Source: Naegleria gruberi
Lineage: Eukaryota
Reading direction: 5' to 3' (one strand)
Assembly: GCA_000004985.1 (NCBI GenBank)
Contig: GG738854.1
Length of the DNA stretch: 64,000 nucleotides
Shown here: positions 1 through 64,000 of the stretch, piece after piece
Numbering within the stretch: the first letter of the stretch is position 1
Layout: each line of letters opens with the position of its first letter
Program-made: the position numbers and the translations under genes
Notes under the pieces: model-generated
The model's input: the letters and a program-made list of their open reading frames with translations, nothing else
Database searches by the model: none
What the model was told of the DNA's origin: nothing

Positions 1-252
1 AAGTTAGAATCAGACATGGTAGATGAGCATTGTGAATCTCTTCTTCTACTCATGGCATCCTCAGAAGGAAGTGGCGAATCAGTGCTCTTTGGACTCGATT
101 TTACAAAAAAGTAAATTAACATGTACAAGACACCTCCAATGCCATCATAGATTGTGAAATCATCAATGGTTAGTTTTTTACAAGTTCCAAATACTTGAAT
201 ATCCTTCTTGACGAGTGTGAGAGGTTCCTCAATTTGTGTTTTGATAATAATT

Positions 253-648
253 TCAATCCATGATCGTAAACTTGATCGGAAAGTTCCCTTCAGAGAGGCT
301 ATTATTTGTAACATGACAACCTTGGTAGATACATTTTGTTCTTTTGCTTCCTTTTTCAATGAATAGTTGATGCAATGGATTTAAATCACATCTCTCCAAT
401 AAATTCTGACAATCTGCCAAGTTAGTATAACCACCATGATTTGTATGTGGTGAAGATGATGAAGTATGACTTGTTGTTGATGAAGTGAAGGATCCCATCT
501 TTTGCAAGTGAGGATGCGGAGGAAGATTATTTAATAATCCACCACTACTCTGTGAATGATGTGAAGTAGATGAAGATTGAAGAGGTGGTGGAGAATGAGA
601 GCGTTGCTGTTTCATTGTGTTGTTAATTTTTTTTTTTAAATTATTCAT
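253..648 (-). CDS. Ser/Thr/His-rich hypothetical protein; may be only one exon of a gene that continues to the window edge
   Basis: 131-aa ORF with low-complexity S/T/H/P composition. The reverse strand of 1..250 also has an open frame (…IEEPLTLVKKDIQVFGTCKKLTIDDFTIYDGIGGVLY…), so more exons are possible. No recognisable domain. Confidence 0.25.
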   Translation of the reverse strand: MNNLKKKINNTMKQQRSHSPPPLQSSSTSHHSQSSGGLLNNLPPHPHLQKMGSFTSSTTSHTSSSSPHTNHGGYTNLADCQNLLERCDLNPLHQLFIEKGSKRTKCIYQGCHVTNNSLSEGNFPIKFTIMD

Positions 649-1554
649 TGGAATTTTAATTTGTTAATAATAATGTGATGATTAAGAGGAGATTTTGTTC
701 AGATTTAATTAAAGGCATGATTAATACTTAATGGGGCCTTTTAATTTTTTTGCTTTTGAGACAAGTTCATGGATGAGTTTTAGTTCATTTCTATTTACTT
801 TTAAGGCTGGTTGTTGTTATTGATTATTACGTAATATTAATTAAATATAATATCTTTCATGGATTACAATATTAATTAATTATTAATTATTATTAAATTT
901 AAATAATAATATTAAATTTTTTAAATTCGGAGGAACATGAATGTTAGGAGTCTGTCCAAGAGTTTCATTACCATCCATCATTCCAAACTAGTACCATATC
1001 GATCGTATCCAGTAAAAAACAAGTTAGCAACAATCTCCCACCTATTTCGAACCAGTCATAACAAATTATTCTAAGATAAAAAAACAAGTTGTTATTGTTC
1101 CGATTGCATTGCATCATTTCATCGTAATCAGATAATACAAATCTTCATAACGATTCGTTTTTTTAAAGCAAAAAATTTTTTCTTCATCTTTTGGCTTGCT
1201 TGAAACTCTAATCGCCTCTCGATCAATTTCCTCTCAGCAGCAACACTACTTTTTGAAGAGACATCGAGTGAAGGAGGATTTCATCACACACACGAGAGGA
1301 AAATATTGTGGATTTTTCTTCTTTGTAAATATAGATTTGTAAATTACTATCACCATCATCAAATTAATTTATTTATTTGTATTAATTATTGTTAATCATT
1401 TGATATTTAATACAATAGCAACACCAACAAAAAACAATACAATCGATTAGAATATCGGATTAGTTAGATAAATATATTTTAAAACTATTTAATTTATTAC
1501 ATCAATCATCATACTACGAGGAATTATTTAATATTTAAAAATACAATCATAATA

Positions 1555-4500
1555 ATGGAGCCATCACTATCAGAAAACACAACTACAAGTGACATTTCTG
1601 ATGTTTCCACTACAAATCATGACAATAACAACAATAATTCAACAATAACAACATCTTTATCAGAAAGCCAAGTTGATACTAGCACTACTAGTACTACATT
1701 GAATACTTCTTCCGAGGATCCATCATCAAGTAATGATCAAAATATTAATCCATCGAAAAGTACTACCACAACATCAGACGAAACCACATCATCTACTACC
1801 ACTGCTTCCACTACTACAGATGGCTCAGATGGATCAACCAATAATGTAGAGGATCCTACTTCTTCCATATCTTCAGATTCCCAGAAACAACTCATAAGAA
1901 GTGCAAGTATCAATAGACCAAGAAAGGCCCTTCCTCGACCAAGTCATCATGCTCCTTCTCACAGTTCTATTGATTTTAGTTTTGAAAGTTCGACCATTCA
2001 ACAGGCTTTGGAGAAGAATTCACCTTTTGTTATTGATTCTCATGCATCACCAAATACAAATGTTCAAATAACAGCCACCTCTGATAGTCCTACTGCAACC
2101 ACCACAACATTAACATCATCAGCATCAGGTAATCATTTAACCTCCTCCAATATGACGACCACCACTCAACAACGAAGAATGAGCCACAAGAGATCATCCT
2201 CCGATGTATCTGGACTCTTTGGTAATTCTGCTCTTGTCTCCAACTCTACTACAGCATCAGCTACTGTTTCACCAGTAACTCCCGAAAAACACGACTCTTC
2301 AGCTCCAAGAAAAAAGTTTACACTCTTTGGATTTTCATTTGGTGGTAAGAGTTCGTCCAATCTTCACTCGATGGCTCCAACCATACCTTCCAATAGTACA
2401 ACACCAACATTAGCAAGCTCTCCGATTACATCTTCGTCGACCAATAATTTACCAATAACACCAGTCGCTGAGAGAGGACTCTCCTCATTGACTTCAACAA
2501 CAACAAATACAACAATTGATCAATGTGTAACTCCAACATCATCTTCACTATCATCTGAGGATTCATCAGAAATTATGAGAAAAAAGAGAGCCTCTGATGA
2601 TGTTTCACACGAAGTGTTGAAATATTTAAGTGATAAACCACCAAATCGTGTAACTACTACAAATTCAAGTAGTGATGAGGAAACAATGAAAAAGAGACAA
2701 GCCATGCACATGTCCCAACCTATTGGAACCTTAGGAATACCAGAGGATTCAAATGTTGCTGGAGAAAGAGGTTCTAGGCGAGAAATTGATTTGATAAATT
2801 TCCTTGGTGAAATGAATTTAAATCAATCTCATGGAGCATTTGATGATAACAATTCAACAGGAAGAAGCGTACTCGATGATATTAGAGTAGCAACAACACC
2901 CGAATCTAGAGAACAAACAACATATGGATTTAAATCCTTTTTGGACAAGGTAAAAAACAAGGCAATTTTTGCAAGAGGAGTTGGAAGTCCAGCAGAGGAA
3001 GCAACAACACCAAGCTCTCTCTCTACAACAGATGCAAGAACAGAGGATGATGCCAAATCTGACACTACAACCACTACTTCCAAGACACCTAAGAAATTAT
3101 CGGAGAAGGAATTGAGAAAAATCAAATTAATGCAAAGAGAAGCAAATCAAAAAGAAATGATGGATGGAATTTTGGATAAAATCAGCAAGAATGGAGAATC
3201 ATTTGCCCATCTAACATTCTTTGATGAAAATGATCAAGAATGGCAATACATTGGATACATTCAAAAGTATGATTCATCCATGACTGATGATGAATTGTAC
3301 ATGATGTATGCCTTGCTCGGAGTTGGAGGTGCAGAAGAAGGAACTACACCAAAAGCTAAGGAAAAGGACGTCAAGGATTTCACAGGTGGAATTTTTGGAG
3401 ATGCCTGTGTTTGTCCAGTTCTCTCAAGACTATGTGGTAGAGGTGAATTGAAATATCCAAATGGTGCTGTCTATGAAGGTGATATTATTAGAGGAAAGAG
3501 ACACGGTTTTGGTAAAATGATTTTCCCATACAAGAATACCTTACCACCTCCAACTGGTAAAAAGGCCAACAATACTGAGCAAGCACCACCAACAGCCATT
3601 GCTATTGGTCAATGGATTTTGAATAACCCTAGTGAAGCCATTCCTTTCAAGGTCACCTACTCTAATGAGCTTGAATATTGGGGAACTTTCAGAGCTAAAA
3701 GCAAGTTTAATTCTGCCTATGTAATTTCGGTTGGAGATTTGGAAAAACACAAGGAAGGTGAATTGTATCACGTTCAGGAAAATAAGAAATACTTTGGTGG
3801 ATTTTCTGAAGATCTGAAAGATGGTTTTGGAGTGGAAGTAATGGGTAATGGTGAAAGATATTATGGTGGCTGGAAGAATGGTTTATATCATCATATGGGA
3901 ACTTATCAATATATTGATGGTTCATATTTCCAAGGAGAATTCAAGAGAGGTACTAGAAAAGGAAAAGGTAAACTTTACCTTGCCACAGGTGACGTTATTG
4001 AAGGAACTTGGAGTGGAGACAAGATTGAAAGTGCTGTTTTCAAGAAGGGAAATTGTAAAAATGTAGAACTTACCCATCTTTTCCAATTGAGAACGCAAGT
4101 GAATGATGCAATCAAACTTTTCCAAAATGTTGGTCATATGGATGATAGCAATTATCTCCAATTTTTGAGAATGACCAAGAAGGAATGCATTGAAAGACCA
4201 GAATTGGAATTAAAGTGGAAATACTACTCTCTCATGAGTAAGGAAACTTGGAGAAAGGAAAAGACAAATCTTTTAGAATACTACTCCAAGAATGGAGACA
4301 AGTGTAATTTATTGGATAAGGTCGTTTTCAAGAATGAAGTCATCAAATTGTTGGGCGAGACTATCAAGACAGAATATATCTCACCACAAGCAAGCTTTGT
4401 CAAGGGATTTATTGAATTCTTCGATGGCCTCTATCATGGAAGCTACTATGCCGGTAATAATAGAAATCAATCATCTGGTGCACGTAAAGTTGCCAGAAAA

Positions 4501-6024
4501 GACGGTGTTCTCCTCTACAATGCCATTGATGACTTGAAGAGTTTTATCATCTTTTTGTGTGATCAAGTGGTTTGGGAATTTTTCGGTAATGAAATTATTT
4601 CAGCCAAGTTAGGAAGTATGGGTGGATCAGATAACAACTTGGACCAACAAGATGGACAATACGATGACTATGATGATGAAATCATTTTTGGAACTTCTGT
4701 ACCTGCCACTACTGATATTACTAAGAGTCATTTCATAACCGTTCAACAAGCTTACAACTTTTGTAAGACCATTATTGCCGATCACTTGCACAAGAAACTC
4801 TACTCTACAACATTTGAATTGTACGAATATCATTTCAGAGATCAAGATTTAATGATCAATCAAAAGATTAATTCCATCTTGACCACATGTAGCTTGCAAA
4901 ACTTTGGTGTTCACTCTGATTTTATTCCAAAAGATACTTCAGTTAAACCTTATAATGAATGTATTCAATTGATGAAGGAAATTAAATTTTCCAACTCTGT
5001 CGAATCCAAGATTCGTGTCTTATCCAAATTGAGAACACTTGTTATGCAATCCATGAGAAAAGTCAAAGTTGAAAGCAAACAGTTAAAGAAACGTTTATCT
5101 GGCGAATTTGATTATGAAAATGTGGAAAGTGATGACTGGCAACCAGGTGCAGATGATGTAACTTCTCTCTACACTTACTCTTTCATCAAGACCAATATTG
5201 GAAATTATACAGCTTTATTTAATTATGTGAATGATTGGAAATCACCACATACTAGCTTAAAGCCAGTCTCCCATGTTATTTCATTCTTTGAAGGATTCCT
5301 TGCCTACATTATGGACTTGGATCCAAATCTTACTGTAAAACAAAGCGAGTTGGGTGAAAGTATGGGAGATGCTTCAGAGGATAGTTATGTATACATTTCA
5401 AAATATGGTCTGACTAAGCAATTAGAACGAGCTATTGAATTGGCGATCTTTAGAAATCAAAGTAAGAAGGAAAAGATTGAACGTCAAATGCAAAAACCAA
5501 ACTTGGAGCCAGAAGAAATGAAGGACCTTACACATCAACAAAAAGAATTGCAATTGATCAGCTTTTCATGGGTTTCACCTCTCCTTTTATTCGTTTCCTT
5601 ACAGGTCGGTCACATTCAGCTTCAAGTAAACAAGAAAGCTGAGACTACACAATCAGAAACATCTAAAGCTCTATCTATTGAGGTTGTAGAAACAACTCAT
5701 CAAAATATGATTGTTCCAATGGTTGACGGAAGTGGAAATATGCTCAATTTAGCCCAAGCTCTCATGAAGTATCATCCCTTGGTCCAGAGCGTTCTCGATT
5801 CTGCCAAACTTGGATTTAATATTGCTTTGAAATCGGATAAGAAGGAAGGAGTGCAATCTACAACAACAACTGATGAGAAAGCCCAACATCATCAAGATAG
5901 AATTGTTATAGAGTTTGATAAGGAACCATTCCCAAGTTATGTCTATAGTGAGCTTTCTCTTGAAATTGCCAAATTCATCAAATTTGAACTAGAAAATTCT
6001 GACAGTCTTCAATACAAGATTTAA
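1555..6024 (+). CDS. MORN-repeat + VPS9-domain protein (ALS2CL/alsin-like putative Rab5-family GEF) with a ~400-aa Ser/Thr-rich N-terminal region
   Basis: 1489-aa uninterrupted ORF. Central MORN repeats of the Y-x-G-x-W-x-x-G-x-x-H-G-x-G type (YEGDIIRGKRHGFGKMIF; YFGGFSEDLKDGFGVEV; YYGGWKNGLYHHMGTYQYIDGSYFQGEFKRGTRKGKGKLY). C-terminal VPS9 core motif GADDVTSLYTYSFIKTNIGNYTALFNYVNDW, compared with GADDFLPVLIYVLIKANP in Rabex-5/alsin. The first ~400 aa are S/T/N low complexity. Confidence 0.65.
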   Translation: MEPSLSENTTTSDISDVSTTNHDNNNNNSTITTSLSESQVDTSTTSTTLNTSSEDPSSSNDQNINPSKSTTTTSDETTSSTTTASTTTDGSDGSTNNVEDPTSSISSDSQKQLIRSASINRPRKALPRPSHHAPSHSSIDFSFESSTIQQALEKNSPFVIDSHASPNTNVQITATSDSPTATTTTLTSSASGNHLTSSNMTTTTQQRRMSHKRSSSDVSGLFGNSALVSNSTTASATVSPVTPEKHDSSAPRKKFTLFGFSFGGKSSSNLHSMAPTIPSNSTTPTLASSPITSSSTNNLPITPVAERGLSSLTSTTTNTTIDQCVTPTSSSLSSEDSSEIMRKKRASDDVSHEVLKYLSDKPPNRVTTTNSSSDEETMKKRQAMHMSQPIGTLGIPEDSNVAGERGSRREIDLINFLGEMNLNQSHGAFDDNNSTGRSVLDDIRVATTPESREQTTYGFKSFLDKVKNKAIFARGVGSPAEEATTPSSLSTTDARTEDDAKSDTTTTTSKTPKKLSEKELRKIKLMQREANQKEMMDGILDKISKNGESFAHLTFFDENDQEWQYIGYIQKYDSSMTDDELYMMYALLGVGGAEEGTTPKAKEKDVKDFTGGIFGDACVCPVLSRLCGRGELKYPNGAVYEGDIIRGKRHGFGKMIFPYKNTLPPPTGKKANNTEQAPPTAIAIGQWILNNPSEAIPFKVTYSNELEYWGTFRAKSKFNSAYVISVGDLEKHKEGELYHVQENKKYFGGFSEDLKDGFGVEVMGNGERYYGGWKNGLYHHMGTYQYIDGSYFQGEFKRGTRKGKGKLYLATGDVIEGTWSGDKIESAVFKKGNCKNVELTHLFQLRTQVNDAIKLFQNVGHMDDSNYLQFLRMTKKECIERPELELKWKYYSLMSKETWRKEKTNLLEYYSKNGDKCNLLDKVVFKNEVIKLLGETIKTEYISPQASFVKGFIEFFDGLYHGSYYAGNNRNQSSGARKVARKDGVLLYNAIDDLKSFIIFLCDQVVWEFFGNEIISAKLGSMGGSDNNLDQQDGQYDDYDDEIIFGTSVPATTDITKSHFITVQQAYNFCKTIIADHLHKKLYSTTFELYEYHFRDQDLMINQKINSILTTCSLQNFGVHSDFIPKDTSVKPYNECIQLMKEIKFSNSVESKIRVLSKLRTLVMQSMRKVKVESKQLKKRLSGEFDYENVESDDWQPGADDVTSLYTYSFIKTNIGNYTALFNYVNDWKSPHTSLKPVSHVISFFEGFLAYIMDLDPNLTVKQSELGESMGDASEDSYVYISKYGLTKQLERAIELAIFRNQSKKEKIERQMQKPNLEPEEMKDLTHQQKELQLISFSWVSPLLLFVSLQVGHIQLQVNKKAETTQSETSKALSIEVVETTHQNMIVPMVDGSGNMLNLAQALMKYHPLVQSVLDSAKLGFNIALKSDKKEGVQSTTTTDEKAQHHQDRIVIEFDKEPFPSYVYSELSLEIAKFIKFELENSDSLQYKI

Positions 6025-6056
6025 ACTTTTTCACATAATTATTTTGTAATATTTAT

Positions 6057-8540
6057 TTAAATATCGAGAGGAAGAGCCCTCACATCTCCAACATTTGTAA
6101 ATGCAGCATACGAGCAATCAAACGAAGAATAATAACTCGATAAGATTATAGGTATCGAATTCTCCTCCATCTTTGAAATATTCAAACATGGTTGCAAGAT
6201 TGAAATCAATCTCTCCGTTGTTATATCCTCTGGATGCCTCACTAAATAATTTTGGAAAACTCCCAATACGTGATCAATCTCCTTTTTGATTTCAGATTGT
6301 GAAATTCCATTCCAGAAATCAGCAGAAAAGACATCAAATGCCTTGTAATACTCTGCAAATGCATTGTTCTTCTTTGAATTTTCCAATTCATAAAGCCATT
6401 CATCATTGTCGGTATTCTTTTCACCAAAAACTTCATAAATTGTTTCAATACTTGAATTATTCATTTCCTTCTTAATCTTGTCAATTGGTTTCAAAATGAA
6501 TTTTCTGGCAATATCTGCTTGTAAACTTTCACAACAAGATGTATCAATTAGCACATTTACATTGAATGAATCTGCCAATATGCACAATTTTTCAGAGTCA
6601 ACCACACATGCACCAACAATCGTATAGTACCTTGAAGTTTTAGTTCCCAAGTTTCCAACCCTAGCTTTCGAACAACTGACACCAATTCTAGGGTAGAAAT
6701 CAGGTCCAACCTGATTGATAGCCTTTGCAAGTTTGAAAGCCAGCTCAACACTCTTTTCAATCAGCTTATCTTGCTCTCCTGGAGAATTAGCCGAAAGTGC
6801 CAATTGTAAAGCAAACTTTGGAAGAACTTGCAAATTAGCTTTGTATACTTTTGTAATCGGTCCAATAGCATTCATAATCTTTTTAAAACCATTCTCAATA
6901 TCACTTGGCTGTTCCATTGAGAAGAAACCCTTCAATTGACAAGTGATTACAACAGTTTGCTTGACAGATAATCCCATTTGGAATAGTGAGCCACCTCCCT
7001 TCTTGGAAGAATGAATTCTCGATTCCAAATCTGCGTGGCTAACTCCATCATTAGTTGTGCCCATGGAATGTTTCGATTCAGCAAAGGATTCATTCTTCTT
7101 GATATTGACAGATCCAAATTCCATCTCAATTGTTTGTGAGTTGATTAATTGTTCAAAAACGTGTTCTGGGATGAAAGATTTAATTTCCTTCAGCCATTGA
7201 ACAGTTGTTTTCAAATTTCCAAAAATGGAATTAATTTCCTTGAAAACTGAATTACCAATATTGACAGTGTCAAGATCAAGGACCTTAATAAGCTCAAATT
7301 GACGTTCTAAAGCTTTCATTGGTTTGGAAACTATAAATCCAATGATAAAACTGACAATGACACCAATAATCATGACAGTGACAGCCACACCAACACTAAT
7401 GCCAGTTGTCATTGTCAAGGATGCAATCACTTCTTCTTGATAAACAACGAAATAGACATTCCATTTCAAATTATCAATCTTGTAAGTGTAATGAGATATG
7501 ATATAACCTATTCCATTAACTGTTTCAGTAATTCTTTTTGGTAATTCATTCAAATCACCATATTTTACACTAATTTCTTTCATTAATTGCCCAGCATCTC
7601 TTTCTGTCAAATTATAAATATGTAAATTAGTATTTCCGTCAGGTGTCAAAGTATTAATTGACCCACCAACTAGAATTCCATTTTGCTGAGAAACCAAACA
7701 AAACCCTTTACCAATCAACACAATCTTACTCAAGAAATCAACAATATTCTGCAGTGAAATGTTTACTCTTGTCACTCCTGTCACCACTTTCTTACCTGTC
7801 TTGTACTGAACTGGATCATACAACTTTGAGGAGTGATAAATGGCCATACTTGATCCATAAGGTTTATAAGCATTGCCATAAACACCTTCAATGCCCAATT
7901 GAGTAGATAATATTATGGTCGAATTGTAATAATCTTGATCTAGGGTATAAAACGGAGTTAAATCCACAGTTGAGTTATATTTGGTTACAACTCCAGTTGT
8001 TACATTTATGGTATCACGCAAAGTTCCGATAAATCCAGGAGGTTGATAGGAATAAACTGGATAGGTTTTGTTTCCAGAACCTGCAGTAGAATAGGTGTAT
8101 TTAGTAGAAGGAGGACCAGCAAAGAAATATCCGCAACTAGAAGTTTTGAATTCTGCAAATTTGGGAAACAGATAAGTTCTAAAATTGGAAGTAGTAGCAA
8201 TTCCATTGTTGTAATCATAGGCAATGGATTTGGAGAGTTTTCCAAGGGGATCCATAAAGGTATTGAGATAGGAAGTGATTTTTTCTCCATTGACATCTAT
8301 CAAGTCATTTGACAGACCCTCAATCACTTGCTTTGTTACAGTGAATGAAGCAATCCAGATACAAAAGCAACTCATGATAAGAAGTATGGATACTACAGAA
8401 ATGATAAATAGATTAATTGGAATTCTTCCACCACACACTCGATAGAAAGTTGAAACATTTTCTTCAGGATTTTTTGAAGTGTCGTTTGACATTACTTCTT
8501 CCATGTCATCGTGGGTTACAGGGACAATTACTTGGACCAT
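6057..8540 (-). CDS. Receptor-type membrane protein: extracellular sensor domain, TM, HAMP-like linker, degenerate class III nucleotidyl-cyclase homology domain (likely pseudo-cyclase)
   Basis: 827 aa. N-terminal TM (LFIISVVSILLIMSCFCIWIASF), ~330-aa extracellular region, second TM (ISVGVAVTVMIIGVIVSFIIGFIVS). The cyclase-like core is …VVITCQLKGFFSM…RIGVSCSKARVGNLGTKTSRYYTIVGACVVDSEKLCILADSFNVNVLID… It aligns to the canonical LFADIVGFT…RIGIHTGPVVAGVIG…WGDTVNxASRMES, but the metal-binding Asp residues and the Asn/Arg of the NxxxR motif are substituted. Confidence 0.55.
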   Translation of the reverse strand: MVQVIVPVTHDDMEEVMSNDTSKNPEENVSTFYRVCGGRIPINLFIISVVSILLIMSCFCIWIASFTVTKQVIEGLSNDLIDVNGEKITSYLNTFMDPLGKLSKSIAYDYNNGIATTSNFRTYLFPKFAEFKTSSCGYFFAGPPSTKYTYSTAGSGNKTYPVYSYQPPGFIGTLRDTINVTTGVVTKYNSTVDLTPFYTLDQDYYNSTIILSTQLGIEGVYGNAYKPYGSSMAIYHSSKLYDPVQYKTGKKVVTGVTRVNISLQNIVDFLSKIVLIGKGFCLVSQQNGILVGGSINTLTPDGNTNLHIYNLTERDAGQLMKEISVKYGDLNELPKRITETVNGIGYIISHYTYKIDNLKWNVYFVVYQEEVIASLTMTTGISVGVAVTVMIIGVIVSFIIGFIVSKPMKALERQFELIKVLDLDTVNIGNSVFKEINSIFGNLKTTVQWLKEIKSFIPEHVFEQLINSQTIEMEFGSVNIKKNESFAESKHSMGTTNDGVSHADLESRIHSSKKGGGSLFQMGLSVKQTVVITCQLKGFFSMEQPSDIENGFKKIMNAIGPITKVYKANLQVLPKFALQLALSANSPGEQDKLIEKSVELAFKLAKAINQVGPDFYPRIGVSCSKARVGNLGTKTSRYYTIVGACVVDSEKLCILADSFNVNVLIDTSCCESLQADIARKFILKPIDKIKKEMNNSSIETIYEVFGEKNTDNDEWLYELENSKKNNAFAEYYKAFDVFSADFWNGISQSEIKKEIDHVLGVFQNYLVRHPEDITTERLISILQPCLNISKMEENSIPIILSSYYSSFDCSYAAFTNVGDVRALPLDI

Positions 8541-8841
8541 TTTTTTTAAGTTGTTTTGATTCTGGTAATGTCAGTTGCCGTCGAATATAGTTGTAAGAAT
8601 TAGAGATGAATTTTGACACCTAGTGACATTATTCGATAACTTTGACTGAACCAATTGAATAAGAGATTGTTTTCTTTCAAAGCCCATTTTTTCTTAAAAT
8701 ACTCTCTAATATGAAAAAATCTCCTCCTTTCAAACAACTTGTAAATAATGATTTTTGTTCAGTTGACCATAATAGTAGAACTTAATCCACTTTTTAGGAC
8801 AAAAAATTAATTTCATTAGAGATTAACCCATTGAATCTCCA

Positions 8842-8859
8842 AGTCTCAGCGCTGAGACT
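8842..8859. repeat. Perfect 18-bp GC-rich palindrome AGTCTCAGCGCTGAGACT in AT-rich intergenic DNA
   Basis: The sequence equals its own reverse complement. It lies in the 1.2-kb divergent intergenic region between the 6057..8540(-) and 9802..12024(+) genes. Confidence 0.6.
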
Positions 8860-9801
8860 CAAATTTTACGTCCAGCAGTTTTACATTTCTAGATTTTTGT
8901 TGAAATTGGTGAGGTTTTCAAACTTAATCTCTGATTAATTGAACACCCTAAGGAAATTGTAATTTCAAAATAGGTTTGGCTAGATTCTGGAGGAATGGTT
9001 TCCAATGATGTATCATAATTGAAAGGAATCTCTTTTACATTCATTTTGGAACCATTATCTGATAAATATTGTGAATGAGATTCATAGGAGTAATTGTTCA
9101 AACATCAATTAAACACCAACATCAATCTGTAGCAGTGATTGGAATTTACTAATATTAACACGAAAAGGAATAAGGAATAATATTCCAATACATTTTCTAT
9201 ATCATCTATTGATCAATTTGTAGCAGATTCTGCTGCGTATCTTTCATAGAAGGCTTGATGATAACAACCATCATCATACAACAAGACCTTATTGGTTGAG
9301 GCAACATTTTGTTGCGTTTCGGAATTTCTTGTTTGTTGCCTCACAGATGTAAGCAAACAAGCAAGCAATCAAAAGAGAATCCTCAATCGTGTATGCTTGA
9401 TGGAAGCTTGCCAAATTTCCATGAATATTCAATTCAGGTTACGATTTTGTTTGACCTCGTCTACCAAGATCGCCAGCTACTGGCCTTATCAAAAAAAAAA
9501 CGCTCAGAATGTACCTCAACGCCTGAGTACACAATACACCAGCGCAAAACCACCCAACATACACTTCACGACGTCAAACGAAAAAGGCACAATCGAAAAT
9601 ACATTTTAGTGGCTTGGCGCCAATTGCAGCAATATTTGTGTGCACAACAACGTTCCAAACAGAGAGATTGCCTGCTGTGTGGTTGTTCGATTACAAGAGC
9701 TTTTTCAAACTCTAGAAAAAACTTCACTTTCGCCTCTCAACAATACAATGATAACAATTTGGTGATAAAGAACTTGACCGAAAAGAAACCACAACAACAA
9801 T

Positions 9802-12024
9802 ATGAACAATAAGAAAAATGATAGAAACTCTAAACAAAAGCATGCTGCTGCTGGAAAGAAAAAACCATCATCTACTTCATCTAGTAGTACATTAGCCATT
9901 AATGATGATAGTGTTAACAACAATACATTTCAGACAGCAACATCGACATGCCATAACCATCACAAGGAAACAAATATGAGCAATGCGGGTGTTAATAGTG
10001 ATGATCATACCGAAGGACATCGCATAAAAGTTGAAAGTAGAATAATAGACTCTCCTACCAATACTTTTACGAATAGCGTTCCATCAGCACATCAACAATA
10101 TGACCTGAATAATGATACTAGAAGAGAATATTCTTCATCATCATCGTCATTGGTATCATCAAGTATTCAATCAAGAGGTTTGGAAGGAATATTCTCTCAA
10201 AAGAATGTGGACACAATGATGAATAATATTATTCAGCAAATATTGTCAACATTATCTGTGCAACAAGAACGCATGAATAACATTGAGCAAAAGCAGGACC
10301 ACGGTTTTGCATCCGGCAATACATCATCCATGTTGGTGCCGAATGCATCCACAGACCAACACCAAAAAATACAAGCATGTACCTCCCATGTAAACCATCA
10401 ACAACCTGAAACTCCATCATCCAATGCAAACCAGCAACAACTAGTTATGGATAGAGGTTCCACATCTTCATTCAATAATGGTAGTGGAGATGTTGGCCTG
10501 CAAGGTTCTTCTTCATTCCCATCTTCATCTCATTCCTTATCCAATAATACCACCAATTCTTCTTCTTCCACCAGTACATCTAGCTCGTCATTTAATGATT
10601 CTAAAAAGTTCATGCTCTCCCCTGGTACTAATTCCTCCACCCTAGAATTTATCAATGCTCATAACAATCCTATGTTAGCATCATCTGCAAATCAACAACT
10701 TCATTCACACAATGATCAGCTATCAGATGCTGGTATAAGTCAATTATTCGAGGAATGCAACCATTCAACATTCAACATTGAGCCGCATTCATCCTTGTCA
10801 CTTACAAAATCCACATCTGAATTCAACTTGGAAGATTATCGAGATTTATTCAGTGATGTCAGATCTGTAAGAGAGTTTGGAGATGATACCACCAGTCAAC
10901 AAGAACCAAACACCACCATGGTGGCCCCACAACTACAATCAAACAACAGCAATAGGCAGCAATCAGGTACAGTACTAGATAATTTAAATGAGCCAATGCT
11001 CTGGGGCATGCTTCGCCAATTGCTCAATAATGATACAAACCCTCAAAATGCTCATCAGTATGCATTCAACAATGTATCTGATACCACTTTGACCGCTAAT
11101 TCATCTAATGCTCCTTCTCCATACTATCAAATGGTCTCTACCACATCGAATATACCACCTCCATCAACCAATAATTTTCAACAGAATACCAATAATTTTC
11201 AGTCTCAACCTTATTCCAATGTTAACAATAATAATATGGCTCAATCTTCCCATAATAACAATAATGGAAATAATGGTAATAATATGAGGCAATTAATTTC
11301 TAATCTATATTCCAACTTGAATACAGGTCGACAATCACAACCTGTACTCAAATTGTCAACAATACCAAATTACCAATCAGAGGAAATAGCAGACGAGGAA
11401 GAAGATACAGAAGATTTCCAATTATCTAACCATCCAGCTGATCCACCAACCCTTGATTCAACCAAGCAAATTTTGGGAAGTATTAGAAAGACTCTGTCAC
11501 ATAAGACCAATAACACACCAAATCAATTTCAACACAAATACGGACAACAGGGAGTTCAACAAAAACCCAGTGATGGATTTATCAAATGGCTCTCTGGGCA
11601 ATCGAATCAACAGAATAAGGAGCAAGAAACTGAACTGGTGGAAGAAGCCACTCATCATCAACCAAATTCCAACATGTCTCAATTTAAATTTTATAATGAA
11701 ATGATCTCTGAAAGGAATAACATCCATCCTGCCTCCTCTTCTAGCGATAATACTCCTTCTCATAGTAATAACAGCAATAATCCAATGAAACCTCTCAAAA
11801 TTTTTCAACATGATCCACACAAACAAAAGAGGAAGAAGGATTTACAAAATGGAGAACACATTATCAATTTCCAATCCCCTCAATCCTCTTCAGATAGTAT
11901 AACAACCACAACCACCTCAACAGAATCCACCCCTTGTCCTGAAAAGAATGTAAAAAGAAAACGTAAAGACGACAAGAAGAATGAAACCTCCACAACGAAG
12001 AGTACAAAGAAAAGAAAAGACTGA
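9802..12024 (+). CDS. Low-complexity Asn/Ser/Gln-rich protein with basic KRKRK C-terminus (putative nuclear protein)
   Basis: 740-aa ORF with poly-Ser, poly-Asn and poly-Gln stretches. The C-terminal KKNVKRKRKDDKK…KKRKD looks like an NLS. No identifiable catalytic domain. Confidence 0.45.
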   Translation: MNNKKNDRNSKQKHAAAGKKKPSSTSSSSTLAINDDSVNNNTFQTATSTCHNHHKETNMSNAGVNSDDHTEGHRIKVESRIIDSPTNTFTNSVPSAHQQYDLNNDTRREYSSSSSSLVSSSIQSRGLEGIFSQKNVDTMMNNIIQQILSTLSVQQERMNNIEQKQDHGFASGNTSSMLVPNASTDQHQKIQACTSHVNHQQPETPSSNANQQQLVMDRGSTSSFNNGSGDVGLQGSSSFPSSSHSLSNNTTNSSSSTSTSSSSFNDSKKFMLSPGTNSSTLEFINAHNNPMLASSANQQLHSHNDQLSDAGISQLFEECNHSTFNIEPHSSLSLTKSTSEFNLEDYRDLFSDVRSVREFGDDTTSQQEPNTTMVAPQLQSNNSNRQQSGTVLDNLNEPMLWGMLRQLLNNDTNPQNAHQYAFNNVSDTTLTANSSNAPSPYYQMVSTTSNIPPPSTNNFQQNTNNFQSQPYSNVNNNNMAQSSHNNNNGNNGNNMRQLISNLYSNLNTGRQSQPVLKLSTIPNYQSEEIADEEEDTEDFQLSNHPADPPTLDSTKQILGSIRKTLSHKTNNTPNQFQHKYGQQGVQQKPSDGFIKWLSGQSNQQNKEQETELVEEATHHQPNSNMSQFKFYNEMISERNNIHPASSSSDNTPSHSNNSNNPMKPLKIFQHDPHKQKRKKDLQNGEHIINFQSPQSSSDSITTTTTSTESTPCPEKNVKRKRKDDKKNETSTTKSTKKRKD

Positions 12025-12091
12025 TTTTCACTAGTTTGGCAATGAACTATATGAAATTAAACACTGATTATTTGGAAATGAAATTTATATC

Positions 12092-13165
12092 TTAATAGTT
12101 GGAATAGTTAAATGTGCCTTCAATGGACTTAATCTCTGCCATATAATCTTTTCTTGCCTCAACATCAGCAATCATCCAATCCATAATGAAACGAAGGAAT
12201 AGTTTGCCATCGCATCGTATATATACAATGTTTGAAGAGCTGGATTCTCTTCTGAGTGAAGGTGAGGATGGGAACCTTTCAAATTTTTTCTTTGTGAAAG
12301 ATGAGCTTGAGGATGGAGAGTAAGGATTCGAATAAGAAGAACTTAAACTTCCATATAAAGAAGTGGATGATTTTCTGTGAGATCTAGAAGCAACCATCAA
12401 CGGGGTTGGGGAGGACTCACTATTTGACAATTTTGAAAATTCTCTCAACATGAGCAATAATGAATCAGGAGAAAGTGCCAAAAGCTCTGAAATATTTTCC
12501 TTCAAAATATTGGAAAAGTTTCTTGCCATCTCCAAAATTACACTTTTCATAATTGAATGCAACAAGTTAGTATCCACAACTCCTCTATCTACACCACTGT
12601 ACACATCATTGATAAAACTTCCATCGTAAACTTTGATCAATTGTCCAAAAAGTTTAAAACAATTCTGAGGTGAAATGTTCATTTGAATTTCATGCTTCAA
12701 ATGTGAAGCTAATGAACCTTGAATCATGTATTTTTGTGAGAAAATTAGGAGGGAGAGACCTTCTTCATCGAGTGAGTATTCTAAACTACCAGTGTAAAAG
12801 CTTTTTACAATTTTGTAAAGTGCTGTTTCTTCGAATAAATCATCAAGGATCAGTTGACCACATAAATTCTCTGAAAAATTGTTGGAGGAGAAGAGTGTTT
12901 GGAAGAATTCAGAATTTATGGATAGAATGCCTTTGTAAACTGAAAGAGTTTGTTGTAATTTTGTAAGAACAATTTGAAAATCTGAAAATTGTGAATTGTC
13001 GAATAATTTTGCAGTGAAATTCGAAACATCCTGAACGTAAACTTTCTTATCTTCATAGGAACGGTTAGTTGAGGATTGAAGGAAGGCTGGAACAGTAGAA
13101 ACTGATGAACGAGACATTTTTTTCTTATTGAAAATTGTTTCGTTTAAGAATTTTTCTTTTATCAT
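12092..13165 (-). CDS. BTB/POZ domain protein
   Basis: 357 aa. The N-terminal region DFQIVLTKLQQTLSVYKGILSINSEFFQTLF…LILDDLFEETALYKIVKSFYTGSLEYS…LLIFSQKYMIQGS matches the BTB fold consensus (hxxHkxVLaaxSxyFxxmF…FxxLLxFiYTG). The C-terminus is Ser-rich. Confidence 0.6.
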   Translation of the reverse strand: MIKEKFLNETIFNKKKMSRSSVSTVPAFLQSSTNRSYEDKKVYVQDVSNFTAKLFDNSQFSDFQIVLTKLQQTLSVYKGILSINSEFFQTLFSSNNFSENLCGQLILDDLFEETALYKIVKSFYTGSLEYSLDEEGLSLLIFSQKYMIQGSLASHLKHEIQMNISPQNCFKLFGQLIKVYDGSFINDVYSGVDRGVVDTNLLHSIMKSVILEMARNFSNILKENISELLALSPDSLLLMLREFSKLSNSESSPTPLMVASRSHRKSSTSLYGSLSSSYSNPYSPSSSSSFTKKKFERFPSSPSLRRESSSSNIVYIRCDGKLFLRFIMDWMIADVEARKDYMAEIKSIEGTFNYSNY

Positions 13166-13559
13166 TCAACCAAATTTCATGCAGTTACCTTTTTTGGAGT
13201 GAATATTTTGATCATGCTTACCAATTTGCAAAAAAAGATCAATCTGATAATCTATTAATAATGCACACAATTGATTGTTGATCGTTGAATCTCTGTAAAT
13301 GACATTCGTTGATTGCTGACAGAGTTTGATTGAAACAATGCAAACTTATTAACACCAAACAGTAGATAACCACACCACCTTCCAGAATGCATTCTCTTCT
13401 AATTTACTTTTCTTTCAAACTTACTTTCAATTTATAAAATTAAGCAATGTTAAATTTCCTTAATATATAATTTTTAATATTCTTGCATTTTCGTACCTAG
13501 TTAACTTATTGATTCACTAATTCTTTCATAGGACTAATAAATTTCCAAATTCTCAATAG

Positions 13560-13965
13560 CGTACGAATTGAAAAATTGTAAAAACAATTTCACCTTCCAA
13601 ATAAATACATATTCTCACCTCCAAATATGGCCATACTCAAACATTATCGAAATTCACAACAATTACTCAGCCATTCTCCAAACCGACAAGATTATTCAAA
13701 CACCTACCCATTCATCATCCATTCCTCAATTTTCCTTCATCCAATTCCTCTTGCTCATCATTTCCGAAACCTCGCCATTCATCATGCAACATCACCTCAT
13801 CACCATTTTTGAACCAATCAAAATGCAACCCTCAACAACAATATTTCCATTCTCACAATGCAACATCACTTCCCAAACAGCCCATTCTCACAATTCACAA
13901 GCAAAATGCATTTTCAGAATCTGCATTATCGTTGTTGAATCAAATACACAACAACAACGCATAGA
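13560..13965 (+). promoter_or_regulatory. Strongly G-depleted, CAT-rich tract (putative 5' UTR/promoter of the LOG gene)
   Basis: About 400 nt on the + strand with G at roughly 1 in 15 positions and repeated CATTCTC / CATCATC / CAACAAC motifs. It ends at the ATG at 13971. ORF 13568..13978 inside it has no coding character. Confidence 0.4.
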
Positions 13966-13970
13966 AAAAA

Positions 13971-14902
13971 ATGTCTAGCCAACCAACCAATTCAACATGC
14001 TCTTCTGATTGTTCTGCTTCAACTGTTGCTGCAGAAAAGCCAAAACTTTCCTTTGTTGTTTATTGTGCTTCGAGTAGTAAATTGGATGAAAAGTATTTTA
14101 GTGCTGCAACACAAGTTGGTGAGACTTGTGCTCAGAATGGAATTGGAGTGAGATATGGAGGTGGTAATTGTGGTTTGAGTAAGTATTTATGATGAGAATG
14201 CAACTTTTAATTATTCTATTTAATGTTCAATATATTTAATACAATTTAATAATAATATTGAAAAATATTTAATATACGTCTGATGATGAAATAAATTATC
14301 GGAATGCATACAATAGTGGGTACTGTTGCCAAATCATGCATGGATAAGGGTGGATACGTTGTAGGTGTCATCCCAAAGTTCATGGTTGATAAACAATGGG
14401 GAATGGAAAGAAATTTCATCTCTGAATTGGTCATTACCGAAACAATGCACGAAAGAAAAGCCAAAATGATCGAAGATACCGATGCCTGTGTTGCTTTACC
14501 AGGTGGTGTTGGCACCTTTGAAGAATTACTTGAAGGTTCGTTTTGCATTTCATCAATTTCTAATTTTCTTCCAAATTCAAATCCACACTTTCTCAACTTT
14601 CTTAATTTCTCAATTTCTCAAATTTCTTAATAATTTCCCAAAACAATTCTCAATTCATGATAACAGTAATCACTTGGAAAAAGCTTGGAATTTACTGCAA
14701 ACCAATTATCATTGTCAATGTCGATGGATACTACGATCCATTAATTCAATTATTCAACAATGCAGTCAATGAAAAATTCATGAATCCTAAACATTTGGAT
14801 TTATTCTCAGTTGTTAGTAAGGGAGAAGATGTTGTCAAGGCATTCGAAACTGCAGTTCCATGGGATAAGAATAATATTGAATTCATTTCTGAACTTCTTT
14901 AA
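13971..14902 (+). CDS. LOG: LOG family protein (cytokinin riboside 5'-monophosphate phosphoribohydrolase / lysine-decarboxylase-like), 3 exons
   Basis: Exons about 13971..14178, 14317..14535 and 14667..14902. Introns 14179..14316 (GTAAGT…AG) and 14536..14666 (GTTCGT…AG). Spliced product: …VYCASSS…VRYGGGNCGLMGTVAKSCMDKGGYVVGVIP…[60 protein letters not shown]… This matches the LOG signatures GGGxxGLMG, PGGxGTxEEL and the TW…KP…NxxGYY block. Confidence 0.75.
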
Positions 14903-15047
14903 GTTTCAGAAAAAAACAGAAAATTTCAAAAAGTAAAAACAATAAAAAAGTTAAATGACATGATTAATAATTCAAAATGACAATGCTCGATCTGTATTTT
15001 GAATTGAAAATTTCTTTGACATTTGTCACTTTAAAAAAAATCAAAAA

Positions 15048-17085
15048 ATGATTAATAAATGGTTTGGCAGTTCGTCATCACCACCGCCACAAGTTTCTTT
15101 TGGAAAGATAAATTCACCAACCAAGTTACCAACTAATTCAAAAGTTTCGGATGAAATTGAACAAAATATTCGAAAGGCTGCAAATGCAATTTTAAAGCAA
15201 GATTGGGAAGTTTTGCAAAATATAAATCTGGAATTGATCATTAATGATAATTCGGTGCAAGGAGAAACATTATTAATGACAGCTGTCAGAAAAAAATGTT
15301 CAAGAGAAATTATTGAATTTTTGGCTCAAGTTTCGAATATTGATTTTATGGTGGTACGTAAATAATTTCACAATTTAAATAATTTAATGTTTGAATAGAA
15401 AAATGTAAGTTTTTTTATTCGAAATACAAGAAATAATTCGAAACTTTATTAGCTTGAGGGAGAAAGTCTTTTAGAAGTAGCTATTCGAAACAAACGATAC
15501 AATACTATAAATCTCTTGAGAAAGAAATACAAGGTTTCTAATGAAATTCGTCCCAAATATTTAATTCAATATTTGTATGCAAAATTGATTTACAGTGATT
15601 CGAATAATTTTGAGGACTTTAGTCTTGACAGTTCTGGAGAGATTAATTGCAATTTCCTTTCGAATTCAAAAGAAGTGGCTTGTCAATTTTTCGAATATGC
15701 AAATTCGTACAGGTCTCTATTGGAAAGTATTGTAAACAAGTCAACTGCCAATGCCATGTCAGTAAGATATATTCTTTCACACAAATCAGTGACATTTGAA
15801 TGTTGGGAGGAATATATTGTGAAAATGTTTGCTGAGATGATGGCGTACAGCTATCCTCATATAATTCAAAAACCAATTTCCTCACCAGAATTAGTCAATC
15901 CTGAAATTGACAGATCAGCAAGATGTGTCATTTCAGGAAATAGAAAAAACAAGCTAACAAAAGTCAAATTGAATGGAATCGAAGTTTTAGAGAAATTTTC
16001 TACAGAAAATGATTTACAAAATGAATTGGACGTTTTTAAGAAAATCAAATGTGACGGAGTTGTTAAATTATTACACGACTTTACTGATGAATATGGAATT
16101 ACTCATTTAATTTTGGAATTGATGGATTGTTCATTGGCTGATTGTTCAACACAATTGACTAATTTTGGAGTTGATAATTTTGGAATGTTAATTCAGGTAT
16201 TATTTATTTGTGTGAAATGTTGTGAAACAATGAAATATTTGCATCGTGATAATATTATTCATTATGATATTAAACCTGCAAATATTTTAATTAACATGAC
16301 AGAGGTTGATGGAATTAAACTTGTTAAGGATGTGAAAATTGCAGACTTTGATGTTTCATTAATTGTTGAAAATGTTGAAACTTATTCAGCAACCATTGGA
16401 GGAACATATCAATATATGGTAAGTCATAATAATGTGATTTCTTGTATTAAAAGTTGTATCAACAAAGGCACCTGAGTTATACGAAAGATTACCTTTCCAA
16501 AAAGCGCAAAATAACTCAATGGAATATGTGTTAACTGCATTTGACGTGTATAGTTTTGGAGTCACCATGTTTGAGTTATTGGCTCGTAGGCATGTTGAAA
16601 CGGATGAGAGATTAGAGTCATTTTTATCTGCTAAAGAACTATTAGAAACATTTCCTTGCTTAACACATGATCAAGCTAGAAAATTAGTCAAAATTGGAAA
16701 CAGTTGTTTAGAAGCAGATCCTAAAAAGAGACCACCATTCGAAAAATTACACAAGTACTTCCTTGAGGTAACTGCTAGTATTTTGAAGAAACCAAAATCA
16801 GAAAGAAATCAGTTATATTCTCTGAGTTTGCAGCAATCTGATAGATATAAGATTCCTCAGCCAGTTTCTAATAACCATTTCACCGAACAAATTACTAAGC
16901 CATCCATAATTGAAAGTCCTGAGAAAAAAGACAAAAAACAATTAACCAACCCTCGCAGGAACCATTCCTCTAATAAGAGAATTGAGAAAGTAAGAGATAT
17001 TGAGCATACAAAAGGCTCTCCAAATGGAGACGAGATTAGGGCAGAAAACAGTGTTGGCAATAGAGGAAACCCAACTCAAAGATAA
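15048..17085 (+). CDS. Ankyrin-repeat protein kinase (atypical HYD/DFD catalytic motifs), 3 exons
   Basis: Exons about 15048..15353, 15453..16418 and 16468..17085. Introns 15354..15452 (GTACGT…AG) and 16419..16467 (GTAAGT…AG). Exons 1-2 join to ankyrin repeats GETLLMTAVRKKCSREIIEFL…LEGESLLEVAIRNKRYNTINLL. Kinase motifs: LHRDNIIHYDIKPANILIN (catalytic loop), KIADFDVS (DFG position), GTYQYM|APELYE (APE restored across intron 2), DVYSFGVTMFELL. Confidence 0.7.
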
Positions 17086-17129
17086 ATTGTAATACTAACT
17101 CTTTCCAGCATGAGATATTTATCAAAAAA

Positions 17130-18439
17130 CTAGTTTTCAGTTTGAAAACTAATTGCCTTATTAACTATCCTCCTCGTTTCTGGTTTTAATAACAGCAGAG
17201 CATCAGGATTATTCCGATAATGGTCCAATAAATTAGTTGTTTCATTGTGAGCTCTCCTCGTTCCATAAAAATGATACATTTCATCGAATGGCTTGACATC
17301 CGTATGAGGTTGCAATCCAGAATTAATTAATTCCAAGCTCGTAGCAGGTTGCTGGCAATAAACACATTTCTCTAATAATCCTTCAGTAACTAGTTGACCA
17401 GGACAATTTAAAAAATTGTCTTGTTCTTTGTAATATTCCAATTCTGCAAAAGATAATCGATTATTGTCAGTTGTCATTGAATAATCGGCAGCAGTAAGAA
17501 TGTCTTGATCTGAATCATCCATTACTGGTGTTACTACTTGTTGCATTCTCTCTATAGTCTTGCTGTAATTATAAGTTACACAATCTTCACACAAACAGCA
17601 ATGATAACATGGAACAAACTGATAAACTGGTGGAGCACTCAAACATATCACACAAGTTTCAGTTTTCAAATCAGATGGTTTCGAATAGACATTATCAGTC
17701 ATGTGAGATTGATTGCTTCCCATTTTCATTTCCTATTTTTGTTTACAATTTCAATATTTAAAAATCAAGAAGAATCAGAATCACTTACAATCTTTTCTTC
17801 AACTTGTTTCAAATCACTTTCCAATCTATTACGATGCATAACTAATTGTTGTAAATTCATATTCGAAAGAGTATCTACAGCACTTTTAACAGTTGCCAAA
17901 GGTCCATGATTTTCCAAAACTCTTCTCAATTCTCCTCCTCCATTCAACCTCTCAGCAATCAAGTGGTCCAATCCATAATTCACCATATCATGAATTAATC
18001 TATTCAATGAAAACAATGCATATCCATAATAACATATATACAATACTTTTGATAAAAAAGAATCAAATCCAATTCCCAATCTCCATATGTGATATAAAAC
18101 AACAAATGAATCAGGAAAGCCACAAACATAAATCAACACATAATCAGCACTATTAATCGTCTGATTATACAAGAATACTAAATTCGGGATTAAAATATAG
18201 AAAATTGTCTTGAAACCAATAGATGAAACTCTTCTATTCATCATTGGATCCAGTGCCATTTGATCAAATTCATCGTCATCATAGAACCACCAATTATTAT
18301 ACTTTAATATTAGAAAAATCAATCCGATTGTGATGGGACTACATAGTATGGTCAGTATTCGTATGAGTTTGTGATAGAAGGCTCTATCACGTTCGGGAAT
18401 TGGAGAAGGCACAATAAGATTGATGAGGAATTTGTGCAT
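17130..18439 (-). CDS. Multi-pass membrane protein with C-terminal RING (C3HC4) finger, putative E3 ubiquitin ligase, 2 exons
   Basis: The ORF-track entries 17765..18439 and 17130..17729 join through a 56-nt intron (minus strand GTAAGT…ATAG, about 17733..17788), giving …KQVEEKI|EMKMGSNQSH… in frame. The upstream exon has several TM helices and a coiled coil. The downstream exon has CVICLSAPPVYQFVPCYHCCLCEDCV, a RING signature. Confidence 0.55.
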
Positions 18440-18542
18440 TTTTTTTTAATTATTATTAATTTTTAAATTGATTGTTGGCGGGAAAAGAAACATGCGCAAA
18501 TTTGGGAACTATTTACAAATAAACTTTTACTTTACAATAATT

Positions 18543-19373
18543 TTAAAAGATGTGATCGTAAAATCTTTCAGTGAAAATACAATCCATATTTGTGGCCTCT
18601 GTAACCATAACAATAGTATTGTGTCTCAAAGAGTGTTTCAAATCCATGTAAGCCCTTTTCAATACTTTGGTGACATTGGCATTAGGAGTGAAAATGTGCA
18701 AGATTTGCTTTTGCCAAACATCTTCATTTTGAACGCACTTGTTGGCTGTTGTTACTCCTTCCAATTTCTTCTTCAACAAGACTGTGGCATCTTCCATAGA
18801 GAAGTGATCAAATACTTGACCATTCTTGTTTGGTTTGATATATTTGAAAGCTCTGGTGACAGAGACTCCATATTTCTTTCCATTGATAACAACCAAAAAG
18901 TCTGTCTTTTTACAATGCTCATTGACATAGTCAATTTCCATTTCAGTTTTGGTCAATTGAGCATTAAACATTCTTGTTACAATTTCACAAGACAAGGTTT
19001 CAGAAAATATACTACAACCACCAGCATTCTCTTCTTGAAAGACACGTCTAGATCCTTCACACATTCCTTGAGAAATCATTTTAAACATTTCCTGATTATT
19101 CTTGACATCAGAATTCAAATGTTTGGCCTTCTTTTGATTGGTTGGATAAGCTCTGTGCGTAATAAATGCAGGTTGATGAATATTATCAAATGCTCTTTCA
19201 GCCTTGTGATGGAAATCATAATAATTAGTTTCAATAATAAAATCATCACGAATCTTGTAAGTATTCGCTATAGAACGTTTCTTTCGTTGCTGCTGTTCTT
19301 TAGTCCTGCAAAAGATACGAAAGTCGTAATTTACTGGAGCCACAACTGGAAAGATACAGCCCATATTGGCCAC
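18543..19373 (-). CDS. Hypothetical globular protein (unknown family)
   Basis: 276-aa ORF with normal complex composition (…KKYGVSVTRAFKYIKPNKNGQVFDHFSMEDATVLLKKKLEGV…). The overlapping + strand ORF 18468..19400 is low-complexity and hydrophobic, so the minus strand is preferred. The poly-Q/N ORF 19300..19596(-) could be an upstream exon. Confidence 0.4.
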   Translation of the reverse strand: MANMGCIFPVVAPVNYDFRIFCRTKEQQQRKKRSIANTYKIRDDFIIETNYYDFHHKAERAFDNIHQPAFITHRAYPTNQKKAKHLNSDVKNNQEMFKMISQGMCEGSRRVFQEENAGGCSIFSETLSCEIVTRMFNAQLTKTEMEIDYVNEHCKKTDFLVVINGKKYGVSVTRAFKYIKPNKNGQVFDHFSMEDATVLLKKKLEGVTTANKCVQNEDVWQKQILHIFTPNANVTKVLKRAYMDLKHSLRHNTIVMVTEATNMDCIFTERFYDHIF

Positions 19374-20852
19374 AAAGAAGATGATGTTGAGTTGGAGTAG
19401 TCATGTTGAATTGATTGTGGTTGATAAATTCTTCCTTCTTGATCATCATCTTGTTGTTGTGATGTTGTTGTTGTTGTTCGTACTTTTCTTCTTGCTGGAA
19501 CATTTCAAACCGATCATGGAAAGCAACTTGATGATTCATCATTTGTTGTTGTTGGTTAGGGTAATGGCGATTATTATTATTGTTATTGATCATCATCTTT
19601 GTGTGGTATAGTGGTGGTGGTTATTAAAGTATACTTTGATTTGTTATTATTATAATGGTTTATAGAGTGGATTACGAGAGAAATTGTGTGTTGTTTGGTC
19701 AAAGAAGCTACTACTTGTTCTATTTTGCTAAAATTATAAATATCTCTAGAGAGAAATTAATGAATGTTTTTTTGTGTTGTCTATTGCGAATTTGCATTAG
19801 AGGAAGAACTTGGTACCAACATCAACATTATTTTTAGATTGTAAAGTATGCTTGCGCGCCATTTATTGTTGTTATATTTTTGAAATAATAATAAATAACG
19901 ATATTTGTTTAAAAAATAGAAGGACCTGTTGATGGATCTTCATCAAATATTTTCACAAAATCAAAAACATGAATCATGACTAATGAACATATGAATTCAT
20001 CCATTCCAGTATTAAATTGAGTATTAATTCATCAACATCTAGATTATGAATTTTCCAAAAACAAACGAACATCATCAACCACACTTCGGAAGTAAATTAG
20101 CGTCATCTCTGATAACAAAAGTATTTTACCACATTATCTCTTATTTCCGTAGTGCATGATTAAACAGTAGTCGATAATTAATTGAGATTCCAAACACATT
20201 AATTGATATCATGACATCCTTCTTTGCAAAATCATCACACTCCAACTCTACATCAATTGACTTTATGAAACACAATCATCCCAAATCGTAAACATGTCCA
20301 TCCTTTTATGTTCAGGCAAGCATTGATAATTTCCTTCCGAGGCCATCATTCACTCAATTTATTTTAATCCCATTTGATGAATACTTATTGCACAACAGGC
20401 TGACTCTTTTATTGGATTGAGTAATATTCAACTACCGATAATGATGTTATCGAAATACAAAACCCACATCAGTTGAATAAGGACGCAATTTAGAATGCCT
20501 TTCTGACCACCATCAACGCACACAAAGTGTCAGTTAAGCGCTTCTCTCCACTAAAATTGTTTGATGGCTCATGACAAATTGCCTCAAACGCAAGGAAACT
20601 ACAATTTTAAAAAAAAGCATTCTTTTAGCCTCATTGGTTTGTTACTCGTTTTTTTGAAGAATGCCAGCTATTGTTATGAGTGGCACTACTGCCACAAGTA
20701 AAGTGATGGGATTTCACGGTTCTTTATTGGTTTGTATTTTAATGATTTCACTCTTTTTGGTTGACAAATATCATCATACAATGCCATGCTAATGTTTTAT
20801 TGGAATATCTTGTTGGAAATAATAGAAAGGTGGAACCATTACTCAAACAATT

Positions 20853-20909
20853 GTAAGTTTGTTTACTCTTTCGAATAGAAATTTTTACTTTCCAATAATT
20901 CATTGATAG
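20853..20909 (+). other. Putative 5'-UTR intron immediately upstream of the giant gene start codon
   Basis: GTAAGT at 20853 and …TTGATAG at 20909, 21 nt before the ATG at 20931. An in-frame TAG lies just upstream of the donor, so it is non-coding. A 43-codon uORF (MPAIVMSGTTATSKVMGFHGS…) lies at about 20661..20792. Confidence 0.3.
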
Positions 20910-20930
20910 ATCGGTGCTGTAATTTCAAGC

Positions 20931-23900
20931 ATGGTTATTGTTTCTGTTGTAGCTACTGTTATTATGATTTCAACTTCTGTAGGTTACAATCCACCAGAGC
21001 CAAAACCAGATTCATTACAGGCCTATAAGAATACTGCCTATACCATCTATCCTCTTTTGAATGATGTTGATCCAAAAGGAAACAATCTCACCCTCGTCAA
21101 CATTACCCAACCATTGTACGGAACAGCCAAATTACTCGCAGGTAATAAGGTTCAATATACCAGTCCAAAATATTACGCAGGAAATGAAACATTTTATTAT
21201 ACAGTTTATAATGGATATGGATATGCAGAGAGTTATGTTAAAATTGAAGTTTTGAATAGAGTTCCAGAAATTGTAACCATCTATAAGGATATTTCAAAGA
21301 ATAGTCAAAACAATATCATTGATGTTTTCAATTATGTTACTGAGAGTGGAGCTCAAATTAGTGATGTAGATGGTGATATTTTAACAATTGTTAGTATTAC
21401 AACACCAAATGTTGTAGGAGCTGTTGCTACCATTGTTGACTCTCAATTCATTTATTATACTCCACCAACAGGTTATAATAGTGCTGACTTTTTCAATTTT
21501 ACCATTACTGATGGAAATTCAACTGTTAGTGACACTATTTATATCAATGTTTTGAATGATGCTCCAACCAGTAATCCAGATGATTATGTCATTCCAAAGA
21601 ATAAGGTTGCCTCACTCAATTTATTGGCAAACGATTATGATGTCAATTCTGACAATATTACCATTGTTACAGCCAAGTCAGGACTTGGTTCTAAGGGTGT
21701 TGTTGTCTTTTCAGATGATGGTCTCTCTGCTGAATATTATCCATCTGCTGATACTAAGGTCTATAGTGATGCTTTCGAATATACAATCACTGATGGAGAT
21801 AAGGAGTCGGCTACATATGTTTTTGTCAGAGTCAAGAATTCCCCTCCAACCATGGAAAGCAAAACCATTACCATTCCAAAGAACTCTGAGAATAATACCA
21901 TTTCTTTAGAATATGCAGAGAGTGATATTCTCGATACTGTAACAATTACTGTTTCTAAAAAGCCAACTAGGGGAACTTTCACACTTTCACAATTGTCCAC
22001 CTCCAATAACGTTAATTATTTGAATCAACAATGGATGGTTGTAACTCAAAATACTTACACTCTTATTTATACTCCTGAAAAGAGTGTTTCCTACACTGAT
22101 AGCATTACATTCAAGATTGATGATGGCTATGACTTCACATATGCCACCTTTACTCTTAATATTGTCAATTTGCCACCTGTCACTATTAATGATACCATTG
22201 TTTGTCAAAAGAATCAACAAGTCACACTAGATGTTGTTGCCAATGATTATGACTTGAATGGAGATGTCCTCAAGTTATCTTCTTCAGCTGCAGATTGGAC
22301 CAATAGCCGTGGAGGTGCTACAGTCTCAAGAGTTGATGATGTTCAATTGAAATATGTTGCCAAGAGTGGTTTCTTGGGTGAAGATGTTGCCTCATATGTT
22401 GTAACTGATTCTGACAGCACTGCTGCATTGACTTCTACTGGTTATGTTATTGTCACAGTTGTCAATACTCCTCCTGTTGCTGTTGATGATACTATCACCG
22501 TTCCAAAAGGAGTTCTTTCCTCTTTGGATGTATTAATTAATGACAGTGATCCAAACGGAGATGCCATTGATTTCAATGCTACCAGCTTTACATCTACAAG
22601 TGGTGTTGTTTCCAGTGTCAATGTTACTAGTCCAAGAAATTTGTTGAATTATCAAGCTTTTGATGTTGTCTATCAAGATAAGATTACTTATACCATTAAG
22701 GATATTGATGGGGCTACTGCATCTGCCACTATCACCTTAAATGTTGTCAATACTGCTCCCGTTGCTAATGATGATACTATTAGTGTCAAGTGGAATACAA
22801 GCATTGTTATTCCTGTATTGGCCAATGATTATGATCAAAATCCTGCTGATAGAAGCGTTCTCACTGTCAAGACAATTAATGCTGTTTCTTTGAGTGGAGG
22901 TGTTGCTACTTCTTTCAATGGTGGTAAGAGCATCTTGTTCACTCCAACACCTGGTTTTGTTGGAAGCTTTGTTTTTACTTATACTATTACCGATTCTGAT
23001 TTAGAAAGTAATGCTGCAACTGTTACTGTCACTGTTTTTAATAGTGCTCCTGTTCCAGTCAATGATCAAGCTACTACTCACTGGCGTGATACATCAGTTA
23101 CTGTTGATGTGCTCAGTAATGATTCTGATCCAGAGGGTGATAATCTTTATATTCTCAGTGCTACTCAACCAAGTAAGGGTACTGTTTCAATTGTAACTCT
23201 CGATAATGGAAAGGATGGTATCAAATATTCCATCTCATCTTCTCAACAATTTGTCGGTGAGGAAACCATTACCTATACCGTCACTGATTATTCCATGACT
23301 GCAGTAGCTACTCTTAAAGTAACAGTTACAAATCAAGCACCAGTCGCCTTGGGAGATTATGTCAAATTGCATTGGAGTACCTCATCTATTACCATTCCAG
23401 TTTTGGCCAATGATACCGATGCCAACAATGATCCAATTACTATTGGCACAGTTACACCTCCTAATGGATTTGCTGGTACTATTACCAAGATTGATTCAAA
23501 TACCAAACTTCAATTCGTTCCAACTGCTCAATCAAAGGGTGTTCAAGTTGTAACCTATGTTGCTTCTGATGGACAAACCACAAGTGCAGGTGCAAGCTTG
23601 ACAATTGAAGTTACCAATGCTGATGCTCCTTCGGCAAGCACAATTTCTAAAACTGTTCACTGGTCCACTCAAACTACTGGTACTACCATTACATTATTCT
23701 CATCAGCTCGTGATGGAGATGGTGATTTGAATCAAATTGATTTGGCTAGCTCACCAACTGTTGCTCCATCTCACGGTACAGTTACATTGTCTAATGGGGA
23801 TTCCAATACTCTTCCAAACGTTTTGTACAAGCAAAGTACTAACTATCTTGGTTCTGATACTTTCAAGGTACAAGTTACTGATGGTGCAGATAATGCCATT

Positions 23901-26900
23901 TACACTGTCAATATGAACATTTACAACAACAAACCAACTCTCACTGCTGCCTCAACAACAGGTCATTGGTCCAAATTTGCTTCTGGTTATTCAGTTGATG
24001 CCATCTTGTTAACTTCAGCTCAAGATGCCGACTCTCAAGATACTCTTTCACTATCTTCAATTTCTCCAATGGATTTCATTACCATTAATGGAAATCAAAT
24101 CACATTCTTACCTACTGGCTCATTTGCTGGAACAAAGGTCTACACTGTTAATATTACAGATGGTATTGAAATTAGTTCTACATCTTGGACTGTCACTGTT
24201 CAAAACAACGATCCTTCTGCTGTTACAACTACTACAACAATTCACTGGTCTAAGGGATTTGAATTGATTGATGTATTATCTACCATTACAGACGCTGATT
24301 CTGATAGCATTGATTTCTCCCTTGTCAGTACTGCTGCTACAGCAAAAGGTACACCATCCATTCAAGTTTCTGGTTCCAAGAAATTAGTATTGTGGACTCT
24401 TCCATCAGTATCTGTTTCAATGTTAGGAAGTTCATCCTTCTCCATTCAATACACTGACGGATGGAAGACTAAAGAAGCCACCTACACTGTCTCAGTAACA
24501 AATTCTGCTCCAGTTGCCACAGATAAATCAACAACACTCCATTGGTCCAAATATTCAACTGGTGTTTTGATTGATGTCTTGTCAGGTGCTACTGATACCA
24601 ATTCAGAAGATAGTATTTCTTTGACCAGTTCACCATTTTCCTCTCCATCTCATGGAACAGTTTCAGTTAGTGCTGGTAAGGCACTCTATACACCAACACA
24701 AGGATATGTTGGTTCTGATTCATTCACATACTCTGTAACTGATGGTTTGGAAACTTCAACCAAAACTGTCAGTTTGACAATTACCAATCAAAAACCAGTT
24801 GCCAATTCTGACTCTGTCACTATTCACTGGAATACATCTTTTGTTGACATTAATGTATTAGGAAATGATGTAGATTCTGATGCCGAGGATACACCAATTA
24901 TCAAGACCGGCTCAGTTACTACACCAACTCAAGGAACTGCCTCAATTGTTGATGCCACTTTGGGTGTAATTAGATACACCCCATCCCAATCAGTGACAAC
25001 AGGAGCAAAGACCTTCACTTATAAAGTAACAGATGGAGCTGAAATTTCCACTAGTGCAGCAACCGTCACAGTTACTGTTACCAATGCTAATTCACCAAGT
25101 GCTTCTTCCTTGTCAAACACAATGCATTGGAGATCTGCTTTGGTAGGCACCAGCTACTCCTTATTCAATTCTGCTACTGATCCTGATGGTGATGCTCTCA
25201 AAATTAATATCCTTACTAATCCTTCTGGAACTTATTCTATTAACTCTGATGGAACTTCTGTCTTTTTCCAAACGGCTAGTGCAAGTAAGGGAGTTCAAAC
25301 ATGTACCTATACTATTTCAGATGGTTTGTCCACCTCCTCTTCTGCTACCATTACAACAACAGTCACAAACAGTATCCCAACAGCTCAAGATATCTCACTA
25401 AAATATCACTGGAGTATGATTGGAACTGGTTTAACTATTGATGCCATTTCTAAGGCAACTGATAGCGATGCTGCAGATATTGCCAACTTGAAATTGAATT
25501 CAGTTAGTCCCTCTCAAACCTATGGTAACGTTGTTTCAATGAGCCAAGATAAGACTAAGATTATCTATCAACCAACCAATTTACAAGTTGGTAATGATAC
25601 CTTCACATATTCAGTAACTGATGGATTGGACATTTCTACATCGTATACCGTTACAGTAGAAATTACCAGTACTCAAGCAGATCCATCTGATCAAATTTAT
25701 AGTGTTCATTGGAGAGCAGTACCTATTGATTTTAATGTCTTACAAAATGTTTCTAGCAGTGGAAGTGATCAACCAATTTTGGATGGAATTGATACTCCTG
25801 CATCACATGGTACAGTTGCAATTTCACAAGATCAAAAGTATGTGACCTACTCTATGGGAAGTGTCTACGTTGGAACTGACAAATTCGTTCTTAATTATCA
25901 CGTTGGTCTTAGTAATAACAAAATTACTGTAACTGTCAATATTTACAACACACAACCAACTGGTACCTCAAAGACTGTATCTACTCACTGGAGAACTCCA
26001 ATTAATATCAATTTACTTACAGGAGCCAATGATGCTGACTCTCTTGATATTCCAAATCTCTCTGTTCAACTCTCCTCAACACCTTCAAAGGGTGGCTTAT
26101 CCACAGTTTCTTCAGGTAGTGTCACTTACACACCAGAAACAAGTACAAGTGCCTTTATTGGTACCACGTCTTTCAATTTCAAAATTAATGACGGAAATTT
26201 ATTATCATCAAATGTACCTGTATCTGTCACTGTTACAAACACTGCTCCAAAGTCATCTTCAAAGAGTGTCAATGTCTTGTGGAGCGATTTTGTTTCTGGT
26301 AAGGAACTTTCTGTTCTCACATTATCTCCTGCTGATAGTGACGATAATAGTGATCCAATTAGAGTCAAATCATTCGGATCTACAAGTAAGGGAACTGTTG
26401 TAGCTAAAGGTGCATCAGGTTCTGATGCTAATATTGCCATTATTAAGGGTGTTACTGGAGAAAAATATATTGGTGCTGTCTCCTTCACCTATGTTGTGAC
26501 AGATGATGCAGCAAATGGTGATGTTACCACTACTGTCAGTGTCAATGTTTATAACAACAAACCAGTTGCAGTCTCTGATAGTGTCACAACACACTGGAAT
26601 GTCAATTATATTGATATTGATGTGTTGGCAAATGATTCTGATCCAGACTCTAATAGTTTGAGCATTGCCAGTGTTTATGGTTCATCTGCTACTACTGCTC
26701 CAATCATTACTGGTGGTAAGATTAGATATTATCCAAAGACCTCAACTGTTGGTACTGTTGATGTTTTCAAGTATGAACTCAGTGATGGAGCTCAATCAAG
26801 TGAAGGAACTGTCTCTGTCAACGTTACAAACACTAAACCAACAACTAGTTCATTCTCTCAAACCTCTGTATGGTCTGCTGTTAAGAATGGTGTATACTTC

Positions 26901-29900
26901 TCTGTGGTTGCTTCATCATCAGATGCTAATGGAGATTCCTTGTCATTAGCTTCCTATACTTCAATTACCCAAGCTCAAGGAGCATTGTCCACTGTTGGAA
27001 GTGGTTCTTCTGCTCAAATTTCATACGTCCCAACAAGTGGTTTCACTGGAGCAATCAAGCAAATTGTATTCACCATTTCAGATGGAAAGGAGACAAATAC
27101 TGGAACAATTGACGTCACTGTAACAAATAACTTGCCAACAGCCAACACTGGTGCATTTACCTATCACTGGAGACAAGCTTTATTAGCCAATAATATTGTC
27201 TTGACCTCTAGATTTAGTGACAATGATGGTGATTCTGTAACAGTTTCACAAGTCACTTCTGGTGGAAGAGCTGGTGTTACCCTTGTTGCAACCAACACTG
27301 TTAAATATCAATTAGCTTCTGCATGGAAGGGTTCCGATAGCTTTACTGTGCAATTCACTGATGGATGGGGAAGCTCAAGTGCAACTTTCCCAGTTACTGT
27401 AACAAACTCTGTTCCAGTTGCTTATGATATTGCTGTTAATGTTAATCACCTTTCTTCTTCCTCGGTCAGTATTCCAATATTGTCAAGAAGTGATGGTCTT
27501 AAACCAACAGATGCTGATTCTGCAGATTCAGGCGCTCTCACCATCTCTTCATTTACTCAGCCAAGTATTGGTACTGTTACATTATCATCGGGAACTTTTA
27601 CCTTCCAAAACGTTCAAGGCAATTTGGTAAACCAAACCTTTACTTACACAGTTTCTGATGGCTTTGAGACAGTAACTAAAACTATTACCGTAAATATTCT
27701 TGATCAATCTCCAACAGCTAATAGTGTTAGCAAGACCTATCACTGGAAGACTATTCAAAGTGGACTTGACTTGAACTTTATCACAGAATCTTCTGCTACT
27801 GATCCAGATGGAGATACATTGTCAATTTCTGCATTTACTCAACCACAAACAGGTACAGGTACTGTTGCTAGAAAAGCTGGCTCGACAACCAATCTCATAT
27901 ACACTCCACCAGCAGGAACAGCCCCACTTACTGCTACCTTTAAATTCACTGTCAGTGATGGTAGTATTTCAGTTGAAAACACGGCAACAATTTCCTTGAC
28001 AAATACTGCTCCAGTTGCTGTTTCTGATTCGGTTTCCAAGTTGTGGAATAATAAGGTCTTTACCATTAATCCACTTGCTAATGATTCTGATGGTAACGGA
28101 GACACAATTACAATCTCTAGTGTTGATTCAACTTCTTTGATTCGTGGTGCTACTTTAACTATCTCTTCTGATAAGCTCTCTATCACTTACACCTATACTG
28201 GAAGTGGTGCCACTGGCACAGATAGCTTTAAGTATACTATTACTGATGGAGCATCTACCTCAACTGCAACAGTGACCATCACATTTACCAATCAAGAACC
28301 TGTTGTTTCATCTGTTACTCAAAGTGTCAAGTGGAATTCAGCACTAACTGTTAATTCTTTATTGTCTAGTTGTTCAGATGCTGATGGAGATACCTTGTCA
28401 TTTGTTTCTATTTCTTCAGGTCAATATGGTTCTGTTGTCACCAATGATGCATCAGTTGGAAAGATTACCTATACACCAGCTGCATCTATTTCCTATACCA
28501 GTAAACCAAATTCTGGCAGATGGGAAGCTGTTGATGTATTGACATTCAAATGTACAGATGGTTTGGCTGAGAAGTCTGGCACTCTCTCTATCACTATTTG
28601 GAATACTCCACCAACAGGAAGTAACAAGAATGGAACCTTTACCAGAACTTACAGCTCTCCAACTCTATCAATTCCAGAGAGTACTTTCAAGACTGGTGCT
28701 AGTGATGCTGATTCCGATACCATTTCTTTGAGCGCTGTCCAAATGTATTCCTCATCAGATTCTTCATGCTCAGTGGTTTTGCAATCTGACAAGTCAGTTA
28801 AATTCACTTATGGTCAATCCTTTGTTGGAACTCAACAATTCTATTTTACTTTGAGTGATGGTCAATTGACTAATACATACACTTACACAATTACTATTTC
28901 CAACACTTTAACTTGTATGGATTACACTCTCACAACCACAAAGAATAGTGCAGCAACTCAATTCGAAGATTCCATCAAGAGTCAATGGGCAACAAACTTT
29001 GGTAGTGAATCAATTACACTCTCAATAGTATCTACAACCAATTTGAATTCTGTTGGTACCATTACAACTGTCAGCAGTAAGCTCACCTATACCCCCACTG
29101 CCAGAAGATCATGCACAGGAACTAATTGTTATGCTGTTTATAGAGTTTCTAACACTGCTTCCCAAACTGCTGATTGTAATATTTATGTAGTACAACCAAA
29201 TAATGCACCAACTGCAACTAATTGGGACTATGAATTCTCTATTAGAAGAGATGGTAACGATGCTCGTACTTTTGATTATTTGACAGACTCTGCTGCTACC
29301 GATTCTGATACCTCTGACAGTCTCAGCATTTCAATTTCTAGTACTGGAACATGTAGCTCTGCTGGTACTTTGTCAATCGTTAGTAATAAGATTAGCTTTG
29401 TAAGATCCTCATCATACGCTGATCAAAGATGTACATTTACATTGACAGTTAGCGATAATGATCTTTCAAATCCACGTACAACTTCTGTAATCATTGGTAT
29501 CAAGCCAATTAGCTCTCCACCAATTGCAGTCAGTGATTCCTTCACAGCTGTTTACAATAACAAGATTGATATCCTTGCATCTGACCTATTAACTAATGAC
29601 TACGATCCTCTTGGGGGTACTTTTGTATTTGCTGGTATTGATTGCCCGGATTCTACATATTGTAAAAATGCTGGAATACCAACCATTTTGAATCCAAGTG
29701 ATAGTGCAAATAATAGAATTATCAGAGTTTTACCAAAGACTGGAAGTTGTGAAGCCGAAAAAGTCAGATACAAGATTACTTCTGTCCAAGACAGTACCAC
29801 TGCCTATGCTGATATTAATATCAAGTATAGTAATTGTGTTTGTAGTCAAATATTCGATTTGATTTTCATTTTGGATGGTAGTGGTTCTATATCAGCAACC

Positions 29901-31403
29901 AATTGGAAGAATATGGTTTACTTTGTAACAAACATTACCAGTGGATTTGATGTTAGCTCAACCGGTACAAATATTGGTATTGTACAATACGGTACTGATT
30001 CTACTCTTCACTTATCTGTCAACGCTGGTACCTCAAAGACAACAGTCAATAACATGGTTTCAAGTATTACTCAAAAGAAGAGTAGTACAGCCACCATTTT
30101 GGGTATTAACACTGCTGTTAATAACATGATTAATTATGGTAGATCTTCTGTGGCTAACAAGCTGTTCATTCATATTACTGATGGTGAGTCAAATGTTCCA
30201 TCCAACTGTTACTCAATGTACTCTCTTTTGGGAGTAACTGATACCGTCTCAAACAGGTTCCCTGGAAAATCGTGTTTAGATTGTGACTGGACTAATTCTA
30301 GTTCTAAGGCTCAACCATGTGCTGAAGCAACAATTAGATCAGCTGAAATCAATTCTTGGAAGGGTTATCGTCAATTAACTATTGGTATAGGTGATGGTGT
30401 AACATCTTCATTCGGTATGAGTCAAATTCAAAAGATGAATTACGATCCTTTAAAGTTCTTCGTAGTTGACTGGAGTGATTTGACCAGTATTTATCAATCA
30501 ATTATCGATGAAGCTTGTAATACTGTAACTACCTCATCTTCTTACACTAAGAGACCAATTTCAGATTTTGATTATACCATTTCATTCACATCAAGAGTTG
30601 TAACTTCAAGAACTGCTTTTGATTCCACTTTTGAAATCACAACCTTTACCTACACATTGAAAGCTCCATCAAGCAGTGCAAGTGGTGCTATTACTCGTTT
30701 CACATTGGCCAACAATATCAATTCTACATATTATAATACCTACAATCCGTCATTCCCTGTTTATGTTGGTACTGATGTTGTTTCCTCACTCTCTGGTTTC
30801 ACTTGGGAATCCTTGCCAAATGGAAAAATTGTTTCTCTCGGGTCAACCAAGACCTTCTCTGTCTCTGTCTATGGAAATGTTCCAGCTGCAAGTATCTCTT
30901 ATGCAATTACTGGCTCATCTTCATATGCAGTTTCAACAATTACAGGACCCGCCACATCTGCCACCTATTCGTTCATTCCACCAACTTCTGAATCAACAAC
31001 ATTGAGAGCTACATACTGTTCTTCCACAAGATGTATGATTCGTGCAGTATTCACTTCTCCAATGCAATATGCTGATGTTGCTAAGGTCTGTAAATTGTGG
31101 AACTCTAAGGCCATTCCTGTAACCATCAAGACAGCCACAGAAAAAACAGAAGTTGCCAATATTTCAGGTGGATACACATTCTTCATTGGCTTGAATAAGG
31201 ACAGTGGATCTTGGAGATGGGTTGATGATAAGTCAGTTGCTTCCTACACTGATTGGAAATCTGGTGAGCCAAACAATAACAGTCCAACCAGTTACAGTGA
31301 TTATTATGTTTGGGCTCAATCAACAACTGCCAACTCTCCTTGGTGGAATGATGTTCCAATGGTTTACACAGTAACAGCTGTTGTTTGTCAATACAAGTTG
31401 TAA
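20931..31403 (+). CDS. Giant secreted adhesin-like protein: signal peptide, ~27 tandem cadherin-like ~95-aa repeats, Cys-rich region, vWA domain, C-terminal C-type lectin domain
   Basis: 3490-aa uninterrupted ORF. Signal peptide MVIVSVVATVIMISTSVG. Repeats carry T-x-H-W…I-D-V-L-x-N-D-x-D-x-(N/D)-G-D-x-L…G-T-V…Y-T-P…F-x-G-x-D-x-F-x-Y-x-V-x-D-G…V-T-V-x-N-x-x-P. vWA: DLIFILDGSGSISATNW…GIVQYGTDS…ITDGESN (about 29866..30510). C-type lectin domain: GYTFFIGLNKDSGSWRWVDDKSVASYTDWKSGEPNN…WNDVPCQ-like (about 31085..31400). Confidence 0.85.
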   Translation: MVIVSVVATVIMISTSVGYNPPEPKPDSLQAYKNTAYTIYPLLNDVDPKGNNLTLVNITQPLYGTAKLLAGNKVQYTSPKYYAGNETFYYTVYNGYGYAESYVKIEVLNRVPEIVTIYKDISKNSQNNIIDVFNYVTESGAQISDVDGDILTIVSITTPNVVGAVATIVDSQFIYYTPPTGYNSADFFNFTITDGNSTVSDTIYINVLNDAPTSNPDDYVIPKNKVASLNLLANDYDVNSDNITIVTAKSGLGSKGVVVFSDDGLSAEYYPSADTKVYSDAFEYTITDGDKESATYVFVRVKNSPPTMESKTITIPKNSENNTISLEYAESDILDTVTITVSKKPTRGTFTLSQLSTSNNVNYLNQQWMVVTQNTYTLIYTPEKSVSYTDSITFKIDDGYDFTYATFTLNIVNLPPVTINDTIVCQKNQQVTLDVVANDYDLNGDVLKLSSSAADWTNSRGGATVSRVDDVQLKYVAKSGFLGEDVASYVVTDSDSTAALTSTGYVIVTVVNTPPVAVDDTITVPKGVLSSLDVLINDSDPNGDAIDFNATSFTSTSGVVSSVNVTSPRNLLNYQAFDVVYQDKITYTIKDIDGATASATITLNVVNTAPVANDDTISVKWNTSIVIPVLANDYDQNPADRSVLTVKTINAVSLSGGVATSFNGGKSILFTPTPGFVGSFVFTYTITDSDLESNAATVTVTVFNSAPVPVNDQATTHWRDTSVTVDVLSNDSDPEGDNLYILSATQPSKGTVSIVTLDNGKDGIKYSISSSQQFVGEETITYTVTDYSMTAVATLKVTVTNQAPVALGDYVKLHWSTSSITIPVLANDTDANNDPITIGTVTPPNGFAGTITKIDSNTKLQFVPTAQSKGVQVVTYVASDGQTTSAGASLTIEVTNADAPSASTISKTVHWSTQTTGTTITLFSSARDGDGDLNQIDLASSPTVAPSHGTVTLSNGDSNTLPNVLYKQSTNYLGSDTFKVQVTDGADNAIYTVNMNIYNNKPTLTAASTTGHWSKFASGYSVDAILLTSAQDADSQDTLSLSSISPMDFITINGNQITFLPTGSFAGTKVYTVNITDGIEISSTSWTVTVQNNDPSAVTTTTTIHWSKGFELIDVLSTITDADSDSIDFSLVSTAATAKGTPSIQVSGSKKLVLWTLPSVSVSMLGSSSFSIQYTDGWKTKEATYTVSVTNSAPVATDKSTTLHWSKYSTGVLIDVLSGATDTNSEDSISLTSSPFSSPSHGTVSVSAGKALYTPTQGYVGSDSFTYSVTDGLETSTKTVSLTITNQKPVANSDSVTIHWNTSFVDINVLGNDVDSDAEDTPIIKTGSVTTPTQGTASIVDATLGVIRYTPSQSVTTGAKTFTYKVTDGAEISTSAATVTVTVTNANSPSASSLSNTMHWRSALVGTSYSLFNSATDPDGDALKINILTNPSGTYSINSDGTSVFFQTASASKGVQTCTYTISDGLSTSSSATITTTVTNSIPTAQDISLKYHWSMIGTGLTIDAISKATDSDAADIANLKLNSVSPSQTYGNVVSMSQDKTKIIYQPTNLQVGNDTFTYSVTDGLDISTSYTVTVEITSTQADPSDQIYSVHWRAVPIDFNVLQNVSSSGSDQPILDGIDTPASHGTVAISQDQKYVTYSMGSVYVGTDKFVLNYHVGLSNNKITVTVNIYNTQPTGTSKTVSTHWRTPININLLTGANDADSLDIPNLSVQLSSTPSKGGLSTVSSGSVTYTPETSTSAFIGTTSFNFKINDGNLLSSNVPVSVTVTNTAPKSSSKSVNVLWSDFVSGKELSVLTLSPADSDDNSDPIRVKSFGSTSKGTVVAKGASGSDANIAIIKGVTGEKYIGAVSFTYVVTDDAANGDVTTTVSVNVYNNKPVAVSDSVTTHWNVNYIDIDVLANDSDPDSNSLSIASVYGSSATTAPIITGGKIRYYPKTSTVGTVDVFKYELSDGAQSSEGTVSVNVTNTKPTTSSFSQTSVWSAVKNGVYFSVVASSSDANGDSLSLASYTSITQAQGALSTVGSGSSAQISYVPTSGFTGAIKQIVFTISDGKETNTGTIDVTVTNNLPTANTGAFTYHWRQALLANNIVLTSRFSDNDGDSVTVSQVTSGGRAGVTLVATNTVKYQLASAWKGSDSFTVQFTDGWGSSSATFPVTVTNSVPVAYDIAVNVNHLSSSSVSIPILSRSDGLKPTDADSADSGALTISSFTQPSIGTVTLSSGTFTFQNVQGNLVNQTFTYTVSDGFETVTKTITVNILDQSPTANSVSKTYHWKTIQSGLDLNFITESSATDPDGDTLSISAFTQPQTGTGTVARKAGSTTNLIYTPPAGTAPLTATFKFTVSDGSISVENTATISLTNTAPVAVSDSVSKLWNNKVFTINPLANDSDGNGDTITISSVDSTSLIRGATLTISSDKLSITYTYTGSGATGTDSFKYTITDGASTSTATVTITFTNQEPVVSSVTQSVKWNSALTVNSLLSSCSDADGDTLSFVSISSGQYGSVVTNDASVGKITYTPAASISYTSKPNSGRWEAVDVLTFKCTDGLAEKSGTLSITIWNTPPTGSNKNGTFTRTYSSPTLSIPESTFKTGASDADSDTISLSAVQMYSSSDSSCSVVLQSDKSVKFTYGQSFVGTQQFYFTLSDGQLTNTYTYTITISNTLTCMDYTLTTTKNSAATQFEDSIKSQWATNFGSESITLSIVSTTNLNSVGTITTVSSKLTYTPTARRSCTGTNCYAVYRVSNTASQTADCNIYVVQPNNAPTATNWDYEFSIRRDGNDARTFDYLTDSAATDSDTSDSLSISISSTGTCSSAGTLSIVSNKISFVRSSSYADQRCTFTLTVSDNDLSNPRTTSVIIGIKPISSPPIAVSDSFTAVYNNKIDILASDLLTNDYDPLGGTFVFAGIDCPDSTYCKNAGIPTILNPSDSANNRIIRVLPKTGSCEAEKVRYKITSVQDSTTAYADINIKYSNCVCSQIFDLIFILDGSGSISATNWKNMVYFVTNITSGFDVSSTGTNIGIVQYGTDSTLHLSVNAGTSKTTVNNMVSSITQKKSSTATILGINTAVNNMINYGRSSVANKLFIHITDGESNVPSNCYSMYSLLGVTDTVSNRFPGKSCLDCDWTNSSSKAQPCAEATIRSAEINSWKGYRQLTIGIGDGVTSSFGMSQIQKMNYDPLKFFVVDWSDLTSIYQSIIDEACNTVTTSSSYTKRPISDFDYTISFTSRVVTSRTAFDSTFEITTFTYTLKAPSSSASGAITRFTLANNINSTYYNTYNPSFPVYVGTDVVSSLSGFTWESLPNGKIVSLGSTKTFSVSVYGNVPAASISYAITGSSSYAVSTITGPATSATYSFIPPTSESTTLRATYCSSTRCMIRAVFTSPMQYADVAKVCKLWNSKAIPVTIKTATEKTEVANISGGYTFFIGLNKDSGSWRWVDDKSVASYTDWKSGEPNNNSPTSYSDYYVWAQSTTANSPWWNDVPMVYTVTAVVCQYKL
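21540..29650 (+). repeat. Intragenic tandem array of diverged ~285-300-bp coding repeats (about 27 copies)
   Basis: Periodic recurrence at the DNA and protein level of the AATGATTATGAT / GTTTTGGCCAATGAT (…VLANDYD…) and ACTGTTACTGTT…AAT…CCA blocks. Copies are diverged rather than identical. Confidence 0.7.
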
Positions 31404-31677
31404 ATAAATCTAATTTGTAACCTTTAACATCATGGCTTACAATAATCTTAACAATATCAACTTGATTTTAAACATAATAAAACCAAAGATCCAAAAATTG
31501 ATAATAATAACGATGATCATCTGATATCCAATAATATTCTATTTATCATCAATGCAACAATTATTCAAGCTTACAGCAATGTTGGAATAATGTTTTAAAA
31601 ATAGATTTAAAAAAATACAACCAAAGGAGAAGTGAACAAAAACATCAAAACAACACTCCAGCAATAATATTAAAAAA

Positions 31678-34479
31678 ATGACTTCTTCCGACAATAAGAA
31701 TAACTCTGCTTCATCATCGAAGGATGGCAGTAATAGTACCACTCCTGGTAAGAAGGCTATTGCTCTTGCTGCTCCAGAATTGTCAGAGGAAGATCAAAGA
31801 TTAAAGGACGATCTTGAAGAAATGGTCAATAATATTTGTAATTCACCACAACAACAACGTACTGCCTTGGAATCTCTCAAGGAAGAATTAAAGAAATCAC
31901 TCACAACAGCTGTTACTACAATCCCAAAGCCTCTTAAATTCTTAAGAATACATTACGAACCACTCAAGGAAGCTTACGAAAAGAATACTGCTAGAGATAA
32001 TAAGATCCTCTTTGCAAATATTCTCTCAGTATTGGGTATGTCCTTGTCCATTGAAGGTGAAAGGGATTGTTTGAAATACATGTTGGAAGCTGATGATGAT
32101 GAATTTGATAAGTGGGGACACGAATATGTTAGATCTCTTGCTGGAGAAATCGGAGAAGAATATCAAACAAGACTCCAAGAAAAGATCCAAATGCAAGAAA
32201 GAATAATACAAGAAACTGGTGATGATATGGTCATTGATACTGACTTTAAACCTGAGGAAATTATGGATATTCTTACACTTGTTAACAAGATTGTTCCATA
32301 CTTTATGAAGAGTGCTTCTGAACCTGAAGCTTGTGATTTACTTATCGAAACTGAAAAGTTATCAAAGATTGTCGATTATTGTGATGAAACAAATTATACT
32401 CGTGTTTGTTTATACTTGGGTGGTGTTTCTAAATACTTTATTGAACCTGAGAATACTCAAACTTTAAAGATTGTGTACGATATTTATAGAAAGCTTAACA
32501 AACTTCCAGAATCACTCCGAATTGCTATGCAATTAAATGATATTGGTCTTATTAAGGATACATTCTTCAGCTGTGATGATAGCCTCTTAAGGAAACAACT
32601 TGCTCTCATGCTCGGAAGAGGTAATTATAAATTCTCAGTTGCTGATCAACTTGAAGATGAAGGTGCTGAATTGGAAGAAATTATGGGTAACTGCAAGTTG
32701 AGTCAATACTTTTTGTATTTGGCTAAACAATTGGATTCTCTTGAACCAAAGACTCCAGAAGATGTCTACAAATCACATCTCTCTGAAACAAGATCAACTT
32801 TGACTCAAAATGTTGACTCTGCTCGTCAAAACCTTGCTTCATCATTTGTTAATGGTTTTGTCAATGCTGGTTTTGGTACAGACAAGTTGATTAAATCTGA
32901 AGATTCTTGGATTTATAAGAATAAGGATGCTGGTATGCTCAGTGCTGTTGCTTCATTGGGTTTGATTTATTTGTGGAACTATGAAGAAGGTTTGATGGAA
33001 ATTGACAAGTATTTGTATAGTAGTGATAATAACATTAAGGCTGGTGCTTTACTCGCCATTGCCAATTTCAGTGCTGGTATTAGAACTGAAGCTGATCCTG
33101 CTTTGGCTATCTTACCTGAACATGTTGAATCTGGTCTTCCTAGAGAAGTCAGAATTGCTTCAATTCTCGGTCTCGGTATTGCTGGTGCTGGTAGTGCTAA
33201 TGAACAAATCTTCCAATTGTTAATTCCAATCATTGTTGATCCTGATCAACCAATGGAAATTGTATCATTTGCTGCTTTGTCTTTGGGTATGATCTTTGTA
33301 GGTACAATGAATGAAGATATTACAGAATCACTCATTCAAGTTTATCTTGAAAGAAGTGAAAAGGATCTTGCTCATCCATTAGCTAAGTTTGTTGCTTTGG
33401 GCTTAGGTATGCTCTTCTTGGGTAAACAAGAAGCTGTTGATTCTGTTTGTGAATCCATCATGACTACTGTTAATGCCAAGTTGGCCAAGTTTGTTACTTT
33501 GACTGTTGAAGTTTGCGCTTATTGTGGTACTGGTAACGTTTTGAAGATTCAACAATTGTTGAAGATTTGTGGTGAACATCCTGAAAAGCCAAAGAAGGAA
33601 GAAGCTCAACCAAGTCAAGGTGCTCAAGCTAGTGCTTCTGCTGCTACTACTGAAAAGAAGGAAGAGGAAGAAGATGTTTTGACCAATACTTATCATGGTG
33701 TTGCTGCTTTGGGTATTTCTTTAATTTGTATGGGAGAAGATTTGGGTTGTGAAATGGCTAATAGATCATTCGGTCACTTGCTCCAATATTCTGAAATGGG
33801 AGTTAAGAGAGCTGTTCCACTTGCTATGAGTTTATTGAATGTTTCTAATCCAGACATGGCAGTTATGGATACTTTGAGCAAATTGTCTCACGATAATGAT
33901 GCAGAACTTTCTCAAAATGCCATCTTTGCTTTGGGTGTTATTGGTGCCGGTACTAACAATGCTAGAATTGGCCAATTGCTCAGACAATTGTCAACATATT
34001 ATCAAAAGGAACCAAACCACCTTTTCATTGTTCGTGTTTCTCAAGGTTTATTGTCCACTGGTAAGGGTTTGATAACAATGAATCCATTCTACTCTGATCG
34101 TTCCATCCTTTCTCAATCCCAATTGTGTGGTTTGATGACTCTCCTCTTTACTGGTCTCGACTTTAAGAATACCATCTTGTCTAACTATCACTACTTGTTG
34201 TATACTGCTGCTTCTGCCATGTATCCAAGAATGCTTGTTTTGGTTGATGAAAACCTTGAACCAGTTCAAGCTAACGTTCGTGTTGGTCAATCAGTTGATG
34301 TTGTTGCCCAAGCTGGTAAACCAAGATCAATCACAGGTTTCCAAACACATAAGGCTCCAGTCATCCTGCAGTTCGAAGAAAGAGCTGAATTGGCCTCTGA
34401 AGAGTTCATTCCACTCAGTTCAACACTTGATAATGTAATTATTGTAAAGAAGAATCCAGAATATGAAGCTGAAATCTAA
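31678..34479 (+). CDS. RPN1: 26S proteasome regulatory subunit RPN1 (PSMD2)
   Basis: 933 aa, collinear with human PSMD2. Matching blocks: SEEDQRLKDDLEEMV, PKPLKFLRIHYEPLKEAYE, GHEYVRSLAGEI, DSARQNLASSFVNGFVNAGFG, WIYKNKDAGMLSAVASLGLIYLW, PC-repeat cores LGLGIAGAGS and HGVAALGISLICMGEDLG, ITGFQTHKAPVILQFEERAELASEEFIPL, KKNPEYE. Confidence 0.95.
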   Translation: MTSSDNKNNSASSSKDGSNSTTPGKKAIALAAPELSEEDQRLKDDLEEMVNNICNSPQQQRTALESLKEELKKSLTTAVTTIPKPLKFLRIHYEPLKEAYEKNTARDNKILFANILSVLGMSLSIEGERDCLKYMLEADDDEFDKWGHEYVRSLAGEIGEEYQTRLQEKIQMQERIIQETGDDMVIDTDFKPEEIMDILTLVNKIVPYFMKSASEPEACDLLIETEKLSKIVDYCDETNYTRVCLYLGGVSKYFIEPENTQTLKIVYDIYRKLNKLPESLRIAMQLNDIGLIKDTFFSCDDSLLRKQLALMLGRGNYKFSVADQLEDEGAELEEIMGNCKLSQYFLYLAKQLDSLEPKTPEDVYKSHLSETRSTLTQNVDSARQNLASSFVNGFVNAGFGTDKLIKSEDSWIYKNKDAGMLSAVASLGLIYLWNYEEGLMEIDKYLYSSDNNIKAGALLAIANFSAGIRTEADPALAILPEHVESGLPREVRIASILGLGIAGAGSANEQIFQLLIPIIVDPDQPMEIVSFAALSLGMIFVGTMNEDITESLIQVYLERSEKDLAHPLAKFVALGLGMLFLGKQEAVDSVCESIMTTVNAKLAKFVTLTVEVCAYCGTGNVLKIQQLLKICGEHPEKPKKEEAQPSQGAQASASAATTEKKEEEEDVLTNTYHGVAALGISLICMGEDLGCEMANRSFGHLLQYSEMGVKRAVPLAMSLLNVSNPDMAVMDTLSKLSHDNDAELSQNAIFALGVIGAGTNNARIGQLLRQLSTYYQKEPNHLFIVRVSQGLLSTGKGLITMNPFYSDRSILSQSQLCGLMTLLFTGLDFKNTILSNYHYLLYTAASAMYPRMLVLVDENLEPVQANVRVGQSVDVVAQAGKPRSITGFQTHKAPVILQFEERAELASEEFIPLSSTLDNVIIVKKNPEYEAEI

Positions 34480-35243
34480 ATAAATTGTTAATATATTATT
34501 TGTAAAATTTATATCTCGTATAATTCACGTAGTTCATTTGCTAAAACTATTCTTGCCTTAGCTCACCAAAAACATTTAATCACTGTCTTATTTACGAATT
34601 ATTCAGCAATGAAGCCGTTAGGAGAAAGATTGCCAGCTTACAATATGATTACGTATGCTCGAACTTGGAGAAAGTGATCCTATTCGTCAATTTGTTGTTT
34701 GGGGTTCATGAAAATGGATGCCGAAGTATTGTTTGCCTCAACAAAATTCCTCTAGAGGAATGTAGGGAAAGGATGAGAGAGCTTGGATTCCCTCAAGACT
34801 TGGAACAGGTATTTATTATAAATAAACGACTGATAGGTAACGTTATTTACAGGTGATGCTTACTTCCTAATAATGGCCCAACGATCCAAAGTTAAACCTT
34901 TAGAATAAAATTAACAACTTTGCAAACCAAATTCTAACGATAATAATGCGCAGAGTTAGTGCAATTAAAGAACGTAAGATCTTATCATTCTACAAACACC
35001 CTTTCTAAAATCAGTCAAATAGTACTTTCAAATTGCCACTCTATCAAAATTAAGCGCATCGATGGAATAATAAAAAACACCAAAAAGTCCATAGCCTCAA
35101 TCACTCAATCAAATTGTTGTTGAATAAATGTCCTCCACGGCGCATATTTTGTTATTTTTAAATAGCTCTGTTATCAAATGAAATTCTTGAAAAAACAAAG
35201 CAACAACAAGATAACAAAATAACAAAATAACAATATAAACAAA

Positions 35244-35612
35244 ATGAAGGGTCCAAGATTTTACTATGACTACAGCTACAGAATGAGACCAAGAATATTC
35301 CCAAGATTCTTCTTTGGTATGCTCGTGGGTGGTTTCGTTGGCTATGCTTGGGGAAGAAACAATAATTGCAATCAATCTCATCAGAATCATTTCGGTCCAT
35401 TCTGTGGTTCTCGTGATAGACACAATGGTTGGGATAATAGAAACAGTTACAATCCAAACCACCAACAAGCTTTCAATAATCAAACTTATCCAACTCAATA
35501 TACTACTCAGCAAAACAACAACCTCAACAATATTATCCTCAAAATGGTCAACCTCAACATCTTCAAATATTACAACAACCTTCCCATCCAGTTGTTAGTA
35601 ATAATCCAGTGA
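35244..35612 (+). CDS. Small basic, Asn/Gln-rich protein with one hydrophobic segment; C-terminus possibly frameshifted
   Basis: 122-aa ORF MKGPRFYYDYSYRMRPRIFPRFFFGMLVGGFVGYAWG… From about 35500 the +1 frame reads a more natural Q/P-rich tail (QQPQQYYPQNGQPQHLQILQQPSHPVVSNNPVNMNNPEENKPTNQN*). Confidence 0.3.
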   Translation: MKGPRFYYDYSYRMRPRIFPRFFFGMLVGGFVGYAWGRNNNCNQSHQNHFGPFCGSRDRHNGWDNRNSYNPNHQQAFNNQTYPTQYTTQQNNNLNNIILKMVNLNIFKYYNNLPIQLLVIIQ

Positions 35613-36209
35613 ATATGAATAATCCTGAAGAAAACAAGCCAACCAATCAAAATTAAGCACAGCCACCAAATCAAATGTAAATAAATATATTCTTATGAAG
35701 AACTACTTTTTCTTAATATATTTATGATGTTTGTATCCATAGGCATTGAGTTTTTTCAAAATAGATTGTGCAATGCTGGTATTTGGAATGACACATCCAC
35801 AAATCAATTCATTAAACACAAAATCATCTGAAACTCTGTAATTGGTATAACCCAACCAATTCAATATACATACTTGCGTGTGTGAAATCAAAACCTACCC
35901 ACAACAAATGGAATCCCAATCGATCAGAAACCAACATGAAGAATGTCTCTGCATGATAAATGGATGGGAATCCTCGGTAGGGAATTAACTTGGCATTGGA
36001 ATTATGAAAGGTGACTCCTGATTTCTTCATGAGAAAGTTGCTACAAATTGTGTTGAAGAAGCTTTCAATTTTCTACATGCACATCTTCCAATTTACTACT
36101 GTTAGAGAGTTCTTTCGCGTGGTAGCTAGTGACAATGATGAAAATCCCTCTTTTTCAACAACGGTCTACAAAATAGAAAAACATTTTGCAGTGGTGATAA
36201 TAGAAGAAT

Positions 36210-37424
36210 TTATTGGTTCTTGTTGTGATTGACCAAGAAGGTTCCAATAAATGTTCCCTTGTAGAATGTTCTGAATCCTTCTTTTGCATGGACTTGTTTG
36301 AAACAATCGATTGGACTTGTGTATTGATTGACCAAGTCAGTTCTATATCTCAGGATGGAAAATCTGAGTGGAGACAACAAGGCATCCTGAATCAAATCAA
36401 TACTAGTCGATTGGAATTTGTTGAAGAGAGCTAATTGTTCTCCAGAGAGTGCAATCTGTCCAACTGTACTACTTCCACATGAATCCAATCCAAATAATTT
36501 ACTAAAAAGTAAACTCATTCCACTTCTTAATAAGGAATCTGATGTTTCGTACAAGATATTCTCAAGAATAGACCATCCAAAACCTCTAAACCATCCATTC
36601 ACAACACCATTTTGTTCCTTAATAAATTTCAAAGATTGAACAAGAGAATTACTTGTTGCTGATTCTACTTTTGCTTCTCCTCTCTTGAATTTCATTAAAC
36701 ATGAAGTGTCAATTGGATAATTCATAGCCATTAAGAGAATATCATCAATTCTTCTAATCAATTGACTAACCATTGGTGATGCTTCATAATTTTCACACAA
36801 AGTATCCATTATTGGCATTTGAATACTCACAGTATAGAGTGTAGAAAGCAAGAATTTGGCAATCGGTCCCATTACTTGTCTATTACTAATACATGCCAAC
36901 AAGCCATTCTCTCTATAAACTTTAGCCAAATAATCCTTCACTCCACCTGAATAAAATCCCTCCAAATCAAGTGTTAATCTCTCTCTCGATAGGATGAAAC
37001 TAACAAGATCATACCACAAGGTCATTCCATTAATTAATAATTTGGATTTTCCTCCGAATATTTTGTTGTTTTCAGCATTATCCAATTTGTTATCTTGCTG
37101 CTCTTGAACATTAATTACTACTACTTGATTGGAAGAACCATTCGATGATGATGTTGATGATGATGGTGATGATGGAGAAGCAGAATTTGAGCCTTGTTGT
37201 GCAGGAGAATGAATGAAAGGAATACTATCAGGGAGGAATCCATCAATAAATTCTCTCACTCTTTTCCAAATTCGTGATTTAAATTGATTTCTTATCAAAT
37301 TGGTCACCAAACGATCCGACCAAGTCTTACGTTGCTTCTTGTGTGTGAGGTGGTGCTTCTTCTTTTGCTTCTTGTCCCTTCTTTTGAAAGCCATTTTTTT
37401 GAACTTTGCTATCAATGCACGCAA
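36210..37424 (-). CDS. Mitochondrial carrier family (SLC25-like) protein with ~120-aa basic/Ser-rich N-terminal extension
   Basis: 404 aa. Carrier signature repeats: NYPIDTSCLMKFKRG…NGWFRGFGWSILENI and SPIDCFKQVHAKEGFRTFYKGTFIGTF (PxD/ExxK/R followed by EGxxxxxrG). The first repeat is divergent and the last helix is short, so this is a divergent member. Confidence 0.45.
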   Translation of the reverse strand: MRALIAKFKKMAFKRRDKKQKKKHHLTHKKQRKTWSDRLVTNLIRNQFKSRIWKRVREFIDGFLPDSIPFIHSPAQQGSNSASPSSPSSSTSSSNGSSNQVVVINVQEQQDNKLDNAENNKIFGGKSKLLINGMTLWYDLVSFILSRERLTLDLEGFYSGGVKDYLAKVYRENGLLACISNRQVMGPIAKFLLSTLYTVSIQMPIMDTLCENYEASPMVSQLIRRIDDILLMAMNYPIDTSCLMKFKRGEAKVESATSNSLVQSLKFIKEQNGVVNGWFRGFGWSILENILYETSDSLLRSGMSLLFSKLFGLDSCGSSTVGQIALSGEQLALFNKFQSTSIDLIQDALLSPLRFSILRYRTDLVNQYTSPIDCFKQVHAKEGFRTFYKGTFIGTFLVNHNKNQ

Positions 37425-38456
37425 GTGTGAAAGATTTCACATGTATTGATTGGGTTCATTTATTTAATAAGAATAACTTTCCTATTACTAATCTATTACT
37501 AATCTATTGTGTCATTGTTCCTAATCAGTTCTAAACTGTTGAGGTTTTAACAGTCTCCATTTCAACAGCATAATTACTTGAATCTGAAGGTTGAGCTACT
37601 TGTTCAACTGAAACACTTCTCGAAATGGCAGTTCTCAAAACACCAATTTGAGTTGGTTTTGATATGGACATTGACAAATAATTGTTTCTTGGTTAACAAC
37701 AACTTTACAATTATTTTCTCGTCTAACTTGAGTGATATTCCAAATTGAAATACATGAATATTCGAATGATTGCTCACTTCTAGAGGAAAATTGCTCATTT
37801 CTTGGGAATGAGAAGGAAATGGACTGATTCATTTGGAGGTCTCTTAAAAAGGAAAAACTAATAATATTAGAATAATCTGTGTGAGAAATGGAGTGTAACA
37901 GAAATGTCTTTTTTCTTTTGGTTGAGATTCATTTGGTTGAACCAAATTAAAACAACAATATTCAATAAGATAAAGAACTTGTTAAAACCAAATTGGCTAG
38001 AAGTATTTTACAGTTTGGAAGTTTGGAGAAGATTGTCCACTTTTTTATACTTCACAACAAGTTTTGCAAACAAGAATTGGTTGAAACCTTTTCAGTCTTG
38101 GAACGATTTGAGAGTTTTAGATTGTCCAAAACCATTAGTGATAAAGTTGTCAAGATAATACAGGTATTGGATATTCATTCCATGCTAATTGACATGAAGA
38201 TTTCTGTCGAATAAAAATCCTGAAAAGGTTGAAAAAGTTTATCGTGAGGTTTGTTTCTATCACAAACTTCGGACTTCGGCAAAATTCTCATGACCATGAG
38301 CAACTCTCTTGATTGGACAGCCATATCCGTGAGATAGACATGTGACTATGTAACTATTCGAATCCCGAGAGAATGCAAAATAAACACTTGTTAAATTGCT
38401 TTAGAATAACTTGTTATCAAAAAAAACAACACAAACCAATCTTAATAGCAACTTGA

Positions 38457-41400
38457 ATGTTTCGTTTCTTCTTATTGATAACACTCACACTTGCAGGTTT
38501 CGTGCACCAGCAGATGCATGTCAGTGGAGCCGAATCCAATGTTAAATACATAGTCAAGACCTATTCAACTCTACCAGCCAACACCAATCCAAATGCCATT
38601 CAATTCTATAACCACAAGATGTATGTAACAGGTTCCACTAATAACATCTATGCAGTTTCGAATAATGGAAGTTATACCATCGTAAACCCAATATCCACTT
38701 TGGATGCTCCAACAGGAATACATATTGTGGATGATTGGCTCTATGTTTCTAATAGTGGATCTCAGAAAGTTTCCAAGATGTATTTAAATGATTCTCCAAT
38801 TCAAGTATTTGATGTTTTAACATTTTATCCTAATACGAATCTTTTTGTTTTATCAGAAAGTGAATTGTATGCAGTCGATAAGAATAATAACTTGATTCGA
38901 CACTGGAAGGATAGTTCCTTTGCATTGGTTAGTGTTGGCAGTCTTAATGGACCGAATGGAATTTTTATTCGAAACAATACTATTTACTTTACCGAAAATG
39001 GAGCTCGTACATTGAAAGCAATCGATCAAAATAATCAAATTTCAATTCTTGCTTCAGATATTAATGCGTATTCAGTATATGTCACTGAAGATAATGTCAT
39101 TTTCTTTACAGATTATGTTGGTAGCCTAATTTGGAGAATTAAAGACGGTCAATCTTCGGTAATTGCTGGATATTCAGGAAGTTCTGGTAATGATAATAAG
39201 GAGAATGTCAATGCCACTTCTAGTAGTGTAACTCTTCCTACTGGAATAACATTTGACAACTTGACAGGTATAATTTACTTTGCAGAAATTTCCAATCAAC
39301 GAATTCGTGGATTGATTCCATATTGTGAAACAGCTGGACATTACTTGAATGCACAAAAGTCACGTTGTGTGTCAAGTGTCTGTTCAGGAGTTGACAGCAC
39401 CAACTCTTCTGTTTGTTCATCACGTGGTATTTGTAATCAAACCAATCAATGCTCATGCCAATCAAAGTATTTTGGTGATAATTGTGAATTGACAAGTTGT
39501 AATGGAATTCAAAGTAATTCAAATTTGGTTTGTTCTGGAAATGGAACTTGTCAAGATTACAATTTTTGTAATTGTAAGAATGGTTTGCTTGGAAAGAATT
39601 GTCAAATTGCAACTTGCTTTGGAATTTTATCCAATCAAACAAGTGCTTGCAGTAGTGGAAGAGGTATTTGTCAAGGAATGGATTTTTGTAATTGTTCGAA
39701 AGGTTTCGTCGGCCAAGATTGTGCTGAACATACATGTGGAGGCATTTCTTATAATAACACAGCAACTTGTTCTGGAAATGGAACGTGTGTTGGTGTAGAT
39801 AGCTGTTCTTGCAAGGAGGGTTTTTATGGAGATAACTGTCAAATGCCAAAATGTTTTTCAATCATGTCAAATGACACGAGTGTTTGCTCTGGTAATGGAG
39901 AATGTATTGGAAAAGATAAGTGCAATTGTAAGAGTGATTATTCTGGATATCGTTGTGAAATAACTTCATGTTTCGGTATCCCATCAAACTATTCGAATGT
40001 TTGTTCTGGAAATGGAAATTGCACTTTCAAAGATTTCTGTAATTGCACATTTGGATATTTAGGTAAACAATGTGAAGTTGCTCCTTGTTATGGAATTCCA
40101 GCAAATTATTCGAATGTCTGTTCTGGAAATGGAAATTGTAATGGAAAAGATAATTGTAATTGTCAACCAGGATTTTCAGGAAATCAATGTGAAATTCCAA
40201 CTTGTTTTGGAATTTTGGGAAACAGTTCAATGGCGTGCTCTGGCAATGGAGAATGTCAAAATTTAGATCAATGCAATTGTAATTCAAATTATACTGGATC
40301 AAAATGTGATGTTCCTATATGTTTCGGTATTGCAAAAAGTTCTAGTTTAGTTTGCTCAGCTATTGGAAATTGTACGAAACCTGATTTTTGTGAATGTCCA
40401 TCAAATTATGAAGGATACGAATGTCAATTTCGCATCACTCCAAGAAAATTACAAACTAATGGCATTCCAACTGCAATTGTCCAAGGAATTTCCACAACTT
40501 TTGATTTGAAAGTTATTGGAATGGAATTGAGAACATTTAGTGATCTAGTCAACTCGAGAAAGGATTGTGGAGTGACATGTTCACTTTCTTTATCATATAG
40601 TTGGTATTTGAAGGATAGAGACAATGGTTCACCGTTAATTATCCAACATTCGAATACCGCATTTGGAAATACGAAATATCTTTCGTCTTCAACTTTCCAG
40701 TTGACTTTCTCACCTGTTATTTCAATTGGTTTTACTAGAATTTTAAGTAGAAATGTAACTTTGACATTTGAAATTGTATCTGGTGGTGAAAATGTTTCAA
40801 TTTCTCAAGATATCTTGATTATTTCACCTCTGTTGAGAACTAAAGGTTTAGGTAAGATTCAACCAAGTTCTGGAATCGCACTTGGTTCCTTATTTTCAAT
40901 AGAGGAAGATAAGAATCTTTGGACAGTCTCGGAAGAAAGTAAGAAATATCTTGAACCTTTTCAATTTGCCTTTGGTTTCTTTTACAATCAAGAATTAGTA
41001 AGAATCTCTGATTTTTCCATAAATGGGATGGATTTATTGTTCCTTCCATATTTGAACGCAAATAATAGTAATGGACAAAGTGAAAATTTGGATATTTATG
41101 TTATCTGTAAGGATGCTTTAAAGAATGAATATTCTTCTCTTATTGGTACTGTTTCAATTAGTCCAAATTTGGTAAACACAGTTGAAGAATTGAAAAATCA
41201 AATTGATGATATTGCACGCATTATTCCTTATGACTCTTCATGGAAGTTTAGAGATCTGAAAGAATACAGCTCTGTTATTATCGAGTCTGTCAGCAAGTTG
41301 AGTATTGACATTAATAATCCATCAAATACTTTAACAACTCTTCGACAATTGACAAGCCAAAGTGTTGCTTCTTCTTACCAAGTTGGTTCTATCATTAATG

Positions 41401-43697
41401 ATAAGATTGATTCTTACTTATCTTCTTTAAATCAAGTTTATAAGAAGGAAAAGGAAACTAATGGATATGTTTCTAATAGATTGACAAATTCTGATTTGAA
41501 GAATACTTTATCAAGTGCTAGTAACTTGCTTTTCTTTGGATTTTCCAATATCTCAAGCCTTTGTACTCAATTATCATCCGTTTTATTGTATCAACAGTCA
41601 ACCAAGATAGTTTCCAACTCAATTGACTATTCGAAATATTCAACTGAATTAATTAACATTACAGTTTCGTCATTTGTCAAGAGCAATTCCAGTATCAAGG
41701 CACTACAATTCTCTGACATTTTTCTAGATTCAGATTACATTCTTAACAAGTATAACGGTTACAATAAGGAAATTGGTCTTTCCTTAATTTCTTACAATTC
41801 GAAACTATATAATTCAAGCCAAACTCAAATAACCAACTCCAAAGATTTCACTCTTTATATGGGAGGAGAGGCTCTTCCTCTATCAGAATTAGTTCAACCT
41901 ATCTACATTTCATTTTCTGTTCAAAATTTGACTTCTTTGAATCAATCCCTTGTCAAGTGTCAATTTTGGAATGAAACAACAGAAAAATGGGATAATCAAG
42001 GATGTTCCTTGCATGTATTCAATCAAGCTACTGGCGAAGTGACCTGTAAATGCACTCACACTACTCTATTCGCTGCCTTTGTTGAACAATCATTCAATGA
42101 AACTCTGGTTGACCAAGTAGTATTGAAAGAGTTATCGAATTTGTACATTGCTCAAATTTCCTTTGGAGTTCTCTTCCTAATGCTTTCTAGTACATTACTA
42201 GTTGGTTTGATTATCATGAGAAAATCTCAACCATTAGCAAGTCGTTTCGTCACACCATTTATAGGAATGATTGCCTTAATAGTGGAATGTATCTTGTTGC
42301 TTATAACACAGAGAAGCATTTTATTGTCAGAACAGAATGGATGGTCTGAATCCACAGCTATACAAGTGGAAAGTTCAGATTTGGCAGCCAATATTGTTTC
42401 GAATATTATCGCCATTATTGTAAACACTTTGACTTTGACAGCAATGTTTGCTTATTTGTATCAAATTTCCAGATATCACATTCTGAAATATTTCTATCAC
42501 AAGCTTTCCATCAAGTTTTCCCTCAATTCTGGTCAAAAAGAAAGTGAACGAAACTTGTCCCTAATTAGACAGCTCTTGTCAACCAAAGCCATGATCACAA
42601 TCATCACTACTTTTGTAATTTTGAACCTATTATACTGGACTCTCTGGGTTATCCTTGTGAGAACTTCAGCAATTACAGGAGTTGCCTATTCTTACATTGT
42701 TTCAATTTCATTCACTGTGATTCTTCTTTGTTTAGGATTCATGATTTGTGGTTTGATTGGATTAGATGTTTTCATGACTCTTATGAATGAGAGAAAGGAA
42801 AAGTCAATTGTCAATAATGGTAATCAAGAAAACGCAAGTCAGTCCAGTAATTCATTGCAAAAGTTTGATAAGGAGGCCACCAAGAAAATAGCCAAGATTA
42901 GTTTATGGAAAGCGTATAATTGGTTTATTAAGATTGACAATCCTCTCTATTTTAGAGGTGAAATGAGTCTTTTCGTGTTGTGTTTCGTATTTTTGAACAT
43001 TTCACAAATTATTGGAATTTCAGGATTGAGTTATAAGAAAGGAGAAAAAATGTCAAGAGTTAATGATTCCATTTCTTTGGTATTCGAAGTCTTGTACTTG
43101 TTCACTTACTTGTTGGTCTTTGGAGGTTATGCATTGTTAGTCAGATTAGTTCAGTTTATTCAACAAAAGAAGAAACAATCATTATCCAAAAATAGAGATT
43201 CTTCTGAGATGGATGAATTAAGCCAAATCTTGAATAATGTGGAAGGATTGAGATTATTGGAGCAATTTAGTGAAAAAGAATATTCCTTAGAGAATTTGCA
43301 TTTATTCTTGGAAATGAAACACAACCAACAATTAATTAAGACATCTGACAATATGGATGAACTTTATGTGTTCATGGATAACGTTTGGTCAACTTACATT
43401 CAAACAGATTCCATTAAGGAAGTTAATATTCCATCCGATTGTAAACGAAATTTCTCTAAAGTGAAAAATTCCCTATTCGAAATTGTCAAGCAGCAAGAAC
43501 CTGAGTTGAAAAATCAAAAACCAATTCCAGAAGAATTGGCAACCGAATTACAACAAGTATTTTCTGTATTGTCTGATCAAATTACTTTCAATTTGAGTGA
43601 TACCTTTTCTAGATTCTCCTTGACTGATGAATATTCCAATTATTTGAATGTATTGGAAACTCAACAAGAGTTATTGAACAAATCCAAGCTAGTTTAG
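38457..43697 (+). CDS. Adhesion-GPCR-like receptor fused to an RGS domain: signal peptide, NHL-type beta-propeller, ~12 EGF-like repeats, GPS motif, 7TM, C-terminal RGS domain
   Basis: 1746-aa uninterrupted ORF. Signal peptide MFRFFLLITLTLAGFVHQ. NHL-like blades (IYFTENGARTLKAID, IFFTDYVGSLIWRI, IYFAEISNQRIRGL). Tenascin-type EGF repeats (CSGNGxCxxxxxCxCxxGFxGxxC) over about 39360..40420. GPS motif CQFWNETTEKWDNQGCSLHVFNQATGEVTCKCTHTTLFAAF (about 41958..42090). Seven hydrophobic helices over about 42130..43000. RGS core LEQFSEKEYSLENLHLFLEM…IKEVNIPSDCKRNF…DTFSRFSLTDEY (about 43200..43620). Confidence 0.8.
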   Translation: MFRFFLLITLTLAGFVHQQMHVSGAESNVKYIVKTYSTLPANTNPNAIQFYNHKMYVTGSTNNIYAVSNNGSYTIVNPISTLDAPTGIHIVDDWLYVSNSGSQKVSKMYLNDSPIQVFDVLTFYPNTNLFVLSESELYAVDKNNNLIRHWKDSSFALVSVGSLNGPNGIFIRNNTIYFTENGARTLKAIDQNNQISILASDINAYSVYVTEDNVIFFTDYVGSLIWRIKDGQSSVIAGYSGSSGNDNKENVNATSSSVTLPTGITFDNLTGIIYFAEISNQRIRGLIPYCETAGHYLNAQKSRCVSSVCSGVDSTNSSVCSSRGICNQTNQCSCQSKYFGDNCELTSCNGIQSNSNLVCSGNGTCQDYNFCNCKNGLLGKNCQIATCFGILSNQTSACSSGRGICQGMDFCNCSKGFVGQDCAEHTCGGISYNNTATCSGNGTCVGVDSCSCKEGFYGDNCQMPKCFSIMSNDTSVCSGNGECIGKDKCNCKSDYSGYRCEITSCFGIPSNYSNVCSGNGNCTFKDFCNCTFGYLGKQCEVAPCYGIPANYSNVCSGNGNCNGKDNCNCQPGFSGNQCEIPTCFGILGNSSMACSGNGECQNLDQCNCNSNYTGSKCDVPICFGIAKSSSLVCSAIGNCTKPDFCECPSNYEGYECQFRITPRKLQTNGIPTAIVQGISTTFDLKVIGMELRTFSDLVNSRKDCGVTCSLSLSYSWYLKDRDNGSPLIIQHSNTAFGNTKYLSSSTFQLTFSPVISIGFTRILSRNVTLTFEIVSGGENVSISQDILIISPLLRTKGLGKIQPSSGIALGSLFSIEEDKNLWTVSEESKKYLEPFQFAFGFFYNQELVRISDFSINGMDLLFLPYLNANNSNGQSENLDIYVICKDALKNEYSSLIGTVSISPNLVNTVEELKNQIDDIARIIPYDSSWKFRDLKEYSSVIIESVSKLSIDINNPSNTLTTLRQLTSQSVASSYQVGSIINDKIDSYLSSLNQVYKKEKETNGYVSNRLTNSDLKNTLSSASNLLFFGFSNISSLCTQLSSVLLYQQSTKIVSNSIDYSKYSTELINITVSSFVKSNSSIKALQFSDIFLDSDYILNKYNGYNKEIGLSLISYNSKLYNSSQTQITNSKDFTLYMGGEALPLSELVQPIYISFSVQNLTSLNQSLVKCQFWNETTEKWDNQGCSLHVFNQATGEVTCKCTHTTLFAAFVEQSFNETLVDQVVLKELSNLYIAQISFGVLFLMLSSTLLVGLIIMRKSQPLASRFVTPFIGMIALIVECILLLITQRSILLSEQNGWSESTAIQVESSDLAANIVSNIIAIIVNTLTLTAMFAYLYQISRYHILKYFYHKLSIKFSLNSGQKESERNLSLIRQLLSTKAMITIITTFVILNLLYWTLWVILVRTSAITGVAYSYIVSISFTVILLCLGFMICGLIGLDVFMTLMNERKEKSIVNNGNQENASQSSNSLQKFDKEATKKIAKISLWKAYNWFIKIDNPLYFRGEMSLFVLCFVFLNISQIIGISGLSYKKGEKMSRVNDSISLVFEVLYLFTYLLVFGGYALLVRLVQFIQQKKKQSLSKNRDSSEMDELSQILNNVEGLRLLEQFSEKEYSLENLHLFLEMKHNQQLIKTSDNMDELYVFMDNVWSTYIQTDSIKEVNIPSDCKRNFSKVKNSLFEIVKQQEPELKNQKPIPEELATELQQVFSVLSDQITFNLSDTFSRFSLTDEYSNYLNVLETQQELLNKSKLV

Positions 43698-44291
43698 TTC
43701 CTTGTCTTCAACAAAAGTTGCTTATGGTAATAAATTAGAATCTTCATTTAAGCATTTTCAAAGTTTTTTCACTAAATAACAAAGTGAACCTAAATAGAAG
43801 CATTTTCCCTGCCCAATATTTGTAAATAAGCTCATTGTAAAACTACATTGTAAACAAAACTATTTGACTAATATTCTAATCCTTTTCTAAAATAATATAA
43901 TAATCAAAATCAAACATCATCTCCCCAAAGGTCATTTCAAGATATGACAAAGTAACCTTCATTAAGAATCATTAAATCAGATAATAGTCTGCACCATGTA
44001 TTACAATAATAATAACACCACTACTATCATTCACCTCCATAACGACTAATTAATTAACTGTTATTTCGATATCACATAACACAAAGCTTCTCAAGAAAAC
44101 CAACAACAATTTTCAAGTTTGTACTCTTGCGGAGTGGATTCATCCTTTGATTACTGCATTATTTGAAGGCTCAAATCACCTTTTAAAAAAACATCAGAAA
44201 AAAGAACAACACTCAACACTCTTCCCGCCGAGTTTTTTTTCGCTGATCACTCCCTGCATTTTACGTTGTTTGTGTTGTAACTTGAAATATC

Positions 44292-45617
44292 TTGCTCGGC
44301 ATCACCATCATCATCATTAATAATAATAATTGTAATATTGGAAAAACTAACAACTTAATGAATCCATCAACTGCTCCAAAGGAAGCCATTTTGAGCTCCA
44401 TTCCTGCTCAATACTTCCCTCTCACTATTGTTATTGGCACAATTTCTACCATTGCTACAACATATACCTTGTCAACTTCTCAAGGACATACCAAACCATT
44501 CCCATACACTGATATTACTCACACAGCAAGATTTACTCCAGAAAGATATGTCTTTCGTGTTGGTATGCTTGCTATGGCTGTGGTCATGGCATGGAACTGG
44601 AATTTGCTCTATACTTGGTTGAGAAATGTACAACAACAAATCGATACTCTCCAAAAAAGAGTCAAGCTCATCAAGGAACATAATGAACATAGCCACAGTG
44701 TATTGAACACAATTCTCATGATGAATCCACCTTCTAATCATCTTCTCAACATTATTTGGTACTTGGGTATTGGTGCTTCTGTTGCTATTACTATTTCTTC
44801 CATGTGTATTACTTCTAATAGTGATATGCCTTGGACCATGCACGTTATTGCTGCTTCAAGCTTTTTCATTTTCTGTCTCGTTGCTCAAGGTATTACCACC
44901 TACAAGTCATACAAATTATATCAACAATTGAATCATGTCAGAGAGGAATCAAGTGCTGACGAAAGTCTTGCCGAAATCTCTGCTGATGCTCAAAGTCTTA
45001 CCTTCATGACCAAGAAATCATTGTACTTGAAGATTGGTATTACTGGTCTCAGTATTGCCATGTTGATGGTCAATATATTGAGCAGTGTTGCTGCTACTTC
45101 TGGACAAGGTGCTTCCACCACTGGTTTTGGAAATGTTCAACAACAAGTTAGTCTCTCAAAGTTGAATCTCAATTCTCATATTCCAACAACATCTCAACAA
45201 CAAACTGTTATTGAAGATATTCATTTGAAAACAACAACTAGCAATATTGTTGAATGGACCTGTACCTTGTTGATTGTCATTTACAATATCACCTTTGCTA
45301 TGGATTGGAGTAGTTGTAACTTGTTGACTTCTATTGGTCAAATTAATACCCCACAACCAAAGCAAACACCAGTTCAACAAACACGTAACTTTGGAGTTAC
45401 TCCATCTCATCATGCTTACAATTCTAGTAGATACGGTCAATACGGTCTTGTGCCAAATCATGATCCTGCTACAGAAATGTCAGATGTTACAAACTCTGGA
45501 CGTACTGTTCAACAACAAGCTGTCTATGTCTTCCCATCTTCTGTTTCTTCCAAGCAAGACCAAGATTGTACTCCTGTTGTTACTTCCCTCTATCCTGCAA
45601 CTTATAACATTCAATAA
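44292..45617 (+). CDS. Multi-pass membrane protein, possibly Frag1/DRAM/Sfk1 family, with Ser/Gln-rich C-terminal tail
   Basis: 441 aa. The N-terminal TM region has …HTKPFPYTDITHTARFTPERYVFRVGM…, which resembles the DRAM/Frag1 block ([25 protein letters not shown]). There are at least 5-6 hydrophobic helices. Confidence 0.45.
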   Translation: MLGITIIIINNNNCNIGKTNNLMNPSTAPKEAILSSIPAQYFPLTIVIGTISTIATTYTLSTSQGHTKPFPYTDITHTARFTPERYVFRVGMLAMAVVMAWNWNLLYTWLRNVQQQIDTLQKRVKLIKEHNEHSHSVLNTILMMNPPSNHLLNIIWYLGIGASVAITISSMCITSNSDMPWTMHVIAASSFFIFCLVAQGITTYKSYKLYQQLNHVREESSADESLAEISADAQSLTFMTKKSLYLKIGITGLSIAMLMVNILSSVAATSGQGASTTGFGNVQQQVSLSKLNLNSHIPTTSQQQTVIEDIHLKTTTSNIVEWTCTLLIVIYNITFAMDWSSCNLLTSIGQINTPQPKQTPVQQTRNFGVTPSHHAYNSSRYGQYGLVPNHDPATEMSDVTNSGRTVQQQAVYVFPSSVSSKQDQDCTPVVTSLYPATYNIQ

Positions 45618-46109
45618 AACATCGTGATGATTCAAATTTTTTTATCAGATGCAATATTGGAACTTTACCATGCGAACTTGAACAATCTACCACACTAACA
45701 GGATGGGTTGAATTCGAATTGTTGGGGAATTTTTAACGACTGACCATTTCAATAGCTCAGGTTCAAAATTTGAATTAGGCCAAGACAACTAGCATCCCAG
45801 ATTAGCATATGAAACATATGCAATTAATCACGTCAACACACATTCGCAACTTTGGGCGCAATAACCACACTCTGAATCTTTTCTGGAATCTCTACTGTGA
45901 AGTTCGGCTGGAACAAATTTCCCGCCTTGAAAACATACGTTTATTTTCGATACAACTATCATCAACAAAAGGAAAAAAATACCACCGTCTGACACCGTCA
46001 TCTCTCTTTCTCTCAAGTTGTTATTGACAACGACGGCATCAACTCTTATCAATAGCATACTAATTTATAGATCAGCTTTGCTTTTGTATTTAGGGCGGGG
46101 CTTATTCAA

Positions 46110-47786
46110 ATGCAAGAAAGGAGTGTTGTAGGTAACCCTTACCAACAACCTCAATCACCTAATAATAATCCTCCAAAAAGACTTGAACGACAACGATCGA
46201 CTACATCGAACATGGCACATAGAATACCAAGTCGTTCCTCACTTGGTGGTAATCGTTCTGGACAAGAAGCAAATAATAGTAATATTAAATTAAAATCAGT
46301 AGAGAATGACCTCATCTCTCGGAGGGGTAGTAAACAATTAAATAGACCTAAAAGCACCATATCTAAGGTTTCTGTAGGAAGTGAAAGAATGAGAGAAGGT
46401 GCTATACAACGAATCGAATCTACAGTATTTCTCTTTATTAATGCTTTAAAACTAGAAAAACCAATTCCTAGGTTTATTTACTTTTTACTTAACTGGATAG
46501 TTATTTGGCAAACTCTTAGTCTGGGAGTATCAATAGATTTTAATTGGGGCGAGTATGGTCGTTATTTATACCATGCTGTGGCTATTCCCCGAACTTTTGG
46601 ATTCCAATTTCTGCCCTATGATGCTTTCATTGGATTGGCTATTGCTGTGTACATATTGGAAATAATAGCTCTATTCACTATTTATCTGACATATAGGTCG
46701 TTCATTAATGGAAGTAAATATTGGTCAAAAATCAAAACAACAGCTAGGATAACATTTGCCCTAATGATTATTATAAGTTTACCTTCAACGTATGGAATGA
46801 GTTCCTCATTTTGGGATTGCGATTATTCTCAAACTGAAACAATTTCTGGAAAGGTTACATTTACCTTGAAAAGATTTCCAACCATTGAGTGTTGGGGAGC
46901 TACCAATGGAGCAATGGCTGCCTTATCAATAATAGCCATGGTTGTACAGATATTTTTCACAACGTTTGCTGTATTTATATTCTGTGATACTAGTATATCA
47001 AGTAAGAGCATGTTTGCAATGGAAAATAGCCTCTTTCTCGCTGTGATTGTCTCCACAAATCAAATCTTCCTTATTGTTTCCCAAGTGACACCATCTATGG
47101 TTTATTATTTAAGACCAGTATACTTTATAGTTGTTTCATTAATTTCAGTAGGAGTTCTTATTTGGCAGACACCTTTTTTGTTCAGATCGATGAATTCAGT
47201 TTATGCAGGGATAACAACAGGTAGAATAGGTGTTGCGGCTGGGTCGCTTGTAGCCACATTAATCAATAAGGAAGATGAGTGGCAAGTTGGGCTAGGAATA
47301 ACATTTGGCCCAGTTGCAGGATTTATAATTTTCTTTTTTATTGGTTTTATTGGTGTGGAAATATATACTAGGGTTTTAAAATCAAGAGGAAGAAAGTTAT
47401 TGGAAGGACTGATGGAGTCAAGAAACATTGCCATCCTCATAGACAAAGACTATTACTACATTACACAATTCATTAGACATTCCACTAAGGCAAATGAGAA
47501 GGAAAAGACTTTAGGAAAAAGCTTCTCCAGAATGGTAGTCAATTACAAAGATGCCATTCCATCCGAGACCCTGCTTGCCATAGCTTTATTTATGAAATAT
47601 GTATTAGAAGACAATTCGACAACCTTTATTCTCATGCTATTGAAAAAGGCTGAAAAACAACGAAATGACTTTTTGACACGATTCAAGCTTTTCCTTAGAT
47701 TCAGAGAAATTGAGAGAGCTACTTCTACAGGAAGAAACAATTTTGAATTGGACCACATTTTGGAGGGAATTCAAAAGAAAAGCTGA
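46110..47786 (+). CDS. Multi-TM N-terminal region, either the first exon of the downstream PAS-cyclase gene or a separate polytopic membrane protein
   Basis: 558-aa ORF with about 8 hydrophobic helices after a Ser/Arg-rich N-terminus. Its 3' end overlaps the next ORF (frame B, called from 47710) in a different frame. A candidate 130-nt intron (GTATTA at 47601 … TCTACAG at 47730) would fuse the two in frame. A frameshift or two separate genes cannot be excluded. Confidence 0.45.
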   Translation: MQERSVVGNPYQQPQSPNNNPPKRLERQRSTTSNMAHRIPSRSSLGGNRSGQEANNSNIKLKSVENDLISRRGSKQLNRPKSTISKVSVGSERMREGAIQRIESTVFLFINALKLEKPIPRFIYFLLNWIVIWQTLSLGVSIDFNWGEYGRYLYHAVAIPRTFGFQFLPYDAFIGLAIAVYILEIIALFTIYLTYRSFINGSKYWSKIKTTARITFALMIIISLPSTYGMSSSFWDCDYSQTETISGKVTFTLKRFPTIECWGATNGAMAALSIIAMVVQIFFTTFAVFIFCDTSISSKSMFAMENSLFLAVIVSTNQIFLIVSQVTPSMVYYLRPVYFIVVSLISVGVLIWQTPFLFRSMNSVYAGITTGRIGVAAGSLVATLINKEDEWQVGLGITFGPVAGFIIFFFIGFIGVEIYTRVLKSRGRKLLEGLMESRNIAILIDKDYYYITQFIRHSTKANEKEKTLGKSFSRMVVNYKDAIPSETLLAIALFMKYVLEDNSTTFILMLLKKAEKQRNDFLTRFKLFLRFREIERATSTGRNNFELDHILEGIQKKS

Positions 47787-50700
47787 CTTGTTGAAACATT
47801 TGCAAGTTAGATTTTGGAAGAATGTTGCCTCAGGTCAAGATCTCTACTCTGTTACGAAACAAATGGAAGAAACTTCTACAGAATGCTATCAAACGTTTGG
47901 TAATTTAATGGTCAATCATCACAATAACAAGACTGTCCTCCGAGCATATGCATCATATTTGGAAGAGTTTGCATTTGAACCCCTATTTGCCGAGGAACTA
48001 TACAATGAGGCAAACATTTTAGAAGAAGAAGAGGTTCTCAAATCAAAACCTAAATCTAAAAAGCCTATTACAGCTCCAAAAACAAATCTTGCAAACTTGG
48101 ACGGAAAACTTGTTACCAATCTGGATGATGATGATGCTATCCTAGAATCAGCTAGTCAGCAGGGAGAAATGGATCCAGGTGAGCGTTTAAAGGAACAATA
48201 CAGAACTGCTATCAATAAGAGAGAAGAAAATAATTTCATTCTCATTTTCCTTGTCTCACTATGCGTTGTTTCAATTATTTACATGATCATTACTTTGGCT
48301 ATGGATTTAGCATTCACAAATAAGAACACAAGTATTGTAGAAGTTATTAAGGAAGCTTGTATATTAGGACCTATTCCATACGCTCTTCTTTCTGACATGA
48401 GACGAATTAATTTACTGGATGATGAGAGCTTGATTCAAAATTCAACAAGATTTTTCAATGATTACCAAGTAAGGCTCTCTTCTTTCAAATCAGTTTTGGA
48501 AACTTTTATTCACTCCTCAGAGGGATCATTATTTTCAACAAAAATGAAAGAAGACTTCACAAATAATGACAAATCATACAATGTAAGTGTGTTAATGTTT
48601 TTATTATTTACACCAACTTTATAGGTGGCTATAACCAAACTTGAGAATGTTACAGGAATTGAATTCTTCACCAAAAATGCCTCTATTTCTGCTATTGCAA
48701 ACGCTTTTTCATCTCTTACCAATGAAATTTCCTTATTCAACCTTACAACATATTCAGAAACCTATAGGAATTTCTACTTTTCCATGATGTTCGTTAACAG
48801 ATTGTCATTTACAAATGCTTTTGAACTCTTTTACTCTTCAATGATTTCTGGTGAACTTGTGGATTTACAATACGATACAAATGTGTTTGTGATTGTCTTT
48901 GCTACTCTTACTGCTGCCTATTTTATTTATATCCTTGTTTATCTTGGTATGCTGATCTCACATGTTGGTCATAGAAAGCACATCCTTAAACTGTTTTCAA
49001 ATATTCCAAAACAAGAAGCCTCAAAAATTAGCCATGAATTGGAACTTAAAACTGACAACACCATCATTCCACAAAAGAATTACTTTATTACACCAGTCAG
49101 AGGAATTATTATTTTGATTTCAATAGCTTTATCCATTACTACCATTGCCTCCGCTCTTATCTTATATGAGGGTCTAACTCAAATGAATAGTTCAATTCTT
49201 GTAATGAGAAAGTTGGAATACTCTTCAAAAGCTCTCATGACTTCTCAAAGAATATTATTCAAGATACAAGAATTATTATTAGAGGATGCATCAGCACTAG
49301 GTGTAAACAAGACTCAATTCTTCCATGAAATTGATGCTCATATTATGGATTTTGAACAGGGTTGGACTGCTTTAAGGTATGGTACTGCAGAAGACTCTTT
49401 CAGTTCCCTCTCTGGAGTGACGGGTATAATTGATGAGTTATTACAATCATCTAATTGCTCTTTGTCGAGTAATTCTAGTGTTGCAAGCGAATGTACTGGG
49501 CTTGACTCAATTGTAGAGGACTTTGACGGCTCAGTTTTGAAGTTAAACCAAAATGCATTCAGGGAAACATTTTCTAGAGATGTATTACTTGATGAGCTAC
49601 AGGCAGTTTATGATCAGAGTGTAGAGTTGTTCAATAGTTTTTCCATTATTATGAATTCTTATGTTTCAAACTTTTCCAATCAGCAAAAAGTTATTGGAGC
49701 TGTATCTACCTCATTGGCTTCCTTTTTCCTTTTGATTACAGTATTTTTGTTATATAGAGCAATTAGCAGTTTTGGAAGTGAAAATCACCAACTGAGAATC
49801 ATGCTAAACCATTTGCCAGTGGACATTCTCGATAGTGATGGTGATATTCGTTCATATATCATGTATTATACCCTTGGAAACTCAAAGAAAAAGTCTGACA
49901 AGAATGGACAACAAGTGAGTAATGAAAAAGCTATTCTTGAGGCAGCTGTTGCTGGAACAGCAGTTTGTTCTTCATATGGATCAATTGATATTTTCAACGA
50001 ATCTGCTCAAAAGATGTTTGGGTACAGATTGGATGAAGTGATTGGTGTGTCTTTGGCTCAAATGTTTACTAATGAAAGTCAGCCATCACTTCATAGTGTG
50101 CTTTCCAATATGGCAATTTCATCTAAAACTTATGGTGAAAACTTGACATTACAAGGTCAAAGAAAGAATAAGACAACCTTCCCAGTTCAACTCAGAATTT
50201 CAGTATCAGTAATTGAGGGAAGAAATATTATATCTTGTTTTATGACAGATTTAACAACAGATAGAGAGCATGATCTCATGTTGGCAGAAGAAAAGAAGAA
50301 GAGTGAATCATTACTTCTTAACATTCTTCCAGAGTCTATTGCACAACGACTTTCAAATGGAGAAACATTTATTGCTGACAGTCACGAGGATGTCACTTGT
50401 TTGTTCAGTGACTTGGTAGGATTTGTTGAGGTTTCTGTACACATGTCCGCAACTGAGCTTGTGCAAACTTTGAATATTATTATTAATGGTTTTGATTCTC
50501 TTGTGCCAATTTATCAAATAGAAAAAATCAAGACTATTAGTGAGAAATACTTTTGTGCTGGAGGTCTTAAGGTCAGGTCTGATGAAGGAGACCATCCTGA
50601 AGAGAGAACTCTTAAATTTGCTATGGATATGTTTGGAGTTGTCTACAATTACAACACAGATTTTCACAGAAACTTTACTGTTCGTATTGGTATGCATTGT

Positions 50701-52000
50701 GGACCATTGGTAGCCGGTGTTTGTGGTACTTTGAAGTTTGCTTATGACTTGTGGGGAGATGCTGTAAATGTAAGTTATTGTTTTCACTTGTATTTTGCTA
50801 ACTACTAAATAGACTGCTTCAAGAATGGAGTCTACAGGTAAATCTGGAAGAATTCAAATCACAGAAAAGTTACACAGCAAATTATGTGGAAAGTATCAAT
50901 TTGAAAAGTCTAGTGTTGTGGCAAAAGGAAAAGGAGAAATGACCACATATCTATTGAGCACTGAATACTATCAAAACACTTCTCCAGATGCTATGCCACT
51001 AGACAGTACCCTGAAAATTAGAGCAAGAGCTATGGGACATCCTGTTGGTGATGAATTCTCTGAACATCATTCCGAGAGTGGTCAACAAATGGAAGGAACA
51101 GAAGATTTTAAAAATATTAAACCCTCCACACCACCTCCGACCAGTCAAACCTTGAATCCAGTATTAGCCACCATAACTAAAGTTTCCTCATTATCTTCTC
51201 TAACTTCTGCTGCAGAAAAGGAGGAAAAGGAATTAGTTGCTAATGCCAATAACAACAATAATAACAGTACTCCCTCCCTAAACGTTGATCCAGTAGCTGG
51301 TTCAAATAATTCAACAACAACAACTGGACTTGATTCAATTCTTAGTAGATCTAGAAGTTTGTCTGTTAAGGTACAGCAACCAGTATTGCTTGATTTAAAG
51401 AATACAGAGAATAATAACTCTGGCAATCTTAGAAGATTCTCTCTTCCTCGATCAGGATCACCAATTTCTCCAGTCGGTTCTGAAATTAGAAATCCATTTA
51501 GTCCTGCCAAACAAACCAGCAACAGTAACGTGACAAGCAATGTGACCATACCAAACAATACTACAAACGAAGCTACGGAAACAACTGAAGTATCTACAAC
51601 TCCACCGCCTTCATCTTCTGTTTTAACAAATCAACATATTGAACTTCCACTATTACCAACAACTCAATCCCTTAGTAGTAATTCTCAAAGTAGAAATTCA
51701 AGTAGAAGAGCTAGCGTGAGCTCAGAGTGCTCATCTTCATCTTCAGGCACTCTTGAGATTATGAATAAGCCAGTGTTGAATGGGAATATTAGAAGATCAA
51801 TAGAGAGGCAAAAGATTTATGACCAAGAAACACACAGATATAGCGAACAAGATTCAGATGATGAGAATAAGAGTGTATTAGAAGTTCACAAGTTAAGGCG
51901 AGCATCTCAACCTTATGTAAATATGGACCATCATCACAGACATGAAAGTAATAGTTCATCCTCTGAAAACCATGCACTAAAGGAAGAAGAAAAAGAGTAA
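47710..52000 (+). CDS. Receptor-type adenylyl/guanylyl cyclase (class III) with TM segments, PAS domain and canonical catalytic domain; multi-exon
   Basis: Exons about (46110..47600?) + 47731..48582 + 48625..50769 + 50813..52000. Intron 48583..48624 (GTAAGT…TTTATAG) joins …DKSYN|VAITKLENV…. Intron 50770..50812 (GTAAGT…AAATAG) joins …LWGDAVN|TASRMESTGKSGRIQITE…, restoring the cyclase WGDxVNxASRMES motif. PAS: AILEAAVAGTAVCSSYGSIDIFNESAQKMFGYRLDEVIG. Cyclase core: VTCLFSDLVGFVEV…KIKTISEKYFCAGGL…RIGMHCGPLVAGVCG… The tail is Ser/Thr/Asn-rich. Confidence 0.75.
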
Positions 52001-52647
52001 AGTTCACAAAAAAATGCCATTGCACAATGACACCATTCATGATGATATTGTAGTTTTCCAGAAACCATGACATAAATTTTTTCACCTCAACACCAATCAT
52101 TTTTCCATCTCATCCATGTTGATCATTAAAATCCATCTATTCAATCTGTTTTTTGATCAATCTATCAAACAATCGATCATGATTAATCAACAATTTCAAT
52201 CATATTGAATAAAGACTTGATGTTATTTGAAAAGGCTCAATTTTCAGCTAATTATCAAAAGATGTTGTTTGATTTCTTGTGATGTTTCAAAATAAAGAAC
52301 TTTAAAACACAAAAAGTTGTTTTTCCAAGTTGCTTAAAATCATGTTAGAAGCCAATCTCCTCCGATGTGGCATTTGAATATAAATTTCTTATAATCCTTT
52401 CTGAGCTCAACGACAGAAGGTTGCTCCGAACCTTTTTCCACGAATATGTCAAGTGCTCACTCTTGATTTTAATTTGGGATATGGATATTGCAATATTACA
52501 TAAGAGTGTTGGTTCTTGATTAATGATTGCTTACACAAGTTTGGACGTTATTGCTCCTGAACATGTGGTTTTGTTCAAAGAACACCTTATCAAATTTGCT
52601 TTCATTCTCTCCCTTTTTTCAAGTGTTTTATTTATCATGTCAAGTCT

Positions 52648-52697
52648 NNNNNNNNNNNNNNNNNNNNNNNNNNNNNNNNNNNNNNNNNNNNNNNNNN
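52648..52697. other. Assembly gap (run of 50 N)
   Basis: Literal n characters in the sequence. ORFs that span it (52523..52705, 52527..52886) are artefacts. Confidence 1.
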
Positions 52698-52722
52698 TTA
52701 TTTAACAGATCTATCATAAAAA

Positions 52723-54714
52723 ATGTTCACAAACCAAAAGCCACTAACCATCATCACATTACTACTACTCGTTGTCTTGTTTGTGTTTGGAGAAGGAAAA
52801 CTGTCTTTCGCTCAGGACAAAGTTCTTGTCCACTCCTTTGCCAACAAGACATCAATTTCTCCTTTTTATTTCATAAACGGAGCTGAATTTCCAGGTGCAA
52901 CTGGTTCCATGTCCCTCATTTCTGATGGTTTCAATTCTGGTACTTCTGCTAGAATTTCATATAACTTGACAGCTGGCGCCTATGTTGCTGCAATTTACAA
53001 TTTTCCAACTCCACTCAGTTTTACAAAACTTACCTTTGCTATTCGATATGCATGTGCACAAAATGTCAAAGTTTCTTTTAGATTGACGGATTCTACTGGA
53101 CAAACTTTCCAAATGACTGGACTAAACATGCCATTCGAATCTTTGATGAAAGGTTGGTCAGAGGTTTACTTTCAACCAACAAATGCAACTGAATTTTGGG
53201 GAGGAGCCAATGATGGAATATTTCACATGCCATTCAAACAATTTTCCATCGTTTTGGGTCTTGTAGAAAAGATTTCCTCAACTGTCGGCTGTCTAGATTT
53301 TGACAATTTCTATGCCATGAATGAAACTCAACCAATTCAATTGAATTTAACTAATAGAGTGGCAGTACCATGGCCAGGTGACATGTTGTCCAAGATGGGA
53401 GTCTGTGTCCATTCAGCAAATACTGCAGAATTGGATGCAGCCAAAAATGCAGGTTTTTCCATGATTAGAATTGACTTGTTTTGGTCATGGGTTGAATCCA
53501 GTCGTGGAAAATACGTCTGGACAAGCTTTGATTCAATTGTTACCAATTTGAAAGCTAGAAATATGACAGCTCTCTTTATTCTGACCTATAACAATGATTT
53601 ATATAAGGATTCGAATGGTGGTTTCAATGCCACGACCATTGAGGCATTTGCAAATTATTCCAGAGCTGCTGCAAAACATTTTGCAGGAACTGGAACGAAA
53701 TTTGAAATTTACAATGAGGCCAATGGAAATGGGTTTACAGGAGCGACGTATGCTCCATTGGCTGCAGCTGCAATTAAGGCAGTTCATGAGGGAGATTCGA
53801 ATGCTAAAGTTTCGACTAGTGGATTGTCTGGATTTGATTATAATTTCTTAATTAATGAGTTGTTGGGTGGTGCTGGACAGGAGGCAGATGCCATTGGATT
53901 GCATCCGTATGGAGTTGGATATAAATCAGGAGTTGGATCGATGGTTGACGGAGCTAGACTTTACAAGAGCTATGTCAGTAAATATTTACAATCAACCAGA
54001 AGTTCCATTCCACCTGTATGGGATACTGAGATGGGTTTAACCTCTACAGATTACGATCCAACTGGAAGCACCAATGGACACAACTCTGTGGCCATGAGAA
54101 TCCAAGCCAATCGTGCAGTTGAAAGATTACTTGCATCCATGGCCGTAGGTTTCGAAATGTTTCAATATTACGATCTGAGAAATGATGGAAATGATCCAAC
54201 CAATCGTGAACACAACTTTGGCCTCCTCTTCAATAATTACACTGAAAAACCAGCTTTTAAATCAGTCAAGCAATTAAGCAAAATGGTTAGTGGAAAGATA
54301 TTCGATTCATTTATTAGAACTGCACCTTCTCCGTTGACTGCCATGAGGTTTGTGAATGAGAATGAAACTCTTGTGATTGTTTTTGCACAAGTTCAGGATA
54401 TTAAGGCAAAGATTGTGTTGGTTCAAACTCCAAAATTGATTCTTGATGTTTTTGGAAATCAATTGACAGCTAGTCAAAATTCATTGACAGTTACCGATAA
54501 GGATGGAGCAATTTATTTGTTGTATGACAATGAGAAGGTAACTCCTAGTAGTAGTTCAGTTTCTCCAAAGGCAACTTCTTCATCAAGTTTGAAACCAGGA
54601 GCTTCGAATAGAGCTATTGGAAAGTCAACAATAACTTCAGATTCAGGAGTTTCTAATAGATTTTATACATGTTTGATCGCCTGTTTGGCAATCTTGATGA
54701 TCATGTTGCAATAA
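52723..54714 (+). CDS. Secreted glycoside hydrolase, clan GH-A (GH5-like), with N-terminal beta-sandwich-like domain, Ser-rich stalk and hydrophobic C-terminus (GPI-anchor-like)
   Basis: 663 aa. Signal peptide MFTNQKPLTIITLLLLVVLFVFG. Catalytic (beta/alpha)8 hallmarks: FEIYNEANG (NEx acid/base motif, NEP in GH5), WDTEMG (nucleophile Glu), RIDLFWSWVE. C-terminus is a SSSSVSPKATSSSSLKPGAS stalk followed by FYTCLIACLAILMIMLQ. Confidence 0.55.
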   Translation: MFTNQKPLTIITLLLLVVLFVFGEGKLSFAQDKVLVHSFANKTSISPFYFINGAEFPGATGSMSLISDGFNSGTSARISYNLTAGAYVAAIYNFPTPLSFTKLTFAIRYACAQNVKVSFRLTDSTGQTFQMTGLNMPFESLMKGWSEVYFQPTNATEFWGGANDGIFHMPFKQFSIVLGLVEKISSTVGCLDFDNFYAMNETQPIQLNLTNRVAVPWPGDMLSKMGVCVHSANTAELDAAKNAGFSMIRIDLFWSWVESSRGKYVWTSFDSIVTNLKARNMTALFILTYNNDLYKDSNGGFNATTIEAFANYSRAAAKHFAGTGTKFEIYNEANGNGFTGATYAPLAAAAIKAVHEGDSNAKVSTSGLSGFDYNFLINELLGGAGQEADAIGLHPYGVGYKSGVGSMVDGARLYKSYVSKYLQSTRSSIPPVWDTEMGLTSTDYDPTGSTNGHNSVAMRIQANRAVERLLASMAVGFEMFQYYDLRNDGNDPTNREHNFGLLFNNYTEKPAFKSVKQLSKMVSGKIFDSFIRTAPSPLTAMRFVNENETLVIVFAQVQDIKAKIVLVQTPKLILDVFGNQLTASQNSLTVTDKDGAIYLLYDNEKVTPSSSSVSPKATSSSSLKPGASNRAIGKSTITSDSGVSNRFYTCLIACLAILMIMLQ

Positions 54715-54839
54715 CTATAAGAAATAGACTATTGTAGAAGTGTTGACATGTCATGACAGAAGAAAGTAATAAAAAAATTACAGTAAATGGGGTCTAAGGT
54801 TTCGTCAGTAAGTTTTAATGAAGAATAGTTTTGTTTAGT

Positions 54840-55604
54840 ATGAAAAAGCAAGCATCTGTCATTTCCGAAACATATGGAATTGAAAAGGATCAAGTTATTG
54901 AACTATTCAAAACTATTGTAAGTGCGGTGAGAAACTATTAGAAACATTAATTTTTATTAGAGTAGAAGATATCCGTATGGATCAGTTCCGAGAGAAAGTT
55001 TAACCCACATTTTGAATTTGAGAAATCCAACAGGTCCAATGATAGATTCGCTATTCTAGTAAGTTTAGAATTGATGGAAATTGTTTATTCGAAATTGATG
55101 TACATCAATAGTTTATTCGATATTGATAATGACGGGGTCATTTCTATTGCGGAATATATTGCAGTGATGATTATGTGCCAGAGGGCAACACCAGAAGAAA
55201 AAGTTTTATTGTGAGTTTAATTCTTTCCATATTTGTATATTTAATATAATATTATTTTTTTATATTTTTTTAAATATTAAAAGCGCTTTTGAAATTTATG
55301 ATACAGATAGAGTAAGTTTCAATCTTCATTTTAATTTTCCAACAAGAAATTCTAAACTTTCCATATATAGACAGGTAAAATTACCAAAGACGAAGTTGAA
55401 CGAATGATTTGGCAATTATTCAAAAGTTTCCCAGCCGAATTTGAGAAAAGTGGTCTCTCAGTCGACCAATTCATTTCTGAATTCTTTCAAAAACTCGACA
55501 CTGACCACGACAACTCAATTTCTCGAGAGGAATTTCTGAAAGTTGTTTTGGGTGATGATTTAGTTTCAAAAGCTCTACAAAATACAATCAATGCTACAAT
55601 GTAA
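54840..55604 (+). CDS. EF-hand Ca2+-binding protein (calcineurin-B-like / neuronal calcium sensor family), 5 exons including a 28-nt micro-exon
   Basis: Exons about 54840..54917, 54961..55058, 55111..55209, 55284..55311 and 55371..55604. Donors GTAAGT/GTGAGT, acceptors …AG. Spliced product: MKKQASVISETYGIEKDQVIELFKTI|SRRYPYGSVPRESLTHILNLRNPTGPMIDSLF|YLFDIDNDGVISIAEYIAVMIMCQRATPEEKVL|FAFEIYDTDR|TGKITKDEVERMIWQLFKSF…KLDTDHDNSISREEFLKVV… It has EF loops DIDNDGVIS, DTDRTGKIT and DTDHDNSIS. An upstream MGSKVSS + GTAAGT mini-ORF (54787..54813) could not be joined in frame. Confidence 0.55.
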
Positions 55605-55689
55605 GATATCTTTAAGAAGTGAAATAAGGAAAATGATTTATTGAAATTATTGTGAAATAAAAAAGTCAGTTGTCTGGACTGTACTTTGG

Positions 55690-55760
55690 TACTTTGTCAT
55701 GGGATAACGTCACGCTCATTTCAATTTCAATGAATATTTCACTTATAGATGGTGTAATAG
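55690..55760 (-). promoter_or_regulatory. Candidate SECIS element region in the TrxR 3' UTR (unverified)
   Basis: The minus-strand 3' UTR contains …TTGAAATGAGCGTGACGTTATCCCATGACAAAGTACCAAAGTACAGTCCAGACAACTGAC…. Two ATGA cores lie at + coordinates 55716..55719 and 55697..55700, followed by an AAA run and downstream GA, with a self-complementary GUAC…GUAC pair. The fold was not verified. Confidence 0.25.
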
Positions 55761-55801
55761 TTTATACTCCATCACCACTACATTAATAGCAGTGATAGAG
55801 A

Positions 55802-57599
<1,798 letters not shown>

Positions 57600-57677
57600 T
57601 TTTTTTCTGATTGAAAAATTGCTTAATAATTTACTTCATTCTGATTGGTTTATTTACATTGTAAAGTATATTTAAAA

Positions 57678-58283
57678 TTACTTTTTGATAACTGTTTTTT
57701 GAGAGGAACTCTTTTTTGGAATATTTGGTCCTCCTTTCACTTCTTCCATATGCTTTTGAACAATTTTCTTCAATTGTTTTAAGGTACTTTGAGATGGAAC
57801 AATACCCTTCTTATTGACAGGAGTTGAACTGCTGGAAGTTTTGGTTGGTGGAGGAGGTGCTGATTGACCAGTGGTTGGTAACTTGTTCAACTTGTTAAGC
57901 ATTCTCATCCTGTAAGAAAGTAACATTCTATCAATTTGTTTCAAATTATTCACACGATTGGAATCTTGAATCATTTGAATTCTTTCTCTTCCCTGACGAC
58001 TGACCAATGCCTTCTTTGTGGTCCATTCCTTCTTGTTAATGGTTGCAAGACGAAATTTTTCCCTCTTACAGATGAGACTTGGTCTAGCATTAGAATAGTG
58101 ATGTGTTGGAATTGTCTGGACGGCCCAATCCTTGTTGAAGATTCCCTTTTGTCTATTATCTCTAAATTTCAAGCTGGAGGAGAGATTTGGACGATGTGTA
58201 ACTGTTCTACGATTGAGTGATTTGCGAGCAACTTTAAATCTTGCTAAATGAACTCGTTTAGTGACTGATTGTGGTCTGATCAT
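57678..58283 (-). CDS. Small very basic protein (possible mitochondrial ribosomal or RNA-binding protein; family unassigned)
   Basis: 201-aa ORF, Lys/Arg-rich throughout (KRVHLARFKVARKSLNRRTVTHRPN…), with a proline-rich PPPPTKTSSSS segment. No motif identified. Confidence 0.35.
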   Translation of the reverse strand: MIRPQSVTKRVHLARFKVARKSLNRRTVTHRPNLSSSLKFRDNRQKGIFNKDWAVQTIPTHHYSNARPSLICKREKFRLATINKKEWTTKKALVSRQGRERIQMIQDSNRVNNLKQIDRMLLSYRMRMLNKLNKLPTTGQSAPPPPTKTSSSSTPVNKKGIVPSQSTLKQLKKIVQKHMEEVKGGPNIPKKSSSQKTVIKK

Positions 58284-58427
58284 TTTCTTTTTAGTTTCGA
58301 ATGTTTGTTAGTGGTGGTGTTGAAGTAGAAAAAGTGAAATGGTTTTGTGCTAAACGAGTGTGGTAGTTGATTGCTGCTATTATGAATAACAAATTTGGAA
58401 ATGTTATTTATTTGAACATTTTCCAAT

Positions 58428-61314
58428 TTATACATTTTCTACAACTGTTATTTCCTTCTTTTCGTGGAACTCTTTTGGTACATTAAACAATGAAATTACA
58501 GTTTCCAAATTTTTGCAATAGTCCAAAATTTTCTCTGAACCTGCCATGGAACTATCCAAATAAGATAATTGAGAAAAATGTAAGAATTTCAAGTTTGGGA
58601 AATAATTAAATGCTGAATAATCAATGAATGACATGCCTCCTGATGTAATTGTTAAATGGGTAAGATTTGGAAGAGCACTGGTATTCACACATCCAGAGAG
58701 TTGGCCAATATAACTTGTACAGTGAATTGGAATGTAGGTGCCAAACTTTTTCTTGTAGGATGATCTGTATTGGAGTTCAATTCTTGTCAGTAGGGGCCTT
58801 TTATCACATCCCTTTAAAAATTTGGTGCCGTTTTGTGGCTTTAAGCTGCTAATGTTGCACAATGACAATGATTTCATATTTGGATAATTGGTAGGGTCAG
58901 AAAGGGAATCAAAATACTCAGTATCATAGCTGGTGTCTTGAATTCTCAGAGATTCCAAACTAGTACTATCCTTGAAAATAGAGTTCAGTAGATTTACAAC
59001 ATCCACAGAGCAATTAATAATTTCTAATGTCTTGTAGTTATGTACATTTTGTCTATAAATATTCATCTTGGCTGCTGATATTGTTTGATTACTTTTCCAA
59101 TTTGTTATTGTCAATCGTTGAATTTCAGTCTTAGTATTGAACAATTCAAAATAGCTGACAGATATGGTAAGAGTCTTGATTTGCTTTGTCAATAGAGTTC
59201 TAAAACTATCTCCTTGATTAATTGAGGAGAGAGAGTTGACATAGGCTTTGTCAATAAGTGGACATTCCAAATCTACAATATTTTTCACCCTGTCTAGTAT
59301 TGTTCCATCTGCCACAAAGTTTGGTCCTTGTATACTCAACATTTGAATATCACGTTCCAATGTAAAGTTTGTCAACTGGTTGCTCTTAATGTAGACTGAA
59401 TCAGATCCTCCTTTCAATCCAGGTCCTAATCTCAAGTCATACAAGTTTGGACACTTGATAGTAATAGAATTATAGGTTAAAAGACAGATATTTTCCAGAG
59501 TTGAGGACTCAATTGTAACTTGCTTGTTGTGGTTTGAGGAATTGTTATAAACTAGGAGAGTTTTCAAATTGGGTAATCTTATAAGATTGATATGGGAAAG
59601 AACTTGTTCAGTAGTGTGTAATTCTTCAATATTTACAAGGAGAGGGAAAATTTTGGCATTCTTTTCTGTAATCTTTCCAATTTTTAATTTACGAATAGTT
59701 GACGGGAATTGAATAAGGTCTGACTCGTTTAGTGTTTCCATTTCTAATTCAATCAAATTCTTGAATCTATTAAGTTCAGAAACAATGGTACAACCCTTCC
59801 TATATGATGCTGAATCCACTAACTTTAAAGATTTGATATTTTCCAAATTGGCAACCACTGGTAGCATTTCATCAAAGAAAACCGAGTAGGTAACACAAAG
59901 TTTTGTCACTATTTTGGGTCAGCACATTTCTTTCAAATAAGAACTTACACTTTTTAGATTTGAAACAATATGTCATGTCTTCAGTTTCTTTCATTCTCAA
60001 TAGGAGAGATAGATCCAATCTCTTTAGATTTTCAAATTCGGGCAATTTAGATTCATCAACTTTCAAAATGACCAACTCCTCAATGCTTGCAGGATCTTCA
60101 AATTCAACATGCTTGTCGAAAAGTTTTGCAATATTAGTACCAGTCGGAATGGTTTTCTTGCTTGAAGATCTAATGTCGAGGAATCCCCAAAGTGAGATGA
60201 ACTCTGGTTCAAATATTGACTTGTTGATTTTAGGGAAAACCTGTGCAATGTCAGAGTCATTGGTTTCAATACTTGAATCATCCCAAGCAACTCTATATTT
60301 GGCATCTCTGTATTTGGCATTTGGAAAGACAACACCACTCGAGGCAAACCATTTAATTAGCCTTTGAGGAATGTCCCAAACTGTATAAATATTTTCCAAT
60401 CTCCAAGAAATGTACTTCTTATAAATTTCCACAAAATGCAATACTGAGTAGTCTGCATCAAAATCCAAATTAAAACAGCTCAGAGCACATGGATGCGAGC
60501 TAGCAGTGTGCCATGTTTTGCAAACTTGAGAAGCTTTAAGAAAATCAGAAAAGTCTAAAAAGGAGAAAACAGTAGACCAAATCTCTGGCAATTGAACAGT
60601 GTTCAATAATCCATACTCACTCATATCATGATTCTTTCCACGGAATAGTAATAACTCTGCTGATTTGCACAGATCACCCAATTTTGCAACCTTGTTTTGC
60701 AAATGTTTCAAGATTGTTATAATGCCTTGACGTTCTGCTGATGGAAGGCTTGGATAATTTAATTCCACAGAATCAAGAAAAGCAATTGATTCCTTTACGT
60801 GATTAACAGCTTGCATCGTAAATTCATTATCAAATTTGATTGAATCCAAGGATACTTCAACCTCCTCTTCTTTTACATCCATCATATCATACTGTTCTGT
60901 ATTTTCATCAAGTGGTGTTGATTTATCATTGGCCTCCTCCTCTTCATCAGTTTTATCCTTCTTCTTTGATTTCTTTTTCTTTGGTTCTTCAGCTTCTTCC
61001 TCCTCAACATTTGATGACGATGATGCAGAAGACTTCTTATTCTTCTTCTTTGGCTTTTCCGAATCATCATTCTTTTTCTTTCTCTTCCTCTTGGTCTTTT
61101 CCTTATAATCAGAATCATCCTCCACTTCAATCACCACTCTATCATCCTCCTCTACTTCTTCCTCTTGCTTACGTTCCTCCTCCTCGTGATCATCAGATGA
61201 ATCTGCTTTTGTCTTGGCCTTTTTACGTCTTGCTGTTCGTGGTGGCATTTTTTTTAAAATAAAATCACAAGAACCATAACAATCGAAATGTAAAACGAAA
61301 AGCAGCGTTCTCAA
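58428..61314 (-). CDS. F-box / leucine-rich-repeat protein with highly charged (Lys/Glu-rich) N-terminal extension, 2 exons
   Basis: ORFs 59872..61314 and 58428..59909 join via a 40-nt intron (minus strand GTAAGT…AAAATAG, + coordinates about 59909..59948), giving …MTYCFKSKK|L|TKLCVTYSVFFDEM… in frame. F-box: LPEIWSTVFSFLDFSDFLKASQVCKTWHTAS. The C-terminal half is LRR-like (LxxLxLxxN periodicity; NLKTLLVYNNS, LENICLLTYNS, LYDLRLGPG…). Confidence 0.65.
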
Positions 61315-61549
61315 GCATCACGTTTTACATGAATTCCTAATTAATGATGATAAAATTCTCACCACACAACCTGAAGCTATGTGAAGCAAAAACCAACAAG
61401 GCAAAGCTGGCTGATCGATTCAAAGAATCTAGTGAAGATTGACTTTTGGTGTTGACGTGAATGGAGAATGACAGGGAATTTTGCTTGAACGTGATGTATA
61501 AATAATTTACAATGTGAAAAATCATTACAAATGATTGAATGATAAATTA

Positions 61550-62332
61550 TTATTGATAGTAAATGTGATGGTTCCTCATAAAATTTTCCACATCTGAACA
61601 AACAAGATCTTGAATGGATTCTCCTTGTTTAGCTCTCTTTCGAACGAGTGTTGAACTACATTCCTCCTGCATAGTTGTTTCAATATGATAAATATCCTTC
61701 TCCCCTTTTCCTATATTACTCAATTGAGAATGTGATGGTCTCTGTAAAATTCCAACTCCAATTTGCAATTTTTTAGGGAATGACAATACATATCTACACT
61801 TGTTAATATGATCAGAACCACACAAGTAAATCAACTTGATTGGGGTTTGAGGAAATTCCTGCTTGATAAACTCATTCAAAGATATAGAGACTTCTGGGAA
61901 ATCAACAAATCCATCACACTCAACTGATTCCCATGCATCAACACTCAAAAAAGGACTCACATCCAAATGTTCCTTCTCAGCTTGTTCAATAGAAATCTCA
62001 CATAATTTCAATCGAGTTTCTGTCTCTATAAAATCCTCTTGTAATTTACTGGCAACATAACTCTTATGTGAAGGTGATATAAACGCTCCTACAACATGAA
62101 TTCCATATTGTTCCTCGAGAGCCTTTTTACACAAGTAGAATGTCTCAATGTGCATCCTATGAACTGGACAATAACTCCCCGTACTCAATATAATGGCCAT
62201 CTGTGTTTTATTCCAATCTCTACCATCATCATTTTGCTGTTGTTTTTTAAATTTTTGTATATTTTGTTTGACTTTATCGAGTGGAGTTGTCTTGTTATTC
62301 CTATCCGGATTCCTATGAAGAAACATGATCAA
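61550..62332 (-). CDS. NMNAT: Nicotinamide/nicotinate mononucleotide adenylyltransferase (NMNAT)
   Basis: 260 aa. AIILSTGSYCPVHRMHIETF matches the nucleotidyltransferase (H/T)xGH-type motif (GSFNPITNMH in human NMNAT1). ISPSHKSY and …WESVECDGFVDFPEV parallel the NMNAT blocks ISPVGDAYKK and DTWESLQ. Confidence 0.7.
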   Translation of the reverse strand: MIMFLHRNPDRNNKTTPLDKVKQNIQKFKKQQQNDDGRDWNKTQMAIILSTGSYCPVHRMHIETFYLCKKALEEQYGIHVVGAFISPSHKSYVASKLQEDFIETETRLKLCEISIEQAEKEHLDVSPFLSVDAWESVECDGFVDFPEVSISLNEFIKQEFPQTPIKLIYLCGSDHINKCRYVLSFPKKLQIGVGILQRPSHSQLSNIGKGEKDIYHIETTMQEECSSTLVRKRAKQGESIQDLVCSDVENFMRNHHIYYQ

Positions 62333-62485
62333 GTAAATTCAATTAATTTTTTTCTTGTTTGTTGTTACTGAGAACTCTCTTGAAGGATGAACCAATATTG
62401 TAATAGTAGATTGTTGCCACAAAATTCAGAAAAAAAAAAAGATACGTTGTCGCCGCCACATCATCGCATACAAACGATCAATTAA

Positions 62486-64000
62486 TTGGTGCCAAAATTA
62501 CATCATCACACCTTTTGTAAATTAAATAGTTTTTGTCGTCATCAAATTATTCATCATAAAATGCAACGTGTCTCTCCGAATATTAATCTTCATAATGAAA
62601 TTTGGGATAACACTACAACAAAAGACATTCCACAAATATTGAAAAATACATCTCCATCACCAAAGTTTTGGAGAAGAGAGGATATTCTGGTTCCCAATAC
62701 AAAAATTCAGGTAAAAAAGGAAATTGAGACAATTCATTTGTTGGAAGAGGAAGAATTTGATTCAACAGAAAGAGAGGAAGAGGAAGAGTATGAAACGGAG
62801 GAAATTGTGAATCATGATAGGTGTATCCTATTGAAAAATATTTTAAGTGAAGAAGAGTGCGAGAATTTGGTTTCAGTTACTGAAAAATTAGGGTATAATT
62901 CTATTGAACATGAATATGTGAAAGAGTATCGTAATAGTGAGAGAGTTGTAGTGACTAGTAAGAAGCTTGCCAATATCATTTGGGAAAGAATGATGTAAGT
63001 TATCAGATCAGCAATTTATTTTACAATTTCATCACACAACAGCCCACATTTGAAAAAGTCTGATTTCAATGGTGTAAAACCTTATGGTTTCGACAATAAG
63101 GGAAGATGGATTCCAATAGGGCTAAACAGCTGTCACAGATTTAACAAATATTCTGAGAAAACCTTCTTCAAACCCCACATGGATGCTCAACATTGTAATA
63201 ATGATAATGAGAGAAGTATTTTCACTGTATTGATTTATCTCAATCACTCTCTATATGGAACTAGATTATTGAAAAAGGTTCCAAATCCCAACTCAAATGA
63301 TGACCCCTCTGTTATGAGTTTCCAAGAGTTGCAATATGTACAACCAAGAATAGGTAATATTTTAATATTCAATCATGACCTCTATCACAGTGGAGATTCA
63401 GTTCGATATGGTAGCAAGTATATTATTAGAACAGAAATGATTTTCAAAAGAGTTGACTCTGAGAGTATTCACAGAATGGACTATAGAAACACTGAAGAAT
63501 TTTTGAAAGTTAAACAACTTGTTGACGAATCCACAGAATTGGAAAAACAAGGAATGGTCAGAGAATCAACTTTGAAATATTTGAAAGCTCACCAGGCCCA
63601 AGTTGATTTATCACACTCTCTCAGATCGGATAATACTGAAAAACATTATAGCTTTATAGAACAAGAACTTCCAGAAGAAATATTTGCTCATATTTTCAAA
63701 TACCTTCCTGTGACTGACGTTGTAAAGAGCGTGTTTTATTTGAACAGGGATATCAATGAGTATGCAAGAAATGCACAATTGTGGAAAGAATTATATCAAC
63801 AAAAATGGCCTTCAAAGTTGACTGTTAATAACGTTGTTGCATATAAGTATAACTATAATTATTCCAAATCTGAAAATGTCCCACCAAACTATATAGATGT
63901 GGAGAGTGCTGAAAACCAAGCTATTGCAAATATTGAATCAGAGAGAACCAGTATTTTTGGTGAGACGCTCAAAGATTGGTATCAAACTTTTATTTGCAGA
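62486..64000 (+). CDS. Prolyl-4-hydroxylase-like 2OG-Fe(II) oxygenase with C-terminal F-box-like motif; 2+ exons, 3' partial (runs off window)
   Basis: Exon 1 62486..62994 and exon 2 63043..>64000. Intron 62995..63042 (GTAAGT…CAACAG) joins …IIWERM|IPHLKKSDFNG… in frame. No stop occurs before the window end. Fe/2OG motifs: HMDAQH (HxD), LYHSGDSV (distal His), KYIIRTEMIF (Arg). N-terminal P4H-type region …RCILLKNILSEEECENLVSV… Further C-terminal: LPEEIFAHIFKYLPVTDVVKSVFYLNRDINEYARNAQLWKELY (F-box consensus LPxEIxxxIFxxL…W). Confidence 0.65.

What the first reader, a model, noticed from the sequence alone, without database searches (positions are those of the whole stretch)
6057..8540. Receptor-type cyclase-homology protein lacking catalytic residues (pseudo-cyclase sensor?)
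The topology (TM, ~330-aa extracellular Cache/CHASE-like region, TM, HAMP-like, CHD) mirrors receptor adenylyl/guanylyl cyclases. However, the CHD has Q/L in place of the metal-binding Asp of FxDIxGFT, no GD in the second motif, and V/K in place of the Asn/Arg of NxxxR. Such dead cyclase domains often act as regulatory or heterodimerisation partners. A canonical PAS-cyclase gene lies 38 kb away in the same window.
Basis: partly seen in the sequence, partly recalled or inferred. Interest (0 to 1): 0.5.

Follow-up and report, generated by a model that had tools for sequence, protein, structure and literature searches.

The report
Dead-cyclase dCache receptor of Naegleria
This Naegleria gruberi gene encodes a membrane receptor built like a bacterial-type sensor adenylate cyclase whose cyclase domain has lost almost all of its catalytic residues. 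It belongs to a large, undescribed family of such "dead-cyclase" receptors in Naegleria and its relatives.

Summary
Window 6057-8540 (-) is one intact 827-aa ORF, identical to a Naegleria gruberi "predicted protein". Its layout is TM1, a roughly 314-aa double-Cache ectodomain, TM2, a HAMP plus cyclase-transducer helix, a 51-aa disordered Ser-rich linker, a class III cyclase-homology domain (CHD), and a 4-helix C-terminal domain.

Pfam does not detect the CHD, even at E<=10. It is established instead by:
- a family profile against PDB (only cyclases, best 3.5e-7);
- hhalign against canonical CHDs (98.1%, E 7e-14);

In that alignment five of the six catalytic residues are gone:
- metal Asp 1 is Q535;
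- metal Asp 2 is K575/F576;
- the substrate Lys is Q571/V572;
- Asn is V647;
- Arg is K651.
Only T640 is kept.

The protein is not a one-off. Of 139 CHD segments among the 150 best-scoring relatives, 138 are likewise degenerate. They come from N. gruberi, N. lovaniensis, N. fowleri, Willaertia and a prokinetoplastid. About 120 relatives could be measured for the linker, and all carry the insertion. Canonical DKDTNR relatives coexist with them.

Most likely this is a ligand-sensing receptor with a non-enzymatic output. A heterodimer with an active cyclase could only be inhibitory, because the protein supplies neither half of an active site. This is a new variant of a known kind, of moderate interest.

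The parts
6057..8540 (-). Whole gene: single-exon CDS of 827 aa plus stop (stop codon 6057-6059)
   Evidence: ORF list. 100% identity and coverage to the N. gruberi predicted protein P0001.
8418..8540 (-). N-terminal cytoplasmic tail, aa 1-41, predicted disordered
   Evidence: pLDDT below 50 for aa 1-38. Poorly conserved, 10-29% identity to homologues.
8343..8417 (-). TM1, aa 42-66
   Evidence: Kyte-Doolittle peak of 2.75. Start of helix H42-111 in the model. Coordinates checked by translation.
7401..8342 (-). Extracellular double-Cache (dCache_1-like) sensor domain, aa 67-380: stalk helix plus two PDC modules, with six N-glycosylation sequons
7326..7400 (-). TM2, aa 381-405
   Evidence: Hydropathy peak of 2.89. 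Lies inside helix H368-419.
7143..7325 (-). HAMP-like two-helix module plus cyclase-transducer-element helix, aa 406-466 (P407, S431-x-F-x-E435, F456-I-P458). This is the most conserved part of the family.
   Evidence: No Pfam HAMP hit. hhalign to the HAMP+CTE region of bacterial HAMP-cyclases that carry PF00672 gives Prob 94.4%, E 9e-8 (Pfam labels). P407, E435 and P458 are 98-100% conserved over about 135 relatives. Identity is 57-62% even to distant paralogues.
6990..7142 (-). Disordered Ser/Asn/Gly-rich linker, aa 467-517, inserted between the transducer helix and the CHD
   Evidence: pLDDT below 50 for aa 467-517. 18-22% identity to homologues. The spacing from P458 to the Asp1 column is 76 aa here and 58-131 aa (median 78) in about 120 clade members. 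It is 26-31 aa in canonical relatives, counted by hand from the sequences.
6411..6989 (-). Class III cyclase-homology domain, catalytically degenerate, aa 518-710
6936..6938 (-). Q535 at the position of metal-binding Asp 1 (FxDIxGF)
   Evidence: hhalign column map. Codon checked by translation.
6813..6830 (-). Beta2-beta3 hairpin, aa 571-576 (Q-V-L-P-K-F). Q571/V572 sit at the substrate-specifying Lys/Glu position and K575/F576 at the 'GD' metal Asp 2 position. There is a one-residue register ambiguity.
   Evidence: hhalign puts V572 at Lys and F576 at Asp. Alignment by eye puts Q571 and K575 there. Neither register gives Lys/Glu or an acidic residue. Strand boundaries E569-573 and E577-583 in the model.
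6588..6623 (-). T640 (substrate position, Thr retained as in class IIIb), V647 (in place of the transition-state Asn) and K651 (in place of the transition-state Arg)
   Evidence: hhalign. Codons checked by translation.
6138..6410 (-). C-terminal four-helix domain, aa 711-801, opening with the clade-specific motif D713-E-W-L-Y-E-L719 (window 6384-6404)
   Evidence: Helices H715-738, 748-768, 773-787 and 790-801, mostly at pLDDT 80-95. W715 is 98% conserved, D713/E714/Y717/E718 are 83-86% conserved and D772 is 93% conserved across the clade. By my own comparison of sequences, it is colinear with the helical tail of canonical relatives P0064 and P0155.

Best explanation
The gene encodes a two-pass plasma-membrane receptor descended from a bacterial-type dCache-HAMP-class IIIb adenylate cyclase. 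In my reading, its extracellular double-Cache domain binds an unidentified small ligand and the signal passes through TM2 into the strongly conserved HAMP and transducer helices.

The cyclase-homology domain is a correctly folded pseudoenzyme. Five of its six catalytic residues are replaced, so it cannot make cAMP or cGMP. It also cannot contribute either half of a composite active site to a partner.

The CHD and the C-terminal helical domain (DEWxYEL motif) hang on a roughly 50-residue disordered Ser-rich tether. I infer that they act as a non-enzymatic output: a dimeric scaffold whose availability or conformation recruits or releases cytosolic partners. This would resemble pseudokinase receptors, or the degenerate GGDEF/EAL receptor LapD.

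Shown here: architecture, fold, loss of catalytic residues, clade membership and conservation pattern.
Inferred: ligand binding, dimerisation and the protein-protein output.
For: - Architecture and topology.
- CHD homology.
- Catalytic positions Q535, K575/F576, Q571/V572, V647 and K651.
- End-to-end colinearity (aa 54-714, E 9e-25) with P0064, a canonical dCache cyclase that carries DKDTNR.
- Clade-wide degeneracy: 138 of 139 CHD segments lack the full catalytic set, and Asp 1 is Arg/Lys in 55 of 128.
- All 14 canonical CHDs separate from all 123 dead CHDs by one split in 30 of 30 bootstraps.
- Not a decaying gene: the ORF is intact, and orthologues or paralogues exist in four heterolobosean species. 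The CHD models at pLDDT above 90. It is 38% identical to the N. lovaniensis orthologue, against 22% for the linker.
- Clade-specific gains suggest a new role. These are the linker insertion in every measurable member and the DEWxYEL motif with 98% conserved Trp.
- The composite-active-site logic comes from PMC4174876.
- A receptor with a comparably dead CHD, CcNeoR4, was non-functional in every heterodimer combination tested (PMC10622942).
Against: - There is no experimental or interaction evidence for any output partner.
- The CHD (38%) and the C-terminal domain (35%) are less conserved between orthologues than the sensor (58%) and the HAMP+CTE (61%). The functionally critical output may therefore be the HAMP/transducer region rather than the CHD.
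- A disordered tether argues against mechanical transmission of a conformational signal to the CHD.
- Dimerisation could not be modelled.
- Thr640 and the G-N-x-G hairpin are retained, and Arg to Lys is conservative, so some nucleotide binding is not excluded.
Confidence: 0.6

Rival explanations
1. It is a modulatory, in practice inhibitory, heterodimer partner. The protein would pair through TM, HAMP, transducer helices and the CHD arm with a catalytically competent dCache-type adenylate cyclase of the same lineage. This would titrate the cyclase into dimers that have no complete active site, or confer a second ligand specificity on it.
For: - HAMP+CTE is the best conserved region, even among distant paralogues (57-62%).
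- The beta4-beta5 hairpin (G629-N630-x-G632), part of the CHD dimerisation arm, is 88-99% conserved.
- Canonical relatives with DKDTNR coexist with dead ones in Heterolobosea, for example Willaertia P0161.
- Obligate heterodimeric receptor cyclases are known, namely NeoR/RGC (PMC10622942).
Against: - The protein offers none of the residues needed on either side of a composite site (PMC4174876). It could only silence a partner.
- The dead clade vastly outnumbers its canonical relatives: 138 against 1 among the CHD segments of the top 150 representatives. That ratio is odd for a mere inhibitor.
- The 50-aa flexible insertion breaks the CTE-CHD register that paired cyclases rely on.
Confidence: 0.2
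2. It is a non-catalytic nucleotide sensor. The degenerate CHD pocket would still bind ATP, GTP or a cyclic nucleotide and report cellular nucleotide status. This would resemble the Pseudomonas class III cyclase-like ATP-binding protein.
For: - Thr640, G538-F539 and the G-N-x-G hairpin are retained.
Against: - Both metal ligands, the base-recognising Lys and the ribose-orienting Asn are lost.
- The pocket positions are not conserved within the clade. Asp 1 is R, K, T, Q, E or L, and Asn is E, S, K, N, Q or D. A shared ligand pocket should not vary like this.
Confidence: 0.08
3. It is still an active cyclase that uses an unorthodox set of catalytic residues.
For: The fold is intact at pLDDT above 90. 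Arg to Lys at position 651 is conservative, and Thr640 is retained.
Against: - There is no acidic residue at either metal site in either alignment register.
- No alternative conserved acidic or polar cluster appears in the CHD across the clade.
- Pfam scores it at nothing.
Confidence: 0.04
4. It is a decaying pseudogene or an annotation artefact.
For: Catalytic residues are lost. The CHD is less conserved than the sensor.
Against: - The ORF is intact over 827 codons, with a chance probability of about 6e-28.
- It has conserved orthologues and paralogues in at least four species.
- All domains fold confidently.
- The linker evolves much faster than the CHD, at 22% against 38% identity.
Confidence: 0.02

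Closest known systems
Bacterial-type dCache_1-HAMP-class IIIb adenylate cyclases. Examples: the Paracoccaceae protein P0154; M. tuberculosis Rv2435c, named in PMC4822843; and the canonical eukaryotic relatives P0064 (metagenome), P0158 and Willaertia magna P0161.
   Same: The domain order and topology are the same: TM, dCache, TM, HAMP, transducer helix (F/Y-I/V-P), CHD, helical tail. The alignment to P0064 is colinear end to end (E 9e-25). The class IIIb hallmarks Thr at the substrate position and V-G-N-x-G are retained.
   Different: Those proteins carry D-K-D-T-N-R and score 88-105 bits on Pfam Guanylate_cyc. In them 26-31 residues separate the transducer Pro from Asp 1. The window protein has Q, Q/V, K/F, T, V and K at the six positions, has no Pfam hit, has 76 residues of spacing (51 of them disordered), and has an added DEWxYEL motif.
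Degenerate halves of pseudo-heterodimeric cyclases: mammalian membrane AC C1/C2, soluble AC C1/C2, and sGC alpha/beta
   Same: These are CHDs that have lost part of the catalytic set yet keep the fold and the wreath-like dimer. The best PDB sequence hit of the family profile is the sAC C2 domain.
   Different: In those enzymes the losses are complementary. Each half keeps either the metal Asp pair or the Lys/Asp/Asn/Arg set, so one site still works (PMC4174876). Here both sets are lost in the same domain, so no complementation is possible.
Fungal heterodimeric rhodopsin-guanylyl cyclases (NeoR with RGC), and in particular CcNeoR4
   Same: Both are receptor-cyclase paralogues that arose by duplication. 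CcNeoR4 lacks a canonical CTE and the metal- and base-binding residues (PMC10622942).
   Different: The sensor is a rhodopsin, not dCache. CcNeoR4 is a single odd paralogue that was non-functional in all combinations tested. The Naegleria protein belongs to a conserved clade of more than 100 sequence clusters.
Solved non-enzymatic CHD-like proteins: the P. aeruginosa class III AC-like ATP-binding regulator (6yii) and A. baumannii ACX60_00475 (7sua, a cell-division protein; bioRxiv 10.64898/2026.04.03.716176)
LapD-type degenerate GGDEF-EAL receptors and pseudokinase receptors (analogy drawn from my own knowledge)
   Same: A HAMP-linked membrane receptor whose enzyme-derived cytosolic domain is catalytically dead and signals by binding or conformation.
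   Different: The fold family is different (GGDEF/EAL or kinase). LapD signals inside-out on binding c-di-GMP. No ligand or partner is known here.

Membership tests
Class III nucleotidyl cyclase catalytic domain (Pfam PF00211 Guanylate_cyc) | Sequence scores above the Pfam gathering threshold (21.9 bits) | tested here: not met
   No hit even at E<=10, either for the whole protein or for the isolated domain. Orthologues P0002 and P0004 reach only 18.0 and 16.4 bits. 22 of 54 wider relatives match at E<=0.01.
Class III nucleotidyl cyclase catalytic domain (Pfam PF00211 Guanylate_cyc) | Homology detectable at profile level | tested here: met
   Family profile against PDB: 17 hits at E<0.005, all class III cyclases. 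hhalign against four canonical CHDs: Prob 98.1%, E 6.9e-14 over 181 columns.
Class III nucleotidyl cyclase catalytic domain (Pfam PF00211 Guanylate_cyc) | CHD fold (beta-alpha-beta-beta-alpha-beta core with a beta4-beta5 arm) | tested here: met
Class III nucleotidyl cyclase catalytic domain (Pfam PF00211 Guanylate_cyc) | Two metal-binding aspartates | tested here: not met
   Q535 at Asp 1 and K575/F576 at Asp 2, in either alignment register.
Class III nucleotidyl cyclase catalytic domain (Pfam PF00211 Guanylate_cyc) | Substrate-specifying pair: Lys or Glu, plus Asp, Thr or Cys | tested here: not met
   Q571/V572 sit at the Lys/Glu position. Only the second residue of the pair, T640, is retained.
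Class III nucleotidyl cyclase catalytic domain (Pfam PF00211 Guanylate_cyc) | Transition-state Asn and Arg (NxxxR) | tested here: not met
   V647 and K651.
Class III nucleotidyl cyclase catalytic domain (Pfam PF00211 Guanylate_cyc) | Head-to-tail dimer, and cAMP or cGMP synthesis | not testable with these tools
   No multimer prediction or biochemistry was available.
dCache_1 extracellular sensor (Pfam PF02743) | Sequence above the gathering threshold (45 bits) | tested here: not met
   18.9 bits, E 0.0012, aa 234-360. 13 of 54 relatives match at E<=0.01, best 4.9e-10.
dCache_1 extracellular sensor (Pfam PF02743) | Long N-terminal stalk helix followed by two PDC (PAS-like) modules | tested here: met
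   The model has H42-111 plus two alpha/beta modules at pLDDT above 90. Foldseek hits to dCache chemoreceptors and kinases: McpB/C at E 4e-11, 3lib at E 3e-8, plus 3li9 and 6d8v.
dCache_1 extracellular sensor (Pfam PF02743) | Located between two transmembrane helices, on the outside | tested here: met
   Two hydropathy peaks flank aa 67-380, and there are six N-glycosylation sequons in the loop. The orientation itself is inferred.
HAMP domain (Pfam PF00672) | Pfam match | tested here: not met
   No HAMP hit at E<=10.
HAMP domain (Pfam PF00672) | Two amphipathic helices with a connector directly after the last TM, with conserved Pro and Glu, and homologous to bona fide HAMPs | tested here: met
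   H368-419 and H434-454 in the model. P407 is 98% conserved and E435 is 99% conserved. hhalign to the HAMP+CTE of PF00672-bearing bacterial cyclases gives Prob 94.4%, E 9e-8.
Cyclase transducer element coupling (class IIIa/b cyclases) | A conserved helix with Pro that directly abuts the CHD (about 26-31 residues from the Pro to metal Asp 1) | tested here: not met
   The motif F456-I-P458 is present and 90-100% conserved. However, the spacing is 76 residues, with aa 467-517 disordered.

The most novel reading that the evidence does not exclude
Naegleria and other Discoba may have turned a bacterial-type dCache adenylate cyclase into a large family of cyclase-dead chemoreceptors. The family comprises more than 100 sequence clusters. 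Some members have ankyrin or EGF N-termini in place of dCache. The family would signal through a new, non-nucleotide output built from the HAMP/transducer helices, a flexibly tethered pseudo-CHD and the DEWxYEL helical domain. If so, this would be a previously unrecognised class of eukaryotic surface receptor, possibly used by amoebae to sense bacterial prey metabolites.
Probability: 0.3. Interest if true: 0.65.

Novelty: new variant of a known kind. Interest (0 to 1): 0.45.

Why it matters
Naegleria genomes are credited with 80-100 or more "cyclases" that are taken to reflect rich cAMP/cGMP sensing (PMC9928731). This result suggests that part of the cyclase-related repertoire cannot make cyclic nucleotides at all: a clade with more than 100 sequence clusters in public data and at least 7 N. 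gruberi members.

Much of that repertoire is invisible to Pfam. Most N. gruberi members are annotated only as "predicted protein". A 2016 survey found Cache in a single Naegleria protein (PMC4822843).

The finding gives a natural, well-populated example of a pseudo-cyclase receptor family. Its defined signatures are the lost catalytic set, the linker insertion and the DEWxYEL motif. The family could be used to ask what a cyclase fold does when it no longer catalyses. It also identifies a candidate chemoreceptor family in the genus that includes the pathogen N. fowleri.

Tried and rejected
- Single-sequence searches of the protein found no cyclase: Pfam, NCBIfam and PDB phmmer. Pfam on the isolated CHD also found nothing.
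- The look-up of encoding contigs had no record of the exact protein.
- The word-indexed homologue search found only 6-7 relatives, even with a 54-sequence profile. The exhaustive representative search was needed.
- Family HMMs scanned over the six-frame window found no second family member and did not detect the PAS-cyclase. I therefore dropped the idea that the two window genes are related partners.
- The AFDB Foldseek library was unavailable.
- The first neighbour-joining attempt, with Kimura distances, failed through saturation (NaN distances). It was replaced by a BLOSUM-score distance.
- Literature searches for Naegleria pseudo-cyclases found nothing specific.
- The Actinobacteria cyclase survey is held only in part.
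- The accession of the "single Naegleria Cache cyclase" could not be recovered.
- A CHASE ectodomain was considered and rejected: all hits are dCache/PDC.
- An amino-acid-binding dCache motif was looked for by eye and not seen. It was not tested formally.
Full report
**What is there.** Window 6057-8540 (-) is one uninterrupted ORF of 827 codons in a window of about 35% GC. A random frame of that length would stay open with probability of roughly 6e-28. The product is 100% identical over its full length to a "predicted protein" of Naegleria gruberi on a 665-kb contig. The window is therefore eukaryotic, and gene neighbourhood carries no operon-type information. The neighbours are a MORN/VPS9 protein and a low-complexity protein. 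The neighbour at 1555-6024 converges on this gene, with 32 bp between the two stop codons.

**Topology and domains.** Hydropathy gives two transmembrane segments, at aa 42-66 and aa 381-405. They flank a 314-aa loop that holds six N-x-S/T sequons. A full-length AlphaFold model built on a 54-sequence alignment has mean pLDDT 83.9, with the folded parts above 90. It shows:
- a long helix (aa 42-111) that runs from TM1 into a stalk;
- two alpha/beta PDC modules;
- a helix (aa 368-419) spanning TM2 and the first HAMP helix;
- a second HAMP helix (aa 434-454);
- a short helix (aa 459-472);
- a disordered stretch (aa 467-517, pLDDT below 50);
- a compact alpha/beta domain (aa 518-710);
- four C-terminal helices (aa 715-801).

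Foldseek against PDB matches three kinds of structure: full-length dCache chemoreceptor models (McpB/McpC/YvaQ, E 4e-11), dCache ectodomains (3lib, 3li9, 6d8v) and class III cyclase domains. Pfam sees only a sub-threshold dCache_1 hit in the window protein (18.9 bits). However, 13 of 54 relatives hit dCache_1 and 5 hit MCP-like_PDC_1. The juxtamembrane region aligns by hhalign (94.4%, E 9e-8) to the HAMP plus transducer region of bacterial cyclases that carry Pfam HAMP.

**Is the C-terminal domain a cyclase-homology domain?** By single-sequence methods it is not. Pfam gives nothing at E<=10, either for the whole protein or for the isolated domain. NCBIfam and PDB phmmer also give nothing.

Three independent lines show that it is nevertheless a CHD:
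- A profile of the six closest homologues finds 17 PDB sequences at E<0.005. All are nucleotide cyclases, and the best is the C2 domain of soluble adenylyl cyclase at 3.5e-7.
- Profile-profile comparison with four canonical CHDs gives 98.1% probability and E 6.9e-14 over 181 columns.

In addition, 22 of 54 wider relatives match Pfam Guanylate_cyc, best 1e-24.

**Catalytic residues.** In the hhalign alignment, with codons verified:

| Canonical position | Residue in the window protein |
|---|---|
| Metal Asp 1 (FxDIxGF) | Q535 |
| 'GD' turn, metal Asp 2 | P574-K575-F576 |
| Substrate Lys/Glu | Q571/V572 |
| Substrate Asp/Thr | T640 (retained, as in class IIIb enzymes) |
| Transition-state Asn | V647 |
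| Transition-state Arg | K651 |

The register of the 'GD' turn is ambiguous by one residue. hhalign puts F576 at the Asp and alignment by eye puts K575 there, but there is no acidic residue in either register. Because class III sites are composite, one protomer gives the Asp pair and the other gives the Lys, Asp, Asn and Arg (PMC4174876). A domain that lacks both sets can neither catalyse as a homodimer nor complement a partner.

**It is one of many.** An exhaustive profile search of 1.84 billion representatives gave 6568 hits at E<=1e-3 and 119 at E<=1e-30. Among the 150 best, 139 CHD segments could be aligned, and only one (P0064) has the full catalytic set. Across the rest:
- Asp 1 is Arg or Lys in 55 of 128 segments;
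- Asn is kept in 15 of 133;
- Arg is rare at the transition-state position, which is most often Lys (26 of 131).

Sampled members come from N. gruberi (at least seven, including this one, almost all annotated only as "predicted protein"), N. lovaniensis, N. fowleri, Willaertia magna, a prokinetoplastid transcriptome, and uncultured material. Some members replace the dCache region with ankyrin or EGF repeats.

Canonical relatives with the same architecture and D-K-D-T-N-R exist. Examples are metagenomic P0064, P0158 and Willaertia P0161. The window protein aligns colinearly with P0064 from TM1 to the end of the CHD (E 9e-25). In a rough neighbour-joining analysis, 123 dead and 14 canonical CHDs fall on opposite sides of one split in 30 of 30 bootstraps. 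This is consistent with one ancient loss followed by radiation. However, the greater conservation of active enzymes could inflate the result.

**Clade signatures beyond the lost residues.**
- *Linker insertion.* The distance from the conserved transducer Pro (P458) to the Asp 1 column is 76 residues here. It is 58-131 residues (median 78) in about 120 measurable clade members. It is 26-31 residues in canonical relatives, counted by hand from the sequences. The extra residues are the disordered, Ser-rich, fast-evolving linker.
- *DEWxYEL motif.* This motif sits just after the CHD. Its Trp is 98% conserved, and D772 in the helical tail is 93% conserved.
- *Strongest conservation.* The most conserved positions are P407, E435, F456 and P458 in the HAMP/transducer region, and G629-N630-x-G632 in the beta4-beta5 hairpin.

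Identity to the N. lovaniensis orthologue differs by domain:

| Region | Identity |
|---|---|
| Sensor (ectodomain) | 58% |
| HAMP+CTE | 61% |
| CHD | 38% |
| C-terminal helical domain | 35% |
| Linker | 22% |

The CHD is thus under constraint, but less so than the sensor and the HAMP.

**Interpretation.** The best-supported reading is a ligand-sensing dCache receptor that has lost cyclase chemistry. It would use its HAMP/transducer helices, the tethered pseudo-CHD and the helical tail as a non-enzymatic output. This part is inferred.

The main rival is that it heterodimerises with a canonical cyclase of the same lineage. Given the residue losses, that could only be inhibitory or specificity-modifying. 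The numerical dominance of dead members and the broken CTE-CHD coupling argue against it. As a precedent, CcNeoR4 has a similarly dead CHD and was inactive in all heterodimer combinations tested (PMC10622942).

It has a 43-nt intron inside the CHD. But it belongs to another CHD lineage that the family HMMs do not detect. It has a different architecture, and it carries Glu at the second metal site.

Non-catalytic nucleotide binding, residual activity and pseudogene status are each unlikely, for the reasons listed under the rival explanations.

**Novelty.** Degenerate CHDs are a known phenomenon. Examples are C1/C2 pseudo-heterodimers, NeoR, 6yii and 7sua. I found no description of this eukaryotic dCache-HAMP-pseudoCHD clade. 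A 2016 Cache survey reported Cache in a single Naegleria protein (PMC4822843). I therefore class this as a new variant of a known kind, of moderate interest.

Noticed in passing
window 46110-52000 (+): PAS-cyclase gene. Its CHD is interrupted by a 43-nt GT..AG intron at 50770-50812. In 'KIKTISEKYF' the second metal-binding Asp is Glu and the preceding Gly is Ser, while Asp 1, Lys, Asp, Asn and Arg are all kept. The ORFs at 46110-47786, 47710-48624 and 48625-50808 lie in different frames and look like exons of one multi-TM gene.
   Followed up: partly
window 1555-6024 (+): A 1489-aa low-complexity protein with MORN repeats (42 bits) and a sub-threshold VPS9 domain (23.4 bits against a cutoff of 27). 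It converges on the target gene, with only 32 bp between the two stop codons.
   Followed up: partly
window 20931-31403 (+) and 38457-43697 (+): Very long ORFs of 3490 aa and 1746 aa. Not examined.
   Followed up: no
relatives P0007-P0151 (CHD column equivalent to aa 535/576 of the window protein): In the dead-CHD clade the first metal Asp is most often Arg or Lys (55 of 128). An acidic residue is kept at the second metal position in 56 of 130. This suggests a salt bridge that fills the former metal site. The window protein itself has Q535 and K575/F576.
   Followed up: partly
relatives P0048, P0075, P0078 (JGI metagenome contigs) and others: Some clade members carry N-terminal ankyrin repeats, and one carries teneurin-like EGF repeats, in place of the dCache sensor. 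They keep the HAMP-like region, the linker and the dead CHD.
   Followed up: no
relative P0069 (Apiculatamorpha spiralis, EukProt): A more distant member of the dead-CHD group comes from a prokinetoplastid (Euglenozoa). The family may therefore span Discoba rather than Heterolobosea alone.
   Followed up: partly
window 6990-7142 (-), aa 467-517: The disordered linker ends in a semi-conserved S-x-S-G-x-K stretch. S507 and S511 are invariant among the six closest homologues. Several paralogues have basic-x-x-Ser patterns there, such as RRSL in P0005. This is a possible phosphorylation site, but it is speculative.
   Followed up: no

Follow-up and report, generated by a model that had tools for sequence, protein, structure and literature searches.

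The window analysed here, a stretch of 64,000 nucleotides from the heterolobosean amoeba Naegleria gruberi NEG-M, holds on its plus strand an intact single open reading frame (ORF) of 3490 codons (20931..31403, stop codon included), which at 35% GC cannot have arisen by chance. The genes that flank it on both sides are eukaryotic, and one of these neighbours encodes an RPN1 that is identical to N. gruberi RPN1 at 893 of 893 aligned residues. Exact-sequence look-ups with the ORF product, the neighbours and the spliced model given below returned no match. The initial annotation had taken the gene to start at ATG 20931 and to encode a protein of 3490 amino acids; the reading frame stands, but the start probably lies further upstream, as two conserved mini-exons add a 32-residue tail. 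Joined as three exons, join(20661..20729, 20826..20852, 20910..31403), the coding sequence measures 10590 nucleotides including the stop codon and translates into 3529 amino acids with 0 internal stops. The features of the gene are as follows:

20661..20729, plus strand: predicted exon 1 (23 codons, MPAIVMSGTTATSKVMGFHGSLL), start of the predicted N-terminal cytoplasmic tail
20826..20852, plus strand: predicted exon 2 (9 codons, KGGTITQTI), a conserved juxtamembrane motif
20910..31403, plus strand: exon 3, which holds the ORF 20931..31403, stop codon included
20910..20978, plus strand: hydrophobic segment IGAVISSMVIVSVVATVIMISTS, a predicted signal anchor or transmembrane (TM) segment, or the h-region of a long signal peptide
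20988..29822, plus strand: 30 head-to-tail repeats of about 95 residues of the Big_9/Cadherin_4/Cadherin_5/tandem-95 type, the stalk (ORF residues 20-2964)
29856..30524, plus strand: vWA domain with a complete MIDAS (ORF residues 2976-3198)
30207..30335, plus strand: Cys-rich insertion inside the vWA domain, with 4 Cys (ORF residues 3093-3135)
30525..31010, plus strand: all-beta 'mid' domain (ORF residues 3199-3360)
31011..31400, plus strand: C-type lectin domain (CTLD; ORF residues 3361-3490), with FIGL, EPN (31266-31274) and WND (31344-31352)

The upstream exons, their introns, the tail motif and the hydrophobic segment are all kept in N. lovaniensis DNA and in the models of two N. gruberi paralogues. 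Exon 1 has an in-frame stop two codons upstream and encodes a peptide homologous to the N-termini of the N. lovaniensis orthologue and of both paralogues; the intron behind it is of the GT..AG type and 96 nucleotides long. Exon 2 is preceded by AG and followed by a GTAAGT..AG intron of 57 nucleotides, and its motif KGGTI(T/A/S)QT recurs in N. lovaniensis DNA and in both paralogues. Exon 3 then runs for 10.5 kb without introns. Published annotations appear to omit or shorten the 5' exons, or to depart from the simple ORF, and with such gaps a family of giant proteins is easily overlooked.

The repeats belong to a well-defined class. Pfam assigns Big_9 (PF17963) at 758.2 bits against a cut-off of 23.6, in 23 stretches, with the overlapping Cadherin_4 (PF17803) and Cadherin_5 (PF17892) at 490 and 465 bits, and NCBIfam assigns tand_rpt_95 (NF012211) at 538.8 bits against a cut-off of 90, in 24 stretches. 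Scores so far above the cut-offs bear out the earlier proposal that these are bacterial-type cadherin-like or tandem-95 repeats and not classical metazoan cadherins: at E<=0.01, Cadherin (PF00028) was reported neither for the whole protein nor for an N-terminal slice, and FAS1 was absent from the Pfam report on the whole protein. Among solved structures only one matches the repeats, and it belongs to a bacterial RTX protein. With an HMM of our own, 30 contiguous units of 88-109 residues were delimited, with gaps of 0-6 residues between them, where about 27 had been counted before; what had passed for a Cys-rich spacer behind them is really the last three, divergent and Cys-containing repeats (R28-R30) and a short CxC linker. 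Within the protein the repeats share a mean pairwise identity of 26%, with the central 'HW' repeats R10-R24 forming a Naegleria-internal subgroup, and no tandem repeats were found at the DNA level across the array, which rules out a recent amplification or an assembly artefact. Acidic loops with at least three D/E residues occur in 25 of the 30 units. The thirty tandem beta-sandwich repeats would form a stalk that is probably stiffened by Ca2+ bound in the acidic loops; by analogy with bacterial extender repeats of about 5 nm apiece, this stalk may be about 0.15 um long.

Three domains follow the stalk. The first is a vWA domain, recognized by PF00092 at 73.0-77.4 bits against a cut-off of 23.8 and by VWA_2 at 36.7 bits. 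The DGSGS motif on which this assignment had been based (residue 2982) is indeed part of a full DxSxS...T...D MIDAS, completed by the T in SSTATILG and the D in HITDG, and all six sequences of the family retain these residues. The domain has 73 vWA/I-domain matches in the PDB at E<=0.001, the closest solved structures being the I-domains of integrin alpha1 and alphaM, collagen VI and MIC2/TRAP. The Pfam match extends to position 117 of the 174 in the model, and beyond the Cys-rich insertion the fold picks up again; at this insertion N. fowleri has a 65-nucleotide GTAAGT..AG intron, which is absent from the window. Placed at the distal tip, a vWA domain with its MIDAS is a putative site of metal-dependent protein-ligand binding.

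The mid domain has no sequence match in Pfam or the PDB. An AF2 model of the mid domain and the CTLD, built from six sequences, has an overall pLDDT of 53.5, with mid-domain beta strands at 70-82 in parts, and a Foldseek search of the PDB with this model returned nothing at E<=0.001, only weak CTLD-like matches; AF2 on the 531-residue C-terminal part, with two sequences, reached a pLDDT of 34, so that both models are of low confidence. Among 1.84 billion representatives, the mid domain, and with it the complete C-terminal module of mid domain and CTLD, is confined to Naegleria-type proteins.

The protein ends in a CTLD, as had been proposed. On a tight slice of 129 residues, Lectin_C (PF00059) scores 31.8 bits (cut-off 22.6) and covers model positions 2-106 of 107; neither the whole protein nor a 151-residue slice yields it, presumably because of the HMMER filters. 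The orthologous CTLDs reach 37.1 and 41.4 bits, and the matches listed in phmmer and profile searches of the PDB are CTLDs only, the closest being animal carbohydrate-recognition domains (CRDs), many of them from type II receptors. By inspection, the outer alpha1-beta5 disulfide pair (C3387...C3486) and the long-form N-terminal pair (C3363, C3368) are present, and the positions of the inner beta3-loop pair align with Y and M, so that one canonical disulfide appears to be absent. The motifs of Ca2+ site 2 and sugar binding, EPN at residue 3446 and WND at residue 3472, predict a Ca2+/sugar site at the tip with a mannose/GlcNAc-type signature. N. fowleri and N. lovaniensis have NPN/WDD in their place and both N. 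gruberi paralogues are without them, so that a conserved ability to bind sugar cannot be ascribed to the family as a whole.

Synteny and an exhaustive search of representatives recovered giant orthologues in two further species. That of N. fowleri (3547 amino acids) adjoins RPN1 on VFQX01000063.1, and that of N. lovaniensis (XP_044542534.1, 3429 amino acids, 30 repeats) has been auto-named 'Tandem-95 repeat protein'. Both are collinear with the N. gruberi protein at about 63% identity (62.9% over 2874 residues for N. fowleri), and the repeats pair one-to-one with those of N. fowleri at 48-80% identity each. An identity between orthologues above the 26% between repeats of one protein, along with an unchanged number of repeats, speaks for selection. 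N. gruberi itself has two paralogues, NAEGRDRAFT_72752 and NAEGRDRAFT_79811, whose arrays count 22 and 18 repeats and whose lectin domain is degenerate; the former also has an Ice_binding (DUF3494) insert. Orthologues and paralogues share one order of parts: tail, predicted TM segment, repeats, vWA, mid domain and CTLD-like domain. In Willaertia, no such gene lies beside RPN1.

Where the repeats came from is best approached through their relatives. A word-indexed search with the first 600 residues, which returns proteins only up to about 1050 amino acids, gave 88 matches, and the named ones outside Naegleria are all prokaryotic, from many phyla; Lectin_C is absent from the precomputed Pfam domains of all 88. 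One of the 88 is a protein from an Asgard archaeal metagenome-assembled genome (MAG). Single repeats are 25-49% identical to bacterial ones, and for 16 of 30 the most similar sequence is a prokaryotic repeat and not one of the sister repeats, with a prokaryotic comparison set that had been chosen with repeats R01-R06.

The initial annotation had suggested horizontal acquisition or domain shuffling. A repeat family that is overwhelmingly prokaryotic, together with an exon that runs intronless over 10.5 kb, might in principle point to a recent transfer of a bacterial adhesin, or to contamination or mis-assembly within a eukaryotic contig. We regard this as exceedingly improbable, and indeed as refuted by genomic context, introns and codon usage: the neighbours on both sides are eukaryotic, synteny with RPN1 and a PAS-cyclase gene is retained in N. 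fowleri, there are two 5' spliceosomal introns here and an additional one in the N. fowleri orthologue, and a foreign GC or codon-usage signature is not seen (GC3 of 0.25; RSCU correlation with the neighbours of 0.96). The head domains, moreover, are of eukaryotic type, and neither RTX repeats nor type I secretion features turned up in Pfam and NCBIfam scans. Given the introns, the host-like codon usage and the conservation across the genus, any transfer must be ancient, and its donor cannot be named.

The lack of a compositional trace also fits an explanation without any horizontal transfer, in which the repeats were inherited vertically from an early eukaryote and lost nearly everywhere else. 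The Asgard match is in keeping with this, as is the fact that the repeats are as far from bacterial ones as from each other; yet Naegleria is the only named eukaryote among the 88 matches, the full C-terminal module is limited to Naegleria-type sequences, Willaertia is without such a gene beside RPN1, and vertical inheritance would require many independent losses, so that we hold it to be improbable. A route through giant viruses is unsupported, as relatives of the C-terminal module were not found in viral contigs. What stands of the earlier suggestion is therefore the reasonable reading, drawn from sequence comparison, of domain shuffling with a repeat module probably captured from bacteria, with neither a compositional signal nor a donor clade attached to it. 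Most likely, the stalk repeats were taken from bacteria before the Naegleria species diverged, and would then have been joined to an anchor and head domains of eukaryotic type and have adapted completely to their host genome.

How the protein is held at the cell depends on its N-terminus. The hydrophobic segment (residues ~32-55 of the spliced model) contains the top 19-residue Kyte-Doolittle window of the protein, at 2.62. Elsewhere, values above 1.6 are reached in just two windows, both marginal, around residue 189 within repeat 2, and a scan of the whole protein found no C-terminal hydrophobic segment. The segment is conserved in the paralogues and shows a weak positive-inside charge bias. 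With the tail exons added upstream, what looked like a hydrophobic N-terminus would turn into an internal signal anchor. From hydropathy and conservation, the protein is more likely to be type II membrane-anchored than freely secreted: the short conserved tail and the one hydrophobic segment would fix it in the plasma membrane, the N-terminus lying on the cytoplasmic side. Of the earlier description as 'secreted', the extracellular location is retained, whereas free release gives way to a probable type II anchor.

The same hydrophobic segment might instead be removed as a long signal peptide, an outcome that the anchored layout can accommodate as a variant but that also underlies a separate explanation, in which the protein is a released component of the extracellular matrix, glycocalyx or cyst wall. 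The small residues after the hydrophobic stretch (STSVG|Y) offer a possible cleavage site, 29 N-glycosylation sequons and a Ser+Thr content of 28% would suit a matrix component, and vWA and lectin modules are frequent in matrix proteins, of which collagen VI is an example. Against cleavage stands the 32-residue segment before the hydrophobic stretch, which is conserved across paralogues that are only ~30-35% identical elsewhere; this is unusual for the n-region of a signal peptide and better fits a retained cytoplasmic tail. We therefore consider a released component unlikely, if still a serious contender.

A retained tail could also do more than anchor. Its motif SLLKGGTI(T/S)QT is conserved across paralogues, and C-type lectins have been named as candidate pattern-recognition receptors for feeding in the Naegleria pangenome paper (PMC9928731), so that the protein could be a signalling or phagocytic receptor that relays ligand binding at its tip through the tail, and not a passive adhesin. 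The tail, however, has only ~32 residues and no recognizable signalling domain in a Pfam scan, and a stalk of ~0.15 um is better suited to reach and attachment than to the transmission of a signal. We give this reading a rather low probability; it overlaps with that of an anchored adhesin instead of excluding it.

An anchored adhesin has close analogues in bacteria. In RTX adhesins, an N-terminal anchor is followed by an extender, which is made rigid by Ca2+ and measures ~5 nm per repeat, and by C-terminal ligand-binding domains (PMC5550230), and AhLap of Aeromonas hydrophila joins a lectin-like module for carbohydrates to a vWFA domain bearing an insertion (PMC12077191). The Naegleria protein has the same design and polarity as such fibrillar adhesins (AhLap, and MpIBP of Marinomonas primoryensis), namely a predicted N-terminal anchor, an extender of Ig-like or cadherin-like beta-sandwiches and C-terminal ligand-binding domains, and the acidic Ca2+ sites of the RTX extender have their counterpart in the acidic loops of the stalk, which are predicted sites. 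The differences are as clear. RTX nonapeptide repeats (HemolysinCabind, PF00353) and retention-module families are absent from Pfam and NCBIfam scans of the Naegleria protein, which ends in a CTLD in place of a type I secretion signal and has a predicted eukaryotic-style TM or signal anchor in place of a retention module; its sugar module is a CTLD and not a CBM or PA14 domain, its repeats are all different (26% identity) and not near-identical copies, and its gene lies in a eukaryotic nucleus and has introns. It thus resembles the RTX adhesins in design and is not a member of them. The repeat unit, by contrast, is a clear member of the prokaryotic tandem-95/Big_9/VCBS 'Ig-like domain-containing' proteins, present here in 23-30 copies, whereas the module of mid domain and CTLD is found only in the Naegleria-type proteins.

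From its other end, the protein recalls the animal type II C-type lectin receptors, of which langerin, DC-SIGN, CLEC10A/MGL and the asialoglycoprotein receptor are among the best PDB matches. Shared with these are a short tail and a single TM segment, both predicted and with the N-terminus inside, an elongated neck and, at the C-terminus, a CRD with EPN...WND, but the Naegleria 'neck' is a repeat stalk of ~2950 residues and not a coiled coil, vWA and mid domain precede the CRD, and one canonical disulfide appears to be missing. The origin of C-type lectins is usually placed in the animal/choanoflagellate lineage (PMC3753549, PMC6040629), far outside of which Naegleria lies as a heterolobosean.

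We conclude, with fair but by no means full confidence, that the locus is a nuclear N. gruberi gene for a 3529-residue cell-surface protein laid out like a fibrillar adhesin. It would be a eukaryotic counterpart of the bacterial RTX-type adhesins, with an anchor, a Ca2+-stiffened stalk and a ligand-binding tip, whose most likely job is to attach the amoeba, in a Ca2+-dependent way, to surfaces, prey bacteria or other cells, or to recognize these for phagocytosis. The earlier description as a matrix or cell-cell adhesion molecule is compatible with such a presumed adhesive role, provided that it is read for a solitary amoeba and not for an animal. The Naegleria family is an uncharacterized variant of a known design, and its existing names are automatic.

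More tentatively, and as a possibility that we rate below even chances, these proteins may be genus-specific giant type II 'reach-out' receptors, with a stalk from bacterial adhesins (by ancient horizontal gene transfer) and a tip of integrin-like MIDAS vWA and true EPN/WND lectin domain far outside animals and choanoflagellates, that capture prey or attach to host tissue in a Ca2+-dependent manner. N. fowleri is the brain-eating relative of N. gruberi, and its infection is nearly always fatal. If this reading were true, the N. fowleri orthologue would be a candidate surface adhesin in primary amoebic meningoencephalitis. Large and probably surface-exposed, this 3547-residue protein is one to consider as an adhesin, diagnostic antigen or blocking target. 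The gene family would be a eukaryotic instance of the anchor-extender-tip design of giant bacterial adhesins, with captured bacterial repeats probably among its building blocks, and would illustrate that protists can gain new cell-surface machinery when domains are transferred and shuffled; a canonical EPN/WND CTLD in Discoba bears on the place and time of origin of such lectins.

The gene under study is a single ORF of 3490 codons, uninterrupted over window positions 20931-31403 on the + strand, whose product matches Big_9 (758 bits, 23 stretches), Cadherin_4 (490 bits) and Cadherin_5 (465 bits) in Pfam and tand_rpt_95 (539 bits, 24 stretches) in NCBIfam. As neither classical Cadherin nor FAS1 was matched in the Pfam scan, the initial annotation's view that the repeats are of bacterial type rather than a eukaryote-specific family stands, and a classical cadherin identity is rejected. 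With a self-built profile, we delimited 30 contiguous repeats (R01-R30, N- to C-terminal) spanning ORF residues 20-2964, with 0-6 residues between neighbours; 25 of these retain an acidic, NDxDxDGD-type loop, and the sole solved structure matching them is an RTX protein. What had been read as a Cys-rich spacer resolves into the Cys-containing repeats R28-R30 and a CxC linker. The repeats are old and each has diverged. Their pairwise identity averages 26% and reaches at most 47%, and Tandem Repeats Finder found no tandem repeat in the DNA of the array, which rules out both a recent amplification and an assembly artefact.

The stalk is followed by a head made up of a von Willebrand factor A (vWA) domain, a 162-residue domain that we call mid, and a C-type lectin domain (CTLD):

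ORF residues 2976-3198, + strand: vWA domain with the full MIDAS set (DGSGS, the Thr in SSTATILG and the Asp in HITDG)

Pfam VWA scores 73 bits on the ORF product, split after model position 117 by a 43-residue insertion carrying four Cys, and the nearest solved structures are the I-domains of integrins alpha1, alphaM and alphaX (best 4e-12), with collagen VI, a mussel thread matrix protein and apicomplexan MIC2/TRAP as further near relatives. Pfam Lectin_C was reported neither for the whole protein nor for a 151-residue slice (window 30948-31400, +), even at E<=10; real domains with Ser/Thr-rich flanks, as here, can be hidden by HMMER's filters. A tight 129-residue slice gave 31.8 bits against a cut-off of 22.6 (model positions 2-106/107), and the orthologous domains of N. 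lovaniensis and N. fowleri scored 37.1 and 41.4 bits. Searching the PDB with the last 151 residues (phmmer) returned 87 matches, and a three-sequence profile returned 111; in both cases all 60 matches listed are CTLDs, led in the former by CLEC10A (5e-7) and including in the latter CEL-I (3e-11) and DEC-205 (3e-26, summed over its domains). Together with the motifs FIGL, EPN (residue 3446) and WND (residue 3472), these matches bear out the vWA and CTLD assignments made earlier. Mid has no sequence match in Pfam or the PDB and is predicted to be all-beta in an AF2 model of moderate quality.

Upstream of the ATG at 20931 lie two further predicted exons:

20661-20729, + strand: mini-exon 1, with an in-frame stop just before its first ATG
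20826-20852, + strand: mini-exon 2

A GT..AG intron follows each of them (96 nt and 57 nt, respectively), and the spliced protein, of 3529 residues, begins MPAIVMSGTTATSKVMGFHGSLL/KGGTITQTI/IGAV.... Both this peptide and the intron positions are kept in N. lovaniensis DNA, and the published models of the two N. gruberi paralogues also contain the peptide. In a Kyte-Doolittle scan, only residues ~32-55 stand out as strongly hydrophobic (2.62), and the C-terminus lacks any such segment. Because the tail is conserved between paralogues that are only ~30-35% identical elsewhere, the reading that we favour is a retained cytoplasmic tail with a signal anchor (type II, N-in/C-out) rather than cleavage as a signal peptide; stalk and head are predicted to be extracellular in both cases. 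A paralogue in N. lovaniensis DNA PYSW02000108.1 still shows its TM segment and first repeat (about 2170-2500), but these are interrupted by frameshifts and stops; the public gene model treats the stretch as an 'intron', and it could reflect assembly indels or a decaying copy.

In N. fowleri, a 3547-residue gene of the same Pfam content adjoins RPN1 in inverted orientation, with the PAS-cyclase gene nearby. It aligns by tblastn in one collinear stretch (62.9% identity over 2874 residues; head 57.9%), with 48-80% identity repeat by repeat, 83% in the C-terminal half of the vWA domain, the best conserved part, and 55-56% in mid and CTLD. The repeats have thus stayed individually distinct since the two species separated, which speaks for selection along the entire stalk. 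The N. fowleri vWA insert holds a canonical 65-nt GTAAGT..AG intron, which N. gruberi lacks. An exhaustive HMMER search of 1.84 billion cluster representatives with mid + CTLD found the full module in few sequences only, the next matches being animal CTLDs:

N. lovaniensis XP_044542534.1, 3429 aa, UniProt name 'Tandem-95 repeat protein'
N. gruberi NAEGRDRAFT_72752, 2816 aa, 'predicted protein'
N. gruberi NAEGRDRAFT_79811, 2366 aa, 'predicted protein'
Metagenome protein P0001

A second metagenome fragment, P0224, matched in mid and no further. Repeat counts across the family are 30, 30, at least 28, 22 and 18, with 30 in this gene and in N. lovaniensis and 22 and 18 in the paralogues. Every member keeps the MIDAS; EPN/WND occurs in the window gene only, the N. 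fowleri and N. lovaniensis orthologues having NPN/WDD and the paralogues having lost the motifs. The stalk of NAEGRDRAFT_72752 contains, about midway, an Ice_binding/DUF3494 domain at residues ~1640-1850 (Pfam 39.9 bits, cut-off 28.7), resembling the ligand-binding inserts of bacterial RTX adhesins; this domain is mainly microbial in distribution and prone to transfer. A short relative with ~2 repeats, then vWA, mid and a degenerate CTLD, lies beside a DUF4495 gene on a metagenome contig from ERZ929261 (2540-4801, 35% GC), probably from another Naegleria-like amoeba.

The horizontal acquisition suggested initially finds no support as a recent event: GC3 is 0.25 against 0.27-0.33 in neighbouring genes, and the RSCU correlation with the pooled neighbours is 0.96. 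GC2 alone is elevated, an effect of the high Ser and Thr content of the product. When the first 600 residues were searched, N. lovaniensis ranked first (45%), ahead of two metagenome proteins, one of them (P0124) encoded on a contig that carries prokaryote-type genes. Below these, the local alignments, at 24-37% identity, were with Ig-like, tandem-95 and VCBS proteins; where the organism is stated, all of this last group are bacterial, from many phyla, except one Asgard MAG. Compared singly with a prokaryotic sample picked with R01-R06, 16 of the 30 repeats are best matched by a prokaryotic repeat (up to 49% identity) and the remaining 14, chiefly from the central 'HW' group (R10-R24), by one another. 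Vertical descent with massive loss elsewhere may also, though less probably, account for the repeats. Given these matches and a head module restricted to the genus, the most parsimonious history appears to be the gain of a bacterial repeat module before the Naegleria radiation and its fusion to a eukaryote-type anchor and head; the acquired module would then have expanded internally and adapted fully to its host, intron gain included.

The surrounding genes are eukaryotic (MORN/VPS9, BTB, kinase, RING, RPN1, an EGF-GPS-RGS protein, PAS-guanylate cyclase and others). The adjoining RPN1 (31678-34479, +) is an uninterrupted 933-residue ORF. All 893 aligned residues are identical to the N. gruberi protein, the only differences being two in-frame segments (9 and 31 residues) missing from the published 893-residue model, probably as over-predicted introns; this match assigns the window to Naegleria gruberi NEG-M, a heterolobosean amoeboflagellate. 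At 15516-17085 (+), a kinase domain is divided between two ORFs whose separation of ~45 nt fits a short spliceosomal intron. At 38457-43697 (+), a 1746-residue ORF joins EGF repeats of teneurin type to a GPS motif (GPCR proteolysis site) and ends in an RGS domain, an adhesion-GPCR-like/RGS fusion in a heterolobosean. Four adjacent ORFs at 46110-52000 (+) carry between them pieces of TPR_TmcB, PAS and guanylate cyclase and are probably one gene with introns, since in N. fowleri the counterpart next to RPN1 is modelled as one protein of 1982 residues.

Bacterial RTX adhesins have Ig-like extender repeats of ~104 residues, each ~5 nm long and stiffened by Ca2+ (PMC5550230). The predicted order of N-terminal anchor, long repeat extender and C-terminal ligand-binding domains is shared with them, but RTX repeats, a retention module and a T1SS signal are all missing from the Pfam and NCBIfam scans, so the protein does not belong to the RTX adhesins. 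Its predicted topology recalls that of animal type II C-type lectin receptors, whose 'neck' is very different. By analogy with the RTX adhesins, the stalk would place the head ~0.15 um off the membrane, where it would bind, in a Ca2+-dependent manner, protein ligands through the MIDAS and mannose/GlcNAc-type glycans through EPN. Substrate attachment or prey recognition is the likely purpose; a Naegleria pangenome study lists two core C-type lectins, without description, among candidate feeding receptors (PMC9928731).

We found no paper describing this architecture, and the protein collection has no verbatim entry for the ORF product or the spliced model. The genome containing the gene was published in 2010, and an orthologue already bears an automatic name. 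The product appears to be a variant on the fibrillar adhesin design, itself already known. As C-type lectins are usually taken to have arisen in the animal/choanoflagellate lineage (PMC3753549, PMC6040629), an EPN/WND CTLD in a member of Discoba is mildly surprising.

What the first reader, a model, noticed from the sequence alone, without database searches (positions are those of the whole stretch)
38457..43697. Adhesion-type 7TM receptor carrying its own RGS domain (NHL-EGFx12-GPS-7TM-RGS)
One uninterrupted 1746-aa ORF combines a beta-propeller and about 12 tenascin-like EGF repeats, a GPS autoproteolysis motif (…CKCTHT|TLFAAF), a 7TM core and a cytoplasmic RGS domain (LENLHLFLEM…). A GPCR fused to its own GTPase-accelerating module (as in plant AtRGS1) is an unusual architecture, which predicts self-limiting or ligand-relieved constitutive G-protein regulation.
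Basis: partly seen in the sequence, partly recalled or inferred. Interest (0 to 1): 0.7.

Follow-up and report, generated by a model that had tools for sequence, protein, structure and literature searches.

The report
Naegleria GPS-7TM receptor with RGS tail
This is a real Naegleria gruberi gene for a large cell-surface receptor whose cytoplasmic tail is a G-protein "off-switch" (RGS) domain, but the gene is already in RefSeq and this receptor family was described in Naegleria fowleri in 2022, so it is a sound but not a new observation.

Summary
The 1746-aa ORF at 38457..43697 (+) is real. Residues 20-1746 are 100% identical to Naegleria gruberi XP_002680163.1 (NAEGRDRAFT_47020, "predicted protein").

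Confirmed parts:
- a signal-peptide-like N-terminus
- a divergent NHL-type propeller
- nine EGF repeats, not twelve
- a GAIN-like domain with a Pfam-significant GPS motif (H1201-T1202|T1203)
- seven TM helices
- a Pfam-significant cytoplasmic RGS domain that keeps the canonical G-alpha contact residues

The fusion is not an annotation artefact. About 96 protein clusters have it or fragments of it. Every named one is from Naegleria or Willaertia.

The architecture is not new. Bosch, Jeck and Siderovski (JBC 2022) described 28 N. fowleri 7TM-RGS proteins. Several of these carry GPS motifs and EGF/lectin ectodomains, and RGS domains from three of them showed GAP activity on Naegleria G-alpha subunits.

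"Adhesion-type" holds for the ectodomain only. The 7TM core matches no Pfam 7TM family. In fold comparison it is a generic GPCR fold, closest to class C, and no adhesion receptor appears in the top 60.

The most likely function is a receptor-regulated GAP, as with AtRGS1. Two small new points came out: an almost invariant H-T-T GPS triad across the family, and a RefSeq gene model that lacks the signal peptide.

The parts
38457..43697 (+). Complete single-exon CDS (1746 codons plus stop). It is the Naegleria gruberi gene NAEGRDRAFT_47020.
   Evidence: ORF listed. aa 20-1746 are 1727/1727 identical to P0004 (XP_002680163.1 / EFC47419.1 / UniProt D2V6B6). An in-frame stop lies immediately upstream of the ATG.
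38457..38531 (+). Signal-peptide-like N-terminus (aa 1-25, MFRFFLLITLTLAGFVHQQMHVSGA). The first 19 aa are missing from the RefSeq model, which starts at Met20.
   Evidence: Sequence read directly. P0004 starts at MHVSGAES. Paralogue P0003 also begins with a hydrophobic leader. No signal-peptide predictor was run, so this is an inference.
38532..39323 (+). Divergent NHL-type (six-blade-like) beta-propeller, aa 26-289.
   Evidence: Pfam Arylesterase 1.6e-5 when scanned alone, with no direct NHL call. PDB phmmer: PknD-type NHL fragment 8pkr_A 2.3e-4, NHLRC2 0.05, LRP2 YWTD 0.07. phmmer matches the N-termini of P0005, P0011 and P0067, which carry Pfam NHL/TEN_NHL calls in their N-terminal parts.
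39381..40436 (+). Nine tandem teneurin/tenascin-like EGF repeats of 39-40 aa (aa 309-660).
   Evidence: Pfam EGF_Teneurin 5.8e-29 with 9 stretches. Six-cysteine pattern found 9 times. Repeats are 33-67% identical as protein and 44-75% as DNA, so the duplications are old.
40437..41180 (+). Unassigned beta-rich ectodomain region (aa 661-908).
   Evidence: No Pfam family. Homologous regions occur in paralogues P0006 (2.3e-34), P0005 (3.2e-29), P0015 (7.3e-14) and P0029 (1.5e-8). REJ is called in 5 of 23 other family members but not in three of these four, P0005, P0006 and P0015 (P0029 was not scanned). Beta strands appear in the low-confidence model.
41181..42077 (+). GAIN-like domain (aa 909-1207): six predicted helices (aa 909-1046), then a beta-sandwich (aa about 1070-1207) that ends in the GPS.
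   Evidence: The AF2 secondary-structure pattern matches the GAIN description of six helices plus a beta-sandwich (PMC3321182). The Foldseek top hit is the latrophilin-1 GAIN/HormR structure 4dlq_A (E 4.2e-5), followed by the Gpr126 ectodomain 6v55_A (3.1e-3). The model is low confidence here (pLDDT 40-69).
41955..42074 (+). GPS motif (aa 1167-1206) with four Cys and two Trp in canonical positions.
   Evidence: Pfam GPS 5.5e-7 on the whole protein and 6e-8 on the segment. C1168, W1178, G1182, C1183, C1197, C1199, H1201, T1203 and F1205 are invariant in 23 diverse family members.
42057..42065 (+). Putative autoproteolysis triad H1201-T1202|T1203. It fits the canonical H-X-S/T, with Thr where metazoan receptors usually have Leu.
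   Evidence: Sequence. The H-X-S/T definition is in PMC13062082. The triad is H-T-T in 87 and H-A-T in 6 GPS motifs found in the hit set.
42063..42083 (+). Stachel-like tethered peptide T-L-F-A-A-F-V (aa 1203-1209), followed by a linker of about 20 aa to TM1.
   Evidence: The family consensus T-T-x-F-x-x-F is invariant or nearly so in 38 sequences. Its role as a tethered agonist is inferred by analogy with adhesion GPCRs (PMC13062082).
42141..43154 (+). Seven-transmembrane core (aa 1229-1566) with family-specific motifs: QPxxSR (ICL1), QxxRY (end of TM3), DxPLYFRxEM (before TM6), VFGG (TM7).
43218..43628 (+). Cytoplasmic RGS domain (aa 1588-1724) with conserved residues E1608, S1610, E1612, N1613, E1655, N1657, D1715, T1716, R1719.
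   Evidence: Pfam RGS 3.3e-8, covering 2-112 of 117 profile positions. PDB phmmer finds RGS5, 18, 16 and 4. Foldseek gives TM-scores of 0.65-0.80 to RGS1, 4, 8 and 16. These residues are invariant across 23 members. Motifs are shared with N. fowleri and N. lovaniensis homologues.

Best explanation
The ORF is the Naegleria gruberi gene NAEGRDRAFT_47020. It is one member of a large heterolobosean (Naegleria/Willaertia) family of receptor-type GTPase-accelerating proteins.

The protein is inserted N-terminus out. It presents an ectodomain of about 1200 aa: an NHL-type propeller, nine EGF repeats, a beta-rich region and a GAIN-like domain with a GPS. This is followed by a GPCR-fold seven-helix bundle and a cytoplasmic canonical RGS domain.

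The RGS domain, held at the membrane, accelerates GTP hydrolysis on Naegleria G-alpha subunits. Some of these subunits exchange nucleotide spontaneously ("self-activating"). The receptor therefore keeps G-alpha off by default. Engagement of the ectodomain by a ligand, a surface or force changes how well the RGS reaches G-alpha-GTP. This is the AtRGS1 logic.

The GAIN/GPS module, with its conserved His base, Thr nucleophile and T-x-F-x-x-F peptide, probably self-cleaves or at least acts as a tethered switch on the helix bundle.

Shown here: identity, architecture, topology, fold, and family-wide conservation of the catalytic and contact residues. Shown in the literature for homologues: GAP activity and self-activating G-alpha subunits. 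Inferred: ligand control, autoproteolysis and Stachel action.
For: **Identity.** 1727/1727 aa match N. gruberi XP_002680163.1.

**Domains.** Pfam GPS and RGS score above their curated cutoffs, and there are nine EGF repeats.

**Topology.** Signal-peptide-like N-terminus. 64 of 69 Cys and 31 of 39 N-x-S/T sequons lie before the GPS. Seven TM helices. K+R 26 inside against 6 outside.

**GAIN-like fold.** Six helices plus a beta-sandwich. The Foldseek top hit is the latrophilin GAIN structure 4dlq_A at 4.2e-5.

**RGS fold and residues.**

**The fusion is conserved.**
- The exhaustive profile search gave 96 clusters at E<=1e-30, most spanning GAIN to RGS.
- 55 of the hit sequences cover the whole 7TM region.
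- RGS is called in 22 of 23 sampled members.
- GPS His/Thr and RGS contact residues are invariant at 19-43% overall identity.

**Experimental precedent in the same family.**
- P0007 (N. fowleri FDP41_005437, E 1.4e-264) carries the peptides encoded by the Nf 7TM RGS1 primers.
- P0015 carries the C-terminal peptide of the Nf 7TM RGS2/3 reverse primer. P0009 and P0025 carry that of Nf 7TM RGS4.
Against: - Nothing has been measured on this protein. Its RGS domain is only 31-37% identical to those of the closest family members.
- No evidence shows that ectodomain events change GAP output in any Naegleria 7TM-RGS. The authors state this is undetermined.
- An H-X-S/T triad is not sufficient for cleavage (PMC13062082), and Thr at P-1 is atypical.
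- The GAIN model is low confidence.
- The 7TM core is not class B2-like, so transferring the Stachel mechanism from adhesion GPCRs is an analogy.
- No G-alpha gene lies in the window, so there is no partner by context.
Confidence: 0.7

Rival explanations
1. It is a true G-protein-activating receptor (a GEF) with a built-in RGS that shortens its own signal. The helix bundle would catalyse nucleotide exchange on the Naegleria G-alpha subunits that are not self-activating, and the tethered RGS would give fast shut-off.
For: - An Arg at the cytoplasmic end of TM3 is nearly invariant (QxxRY).
- A conserved Stachel-like peptide is present.
- N. fowleri has G-alpha subunits with different nucleotide-cycling kinetics, only two of which (G-alpha5 and G-alpha7) were found to be self-activating. 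Only one recognisable canonical GPCR candidate was found, so other exchange factors may be needed (PMC9283941).
Against: - No 7TM-RGS protein has been shown to act as a GEF. The characterised precedent, AtRGS1, is described as a GAP receptor.
- There is no sequence relation to any G-protein-coupling receptor family.
- A permanently tethered GAP next to the exchange site would oppose activation.
Confidence: 0.15
2. The GAIN/GPS module is only a structural stalk. It is neither cleaved nor a switch. The protein acts mainly as an adhesion or scaffold molecule, and its RGS domain simply localises or sequesters G-alpha at contact sites.
For: - Many metazoan adhesion GPCRs with a canonical triad are not cleaved (PMC13062082).
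- P-1 is Thr or Ala in the family's GPS motifs instead of the usual Leu.
- The ectodomain is built from adhesion-type modules, NHL and EGF.
Against: - The His base, Thr nucleophile, +3 Phe, both disulfide Cys pairs and a Trp are invariant across clusters that are otherwise 19-43% identical. A passive stalk would be hard to reconcile with that.
- The RGS keeps the residues needed for catalysis-type contacts, including the Asn of EVNIPS.
Confidence: 0.1
3. The fusion is a gene-model or reading artefact: two neighbouring genes (receptor and RGS protein) that merely share a frame.
For: No transcript data were available here. Several public Naegleria models of this family are visibly wrong at their ends. 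P0002 starts inside the Stachel, P0001 is cut by a contig end, and P0004 lacks the signal peptide.
Against: - The frame is uninterrupted from TM7 into the RGS, with a 21-aa linker.
- The same junction is present in dozens of homologues from four species and from metagenomes.
- RefSeq models it as one protein.
- N. fowleri members were cloned and are transcribed.
Confidence: 0.02

Closest known systems
Naegleria fowleri 7TM RGS proteins (Nf 7TM RGS1-4 and 24 others; Bosch, Jeck and Siderovski, J Biol Chem 2022, PMC9283941)
   Same: Same protein family by sequence. The profile hits N. fowleri FDP41_005437 at 1.4e-264. That protein carries the Nf 7TM RGS1 primer-encoded peptides. The layout is the same: EGF/lectin-type ectodomain, GPS motif, seven TM helices, C-terminal RGS. 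The RGS motifs are shared.
   Different: Different species, and a paralogue rather than a clear orthologue. Identity to the nearest non-gruberi member is 40-42% over the C-terminal GPS-7TM-RGS part (aa 1100-1746), and the RGS domain is 31-35% identical to the P0007 and P0015 homologues. This member has an NHL-type propeller plus nine EGF repeats. It has not been tested for GAP activity.
Arabidopsis AtRGS1 (plant 7TM-RGS receptor GAP)
   Same: Seven TM helices followed by a cytoplasmic RGS domain. It is expected to act on self-activating G-alpha subunits. This is the working model adopted here.
   Different: By my recollection AtRGS1 has no large ectodomain, GAIN domain or GPS. Here about 1200 aa lie outside the cell. 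Homology between the two TM cores was not tested, because no AtRGS1 sequence or model was available to these tools.
Metazoan adhesion GPCRs (class B2, e.g. latrophilin/ADGRL1, GPR56, GPR126)
   Same: A modular adhesion-type ectodomain is followed by a GAIN-like domain whose GPS lies directly before TM1. It has an H-X-S/T triad and a T-x-F-x-x-hydrophobic peptide after it.
GPR158/GPR179 with RGS7-Gbeta5 (animal class C orphan receptors that recruit an RGS in trans)
   Different: In those receptors the RGS is a separate protein bound non-covalently, whereas here it is fused. No sequence similarity was detected. The ectodomains are unrelated.
Polycystin-1 / PKDREJ family (REJ-GAIN/GPS-multi-TM)
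   Same: It is the other known membrane-protein family with a GAIN/GPS directly before the first TM helix. Five of 23 sampled family members carry a strong Pfam REJ domain (1.9e-36).
   Different: This protein has no REJ, PLAT or polycystin channel domain call. It has seven TM helices, whereas polycystin-1 has eleven by my recollection.

Membership tests
Heterolobosean GPS-7TM-RGS receptors (N. fowleri '7TM RGS' family of Bosch et al. 2022) | Significant full-length sequence homology to N. fowleri members | tested here: met
   The profile of this protein plus three homologues hits N. fowleri P0007/P0151 (FDP41_005437) at 1.4e-264 over GAIN to RGS. P0007 contains NKDMSI and ends NVVYLC, the peptides encoded by the Nf 7TM RGS1 primers.
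Heterolobosean GPS-7TM-RGS receptors (N. fowleri '7TM RGS' family of Bosch et al. 2022) | Seven transmembrane helices followed by a C-terminal RGS domain | tested here: met
   Seven hydrophobic segments. AF2 model with seven TM helices, pLDDT 85.6. Pfam RGS above cutoff at aa 1588-1724.
Heterolobosean GPS-7TM-RGS receptors (N. fowleri '7TM RGS' family of Bosch et al. 2022) | GPS motif and EGF-type ectodomain (the subset described as adhesion-like) | tested here: met
   Pfam GPS 30.5 bits against a cutoff of 22.5. Nine EGF repeats.
Heterolobosean GPS-7TM-RGS receptors (N. fowleri '7TM RGS' family of Bosch et al. 2022) | GAP activity of the RGS domain on Naegleria G-alpha subunits | not testable with these tools
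   Shown only for Nf 7TM RGS2, 3 and 4. Here only the conservation of contact residues can be shown.
Adhesion GPCR (class B2) | GAIN domain with its GPS immediately before TM1 | tested here: inconclusive
   The GPS motif is met and lies 26 aa before TM1. The GAIN fold is supported by the secondary-structure pattern and a Foldseek top hit to 4dlq_A (4.2e-5), but the model has pLDDT 40-69 in this region.
Adhesion GPCR (class B2) | Catalytic H-X-S/T triad at the GPS | tested here: met
   H1201-T1202-T1203. The motif definition is in PMC13062082. H and T are invariant in the family.
Adhesion GPCR (class B2) | Secretin/adhesion-type 7TM core (Pfam 7tm_2) | tested here: not met
Adhesion GPCR (class B2) | Autoproteolysis and tethered-agonist activation of G proteins | not testable with these tools
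   This needs biochemistry. The motif alone is not sufficient.
AtRGS1-type plant 7TM-RGS | 7TM plus cytoplasmic C-terminal RGS | tested here: met
AtRGS1-type plant 7TM-RGS | Homology of the 7TM core to AtRGS1 | not tested
   No AtRGS1 sequence or model was reachable. All named hits of the exhaustive search were Naegleria or Willaertia.
Canonical RGS domain (PF00615) | Profile match above the curated threshold and an RGS helical-bundle fold | tested here: met
   30.3-34.4 bits against a cutoff of 23.9. Foldseek TM-scores of 0.65-0.80 to RGS1, 4, 8 and 16.
Canonical RGS domain (PF00615) | G-alpha switch-contact residues (RGS4 S85/E87/N88, N128, D163/R167; positions recalled from the RGS4-Gi-alpha1 structure 1AGR) | tested here: met
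   YS1610-L-E1612-N1613, E-V-N1657-I-P-S and D1715-T-F-S-R1719-F. They align with RGS5 EFSEEN and KEVNI and are invariant in the family. The RGS4 residue numbers come from memory.
Class C GPCR | 7tm_3 core with a Venus-flytrap ectodomain | tested here: not met
Polycystin-1/PKDREJ | REJ domain, PLAT domain and an 11-TM/channel region | tested here: not met
   None is called on this protein. It has seven TM helices. REJ is present only in other family members.

The most novel reading that the evidence does not exclude
The GAIN/GPS-Stachel module is a portable switch that is not tied to the class B 7TM core. In Heterolobosea it sits on a GPCR-fold bundle that is not class B-like. By fold, that bundle is nearest to class C. 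The bundle's output is a fused GAP.

On this reading, self-cleavage at a lineage-specific H-T-T site, followed by a ligand- or force-driven Stachel movement, would switch G-protein deactivation rather than activation. That would be a third class of GAIN-bearing membrane protein, after adhesion GPCRs and polycystins, with tethered-agonist logic of inverted sign.
Probability: 0.3. Interest if true: 0.6.

Novelty: new member of a known kind. Interest (0 to 1): 0.3.

Why it matters
Practically, little changes. The gene is already deposited and its family is published. The finding should not be carried forward as a new architecture.

Its residual value is as a clean, intron-free, non-pathogen member of a family that could answer an open question raised by the N. 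fowleri work: whether extracellular events control the GAP activity of 7TM-RGS receptors.

Three points make specific, cheap experiments possible:
- The GPS catalytic residues and the T-x-F-x-x-F peptide are near-invariant across about 90 diverged clusters.
- The TM core is not adhesion-class.
- The candidate mutations and peptide are defined: H1201A, T1203A, a Stachel peptide, and N1657A.

N. fowleri homologues have been proposed as drug targets, so the non-pathogenic N. gruberi protein could serve as a surrogate.

Tried and rejected
1. **Exact-sequence look-ups.** Look-ups of the 1746-aa ORF, of RPN1 and later of P0004 in the contig index all returned nothing. The RefSeq model starts at Met20, which explains the first miss.

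2. **Word-indexed homologue search.** It missed the identical N. gruberi protein and found only 2-3 relatives. The exhaustive representative search was what identified the gene and the family.

3. **N. fowleri primer search.** I tested whether the window is N. fowleri by searching for the published Nf 7TM RGS2/3 primers. There were no matches.

4. **Synteny with N. lovaniensis.** P0001 sits at a contig start and its neighbours differ from those in the window, so orthology is unresolved.

5. **Organism identification through PDB matches.** Matches of the neighbouring thioredoxin-reductase-like and RPN1 proteins were uninformative.

6. **REJ assignment for aa 661-908.** Rejected. REJ is called in other family members but not in P0005, P0006 or P0015, three of the four paralogues that share this region.

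7. **First structure model.** The aa 690-1746 model with a 4-sequence alignment was low confidence (pLDDT 51). I used it only for secondary structure and for local Foldseek hits.

9. **Class B2 membership of the TM core.** Rejected on sequence and fold.

Full report
**1. The observation**

An in-frame stop lies immediately upstream of the ATG, and non-coding sequence flanks it on both sides.

Pfam on the translation gives these calls:
- EGF_Teneurin 5.8e-29, with nine stretches.
- EGF_TEN 3e-25 and EGF_2 3.1e-22.
- GPS 5.5e-7 (30.5 bits, curated cutoff 22.5) at aa 1167-1206.
- RGS 5.9e-7 (30.3 bits, cutoff 23.9).

Scanned as separate pieces, GPS improves to 6e-8. RGS improves to 3.3e-8 and covers 2-112 of 117 profile positions at aa 1588-1724.

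Three details needed correction.
- A cysteine-pattern scan finds nine 39-40-aa repeats (aa 309-660), not about twelve.
- Pfam does not call NHL on this protein.
- No Pfam 7TM family matches the membrane core, even at E<=10.

**2. What organism and gene this is**

The word-indexed protein search pointed to Naegleria: an N. lovaniensis partial protein at 40% identity and an N. gruberi fragment at 37%.

The exhaustive profile search then returned P0004. It is 1727/1727 identical to aa 20-1746 of the window ORF. P0004 is Naegleria gruberi XP_002680163.1 / EFC47419.1 / UniProt D2V6B6, "predicted protein NAEGRDRAFT_47020". The window is therefore N. gruberi nuclear DNA.

The neighbours fit a eukaryotic chromosome. 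They include:
- proteasome subunit RPN1
- a Frag1/DRAM-family protein
- a PAS-adenylate/guanylate cyclase
- a GH5 cellulase
- F-box/LRR proteins

The public model starts at Met20. It therefore lacks the hydrophobic leader MFRFFLLITLTLAGFVHQQ that the window ORF supplies. Met1 is the first ATG after a stop, and paralogue P0003 also begins with such a leader. Met1 is thus the more likely start. This is an inference, since no signal-peptide predictor was available.

**3. Anatomy**

*Ectodomain, aa 1 to about 1203.* It holds 64 of the protein's 69 cysteines and 31 of its 39 N-x-S/T sequons.

*Propeller, aa 26-289.*
- Scanned alone, this region scores Arylesterase (a six-bladed propeller family) at 1.6e-5.
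- Its best solved-structure relatives are a PknD-type NHL propeller fragment (2.3e-4), NHLRC2 (0.05) and an LRP2 YWTD propeller (0.07).
- phmmer links it to the N-termini of paralogues P0005, P0011 and P0067.
- Pfam calls NHL/TEN_NHL strongly in the N-terminal parts of those paralogues, up to 6.6e-80.

*Between the EGF repeats and the GAIN-like domain, aa 661-908.*
- This region is beta-rich and unassigned.
- It is shared with P0005, P0006, P0015 and P0029.
- REJ is called in other family members but not in P0005, P0006 or P0015. I leave the region unnamed.

*GAIN-like domain, aa 909-1207.*
- A low-confidence AF2 model (pLDDT 51) predicts six helices followed by a beta-sandwich ending in the GPS.
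- That is the published GAIN pattern of six helices plus a 13-strand sandwich (PMC3321182).
- The Foldseek top hit of that model is the latrophilin-1 GAIN/HormR crystal structure (4dlq_A, 4.2e-5). The Gpr126 ectodomain follows at 3.1e-3.

*GPS.*
- The GPS is canonical in its four Cys and two Trp.
- It ends C-K-C-T-H1201-T1202|T1203-L-F-A-A-F.
- This fits the H-X-S/T triad definition (PMC13062082).

*Membrane core.*
- Seven hydrophobic segments lie at aa 1229-1568.
- With a 38-sequence family alignment, AF2 gives a confident seven-helix bundle (pLDDT 85.6, pTM 0.85).
- Lys+Arg count is 26 in the predicted cytoplasmic loops and tail, against 6 outside.

*RGS domain.*
- It aligns with RGS5, 18, 16 and 4.
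- It superposes on RGS1, 4, 8 and 16 structures with TM-scores of 0.65-0.80.
- It keeps YS-L-E-N, E-V-N-I-P-S and D-T-F-S-R-F. By my recollection of the RGS4-Gi-alpha1 complex, these correspond to the switch-contact residues S85/E87/N88, N128 and D163/R167.

**4. The family**

*Size and extent.*
- The exhaustive search found 1508 cluster representatives at E<=1e-3, 240 at <=1e-10 and 96 at <=1e-30.
- Most of the top hits are 1200-2600 aa and match from the GAIN region through the RGS.
- 55 of the hit sequences cover the whole 7TM region.

*Taxonomy.*
- Every member that carries a name is from N. gruberi, N. fowleri, N. lovaniensis or Willaertia magna.
- The rest are unnamed metagenome proteins.

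*Domain census of 23 diverse full-length members.*
- RGS in 22, EGF_2 in 17 and GPS in 13 at E<=1e-3.
- Variable ectodomain modules: REJ in 5, NHL in 4, RCC1-like in 4, and malectin, NCD3G and ephrin-receptor-like in one each.
- No Pfam 7TM family in any member.

*Conservation.* These 23 sequences are only 19-43% identical overall. The invariant columns are almost exactly the functional ones:
- GPS: C, W, G, C, C, C, H, T, F.
- RGS: E1608, E1612, N1613, E1655, N1657, N1712, D1715, T1716, R1719.

*GPS triad.* A motif scan shows H-T-T in 87 GPS motifs and H-A-T in 6. Thr (or Ala) at P-1 is thus a lineage signature, where metazoan receptors usually have Leu. The peptide after the scissile bond is T-x-F-x-x-F throughout.

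This conservation argues that both the GPS chemistry and the G-alpha interface are under selection. It also rules out an accidental fusion.

**5. Is the membrane core "adhesion-type"?**

At sequence level it is not.
- The core alone has no Pfam hit.
- No family member hits 7tm_2 or any other 7TM model.
- A 38-sequence profile of the Stachel-7TM region finds no GPCR among all PDB chain sequences at E<=10.

At fold level it is clearly a GPCR bundle, but not preferentially class B2.
- Foldseek's top 50 are almost all GPCRs (taste T2R, class A, PTH1R, GABA-B). The best E-value is only 0.017, and no adhesion receptor is among them.
- For other classes it gives 17.9 and below for class A, 17.1 for Frizzled and 16.1-16.5 for class B1. 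No adhesion GPCR is in the top 60.
- The class C lead is modest and has no sequence support, so I do not file the protein under class C.

The resemblance to adhesion GPCRs is therefore confined to the GAIN/GPS ectodomain. GAIN is already known to sit in front of two different membrane cores, adhesion GPCRs and polycystins. It is also found in Dictyostelium and Tetrahymena (PMC3321182).

**6. What is already known**

Bosch, Jeck and Siderovski (J Biol Chem 2022, PMC9283941) reported the following:
- N. fowleri expresses 28 seven-transmembrane proteins with C-terminal RGS domains.
- Several have EGF-like repeats and lectin domains.
- RGS domains of Nf 7TM RGS2, 3 and 4 accelerate GTP hydrolysis on Nf G-alpha subunits. 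These include the self-activating G-alpha5 and G-alpha7, and the interface is canonical.

Those proteins belong to the family found here.
- P0007/P0151 (N. fowleri FDP41_005437) contains NKDMSI and ends NVVYLC, the peptides encoded by the Nf 7TM RGS1 primers.
- N. lovaniensis P0015 ends KQVNLL, the peptide of the Nf 7TM RGS2/3 reverse primer.
- P0009 and P0025 end VVYGI, the peptide of the Nf 7TM RGS4 reverse primer.
- The window protein's RGS domain is 31-37% identical to the RGS domains of its closest family members, these four among them, and shares the contact motifs.

More broadly, 7TM-RGS architectures are documented in plants, Trichomonas, many bikonts, chytrids, filastereans and ichthyosporeans (PMC3971589).

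The authors also state that whether extracellular cues alter GAP activity in these receptors "remains to be determined".

**7. Mechanism**

The best-supported reading is a receptor-regulated GAP of the AtRGS1 type.
- The membrane-tethered RGS keeps Naegleria G-alpha subunits in the GDP state. Some of these subunits load GTP spontaneously.
- Events at the large adhesion-type ectodomain modulate that activity.
- The GAIN/GPS module, with its conserved catalytic triad and tethered peptide, is the likely coupling device to the helix bundle.

Status of each step:
- Shown here: gene identity, architecture, topology, folds and family-wide conservation.
- Shown elsewhere for homologues: GAP activity and self-activating G-alpha subunits.
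- Inferred: autoproteolysis, Stachel action, ligand or force control, and the sign of the effect.

Rivals:
This is possible because the core is a genuine GPCR fold and N. fowleri has few recognisable GPCRs.
- A non-cleaving structural stalk with a scaffold role.
- A gene-model artefact, which the conserved junction in dozens of homologues effectively excludes.

**8. Novelty and score**

The gene is deposited, and the kind is published with biochemistry in a sister species. This is an uncharacterised member of a known family.

Small additions from this work:
- The H-T-T/H-A-T GPS signature and its near-invariance.
- The evidence that the TM core is not class B2 and is structurally nearest to class C.
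- The NHL assignment by transitive homology.
- The corrected start codon.

Interest is about 0.3. The most novel reading still open is that a GAIN-Stachel switch here controls a GAP on a non-class-B bundle. That would be of moderate-to-good interest and is directly testable with the mutations and peptide listed in the next steps.

Noticed in passing
window 20931-31403 (+): An uninterrupted 3490-aa ORF is built from bacterial-type repeats: 22 Big_9 stretches (6.1e-234), 16-18 bacterial cadherin-like stretches (Cadherin_4/5) and a VWA domain. It looks like a giant adhesin made of domains usually seen in bacteria, yet it sits in a Naegleria chromosome 7 kb upstream of the receptor gene.
   Followed up: partly
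window 38457-38513: The public model of this gene (XP_002680163.1, 1727 aa) starts at Met20 and omits the 19-aa hydrophobic leader. Met1 at 38457 is the first ATG after an in-frame stop, and it restores a signal-peptide-like N-terminus.
   Followed up: yes
P0002 (N. gruberi, 523 aa) and P0001 (N. lovaniensis, L001:41-2682): Two homologues have truncated public models. P0002 begins MFSTFIEH, inside the Stachel right after the GPS cleavage position, so its whole ectodomain is probably unannotated. P0001 is cut by the start of contig PYSW02000051.1.
   Followed up: partly
family members P0004-P0100: The GPS triad is H-T-T in 87 and H-A-T in 6 of the GPS motifs found in the hit set, always within CxCxH(T/A)TxFxxF. 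Thr or Ala at P-1 replaces the Leu typical of metazoan adhesion GPCRs and polycystins. It is not known whether this variant still self-cleaves.
   Followed up: partly
family members in alignment A4: The ectodomains of the family are highly modular. REJ occurs in 5 of 23 members (1.9e-36, a polycystin-like REJ-GPS arrangement) and RCC1-like propellers in 4. Malectin, NCD3G (a class C GPCR hallmark, 4.1e-37) and ephrin-receptor-like repeats each occur in one member.
   Followed up: no
metagenome proteins P0112, P0121: Shorter relatives of 750-817 aa match only TM6-TM7 plus the RGS of the profile. Their source names them "pimeloyl-ACP methyl ester carboxylesterase", which suggests 7TM-RGS variants with an alpha/beta-hydrolase N-terminal domain. 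Their organisms are unknown.
   Followed up: no
window 47710-52000 (+): A TPR (TmcB-like) + PAS + adenylate/guanylate cyclase gene is split over three consecutive ORFs (47710-48624, 48625-50808, 50825-52000). The cyclase domain is divided between the last two. This implies short introns or frame changes. Such cyclases are a greatly expanded family in Naegleria.
   Followed up: no
window 15516-17085 (+): A protein kinase domain is split between two ORFs (15516-16475 and 16519-17085). A short intron probably lies near 16475-16519.
   Followed up: no
window 39238-39861 (-): A 207-aa antisense ORF lies wholly inside the EGF-repeat region of the receptor gene. It has a TTG start and an odd composition, and it is most likely a by-product of the repeat sequence rather than a gene.
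   Followed up: no
window 56370-57599 (-): This ORF is the N-terminal part of an animal-type large thioredoxin reductase (1.2e-79 to mouse TrxR2). It stops at about residue 400 of the roughly 500-aa enzyme, so the rest must lie in another exon.
   Followed up: no
tool behaviour: The word-indexed homologue search never returned P0004, although that protein is 100% identical to the query region. With a 38-sequence 7TM alignment it returned nothing. Negative results from that tool on hydrophobic or low-complexity queries should not be trusted.
   Followed up: yes

Follow-up and report, generated by a model that had tools for sequence, protein, structure and literature searches.

How does a polytopic membrane protein pass into a PAS-cyclase that is read in another frame? 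In the window, the whole 64,000-nt stretch of Naegleria gruberi DNA that was analysed, a frame-A open reading frame at 46110..47786 (558 aa) and a frame-B open reading frame from TTG 47710 overlap by 77 nt, and both exist as the preliminary description reported. That description placed a frame transition at 47590-47790 and offered as its cause a 130-nt intron, a sequencing indel or frameshift, or a boundary between two genes. The transition is indeed present in the sequence, but its real site is a single base, 47782, at the far end of that interval. Exact matches to EFC47539.1 and EFC47544.1 assign the window to the reference scaffold of strain NEG-M. Our analysis indicates that there is very probably one gene here with a 1-nt insertion at 47782 and no intron at the transition. 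The features around the break are as follows.

47601..47730, + strand: not an intron but coding sequence; encodes VLEDNSTTFILMLLKKAEKQRNDFLTRFKLFLRFREIERATS, conserved across the family
47677..47781, + strand: frame-B stop-free stretch, a chance open frame over real frame-A coding sequence; non-coding
47782..47782, + strand: extra G, a 1-nt insertion and the true frame transition, located by pairwise alignment with L001

The break was located by comparison with L001, a metagenome contig (ENA ERZ929261 k127_19722). In pairwise alignment with window 45400..50146 (4.7 kb), L001 is 98.66% identical and shows a single-base gap at 47782, and the placement of this gap is unambiguous because the base lies between an A-run and C. 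In the window the codons here are AAA AGC TGA (K S stop), in L001 AAA ACT GAC (K T D); the G at 47782 creates the stop at 47784..47786. The read-through of L001 around the junction is ...EGIQKK-T-DLLKHLQVRFWKN..., and P0001, the 846-aa ORF of L001, is continuous over the site (EGIQKKTDLLKHLQ). The two alternative sequences within window 47760..47800, distinguished by the G, are AAAAGCTGAC and AAAACTGAC. This is what the indel or frameshift option had foreseen: the near-identical contig differs by G 47782 only and then continues. The remaining coding indels relative to L001 and L003 over the 5.9-kb gene are of 3, 6, 3 and 3 nt (four of four are multiples of three), and indels of other lengths are restricted to intron and flanking DNA. 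The break falls in the conserved motif EKKQ..L..LHK.FWK, ~10 residues into the conserved TPR_TmcB domain.

Frame B is already stop-free from 47677, so that the open frames overlap by 110 nt. This overlap is unremarkable because long off-frame open runs are common in this gene: stop-free runs of 35 codons or more contain 26% of its off-frame codons. When frame B of 47677..47781 was compared with Naegleria fowleri it scored 15, and shuffles scored 19.4±3.8.

It had been proposed that a spliceosomal intron from GTATTA (47601) to TCTACAG (ending at 47730) joins the two ORFs, possibly with retention; another in-frame GT/GC...AG pair could be imagined to do the same. Both signals exist, the segment is 130 nt long (1 mod 3, hence frame-restoring) and stop-free in frame A, and its excision leaves an open fused frame. 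However, this is not the only such pair, as had been claimed. Donor 47601 has three more in-frame acceptors (47706, 47718 and 47820), and upstream GT donors (47535, 47538 and others) as well as GC donors also fuse the frames. Since qualifying GT...AG pairs are so numerous, the 47601/47730 pair is weak evidence. Furthermore, the segment turned out to be conserved frame-A protein sequence. Frame A of 47601..47781 scores 90 against N. fowleri (shuffles 22.4±4.4, 0/2000 as good), and 47601..47730 is colinear with 20 relatives in a 21-protein alignment. The segment is stop-free because it is coding, which accounts for the openness that had seemed unusual. Excising it would remove 43 residues that every aligned relative has, and the conserved frame-A residues encoded by 47731..47781 would also be lost. 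GTATTA also differs from GTAAGT, the donor of both supported introns of the gene, and L001 is continuous without any removal, merely one base shorter. Pfam scores of fusions made by frameshift, by the 130-nt splice and by a 106-nt splice are 33.9, 34.8 and 34.2 bits, respectively; the spliced versions are no better, and these scores are uninformative because the TPR_TmcB match in the window protein starts downstream of the junction. An intron at this place is therefore extremely improbable. A regex search of the window for GTAAGT introns gave only five candidates, with acceptors misplaced by the heuristic, and the length of 130 nt is not put forward as atypical. A frame-restoring GC-AG 'intron' at 47782..47806 was also considered and rejected; at 25 nt it is too short, and it would remove the conserved LLKHLQV of the L..LHK.FWK part of the motif.

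With the single base corrected, the gene is predicted to consist of the following parts.

46110..47781, + strand: frame-A coding sequence; low-complexity N-terminus, polytopic membrane block, start of the TPR_TmcB region
47783..48582, + strand: frame-B coding sequence; remainder of TPR_TmcB, acidic linker, TM helix, loop
48583..48624, + strand: 42-nt intron, GTAAGT...TATAG, with an in-frame TAG inside
48625..50769, + strand: coding exon; three TM helices with large loops, PAS, first three quarters of the class III cyclase
50770..50812, + strand: 43-nt intron, GTAAGT...CTAAC...AATAG
50813..52000, + strand: last coding exon; end of the cyclase, long low-complexity Ser/Asn/Thr-rich tail, stop at 51998..52000

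These parts point to one gene at 46110..52000 (+), whose predicted protein of ~1934 aa is a member of a heterolobosean membrane-anchored PAS adenylate/guanylate cyclase family. The protein would run from a polytopic N-terminal block through a cytosolic TPR_TmcB domain, four further TM helices and a PAS domain to a single class III cyclase domain and a low-complexity tail. Pfam matches in the corrected and spliced product are TPR_TmcB (30.9 bits), PAS_9 (50.4 bits) and Guanylate_cyc (155 bits), in that order, and the cyclase assignment rests on this domain score. The TPR_TmcB (PF25474) match in the gene scores 30.9-34.8 bits against a cut-off of 27. A hydropathy scan revealed ~6-8 hydrophobic helices in the membrane block (residues ~120-411) and also the TM helices of exon 48625..50769, in which the PAS_9 and Guanylate_cyc matches lie. 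Frame-A coding sequence 46110..47781 is 97% identical to P0001, and over 240 aa the frame-A part shares 39% identity with the N. fowleri ORF. When the N. fowleri ORF was used as a tblastn query, the frame-B match began at 47773. L001 lacks 2 nt at 48620-48621, a loss that coding sequence would not tolerate, so 48583..48624 is taken as an intron; the N. fowleri ORF likewise stops at the equivalent point. Splicing out 50770..50812 yields WGDAVNTASRMES and converts two partial Guanylate_cyc matches (3-132 and 136-182) into one that covers 3-182 of 183 at 155 bits. The last exon is 98.8% identical to L003, with only 3-nt coding indels. Apart from 47782, all other parts of the gene in the window appear intact.

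The same domain layout bears on whether two genes natively lie here, one for a 7TM-like membrane protein of 558 aa with its end at 47786 and the other for an independent PAS-cyclase that begins at ATG 47863. The stop at 47784..47786 is present, ATG 47863 is in frame, and in one N. fowleri assembly the orthologous locus is annotated as two genes (495 aa and 1043 aa). However, ATG 47863 lies within the TPR_TmcB match, which spans residues 562-641 once the frame is corrected, the stop cuts the conserved motif in two, and the relatives, two paralogues from this genome among them, are undivided polypeptides of 1500-1700 aa. The N. fowleri split lies elsewhere and arises from a T8 versus T7 run, and N. 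fowleri P0013 and P0257 are continuous there. A pair of native genes, the third option that had been raised, is thus very unlikely.

The family itself was visible with exhaustive phmmer, and word-indexed protein searches returned two and four matches. With P0001 as the query, phmmer gave 130 matches, 46 of them at E<=1e-30, many as one stretch over residues ~100-830 in proteins of 1500-1700 aa. A 21-member alignment that includes Willaertia magna, NAEGRDRAFT_71437, NAEGRDRAFT_61738 and N. fowleri FDP41_001886 stays colinear across the junction. TPR_TmcB, PAS and Guanylate_cyc occur in the same order in six of the six full-length relatives scanned, and in five of these six the TPR_TmcB match covers the residue equivalent to the junction. 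The best full-length match is W. magna ABK040_006184 (KAL9658648.1, 1565 aa; E=1.6e-174, 41% identity), which is alike in its N-terminal block and TPR_TmcB. The preliminary description had suggested asking whether paralogous cyclases share the N-terminal block, and they do. The N. gruberi paralogue NAEGRDRAFT_71437 (XP_002673480.1, 1596 aa) has the same polytopic block and a continuous TPR_TmcB, and its junction is colinear; in the alignment, the paralogue NAEGRDRAFT_61738 (XP_002682792.1, 1563 aa) has the N-terminal block and TPR_TmcB region, also with a colinear junction. The domain set TPR_TmcB, PAS and Guanylate_cyc was confirmed by Pfam in NAEGRDRAFT_71437 and ABK040_006184; for NAEGRDRAFT_61738 the comparison was by alignment. 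All three are unbroken single ORFs, whereas the window copy carries the 1-nt insertion. The comparison shows the uninterrupted reading to be the ancestral and family-wide state. The likeness to Dictyostelium TmcB ('tiny macrocysts protein B', which names the Pfam family) is in the TPR_TmcB domain, via the Pfam profile only. Literature on the source metagenome PRJEB11402 and on TmcB gave nothing useful.

In N. fowleri, the orthologous locus comprises FDP41_002182 and a neighbouring PAS-cyclase model on VFQX01000028.1; a second contig carries it as FDP41_010147 / FDP41_010148. Genes and domains follow one another as in N. gruberi, and the equivalent of 47601..47830 is one continuous ORF. This ORF (L002 11579..12532) is unbroken, LLKRAEKQ...ILEGVKIKMRKLRYLIIQFWKNL, and aligns with window frame A up to 47781 and with frame B from 47773. 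The N. fowleri contig has a frame break of its own, placed ~45 codons before the N. gruberi one, in a T8 run at L002 ~11570-11578 where the other copy has T7. This T8/T7 break led annotators to call two genes. The N. fowleri and N. gruberi breaks are independent lesions or errors, not a shared feature.

What, then, is the G at 47782? We lean towards a base-call or consensus error in a draft Sanger scaffold, in which case the cell would make the full-length cyclase. It could quite possibly be instead a very recent, perhaps heterozygous, frameshift allele of NEG-M; this copy would then encode a membrane protein of 558 aa that stops where the TPR domain begins, without cyclase output. No NEG-M protein model for the gene was found in the protein collection searched, which would fit annotators treating the gene as disrupted and has no bearing on the cause. 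Exact look-ups of the 558-aa ORF, the neighbouring ORFs and NAEGRDRAFT_64383 returned nothing on record, and JGI metagenome contigs, scanned by DNA pattern for alleles with or without the G, gave 0 matches. The insertion lies outside any homopolymer, the commonest setting of consensus indel errors, and we counted this against an error.

Purifying selection is visible on both sides of the break. Relative to L001, dN/dS is 0.04 upstream and 0.27 downstream, and 10 of the 20 downstream substitutions are synonymous, compared with 21% expected under neutrality (p=0.004). With these values and one lesion only in 5.9 kb, an old decayed pseudogene was rejected. The downstream counts (10N:10S) and the upstream counts (1N:7S) were compared by Fisher test (p=0.10). 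The somewhat higher downstream dN/dS might be a sign that constraint relaxed following a real frameshift, or might only reflect loops under weaker constraint.

If the G is real, the full-length protein might be rescued by +1 ribosomal frameshifting at AGC-UGA-C, an evolutionarily new recoding of the antizyme type. The ribosome would read Ser, skip U and read GAC, giving ...QKK-S-DLLKHLQ..., colinear with ...QKK-T-DLLKHLQ... of the relative. A C directly after UGA makes termination weak, and antizyme-type +1 sites include UCC-UGA-U and, in yeast OAZ1, GCG-UGA-C. The site shares with these an in-frame UGA followed by C and a shift that restores the homologous reading. Unlike them, however, it is unconserved and has neither a downstream structure nor a slippery P-site codon. 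It is missing from 98.7%-identical L001, N. fowleri and 19 other aligned family members, and this absence of AGC-UGA-C from relatives means that there is no conserved recoding signal. AGC lacks good +1 re-pairing, and 47787..47886 folds at -14.7 kcal/mol (z=+1.03), with 173/200 shuffles at least as stable. Rescue by frameshifting is hence exceedingly doubtful, and the resemblance to antizyme/OAZ1 is almost certainly accidental. In a milder reading, just as doubtful, a real frameshift would in NEG-M separate the cyclase from a 7TM/TPR-less membrane protein that stands by itself.

The finding is ordinary: the frame change is a single-base break, and there is no hidden intron. Its main value is annotation hygiene. 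A member of the large Naegleria cyclase family appears to be without a model in the searched NEG-M catalogue, probably because one base breaks its frame, and a separate one-base problem divides the N. fowleri orthologue between two gene models. If the G is real, it would illustrate a null allele of very recent origin, in a redundant family of sensors and in a laboratory strain long kept in culture, which would be biologically unremarkable. Both corrections give a full-length sensor-cyclase of ~1900 aa for comparative cyclic-nucleotide signalling in Heterolobosea. The window copy also differs from NAEGRDRAFT_71437, NAEGRDRAFT_61738 and ABK040_006184 in its longer low-complexity C-terminal tail.

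The frame transition inside the PAS-cyclase gene at 46110..52000 (+) is real in the assembly. What changes the frame is one inserted base within a continuous exon; 46110..52000 is one TmcB-type PAS cyclase gene and is intact in all other respects. As the preliminary description reported, the upstream frame-A ORF at 46110..47786 (ATG start, 558 aa) and the downstream frame-B ORF from TTG 47710 to 48624 overlap by 77 nt, and three-frame translation revealed that frame B is free of stops already from 47677. This open overlap is unremarkable because stop-free off-frame runs of at least 35 codons, which make up 6% of such runs gene-wide, hold 26% of the off-frame codons.

With the fused N-terminal protein as query, a protein search returned P0001 (846 aa), which is 97% identical to it over 100% of the query. 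It is encoded by L001, a 4738-nt metagenome contig (ENA ERZ929261, k127_19722) from a close relative. Across the junction P0001 reads ...FREIERATSTGRNNFELDHILEGIQKK-T-DLLKHLQVRFWKNVASGQ..., that is, window frame A through 47781 and then directly window frame B. Window 45400..50146 is 98.66% identical to L001, and the base-by-base list shows that the sole difference near the junction is an unambiguously placed one-base gap opposite G 47782 (window AAAAGCTGAC, L001 AAAACTGAC). Owing to this G, the codons are AAA AGC TGA (K S stop) in the window and AAA ACT GAC (K T D) in L001, which lacks it. L003, a second contig of the same sample, spans the remainder of the gene. Against L001 and L003, the remaining coding indels over the whole 5.9-kb gene are 3, 6, 3 and 3 nt, and indels whose length is not divisible by three fall solely in an intron and flanking DNA. 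G 47782 is thus the sole frame-breaking difference in the gene.

The in-frame codon indels that separate the window from its metagenome relative are +CAA at 46142 and +GGTGGG at 46244, which add Gln and Gly-Gly to P0001 in a low-complexity N-terminal stretch, and -AAA at 51110..51112 and -CAT at 51929..51931, both in the C-terminal exon. Upstream of the start codon, the 5' intergenic DNA differs from L001 by a 17-nt indel (45764..45780) and a 2-nt indel near 46008; its substitution divergence is 0.7%, below the synonymous divergence of the gene (about 2%).

Four lines of evidence from sequence comparison show that the continuous reading across 47782 is the true one. In L002 (N. fowleri contig VFQX01000028.1), a single ORF (11579..12532) reads LLKRAEKQPSSSIFMKYNIFIRTRETEKCLSNGRLNSAHSEIILEGVKIKMRKLRYLIIQFWKNL.... 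Frame A of 47601..47781, i.e., the proposed intron and the next 17 codons, reaches a BLOSUM62 local score of 90 against this ORF (shuffles 22.4±4.4; 0/2000 reach 90), whereas the overlap read in frame B scores 15 (shuffles 19.4±3.8); the match carries on in frame B from 47773 onward. P0001 has 130 relatives in an exhaustive phmmer search, and 46 of these reach E<=1e-30. Many are 1500-1700 aa long and match P0001 residues ~100-830 in one stretch that takes in the sequence before and after the junction. A MAFFT alignment of 21 relatives, including Willaertia magna proteins, N. fowleri FDP41_001886 and the N. gruberi paralogues NAEGRDRAFT_71437 and NAEGRDRAFT_61738, is colinear through the junction, and the window stop codon cuts its motif R.REIE ... 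NFEL..IL..LEKKQ..L..LHK.FWK in two. Paralogous cyclases therefore do carry the N-terminal block within one polypeptide. All six full-length relatives examined contain TPR_TmcB (Pfam PF25474), PAS and Guanylate_cyc, and for five the TPR_TmcB match starts some 9-12 residues ahead of the residue equivalent to the junction.

These comparisons bear on the interpretations offered earlier. GTATTA at 47601 and the ACAG ending at 47730 both exist, 130 nt apart, and the segment is stop-free in frame A. They are not the sole GT...AG pair that fuses the frames, as had been claimed: donor 47601 also fits acceptors 47706, 47718 and 47820, and the frames can be fused from further GT and GC donors too. A 130-nt intron at 47601..47730 is refuted, because its interior is conserved coding sequence, its splicing would cost the protein 43 conserved residues, with 47731..47781 misread thereafter, and its GTATTA donor differs from the real donors of the gene. 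There is no cryptic intron. A native pair of genes, with the cyclase starting at ATG 47863, is refuted as well; in the corrected protein, this ATG falls inside the TPR_TmcB match at residues 562-641, and the stop splits a conserved helix-forming motif. The third alternative, an indel, holds, but the lesion is at 47782, outside 47601..47730.

The window is eukaryotic (G+C 30-40%) and comes from the reference scaffold of Naegleria gruberi NEG-M, as two ORFs with exact protein matches show. The PAS and class III cyclase domain ORFs lie downstream of the junction on the same strand. Deleting G 47782 and splicing two well-supported introns gives a 1934-aa protein.

Features of the window and of the 1934-aa protein
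6057..8540 (-), ORF exactly matching EFC47539.1 (NAEGRDRAFT_64367)
57678..58283 (-), ORF exactly matching EFC47544.1 (NAEGRDRAFT_64383)
48583..48624 (+), 42-nt intron, GTAAGT...TATAG, containing an in-frame TAG; 2-nt deletion inside it in the close relative
50770..50812 (+), 43-nt intron, GTAAGT...CTAAC...AATAG; removal gives WGDAVNTASRMES
First about 100 residues, low-complexity N-terminus
Residues ~120-411, polytopic block of roughly 6-8 hydrophobic helices
Residues ~500-641, cytosolic, helical TPR_TmcB region
Residues ~709, 911, 985 and 1180, four further TM helices with two large loops between
Residues 1260-1368, PAS domain
Residues 1408-1588, single class III cyclase domain
C-terminal end, Ser/Asn/Thr-rich tail of about 345 residues

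Removal of 50770..50812 joins two partial Guanylate_cyc matches into one (3-182 of 183, 155 bits). Elsewhere in the window, 20931..31403 (+) forms one very long ORF (3490 aa) without interruption. In class III cyclases, a single catalytic domain implies a homodimer. By analogy, the 1934-aa cyclase, which has one such domain, may form a homodimer, in which the membrane and PAS modules would serve as sensory input.

In the orthologous N. fowleri locus on VFQX01000028.1 the frame is broken too. This break lies in a T8 run (L002 ~11570-11578, within 11560..11640), about 45 codons upstream of the N. gruberi one, and the contig annotation gives the locus two genes, FDP41_002182 (495 aa) and a PAS-cyclase (1043 aa). 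Two other N. fowleri proteins, P0013 (a Logan contig product) and P0257 (FDP41_010147, from another contig), read KVLFSLFLKDVSHSPHYF... unbroken, with one T fewer. The breaks differ in position and kind and are therefore independent, and each looks like a single-base problem, not biology.

As for the origin of the extra G, we lean slightly towards a consensus error; a genuine, young, possibly heterozygous frameshift allele is a serious contender at somewhat under even chances. That the whole gene has only one lesion suggests an artefact or a very recent event, as do its place in a draft scaffold with a 50-N gap 4.9 kb away and clear purifying selection between window and relative: dN/dS is 0.04 upstream (46110..47781; 7 synonymous, 1 non-synonymous) and 0.27 downstream (47783..50145; 10:10), with a synonymous excess over neutrality (p=0.004). 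The somewhat higher downstream value (10N:10S vs 1N:7S, Fisher p=0.10) would fit a real allele, but this contrast is suggestive and non-significant and could reflect less constrained loop regions. A real allele is also favored by the position of the insertion outside any homopolymer and by the redundancy of cyclases, of which the laboratory strain NEG-M has about a hundred. Naegleria genomes encode dozens of cyclases, and the genus pangenome is reported to hold 81 cyclases and 26 adenylate cyclase orthogroups (PMC9928731). A real allele would also fit the protein collection searched, which contains NEG-M models for neighbouring genes and for paralogues but none for any exon of 46110..52000; the reference protein set seems to lack this gene. 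The practical value of the result is a gene-model correction. Rescue of full-length reading by +1 ribosomal frameshifting at AGC-UGA-C is very improbable. Such a shift would yield ...KK-S-DLLKHLQ..., and the site superficially resembles antizyme sites, but it is found in no relative and the downstream 100 nt fold no better than shuffles (z=+1.03).

Beyond the gene, the scaffold has its 50-N gap at 52648..52697. L003 (98.8% identity) contains nothing that corresponds to the 600 nt ahead of the gap (52048..52647); in it, just 185 nt separate the flanking matches. This discrepancy reflects a structural difference or else a local misassembly adjoining the gap.

Follow-up and report, generated by a model that had tools for sequence, protein, structure and literature searches.

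Oxygen sensing in protists is known mainly through PhyA, acting on Skp1, together with the JmjC protein JcdI. Among F-box proteins, KDM2A and KDM2B (FBXL11 and FBXL10) carry a JmjC demethylase and FBXL5 carries a hemerythrin, each an oxygen- or iron-dependent domain. A related combination occurs in Dictyostelium JcdI/Fbxo13, in which a JmjC domain and an F-box share one polypeptide. JcdI binds Skp1 directly and in an F-box-dependent manner, and its activity is both O2-dependent and O2-limited (PMC9485057). In E. coli its solubility depends on Skp1, and its level drops upon Skp1 modification (PMC9485057). The O2 phenotype of JcdI requires catalysis but not the F-box, and the F-box has been proposed to control the stability, solubility or abundance of the enzyme itself (PMC9485057). 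Fusions of JMJD6 with an F-box were already noted in 2010 (PMC2938197).

Here, we analyze a gene at the end of a 64,000-nucleotide stretch of Naegleria gruberi DNA (the window; contig GG738854.1). A preliminary description of this gene presented an oxygenase able to dock on Skp1 through an F-box as a striking coupling of oxygen sensing to SCF. Such a combination has precedents in JcdI/Fbxo13 (PMC9485057), KDM2A/B and the JMJD6 fusions (PMC2938197). The architecture of the protein is, in order: an oxygenase, a helical linker that places the F-box 72-81 residues beyond the enzyme across distant lineages, the F-box, and an actin-like domain.

Gene structure and full-length product

The open reading frame begins mechanically at position 62486, which is a TTG. 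The first methionine of the open frame is the ATG at 62561, and this reading of the frame places the gene start there. Exon 1 (62561-62994, plus strand, as are all features below) encodes residues 1-144 and two bases of codon 145, which make up the N-terminal region together with the first third of the oxygenase domain. Its frame is homologous to the N-termini of the relatives P0002, P0006, P0009, P0010 and P0012. A conserved N-terminal motif, KFWRREDILVPNTKIQ (residues 35-50; 62663-62710), recurs in P0006, N. fowleri P0009, N. lovaniensis P0010 and Willaertia P0012 (KFWRRKDILVPG...), and its presence in these relatives supports the assignment of exon 1 as coding.

Intron 1 (62995-63042) is a 48-nt GT-AG intron (GTAAGT...CAG) in phase 2 with one in-frame TAA. 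Alignment with homologues runs gap-free through the junction and so supports the splice: the window has ANIIWERM followed by IPHLKKSDFNGVKPYGF, against ADLLWRRIKPHINEDDLKGVRPYGF in N. lovaniensis and ADIIWSRIVPFLKKSDIDGVKPYGF in P0006. This bears out the 48-nt intron of the preliminary description. Exon 2 (63043-64000, partial) is an uninterrupted frame encoding residues 145-464. Before running off the window it encodes the oxygenase core, the helical linker, the F-box and the stretch that leads into the actin-like domain, giving a spliced product of 464 residues within the window.

The remainder of the gene is found in a metagenomic contig, L001, which is 98.6% identical to the window and completes the gene at 844 residues, ending at TAA. 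The full length and the actin-like domain are taken from this 98.6%-identical contig, not from the window itself. The sequence of intron 1 is identical in L001, and a second intron of similar style (49 nt, GTAAGT...CAG) lies downstream. The window and L001 differ at 3 of 1392 coding bases, with 22 mismatches and 8 gaps overall across 2.5 kb, and the low coding divergence is counted as constraint in this lineage. As anticipated, the gene runs past the window, and L001 contains no stop or frameshift just past the position equivalent to 64000. The pseudogene that such an interruption would have indicated is not seen in this contig. Two 480-residue ORFs, one upstream in the window and the other downstream in L001, are mutually unrelated.

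These observations bear on whether the locus is an artefact or a relic: a chance F-box, a dead pseudoenzyme, a mis-joined or decaying locus, or an unspliced gene in which TAA is read as sense. That the intron length is divisible by three, with just one TAA in frame, is what would be seen in the last case. A ciliate-type code without an intron was nevertheless rejected: homologues lack a 16-residue insertion at this site, and TAA terminates both this gene and its neighbour. TAA is not a sense codon here because the normal stop nearby is also TAA. The intact 844-residue ORF and the near-identity of the two coding sequences argue against decay. The oxygenase core and the F-box both lie inside a single uninterrupted exon, making their fusion independent of the splice.

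The oxygenase domain

The preliminary description assigned a prolyl-4-hydroxylase (P4H)-type 2-oxoglutarate/Fe(II) oxygenase, and this assignment is confirmed. The domain spans residues 86-285 (62816-63463, interrupted by the intron). In a Pfam scan of the window protein, PF13640 (2OG-FeII_Oxy_3) matches residues 178-273 at 34.1 bits against a cut-off of 27, and the same profile matches all 59 relatives examined. The HxD iron-binding motif, H190-M-D192 (63176-63184), can be read directly from the sequence. The distal iron-binding histidine, H260 (63386-63388), aligns with the distal histidine of solved P4Hs.

The HxD…H…R triad proposed initially is retained in its HxD and H components. The arginine is not, as the 2-oxoglutarate binder instead aligns as a lysine, K270 (63416-63418), ten residues past H260. 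This side chain is predicted to bind the C5-carboxylate of 2-oxoglutarate and aligns with the 2-oxoglutarate-binding lysine of solved P4Hs, as in the VTKGEKWI segment of B. anthracis P4H. R274, a conserved neighbouring arginine, is taken to be the residue originally designated as R.

Nowhere in the protein is conservation higher than at the catalytic residues. Across 59 relatives with 20-45% identity, and in a 26-sequence alignment of the domain, H190, D192, H260 and K270 are invariant and R274 is nearly so. In a larger set of 80 sequences, H260 and K270 remain invariant and conservation of the HxD residues is 90% or more. This invariance is evidence against a dead pseudoenzyme and, on sequence grounds, the oxygenase is apparently active and catalytically competent.

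Structure prediction used the window exon-2 protein with an 80-sequence alignment. An initial model, of a full-length N. lovaniensis homologue built from a 9-sequence alignment, was discarded (pLDDT 41). In the exon-2 model, which begins ~60 residues into the oxygenase domain (the preceding part is encoded by exon 1), the domain folds as a double-stranded beta-helix.

The helical linker and F-box

The oxygenase is followed by a predicted helical hairpin at residues 296-334 (63494-63610), with the family consensus Y..A..LY..S..LE..GD....T..YL.A..LQ. In the AlphaFold model the two helices span 151-168 and 172-189 (exon-2 numbering), with pLDDT mostly 94-98.

The F-box (LPEEIF...LWKELY, ELPEEIFAHIFKYLPVTDVVKSVFYLNRDINEYARNAQLWKELYQ) occupies residues 353-397 (63665-63799). 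It begins ~84 residues from the catalytic lysine, close to the ~90 residues past the triad first estimated. It contains L354-P355, I358, I362-F363, L366 and L391-W392 of the canonical pattern LP..I..IF..L....V.[KR].W......LW, which is present in the family F-box. Four helices are predicted at 211-218, 223-230, 235-241 and 244-254 (exon-2 numbering; prediction only, pLDDT 87-95). At the mid-box position ([CK][KR]xW), the tryptophan is replaced by isoleucine here, and most relatives have W or F. Column conservation within the box is L49/P57/I59/L58 of 79, and the final tryptophan is present in 80 of 80 sequences.

Profile scores for the single sequence are marginal. PF12937 (F-box-like) matches the window protein at 25.0 bits against a cut-off of 24.3, and the L001 copy scores 24.1 bits. 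PF00646, the profile named for checking the motif, gives 14.9 bits in the window protein, under its cut-off of 20.5, and is matched by 38 of the 59 relatives (best E 4.9e-12). PF12937 is matched by 47 of the 59 (best E 3.8e-15). When the family F-box segment is used as a profile it retrieves solved F-boxes almost exclusively, with FBXL5 best at 2.6e-14, followed by FBXL2 (1e-11), KDM2B (5.6e-11), KDM2A (8e-11) and Skp2 (5.7e-10); Skp1-bound F-boxes are among the matches, as are the JmjC F-box proteins KDM2A/B, which have PDB structures. By these comparisons the F-box is genuine, and at the family level unambiguous, so the motif first noticed in the single sequence stands and does reach profile significance.

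The marginal PF12937 score and the PF00646 score under its cut-off are what a chance F-box would produce, but the strength of the family-level matches is not. Together with the evidence from the reading frame and the catalytic residues, this largely refutes an artefact or relic, which we regard as very improbable.

The actin-like domain

At the end of the window lies the motif DWYQTFICR (63971-64000), the lead-in to an actin-like domain that itself lies beyond the window; the tryptophan of this motif is invariant or nearly so in the family. In the full-length product of L001, PF00022 (Actin) matches from residue 473 at 62.9 bits against a cut-off of 27, and 36 of the 59 relatives match the same profile. 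The C-terminal domain also matches actin and Arp1 chains with E about 5e-6. This third domain was invisible to the preliminary description, which was confined to the window.

Of the residues typical of the actin fold, only D11, G13, G156, G301-G302 and G342 are kept. The nucleotide-binding and catalytic residues S14, G15, Q137, D154, D157, H161, K213/E214 and K336 have been substituted or lost, and these positions are variable in the family. Loss of most nucleotide-site residues makes ATP hydrolysis and actin-like polymerization unlikely, and the domain is best described as a putative degenerate actin fold. We know of no Arp that carries an oxygenase or an F-box, and none is mentioned in the Dictyostelium actinome paper (PMC2441452).

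Distribution of the family

An exhaustive search of representative proteins returns 240 matches at E<=1e-30. The architecture recurs in Heterolobosea, in many Amoebozoa including Dictyostelium, in chytrid fungi and in a centrohelid, and domain order and linker length are alike in Dictyostelia, Physarum, Stenamoeba, Pyxidicula, the centrohelid and the chytrids. Members occur in a strain that bears the label Dictyostelium cf. discoideum and in Naegleria fowleri, a pathogen, and N. lovaniensis has at least seven paralogues. Judged by these relatives, the gene is a member of an old, widespread and large protist family and not a one-off Naegleria fusion, and the architecture is probably a selected module.

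The source names retrieved for family members are all "hypothetical", "predicted" or "uncharacterized" protein, or an automatic domain name only. In the literature searched by architecture and accession, including the Dictyostelium actinome paper, Skp1-interactome papers and one supplement, no mention of the family or its architecture turned up.

Relationship to Skp1 prolyl hydroxylases

The comparison with PhyA proposed in the preliminary description suggests one possible function: a PhyA-like Skp1 prolyl hydroxylase that docks through its own F-box on its substrate, with Skp1 hydroxylated in cis. The oxygenase profile points elsewhere. Among solved chains it matches collagen-type, bacterial, algal and viral P4Hs, with E from 8.5e-11 to 2e-4, and its kin by sequence are B. 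anthracis P4H (3itq/5hv0), Chlamydomonas P4H-1 (2jig), PBCV-1 vCPH (5c5t) and P4H-TM (6tp5). No PHD2 or PhyA chain is retrieved at E<=10, and the sole PHD-type match is Pseudomonas PPHD (4iw3, 0.075). Membership of the PhyA type is not supported. In PHD2 the 2-oxoglutarate binder is Arg383, whereas the lysine found here is a trait of collagen-type P4Hs. The fold score to PhyA, calculated from the model lacking exon 1, is no better than that to viral or algal P4H. By its profile matches, the oxygenase is nearest the collagen-type prolyl 4-hydroxylases, not PhyA.

The organism's own Skp1 is not encoded in the window. Two further features speak against hydroxylation of Skp1 in cis. Seven or more paralogues in one species are ill-suited to a single housekeeping modifier, and the proposal leaves the conserved C-terminal actin-like domain without a role. 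We consider it improbable.

Proposed function

Taken in aggregate, the gene model, the three domains, the wide distribution and the conservation seen at catalytic and F-box residues are best explained by a three-part protein: an apparently competent P4H-type dioxygenase, a helical hairpin and F-box that would dock Skp1, and a degenerate actin fold. We favour, with some confidence, a Skp1-tethered hydroxylase that is probably an SCF substrate receptor. The rigid helical hairpin leads into a canonical F-box, which most likely docks the protein on Skp1. Docked in this way, the protein would belong to an SCF-type ubiquitin ligase or to some other Skp1 complex. The actin-like domain is C-terminal to the F-box, where F-box proteins usually carry a substrate- or partner-binding domain. 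The hydroxylase would then act, in a manner dependent on O2 and 2-oxoglutarate, on a target that is bound or on a component of the ligase, with a possible link between hydroxylation and ubiquitination.

The marginal single-sequence F-box score and the mid-box isoleucine count against this explanation, as does the position of the F-box mid-protein with a large N-terminal enzyme domain, which is atypical of substrate receptors. A different emphasis is suggested by JcdI, the best functional analogue. The F-box of JcdI is dispensable for its O2 phenotype and may mainly set enzyme level, so "substrate receptor" could be the wrong emphasis. By analogy, the protein could mainly serve to hydroxylate targets, cytoskeletal or otherwise, that the actin-like domain recruits, with an F-box that delivers no substrate and only regulates the stability, solubility or abundance of the enzyme via Skp1/SCF. 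JcdI provides a precedent, as it combines F-box-dependent Skp1 binding and Skp1-linked solubility and level with an O2 phenotype that does not need the F-box (PMC9485057). That conservation peaks at the catalytic residues is also in keeping with a protein that is foremost an enzyme. On the other side, the F-box has been kept across very distant lineages at a fixed distance from the enzyme, and a large domain fills the classical substrate-receptor position. A purely regulatory F-box is a possible explanation, which we rate as the less likely one.

The gene's family may couple the sensing of oxygen or metabolites to ubiquitin ligases. A more speculative extension, which we put forward tentatively and think rather unlikely, is that the family constitutes a second, PhyA-independent oxygen- or 2-oxoglutarate-sensing input to SCF ligases. 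Here, an F-box receptor would carry its own P4H-type enzyme, a pseudo-actin domain would engage actin-cytoskeleton or Arp partners, and hydroxylation would gate ubiquitination. The family would have originated in early eukaryotes and persisted chiefly in amoeboid lineages (Heterolobosea, Amoebozoa, chytrids, centrohelids, Rhizaria). More generally, a conserved F-box protein with its own P4H-type hydroxylase would be wired differently from known systems: with the enzyme built into the ligase, substrates or subunits of the ligase could be marked in place. A connection to the cytoskeleton, so far undescribed, is suggested by the actin-fold domain. Because the family occurs in the Dictyostelium cf. 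discoideum strain and in N. fowleri, the idea can be put directly to the test with genetic tools and Skp1 interactome methods that already exist.

Comparison with described systems

PhyA, the Skp1 prolyl 4-hydroxylase of Dictyostelium and Toxoplasma, belongs to the PHD/EGLN clade and has no profile match here; as compared to PhyA, the present protein is multi-domain and multi-copy. With Arps and divergent actin-fold proteins it has in common the PF00022 match, the signature glycines and D11, but most of the nucleotide-site residues are lost here. KDM2A, KDM2B and FBXL5 resemble it as F-box proteins with an oxygen- or iron-dependent domain, and their F-boxes are among the top profile matches. 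They are animal proteins with LRR substrate domains and other sensing or catalytic folds, homologous to this family in the F-box only.

The closest likeness is to JcdI/Fbxo13 and JcdH, both JmjD6-like, in which a single polypeptide likewise holds an F-box and an Fe(II)/2-oxoglutarate dioxygenase; a protist-wide distribution is a further shared feature. The catalytic subfamily differs, being JmjC in JcdI and JcdH and P4H-type (PF13640) here, and Pfam scans of the window protein, the full-length product and the 59 relatives give no match to a JmjC domain. The F-box of JcdI lies near the N-terminus, ahead of the enzyme, whereas here it follows the enzyme, and the actin-like domain that is absent from JcdI is present in this protein.

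Gene structure and continuation past the window

The gene lies in an AT-rich, eukaryotic region (35% G+C). The preliminary description began it at 62486, where the open frame does start; this is only a mechanical start, and the first ATG lies at 62561. A 48-nt intron with GTAAGT...CAG ends (62995-63042, + strand) contains the sole frame-breaking TAA, and its removal leaves a partial protein of 464 aa that is open at the window end. Three observations support this intron: homologues align over the junction without a gap; L001, a 6.2-kb metagenome contig, carries the identical intron together with a second of the same style; and TAA is the stop codon of both this gene and a neighbour, which excludes a ciliate-type code reading TAA as sense. 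As the oxygenase HxD (63176-63184, + strand) and the F-box (63665-63799, + strand) share one exon, the fusion is independent of the intron call.

The best database match of the window protein, P0001, is located on L001, which is 98.6% identical to window positions 61491-64000. The 22 mismatches and 8 gaps fall mostly outside the coding sequence, and only 3 of 1392 coding bases differ. The L001 frame passes a 49-nt intron and ends at TAA, giving a product of 844 aa, so the expectation that the gene continues beyond the window is borne out in this contig. The stop or frameshift just past 64000 that would have indicated a pseudogene is absent from L001, a near-identical sequence rather than this genome itself. 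The 380 aa gained in this way at the C-terminus score 62.9 bits against Pfam Actin and also match solved actins and Arp1 (E ~ 5e-6).

Two genes upstream, an F-box protein is encoded at 59875-61248 (- strand; PF12937 33.1 bits and PF00646 29.6 bits at aa 220-253, LPEIWSTVFSFLDF...). Its Lys/Glu-rich N-terminal half is very acidic and basic, and no further domain was recognised in it. Immediately upstream, a divergently oriented gene for 258 aa (61553-62326, - strand) looks by eye like a nicotinamide-mononucleotide adenylyltransferase; its weak, cytidylyltransferase-like PF01467 match (19.7 bits) falls just below the cut-off of 21. Downstream in L001 are genes for a low-complexity, Asn/Gln/Ser-rich protein of 480 aa (3966-5408) and a protein of 180 aa that weakly matches the START domain (5532-6074). 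The former was rejected as a counterpart of the window's upstream 480-aa ORF, to which it is unrelated despite the equal length.

The oxygenase domain

Residues 178-273 match Pfam 2OG-FeII_Oxy_3 (34.1 bits; cut-off 27). Although family members align at only 20-45% identity, none departs from the catalytic His, Asp, His and Lys, and an Arg close by is almost as constant; such conservation argues that the enzyme is active. When solved structures were searched with a profile of this domain, it matched Bacillus anthracis P4H (E 8.5e-11), Chlamydomonas P4H-1 (3.5e-8), P4H-TM (1e-4) and PBCV-1 collagen P4H (2e-4) and, more weakly, P3H1, vaccinia C10 and Pseudomonas PPHD. Aligned with these structures, the family's invariant Lys falls on the residue that binds 2-oxoglutarate in collagen-type P4H, likewise a Lys. 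The proposed HxD...H...R triad is thus retained in its HxD...H portion, with Lys as the third residue (HxD...H...K).

Among the solved structures, the profile matched no PHD2 or PhyA chain at E<=10. Together with the collagen-type Lys, this argues against membership of the PhyA type, the Skp1 prolyl 4-hydroxylases; Skp1 may still be a target.

Fold comparison used a predicted model of the exon-2 protein, which omits the first ~60 residues of the oxygenase domain. Matches included an uncharacterised bacterial protein (fold score 11.1), Dictyostelium PhyA (10.7), viral P4H (10.3), algal P4H (10.0), OGFOD1 (9.2), lysyl hydroxylase LH3 (9.0) and PHD2 (8.6). The modelled fold places the oxygenase in the P4H/PHD group, at a level that does not resolve subfamily or target residue. 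A conserved helical hairpin between oxygenase and F-box, modelled with high confidence, also occurs in stand-alone relatives such as the protein P0008.

Fifteen of 59 family members match the poxvirus C4/C10 family weakly. In a viral structure library, the best match to the model of window positions 63044-64000 is a 333-aa Fe2OG dioxygenase of the giant virus Yasminevirus (E 3.9e-15; 29% identity over 198 columns), which suggests that this module may have been exchanged between amoebae and their giant viruses.

The F-box and the actin-like domain

Residues 353-397 match Pfam F-box-like marginally (25.0 bits; cut-off 24.3), because Ile replaces the mid-box Trp in the window copy. Across 80 sequences, the columns follow the canonical pattern (Leu-Pro, I/L, I-F, L, V-[NSC]-[RK]-x-[WF], final Leu-Trp), the final Trp being kept in all 80. 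A 53-column profile of this segment from the family alignment, searched against solved structures, retrieved almost exclusively F-box domains: FBXL5 (2.6e-14), FBXL2, KDM2B, KDM2A, FBXW7, Skp2 and Cdc4. The F-box first noted as a consensus is regarded as established, and we strongly infer that it would bind Skp1. Many of the matched structures were solved together with Skp1.

The actin-like domain was aligned to beta-actin. By this comparison it retains D11, G13, G156, G301-G302 and G342 and lacks S14, G15, Q137, D154, D157, H161, the K213/E214 segment and K336; the lost positions are variable within the family. The domain is probably a protein-binding pseudo-actin rather than an ATPase or polymer subunit. 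It lies C-terminal to the F-box, as the WD40 or LRR substrate domains of F-box proteins usually do.

Most likely, the protein would be a Skp1-tethered hydroxylase that either is itself an SCF substrate receptor or acts as part of one. That the F-box chiefly regulates the enzyme itself, rather than delivering substrate, remains an alternative, and the same role has been proposed for the Dictyostelium JmjC protein JcdI (PMC9485057). Hydroxylation of the bound Skp1 in cis is a second alternative, of low probability.

Family size and spread

At E<=1e-30 an exhaustive profile search returned 240 proteins, a number that rises to 2108 when the threshold is relaxed to E<=1e-10, consistent with a large and old family. 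Among 59 long relatives, PF13640 (oxygenase) is present in all, PF12937 (F-box-like) in 47, PF00646 (F-box) in 38 and PF00022 (Actin) in 36. The order is constant: oxygenase, a linker of 72-81 aa, F-box and, usually, the actin-like domain. Coordinates give this order in dictyostelids (Tieghemostelium, Polysphondylium, Cavenderia, Dictyostelium cf. discoideum), Physarum, the amoebae Stenamoeba and Pyxidicula and, outside Amoebozoa, the centrohelid Pterocystis and two chytrid fungi. A few members swap in or add other domains, among them ankyrin repeats, NADAR, FYVE or Macro domains.

Further relatives occur in Willaertia, N. fowleri and N. gruberi (P0004 and a second protein, P0159), with at least seven paralogues in Naegleria lovaniensis and a fragment in the foraminifer Reticulomyxa. 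The window protein is roughly equidistant from all Naegleria and Willaertia copies (47-54% identity). Two public gene models look incomplete. P0004 begins exactly at the exon 2 start of the window gene (MKKEDIANVKPYGF), as if exon 1 had been missed. P0009 (N. fowleri FDP41_008733) lacks an F-box match because its model leaves out a stretch of the linker together with the N-terminal half of the F-box (...ELEKQGK running directly into DVVKNILYLNRDIN...).

A divergent 802-aa member, P0071, whose oxygenase and F-box matches both fall below Pfam cut-offs, lies at 10001-12409 of the marine contig L003 (Tara Oceans NODE_45, 115.7 kb). L003 is densely packed with genes that lack introns, some of them encoding ankyrin-repeat proteins, and many of its ORFs have no match; it resembles giant-virus DNA or part of a very compact genome.

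Comparison with known dioxygenase F-box proteins

Family members with retrieved source names carry automatic labels (for example 'F-box domain-containing protein' or 'Fe2OG dioxygenase domain-containing protein'), and our literature search found no paper describing a P4H-type enzyme, an F-box and an actin fold in one protein. The family is of interest as an ancient, apparently active enzyme that is approachable in Dictyostelium. Pairing of a dioxygenase with an F-box is itself already known from the JmjC branch, in JcdI/JcdH (PMC9485057), in JMJD6 fusions (PMC2938197) and in KDM2A/B, which are present in the PDB. In those proteins the enzyme is JmjC, whereas here a P4H-type enzyme is joined to an F-box and an actin fold, which is a different combination.
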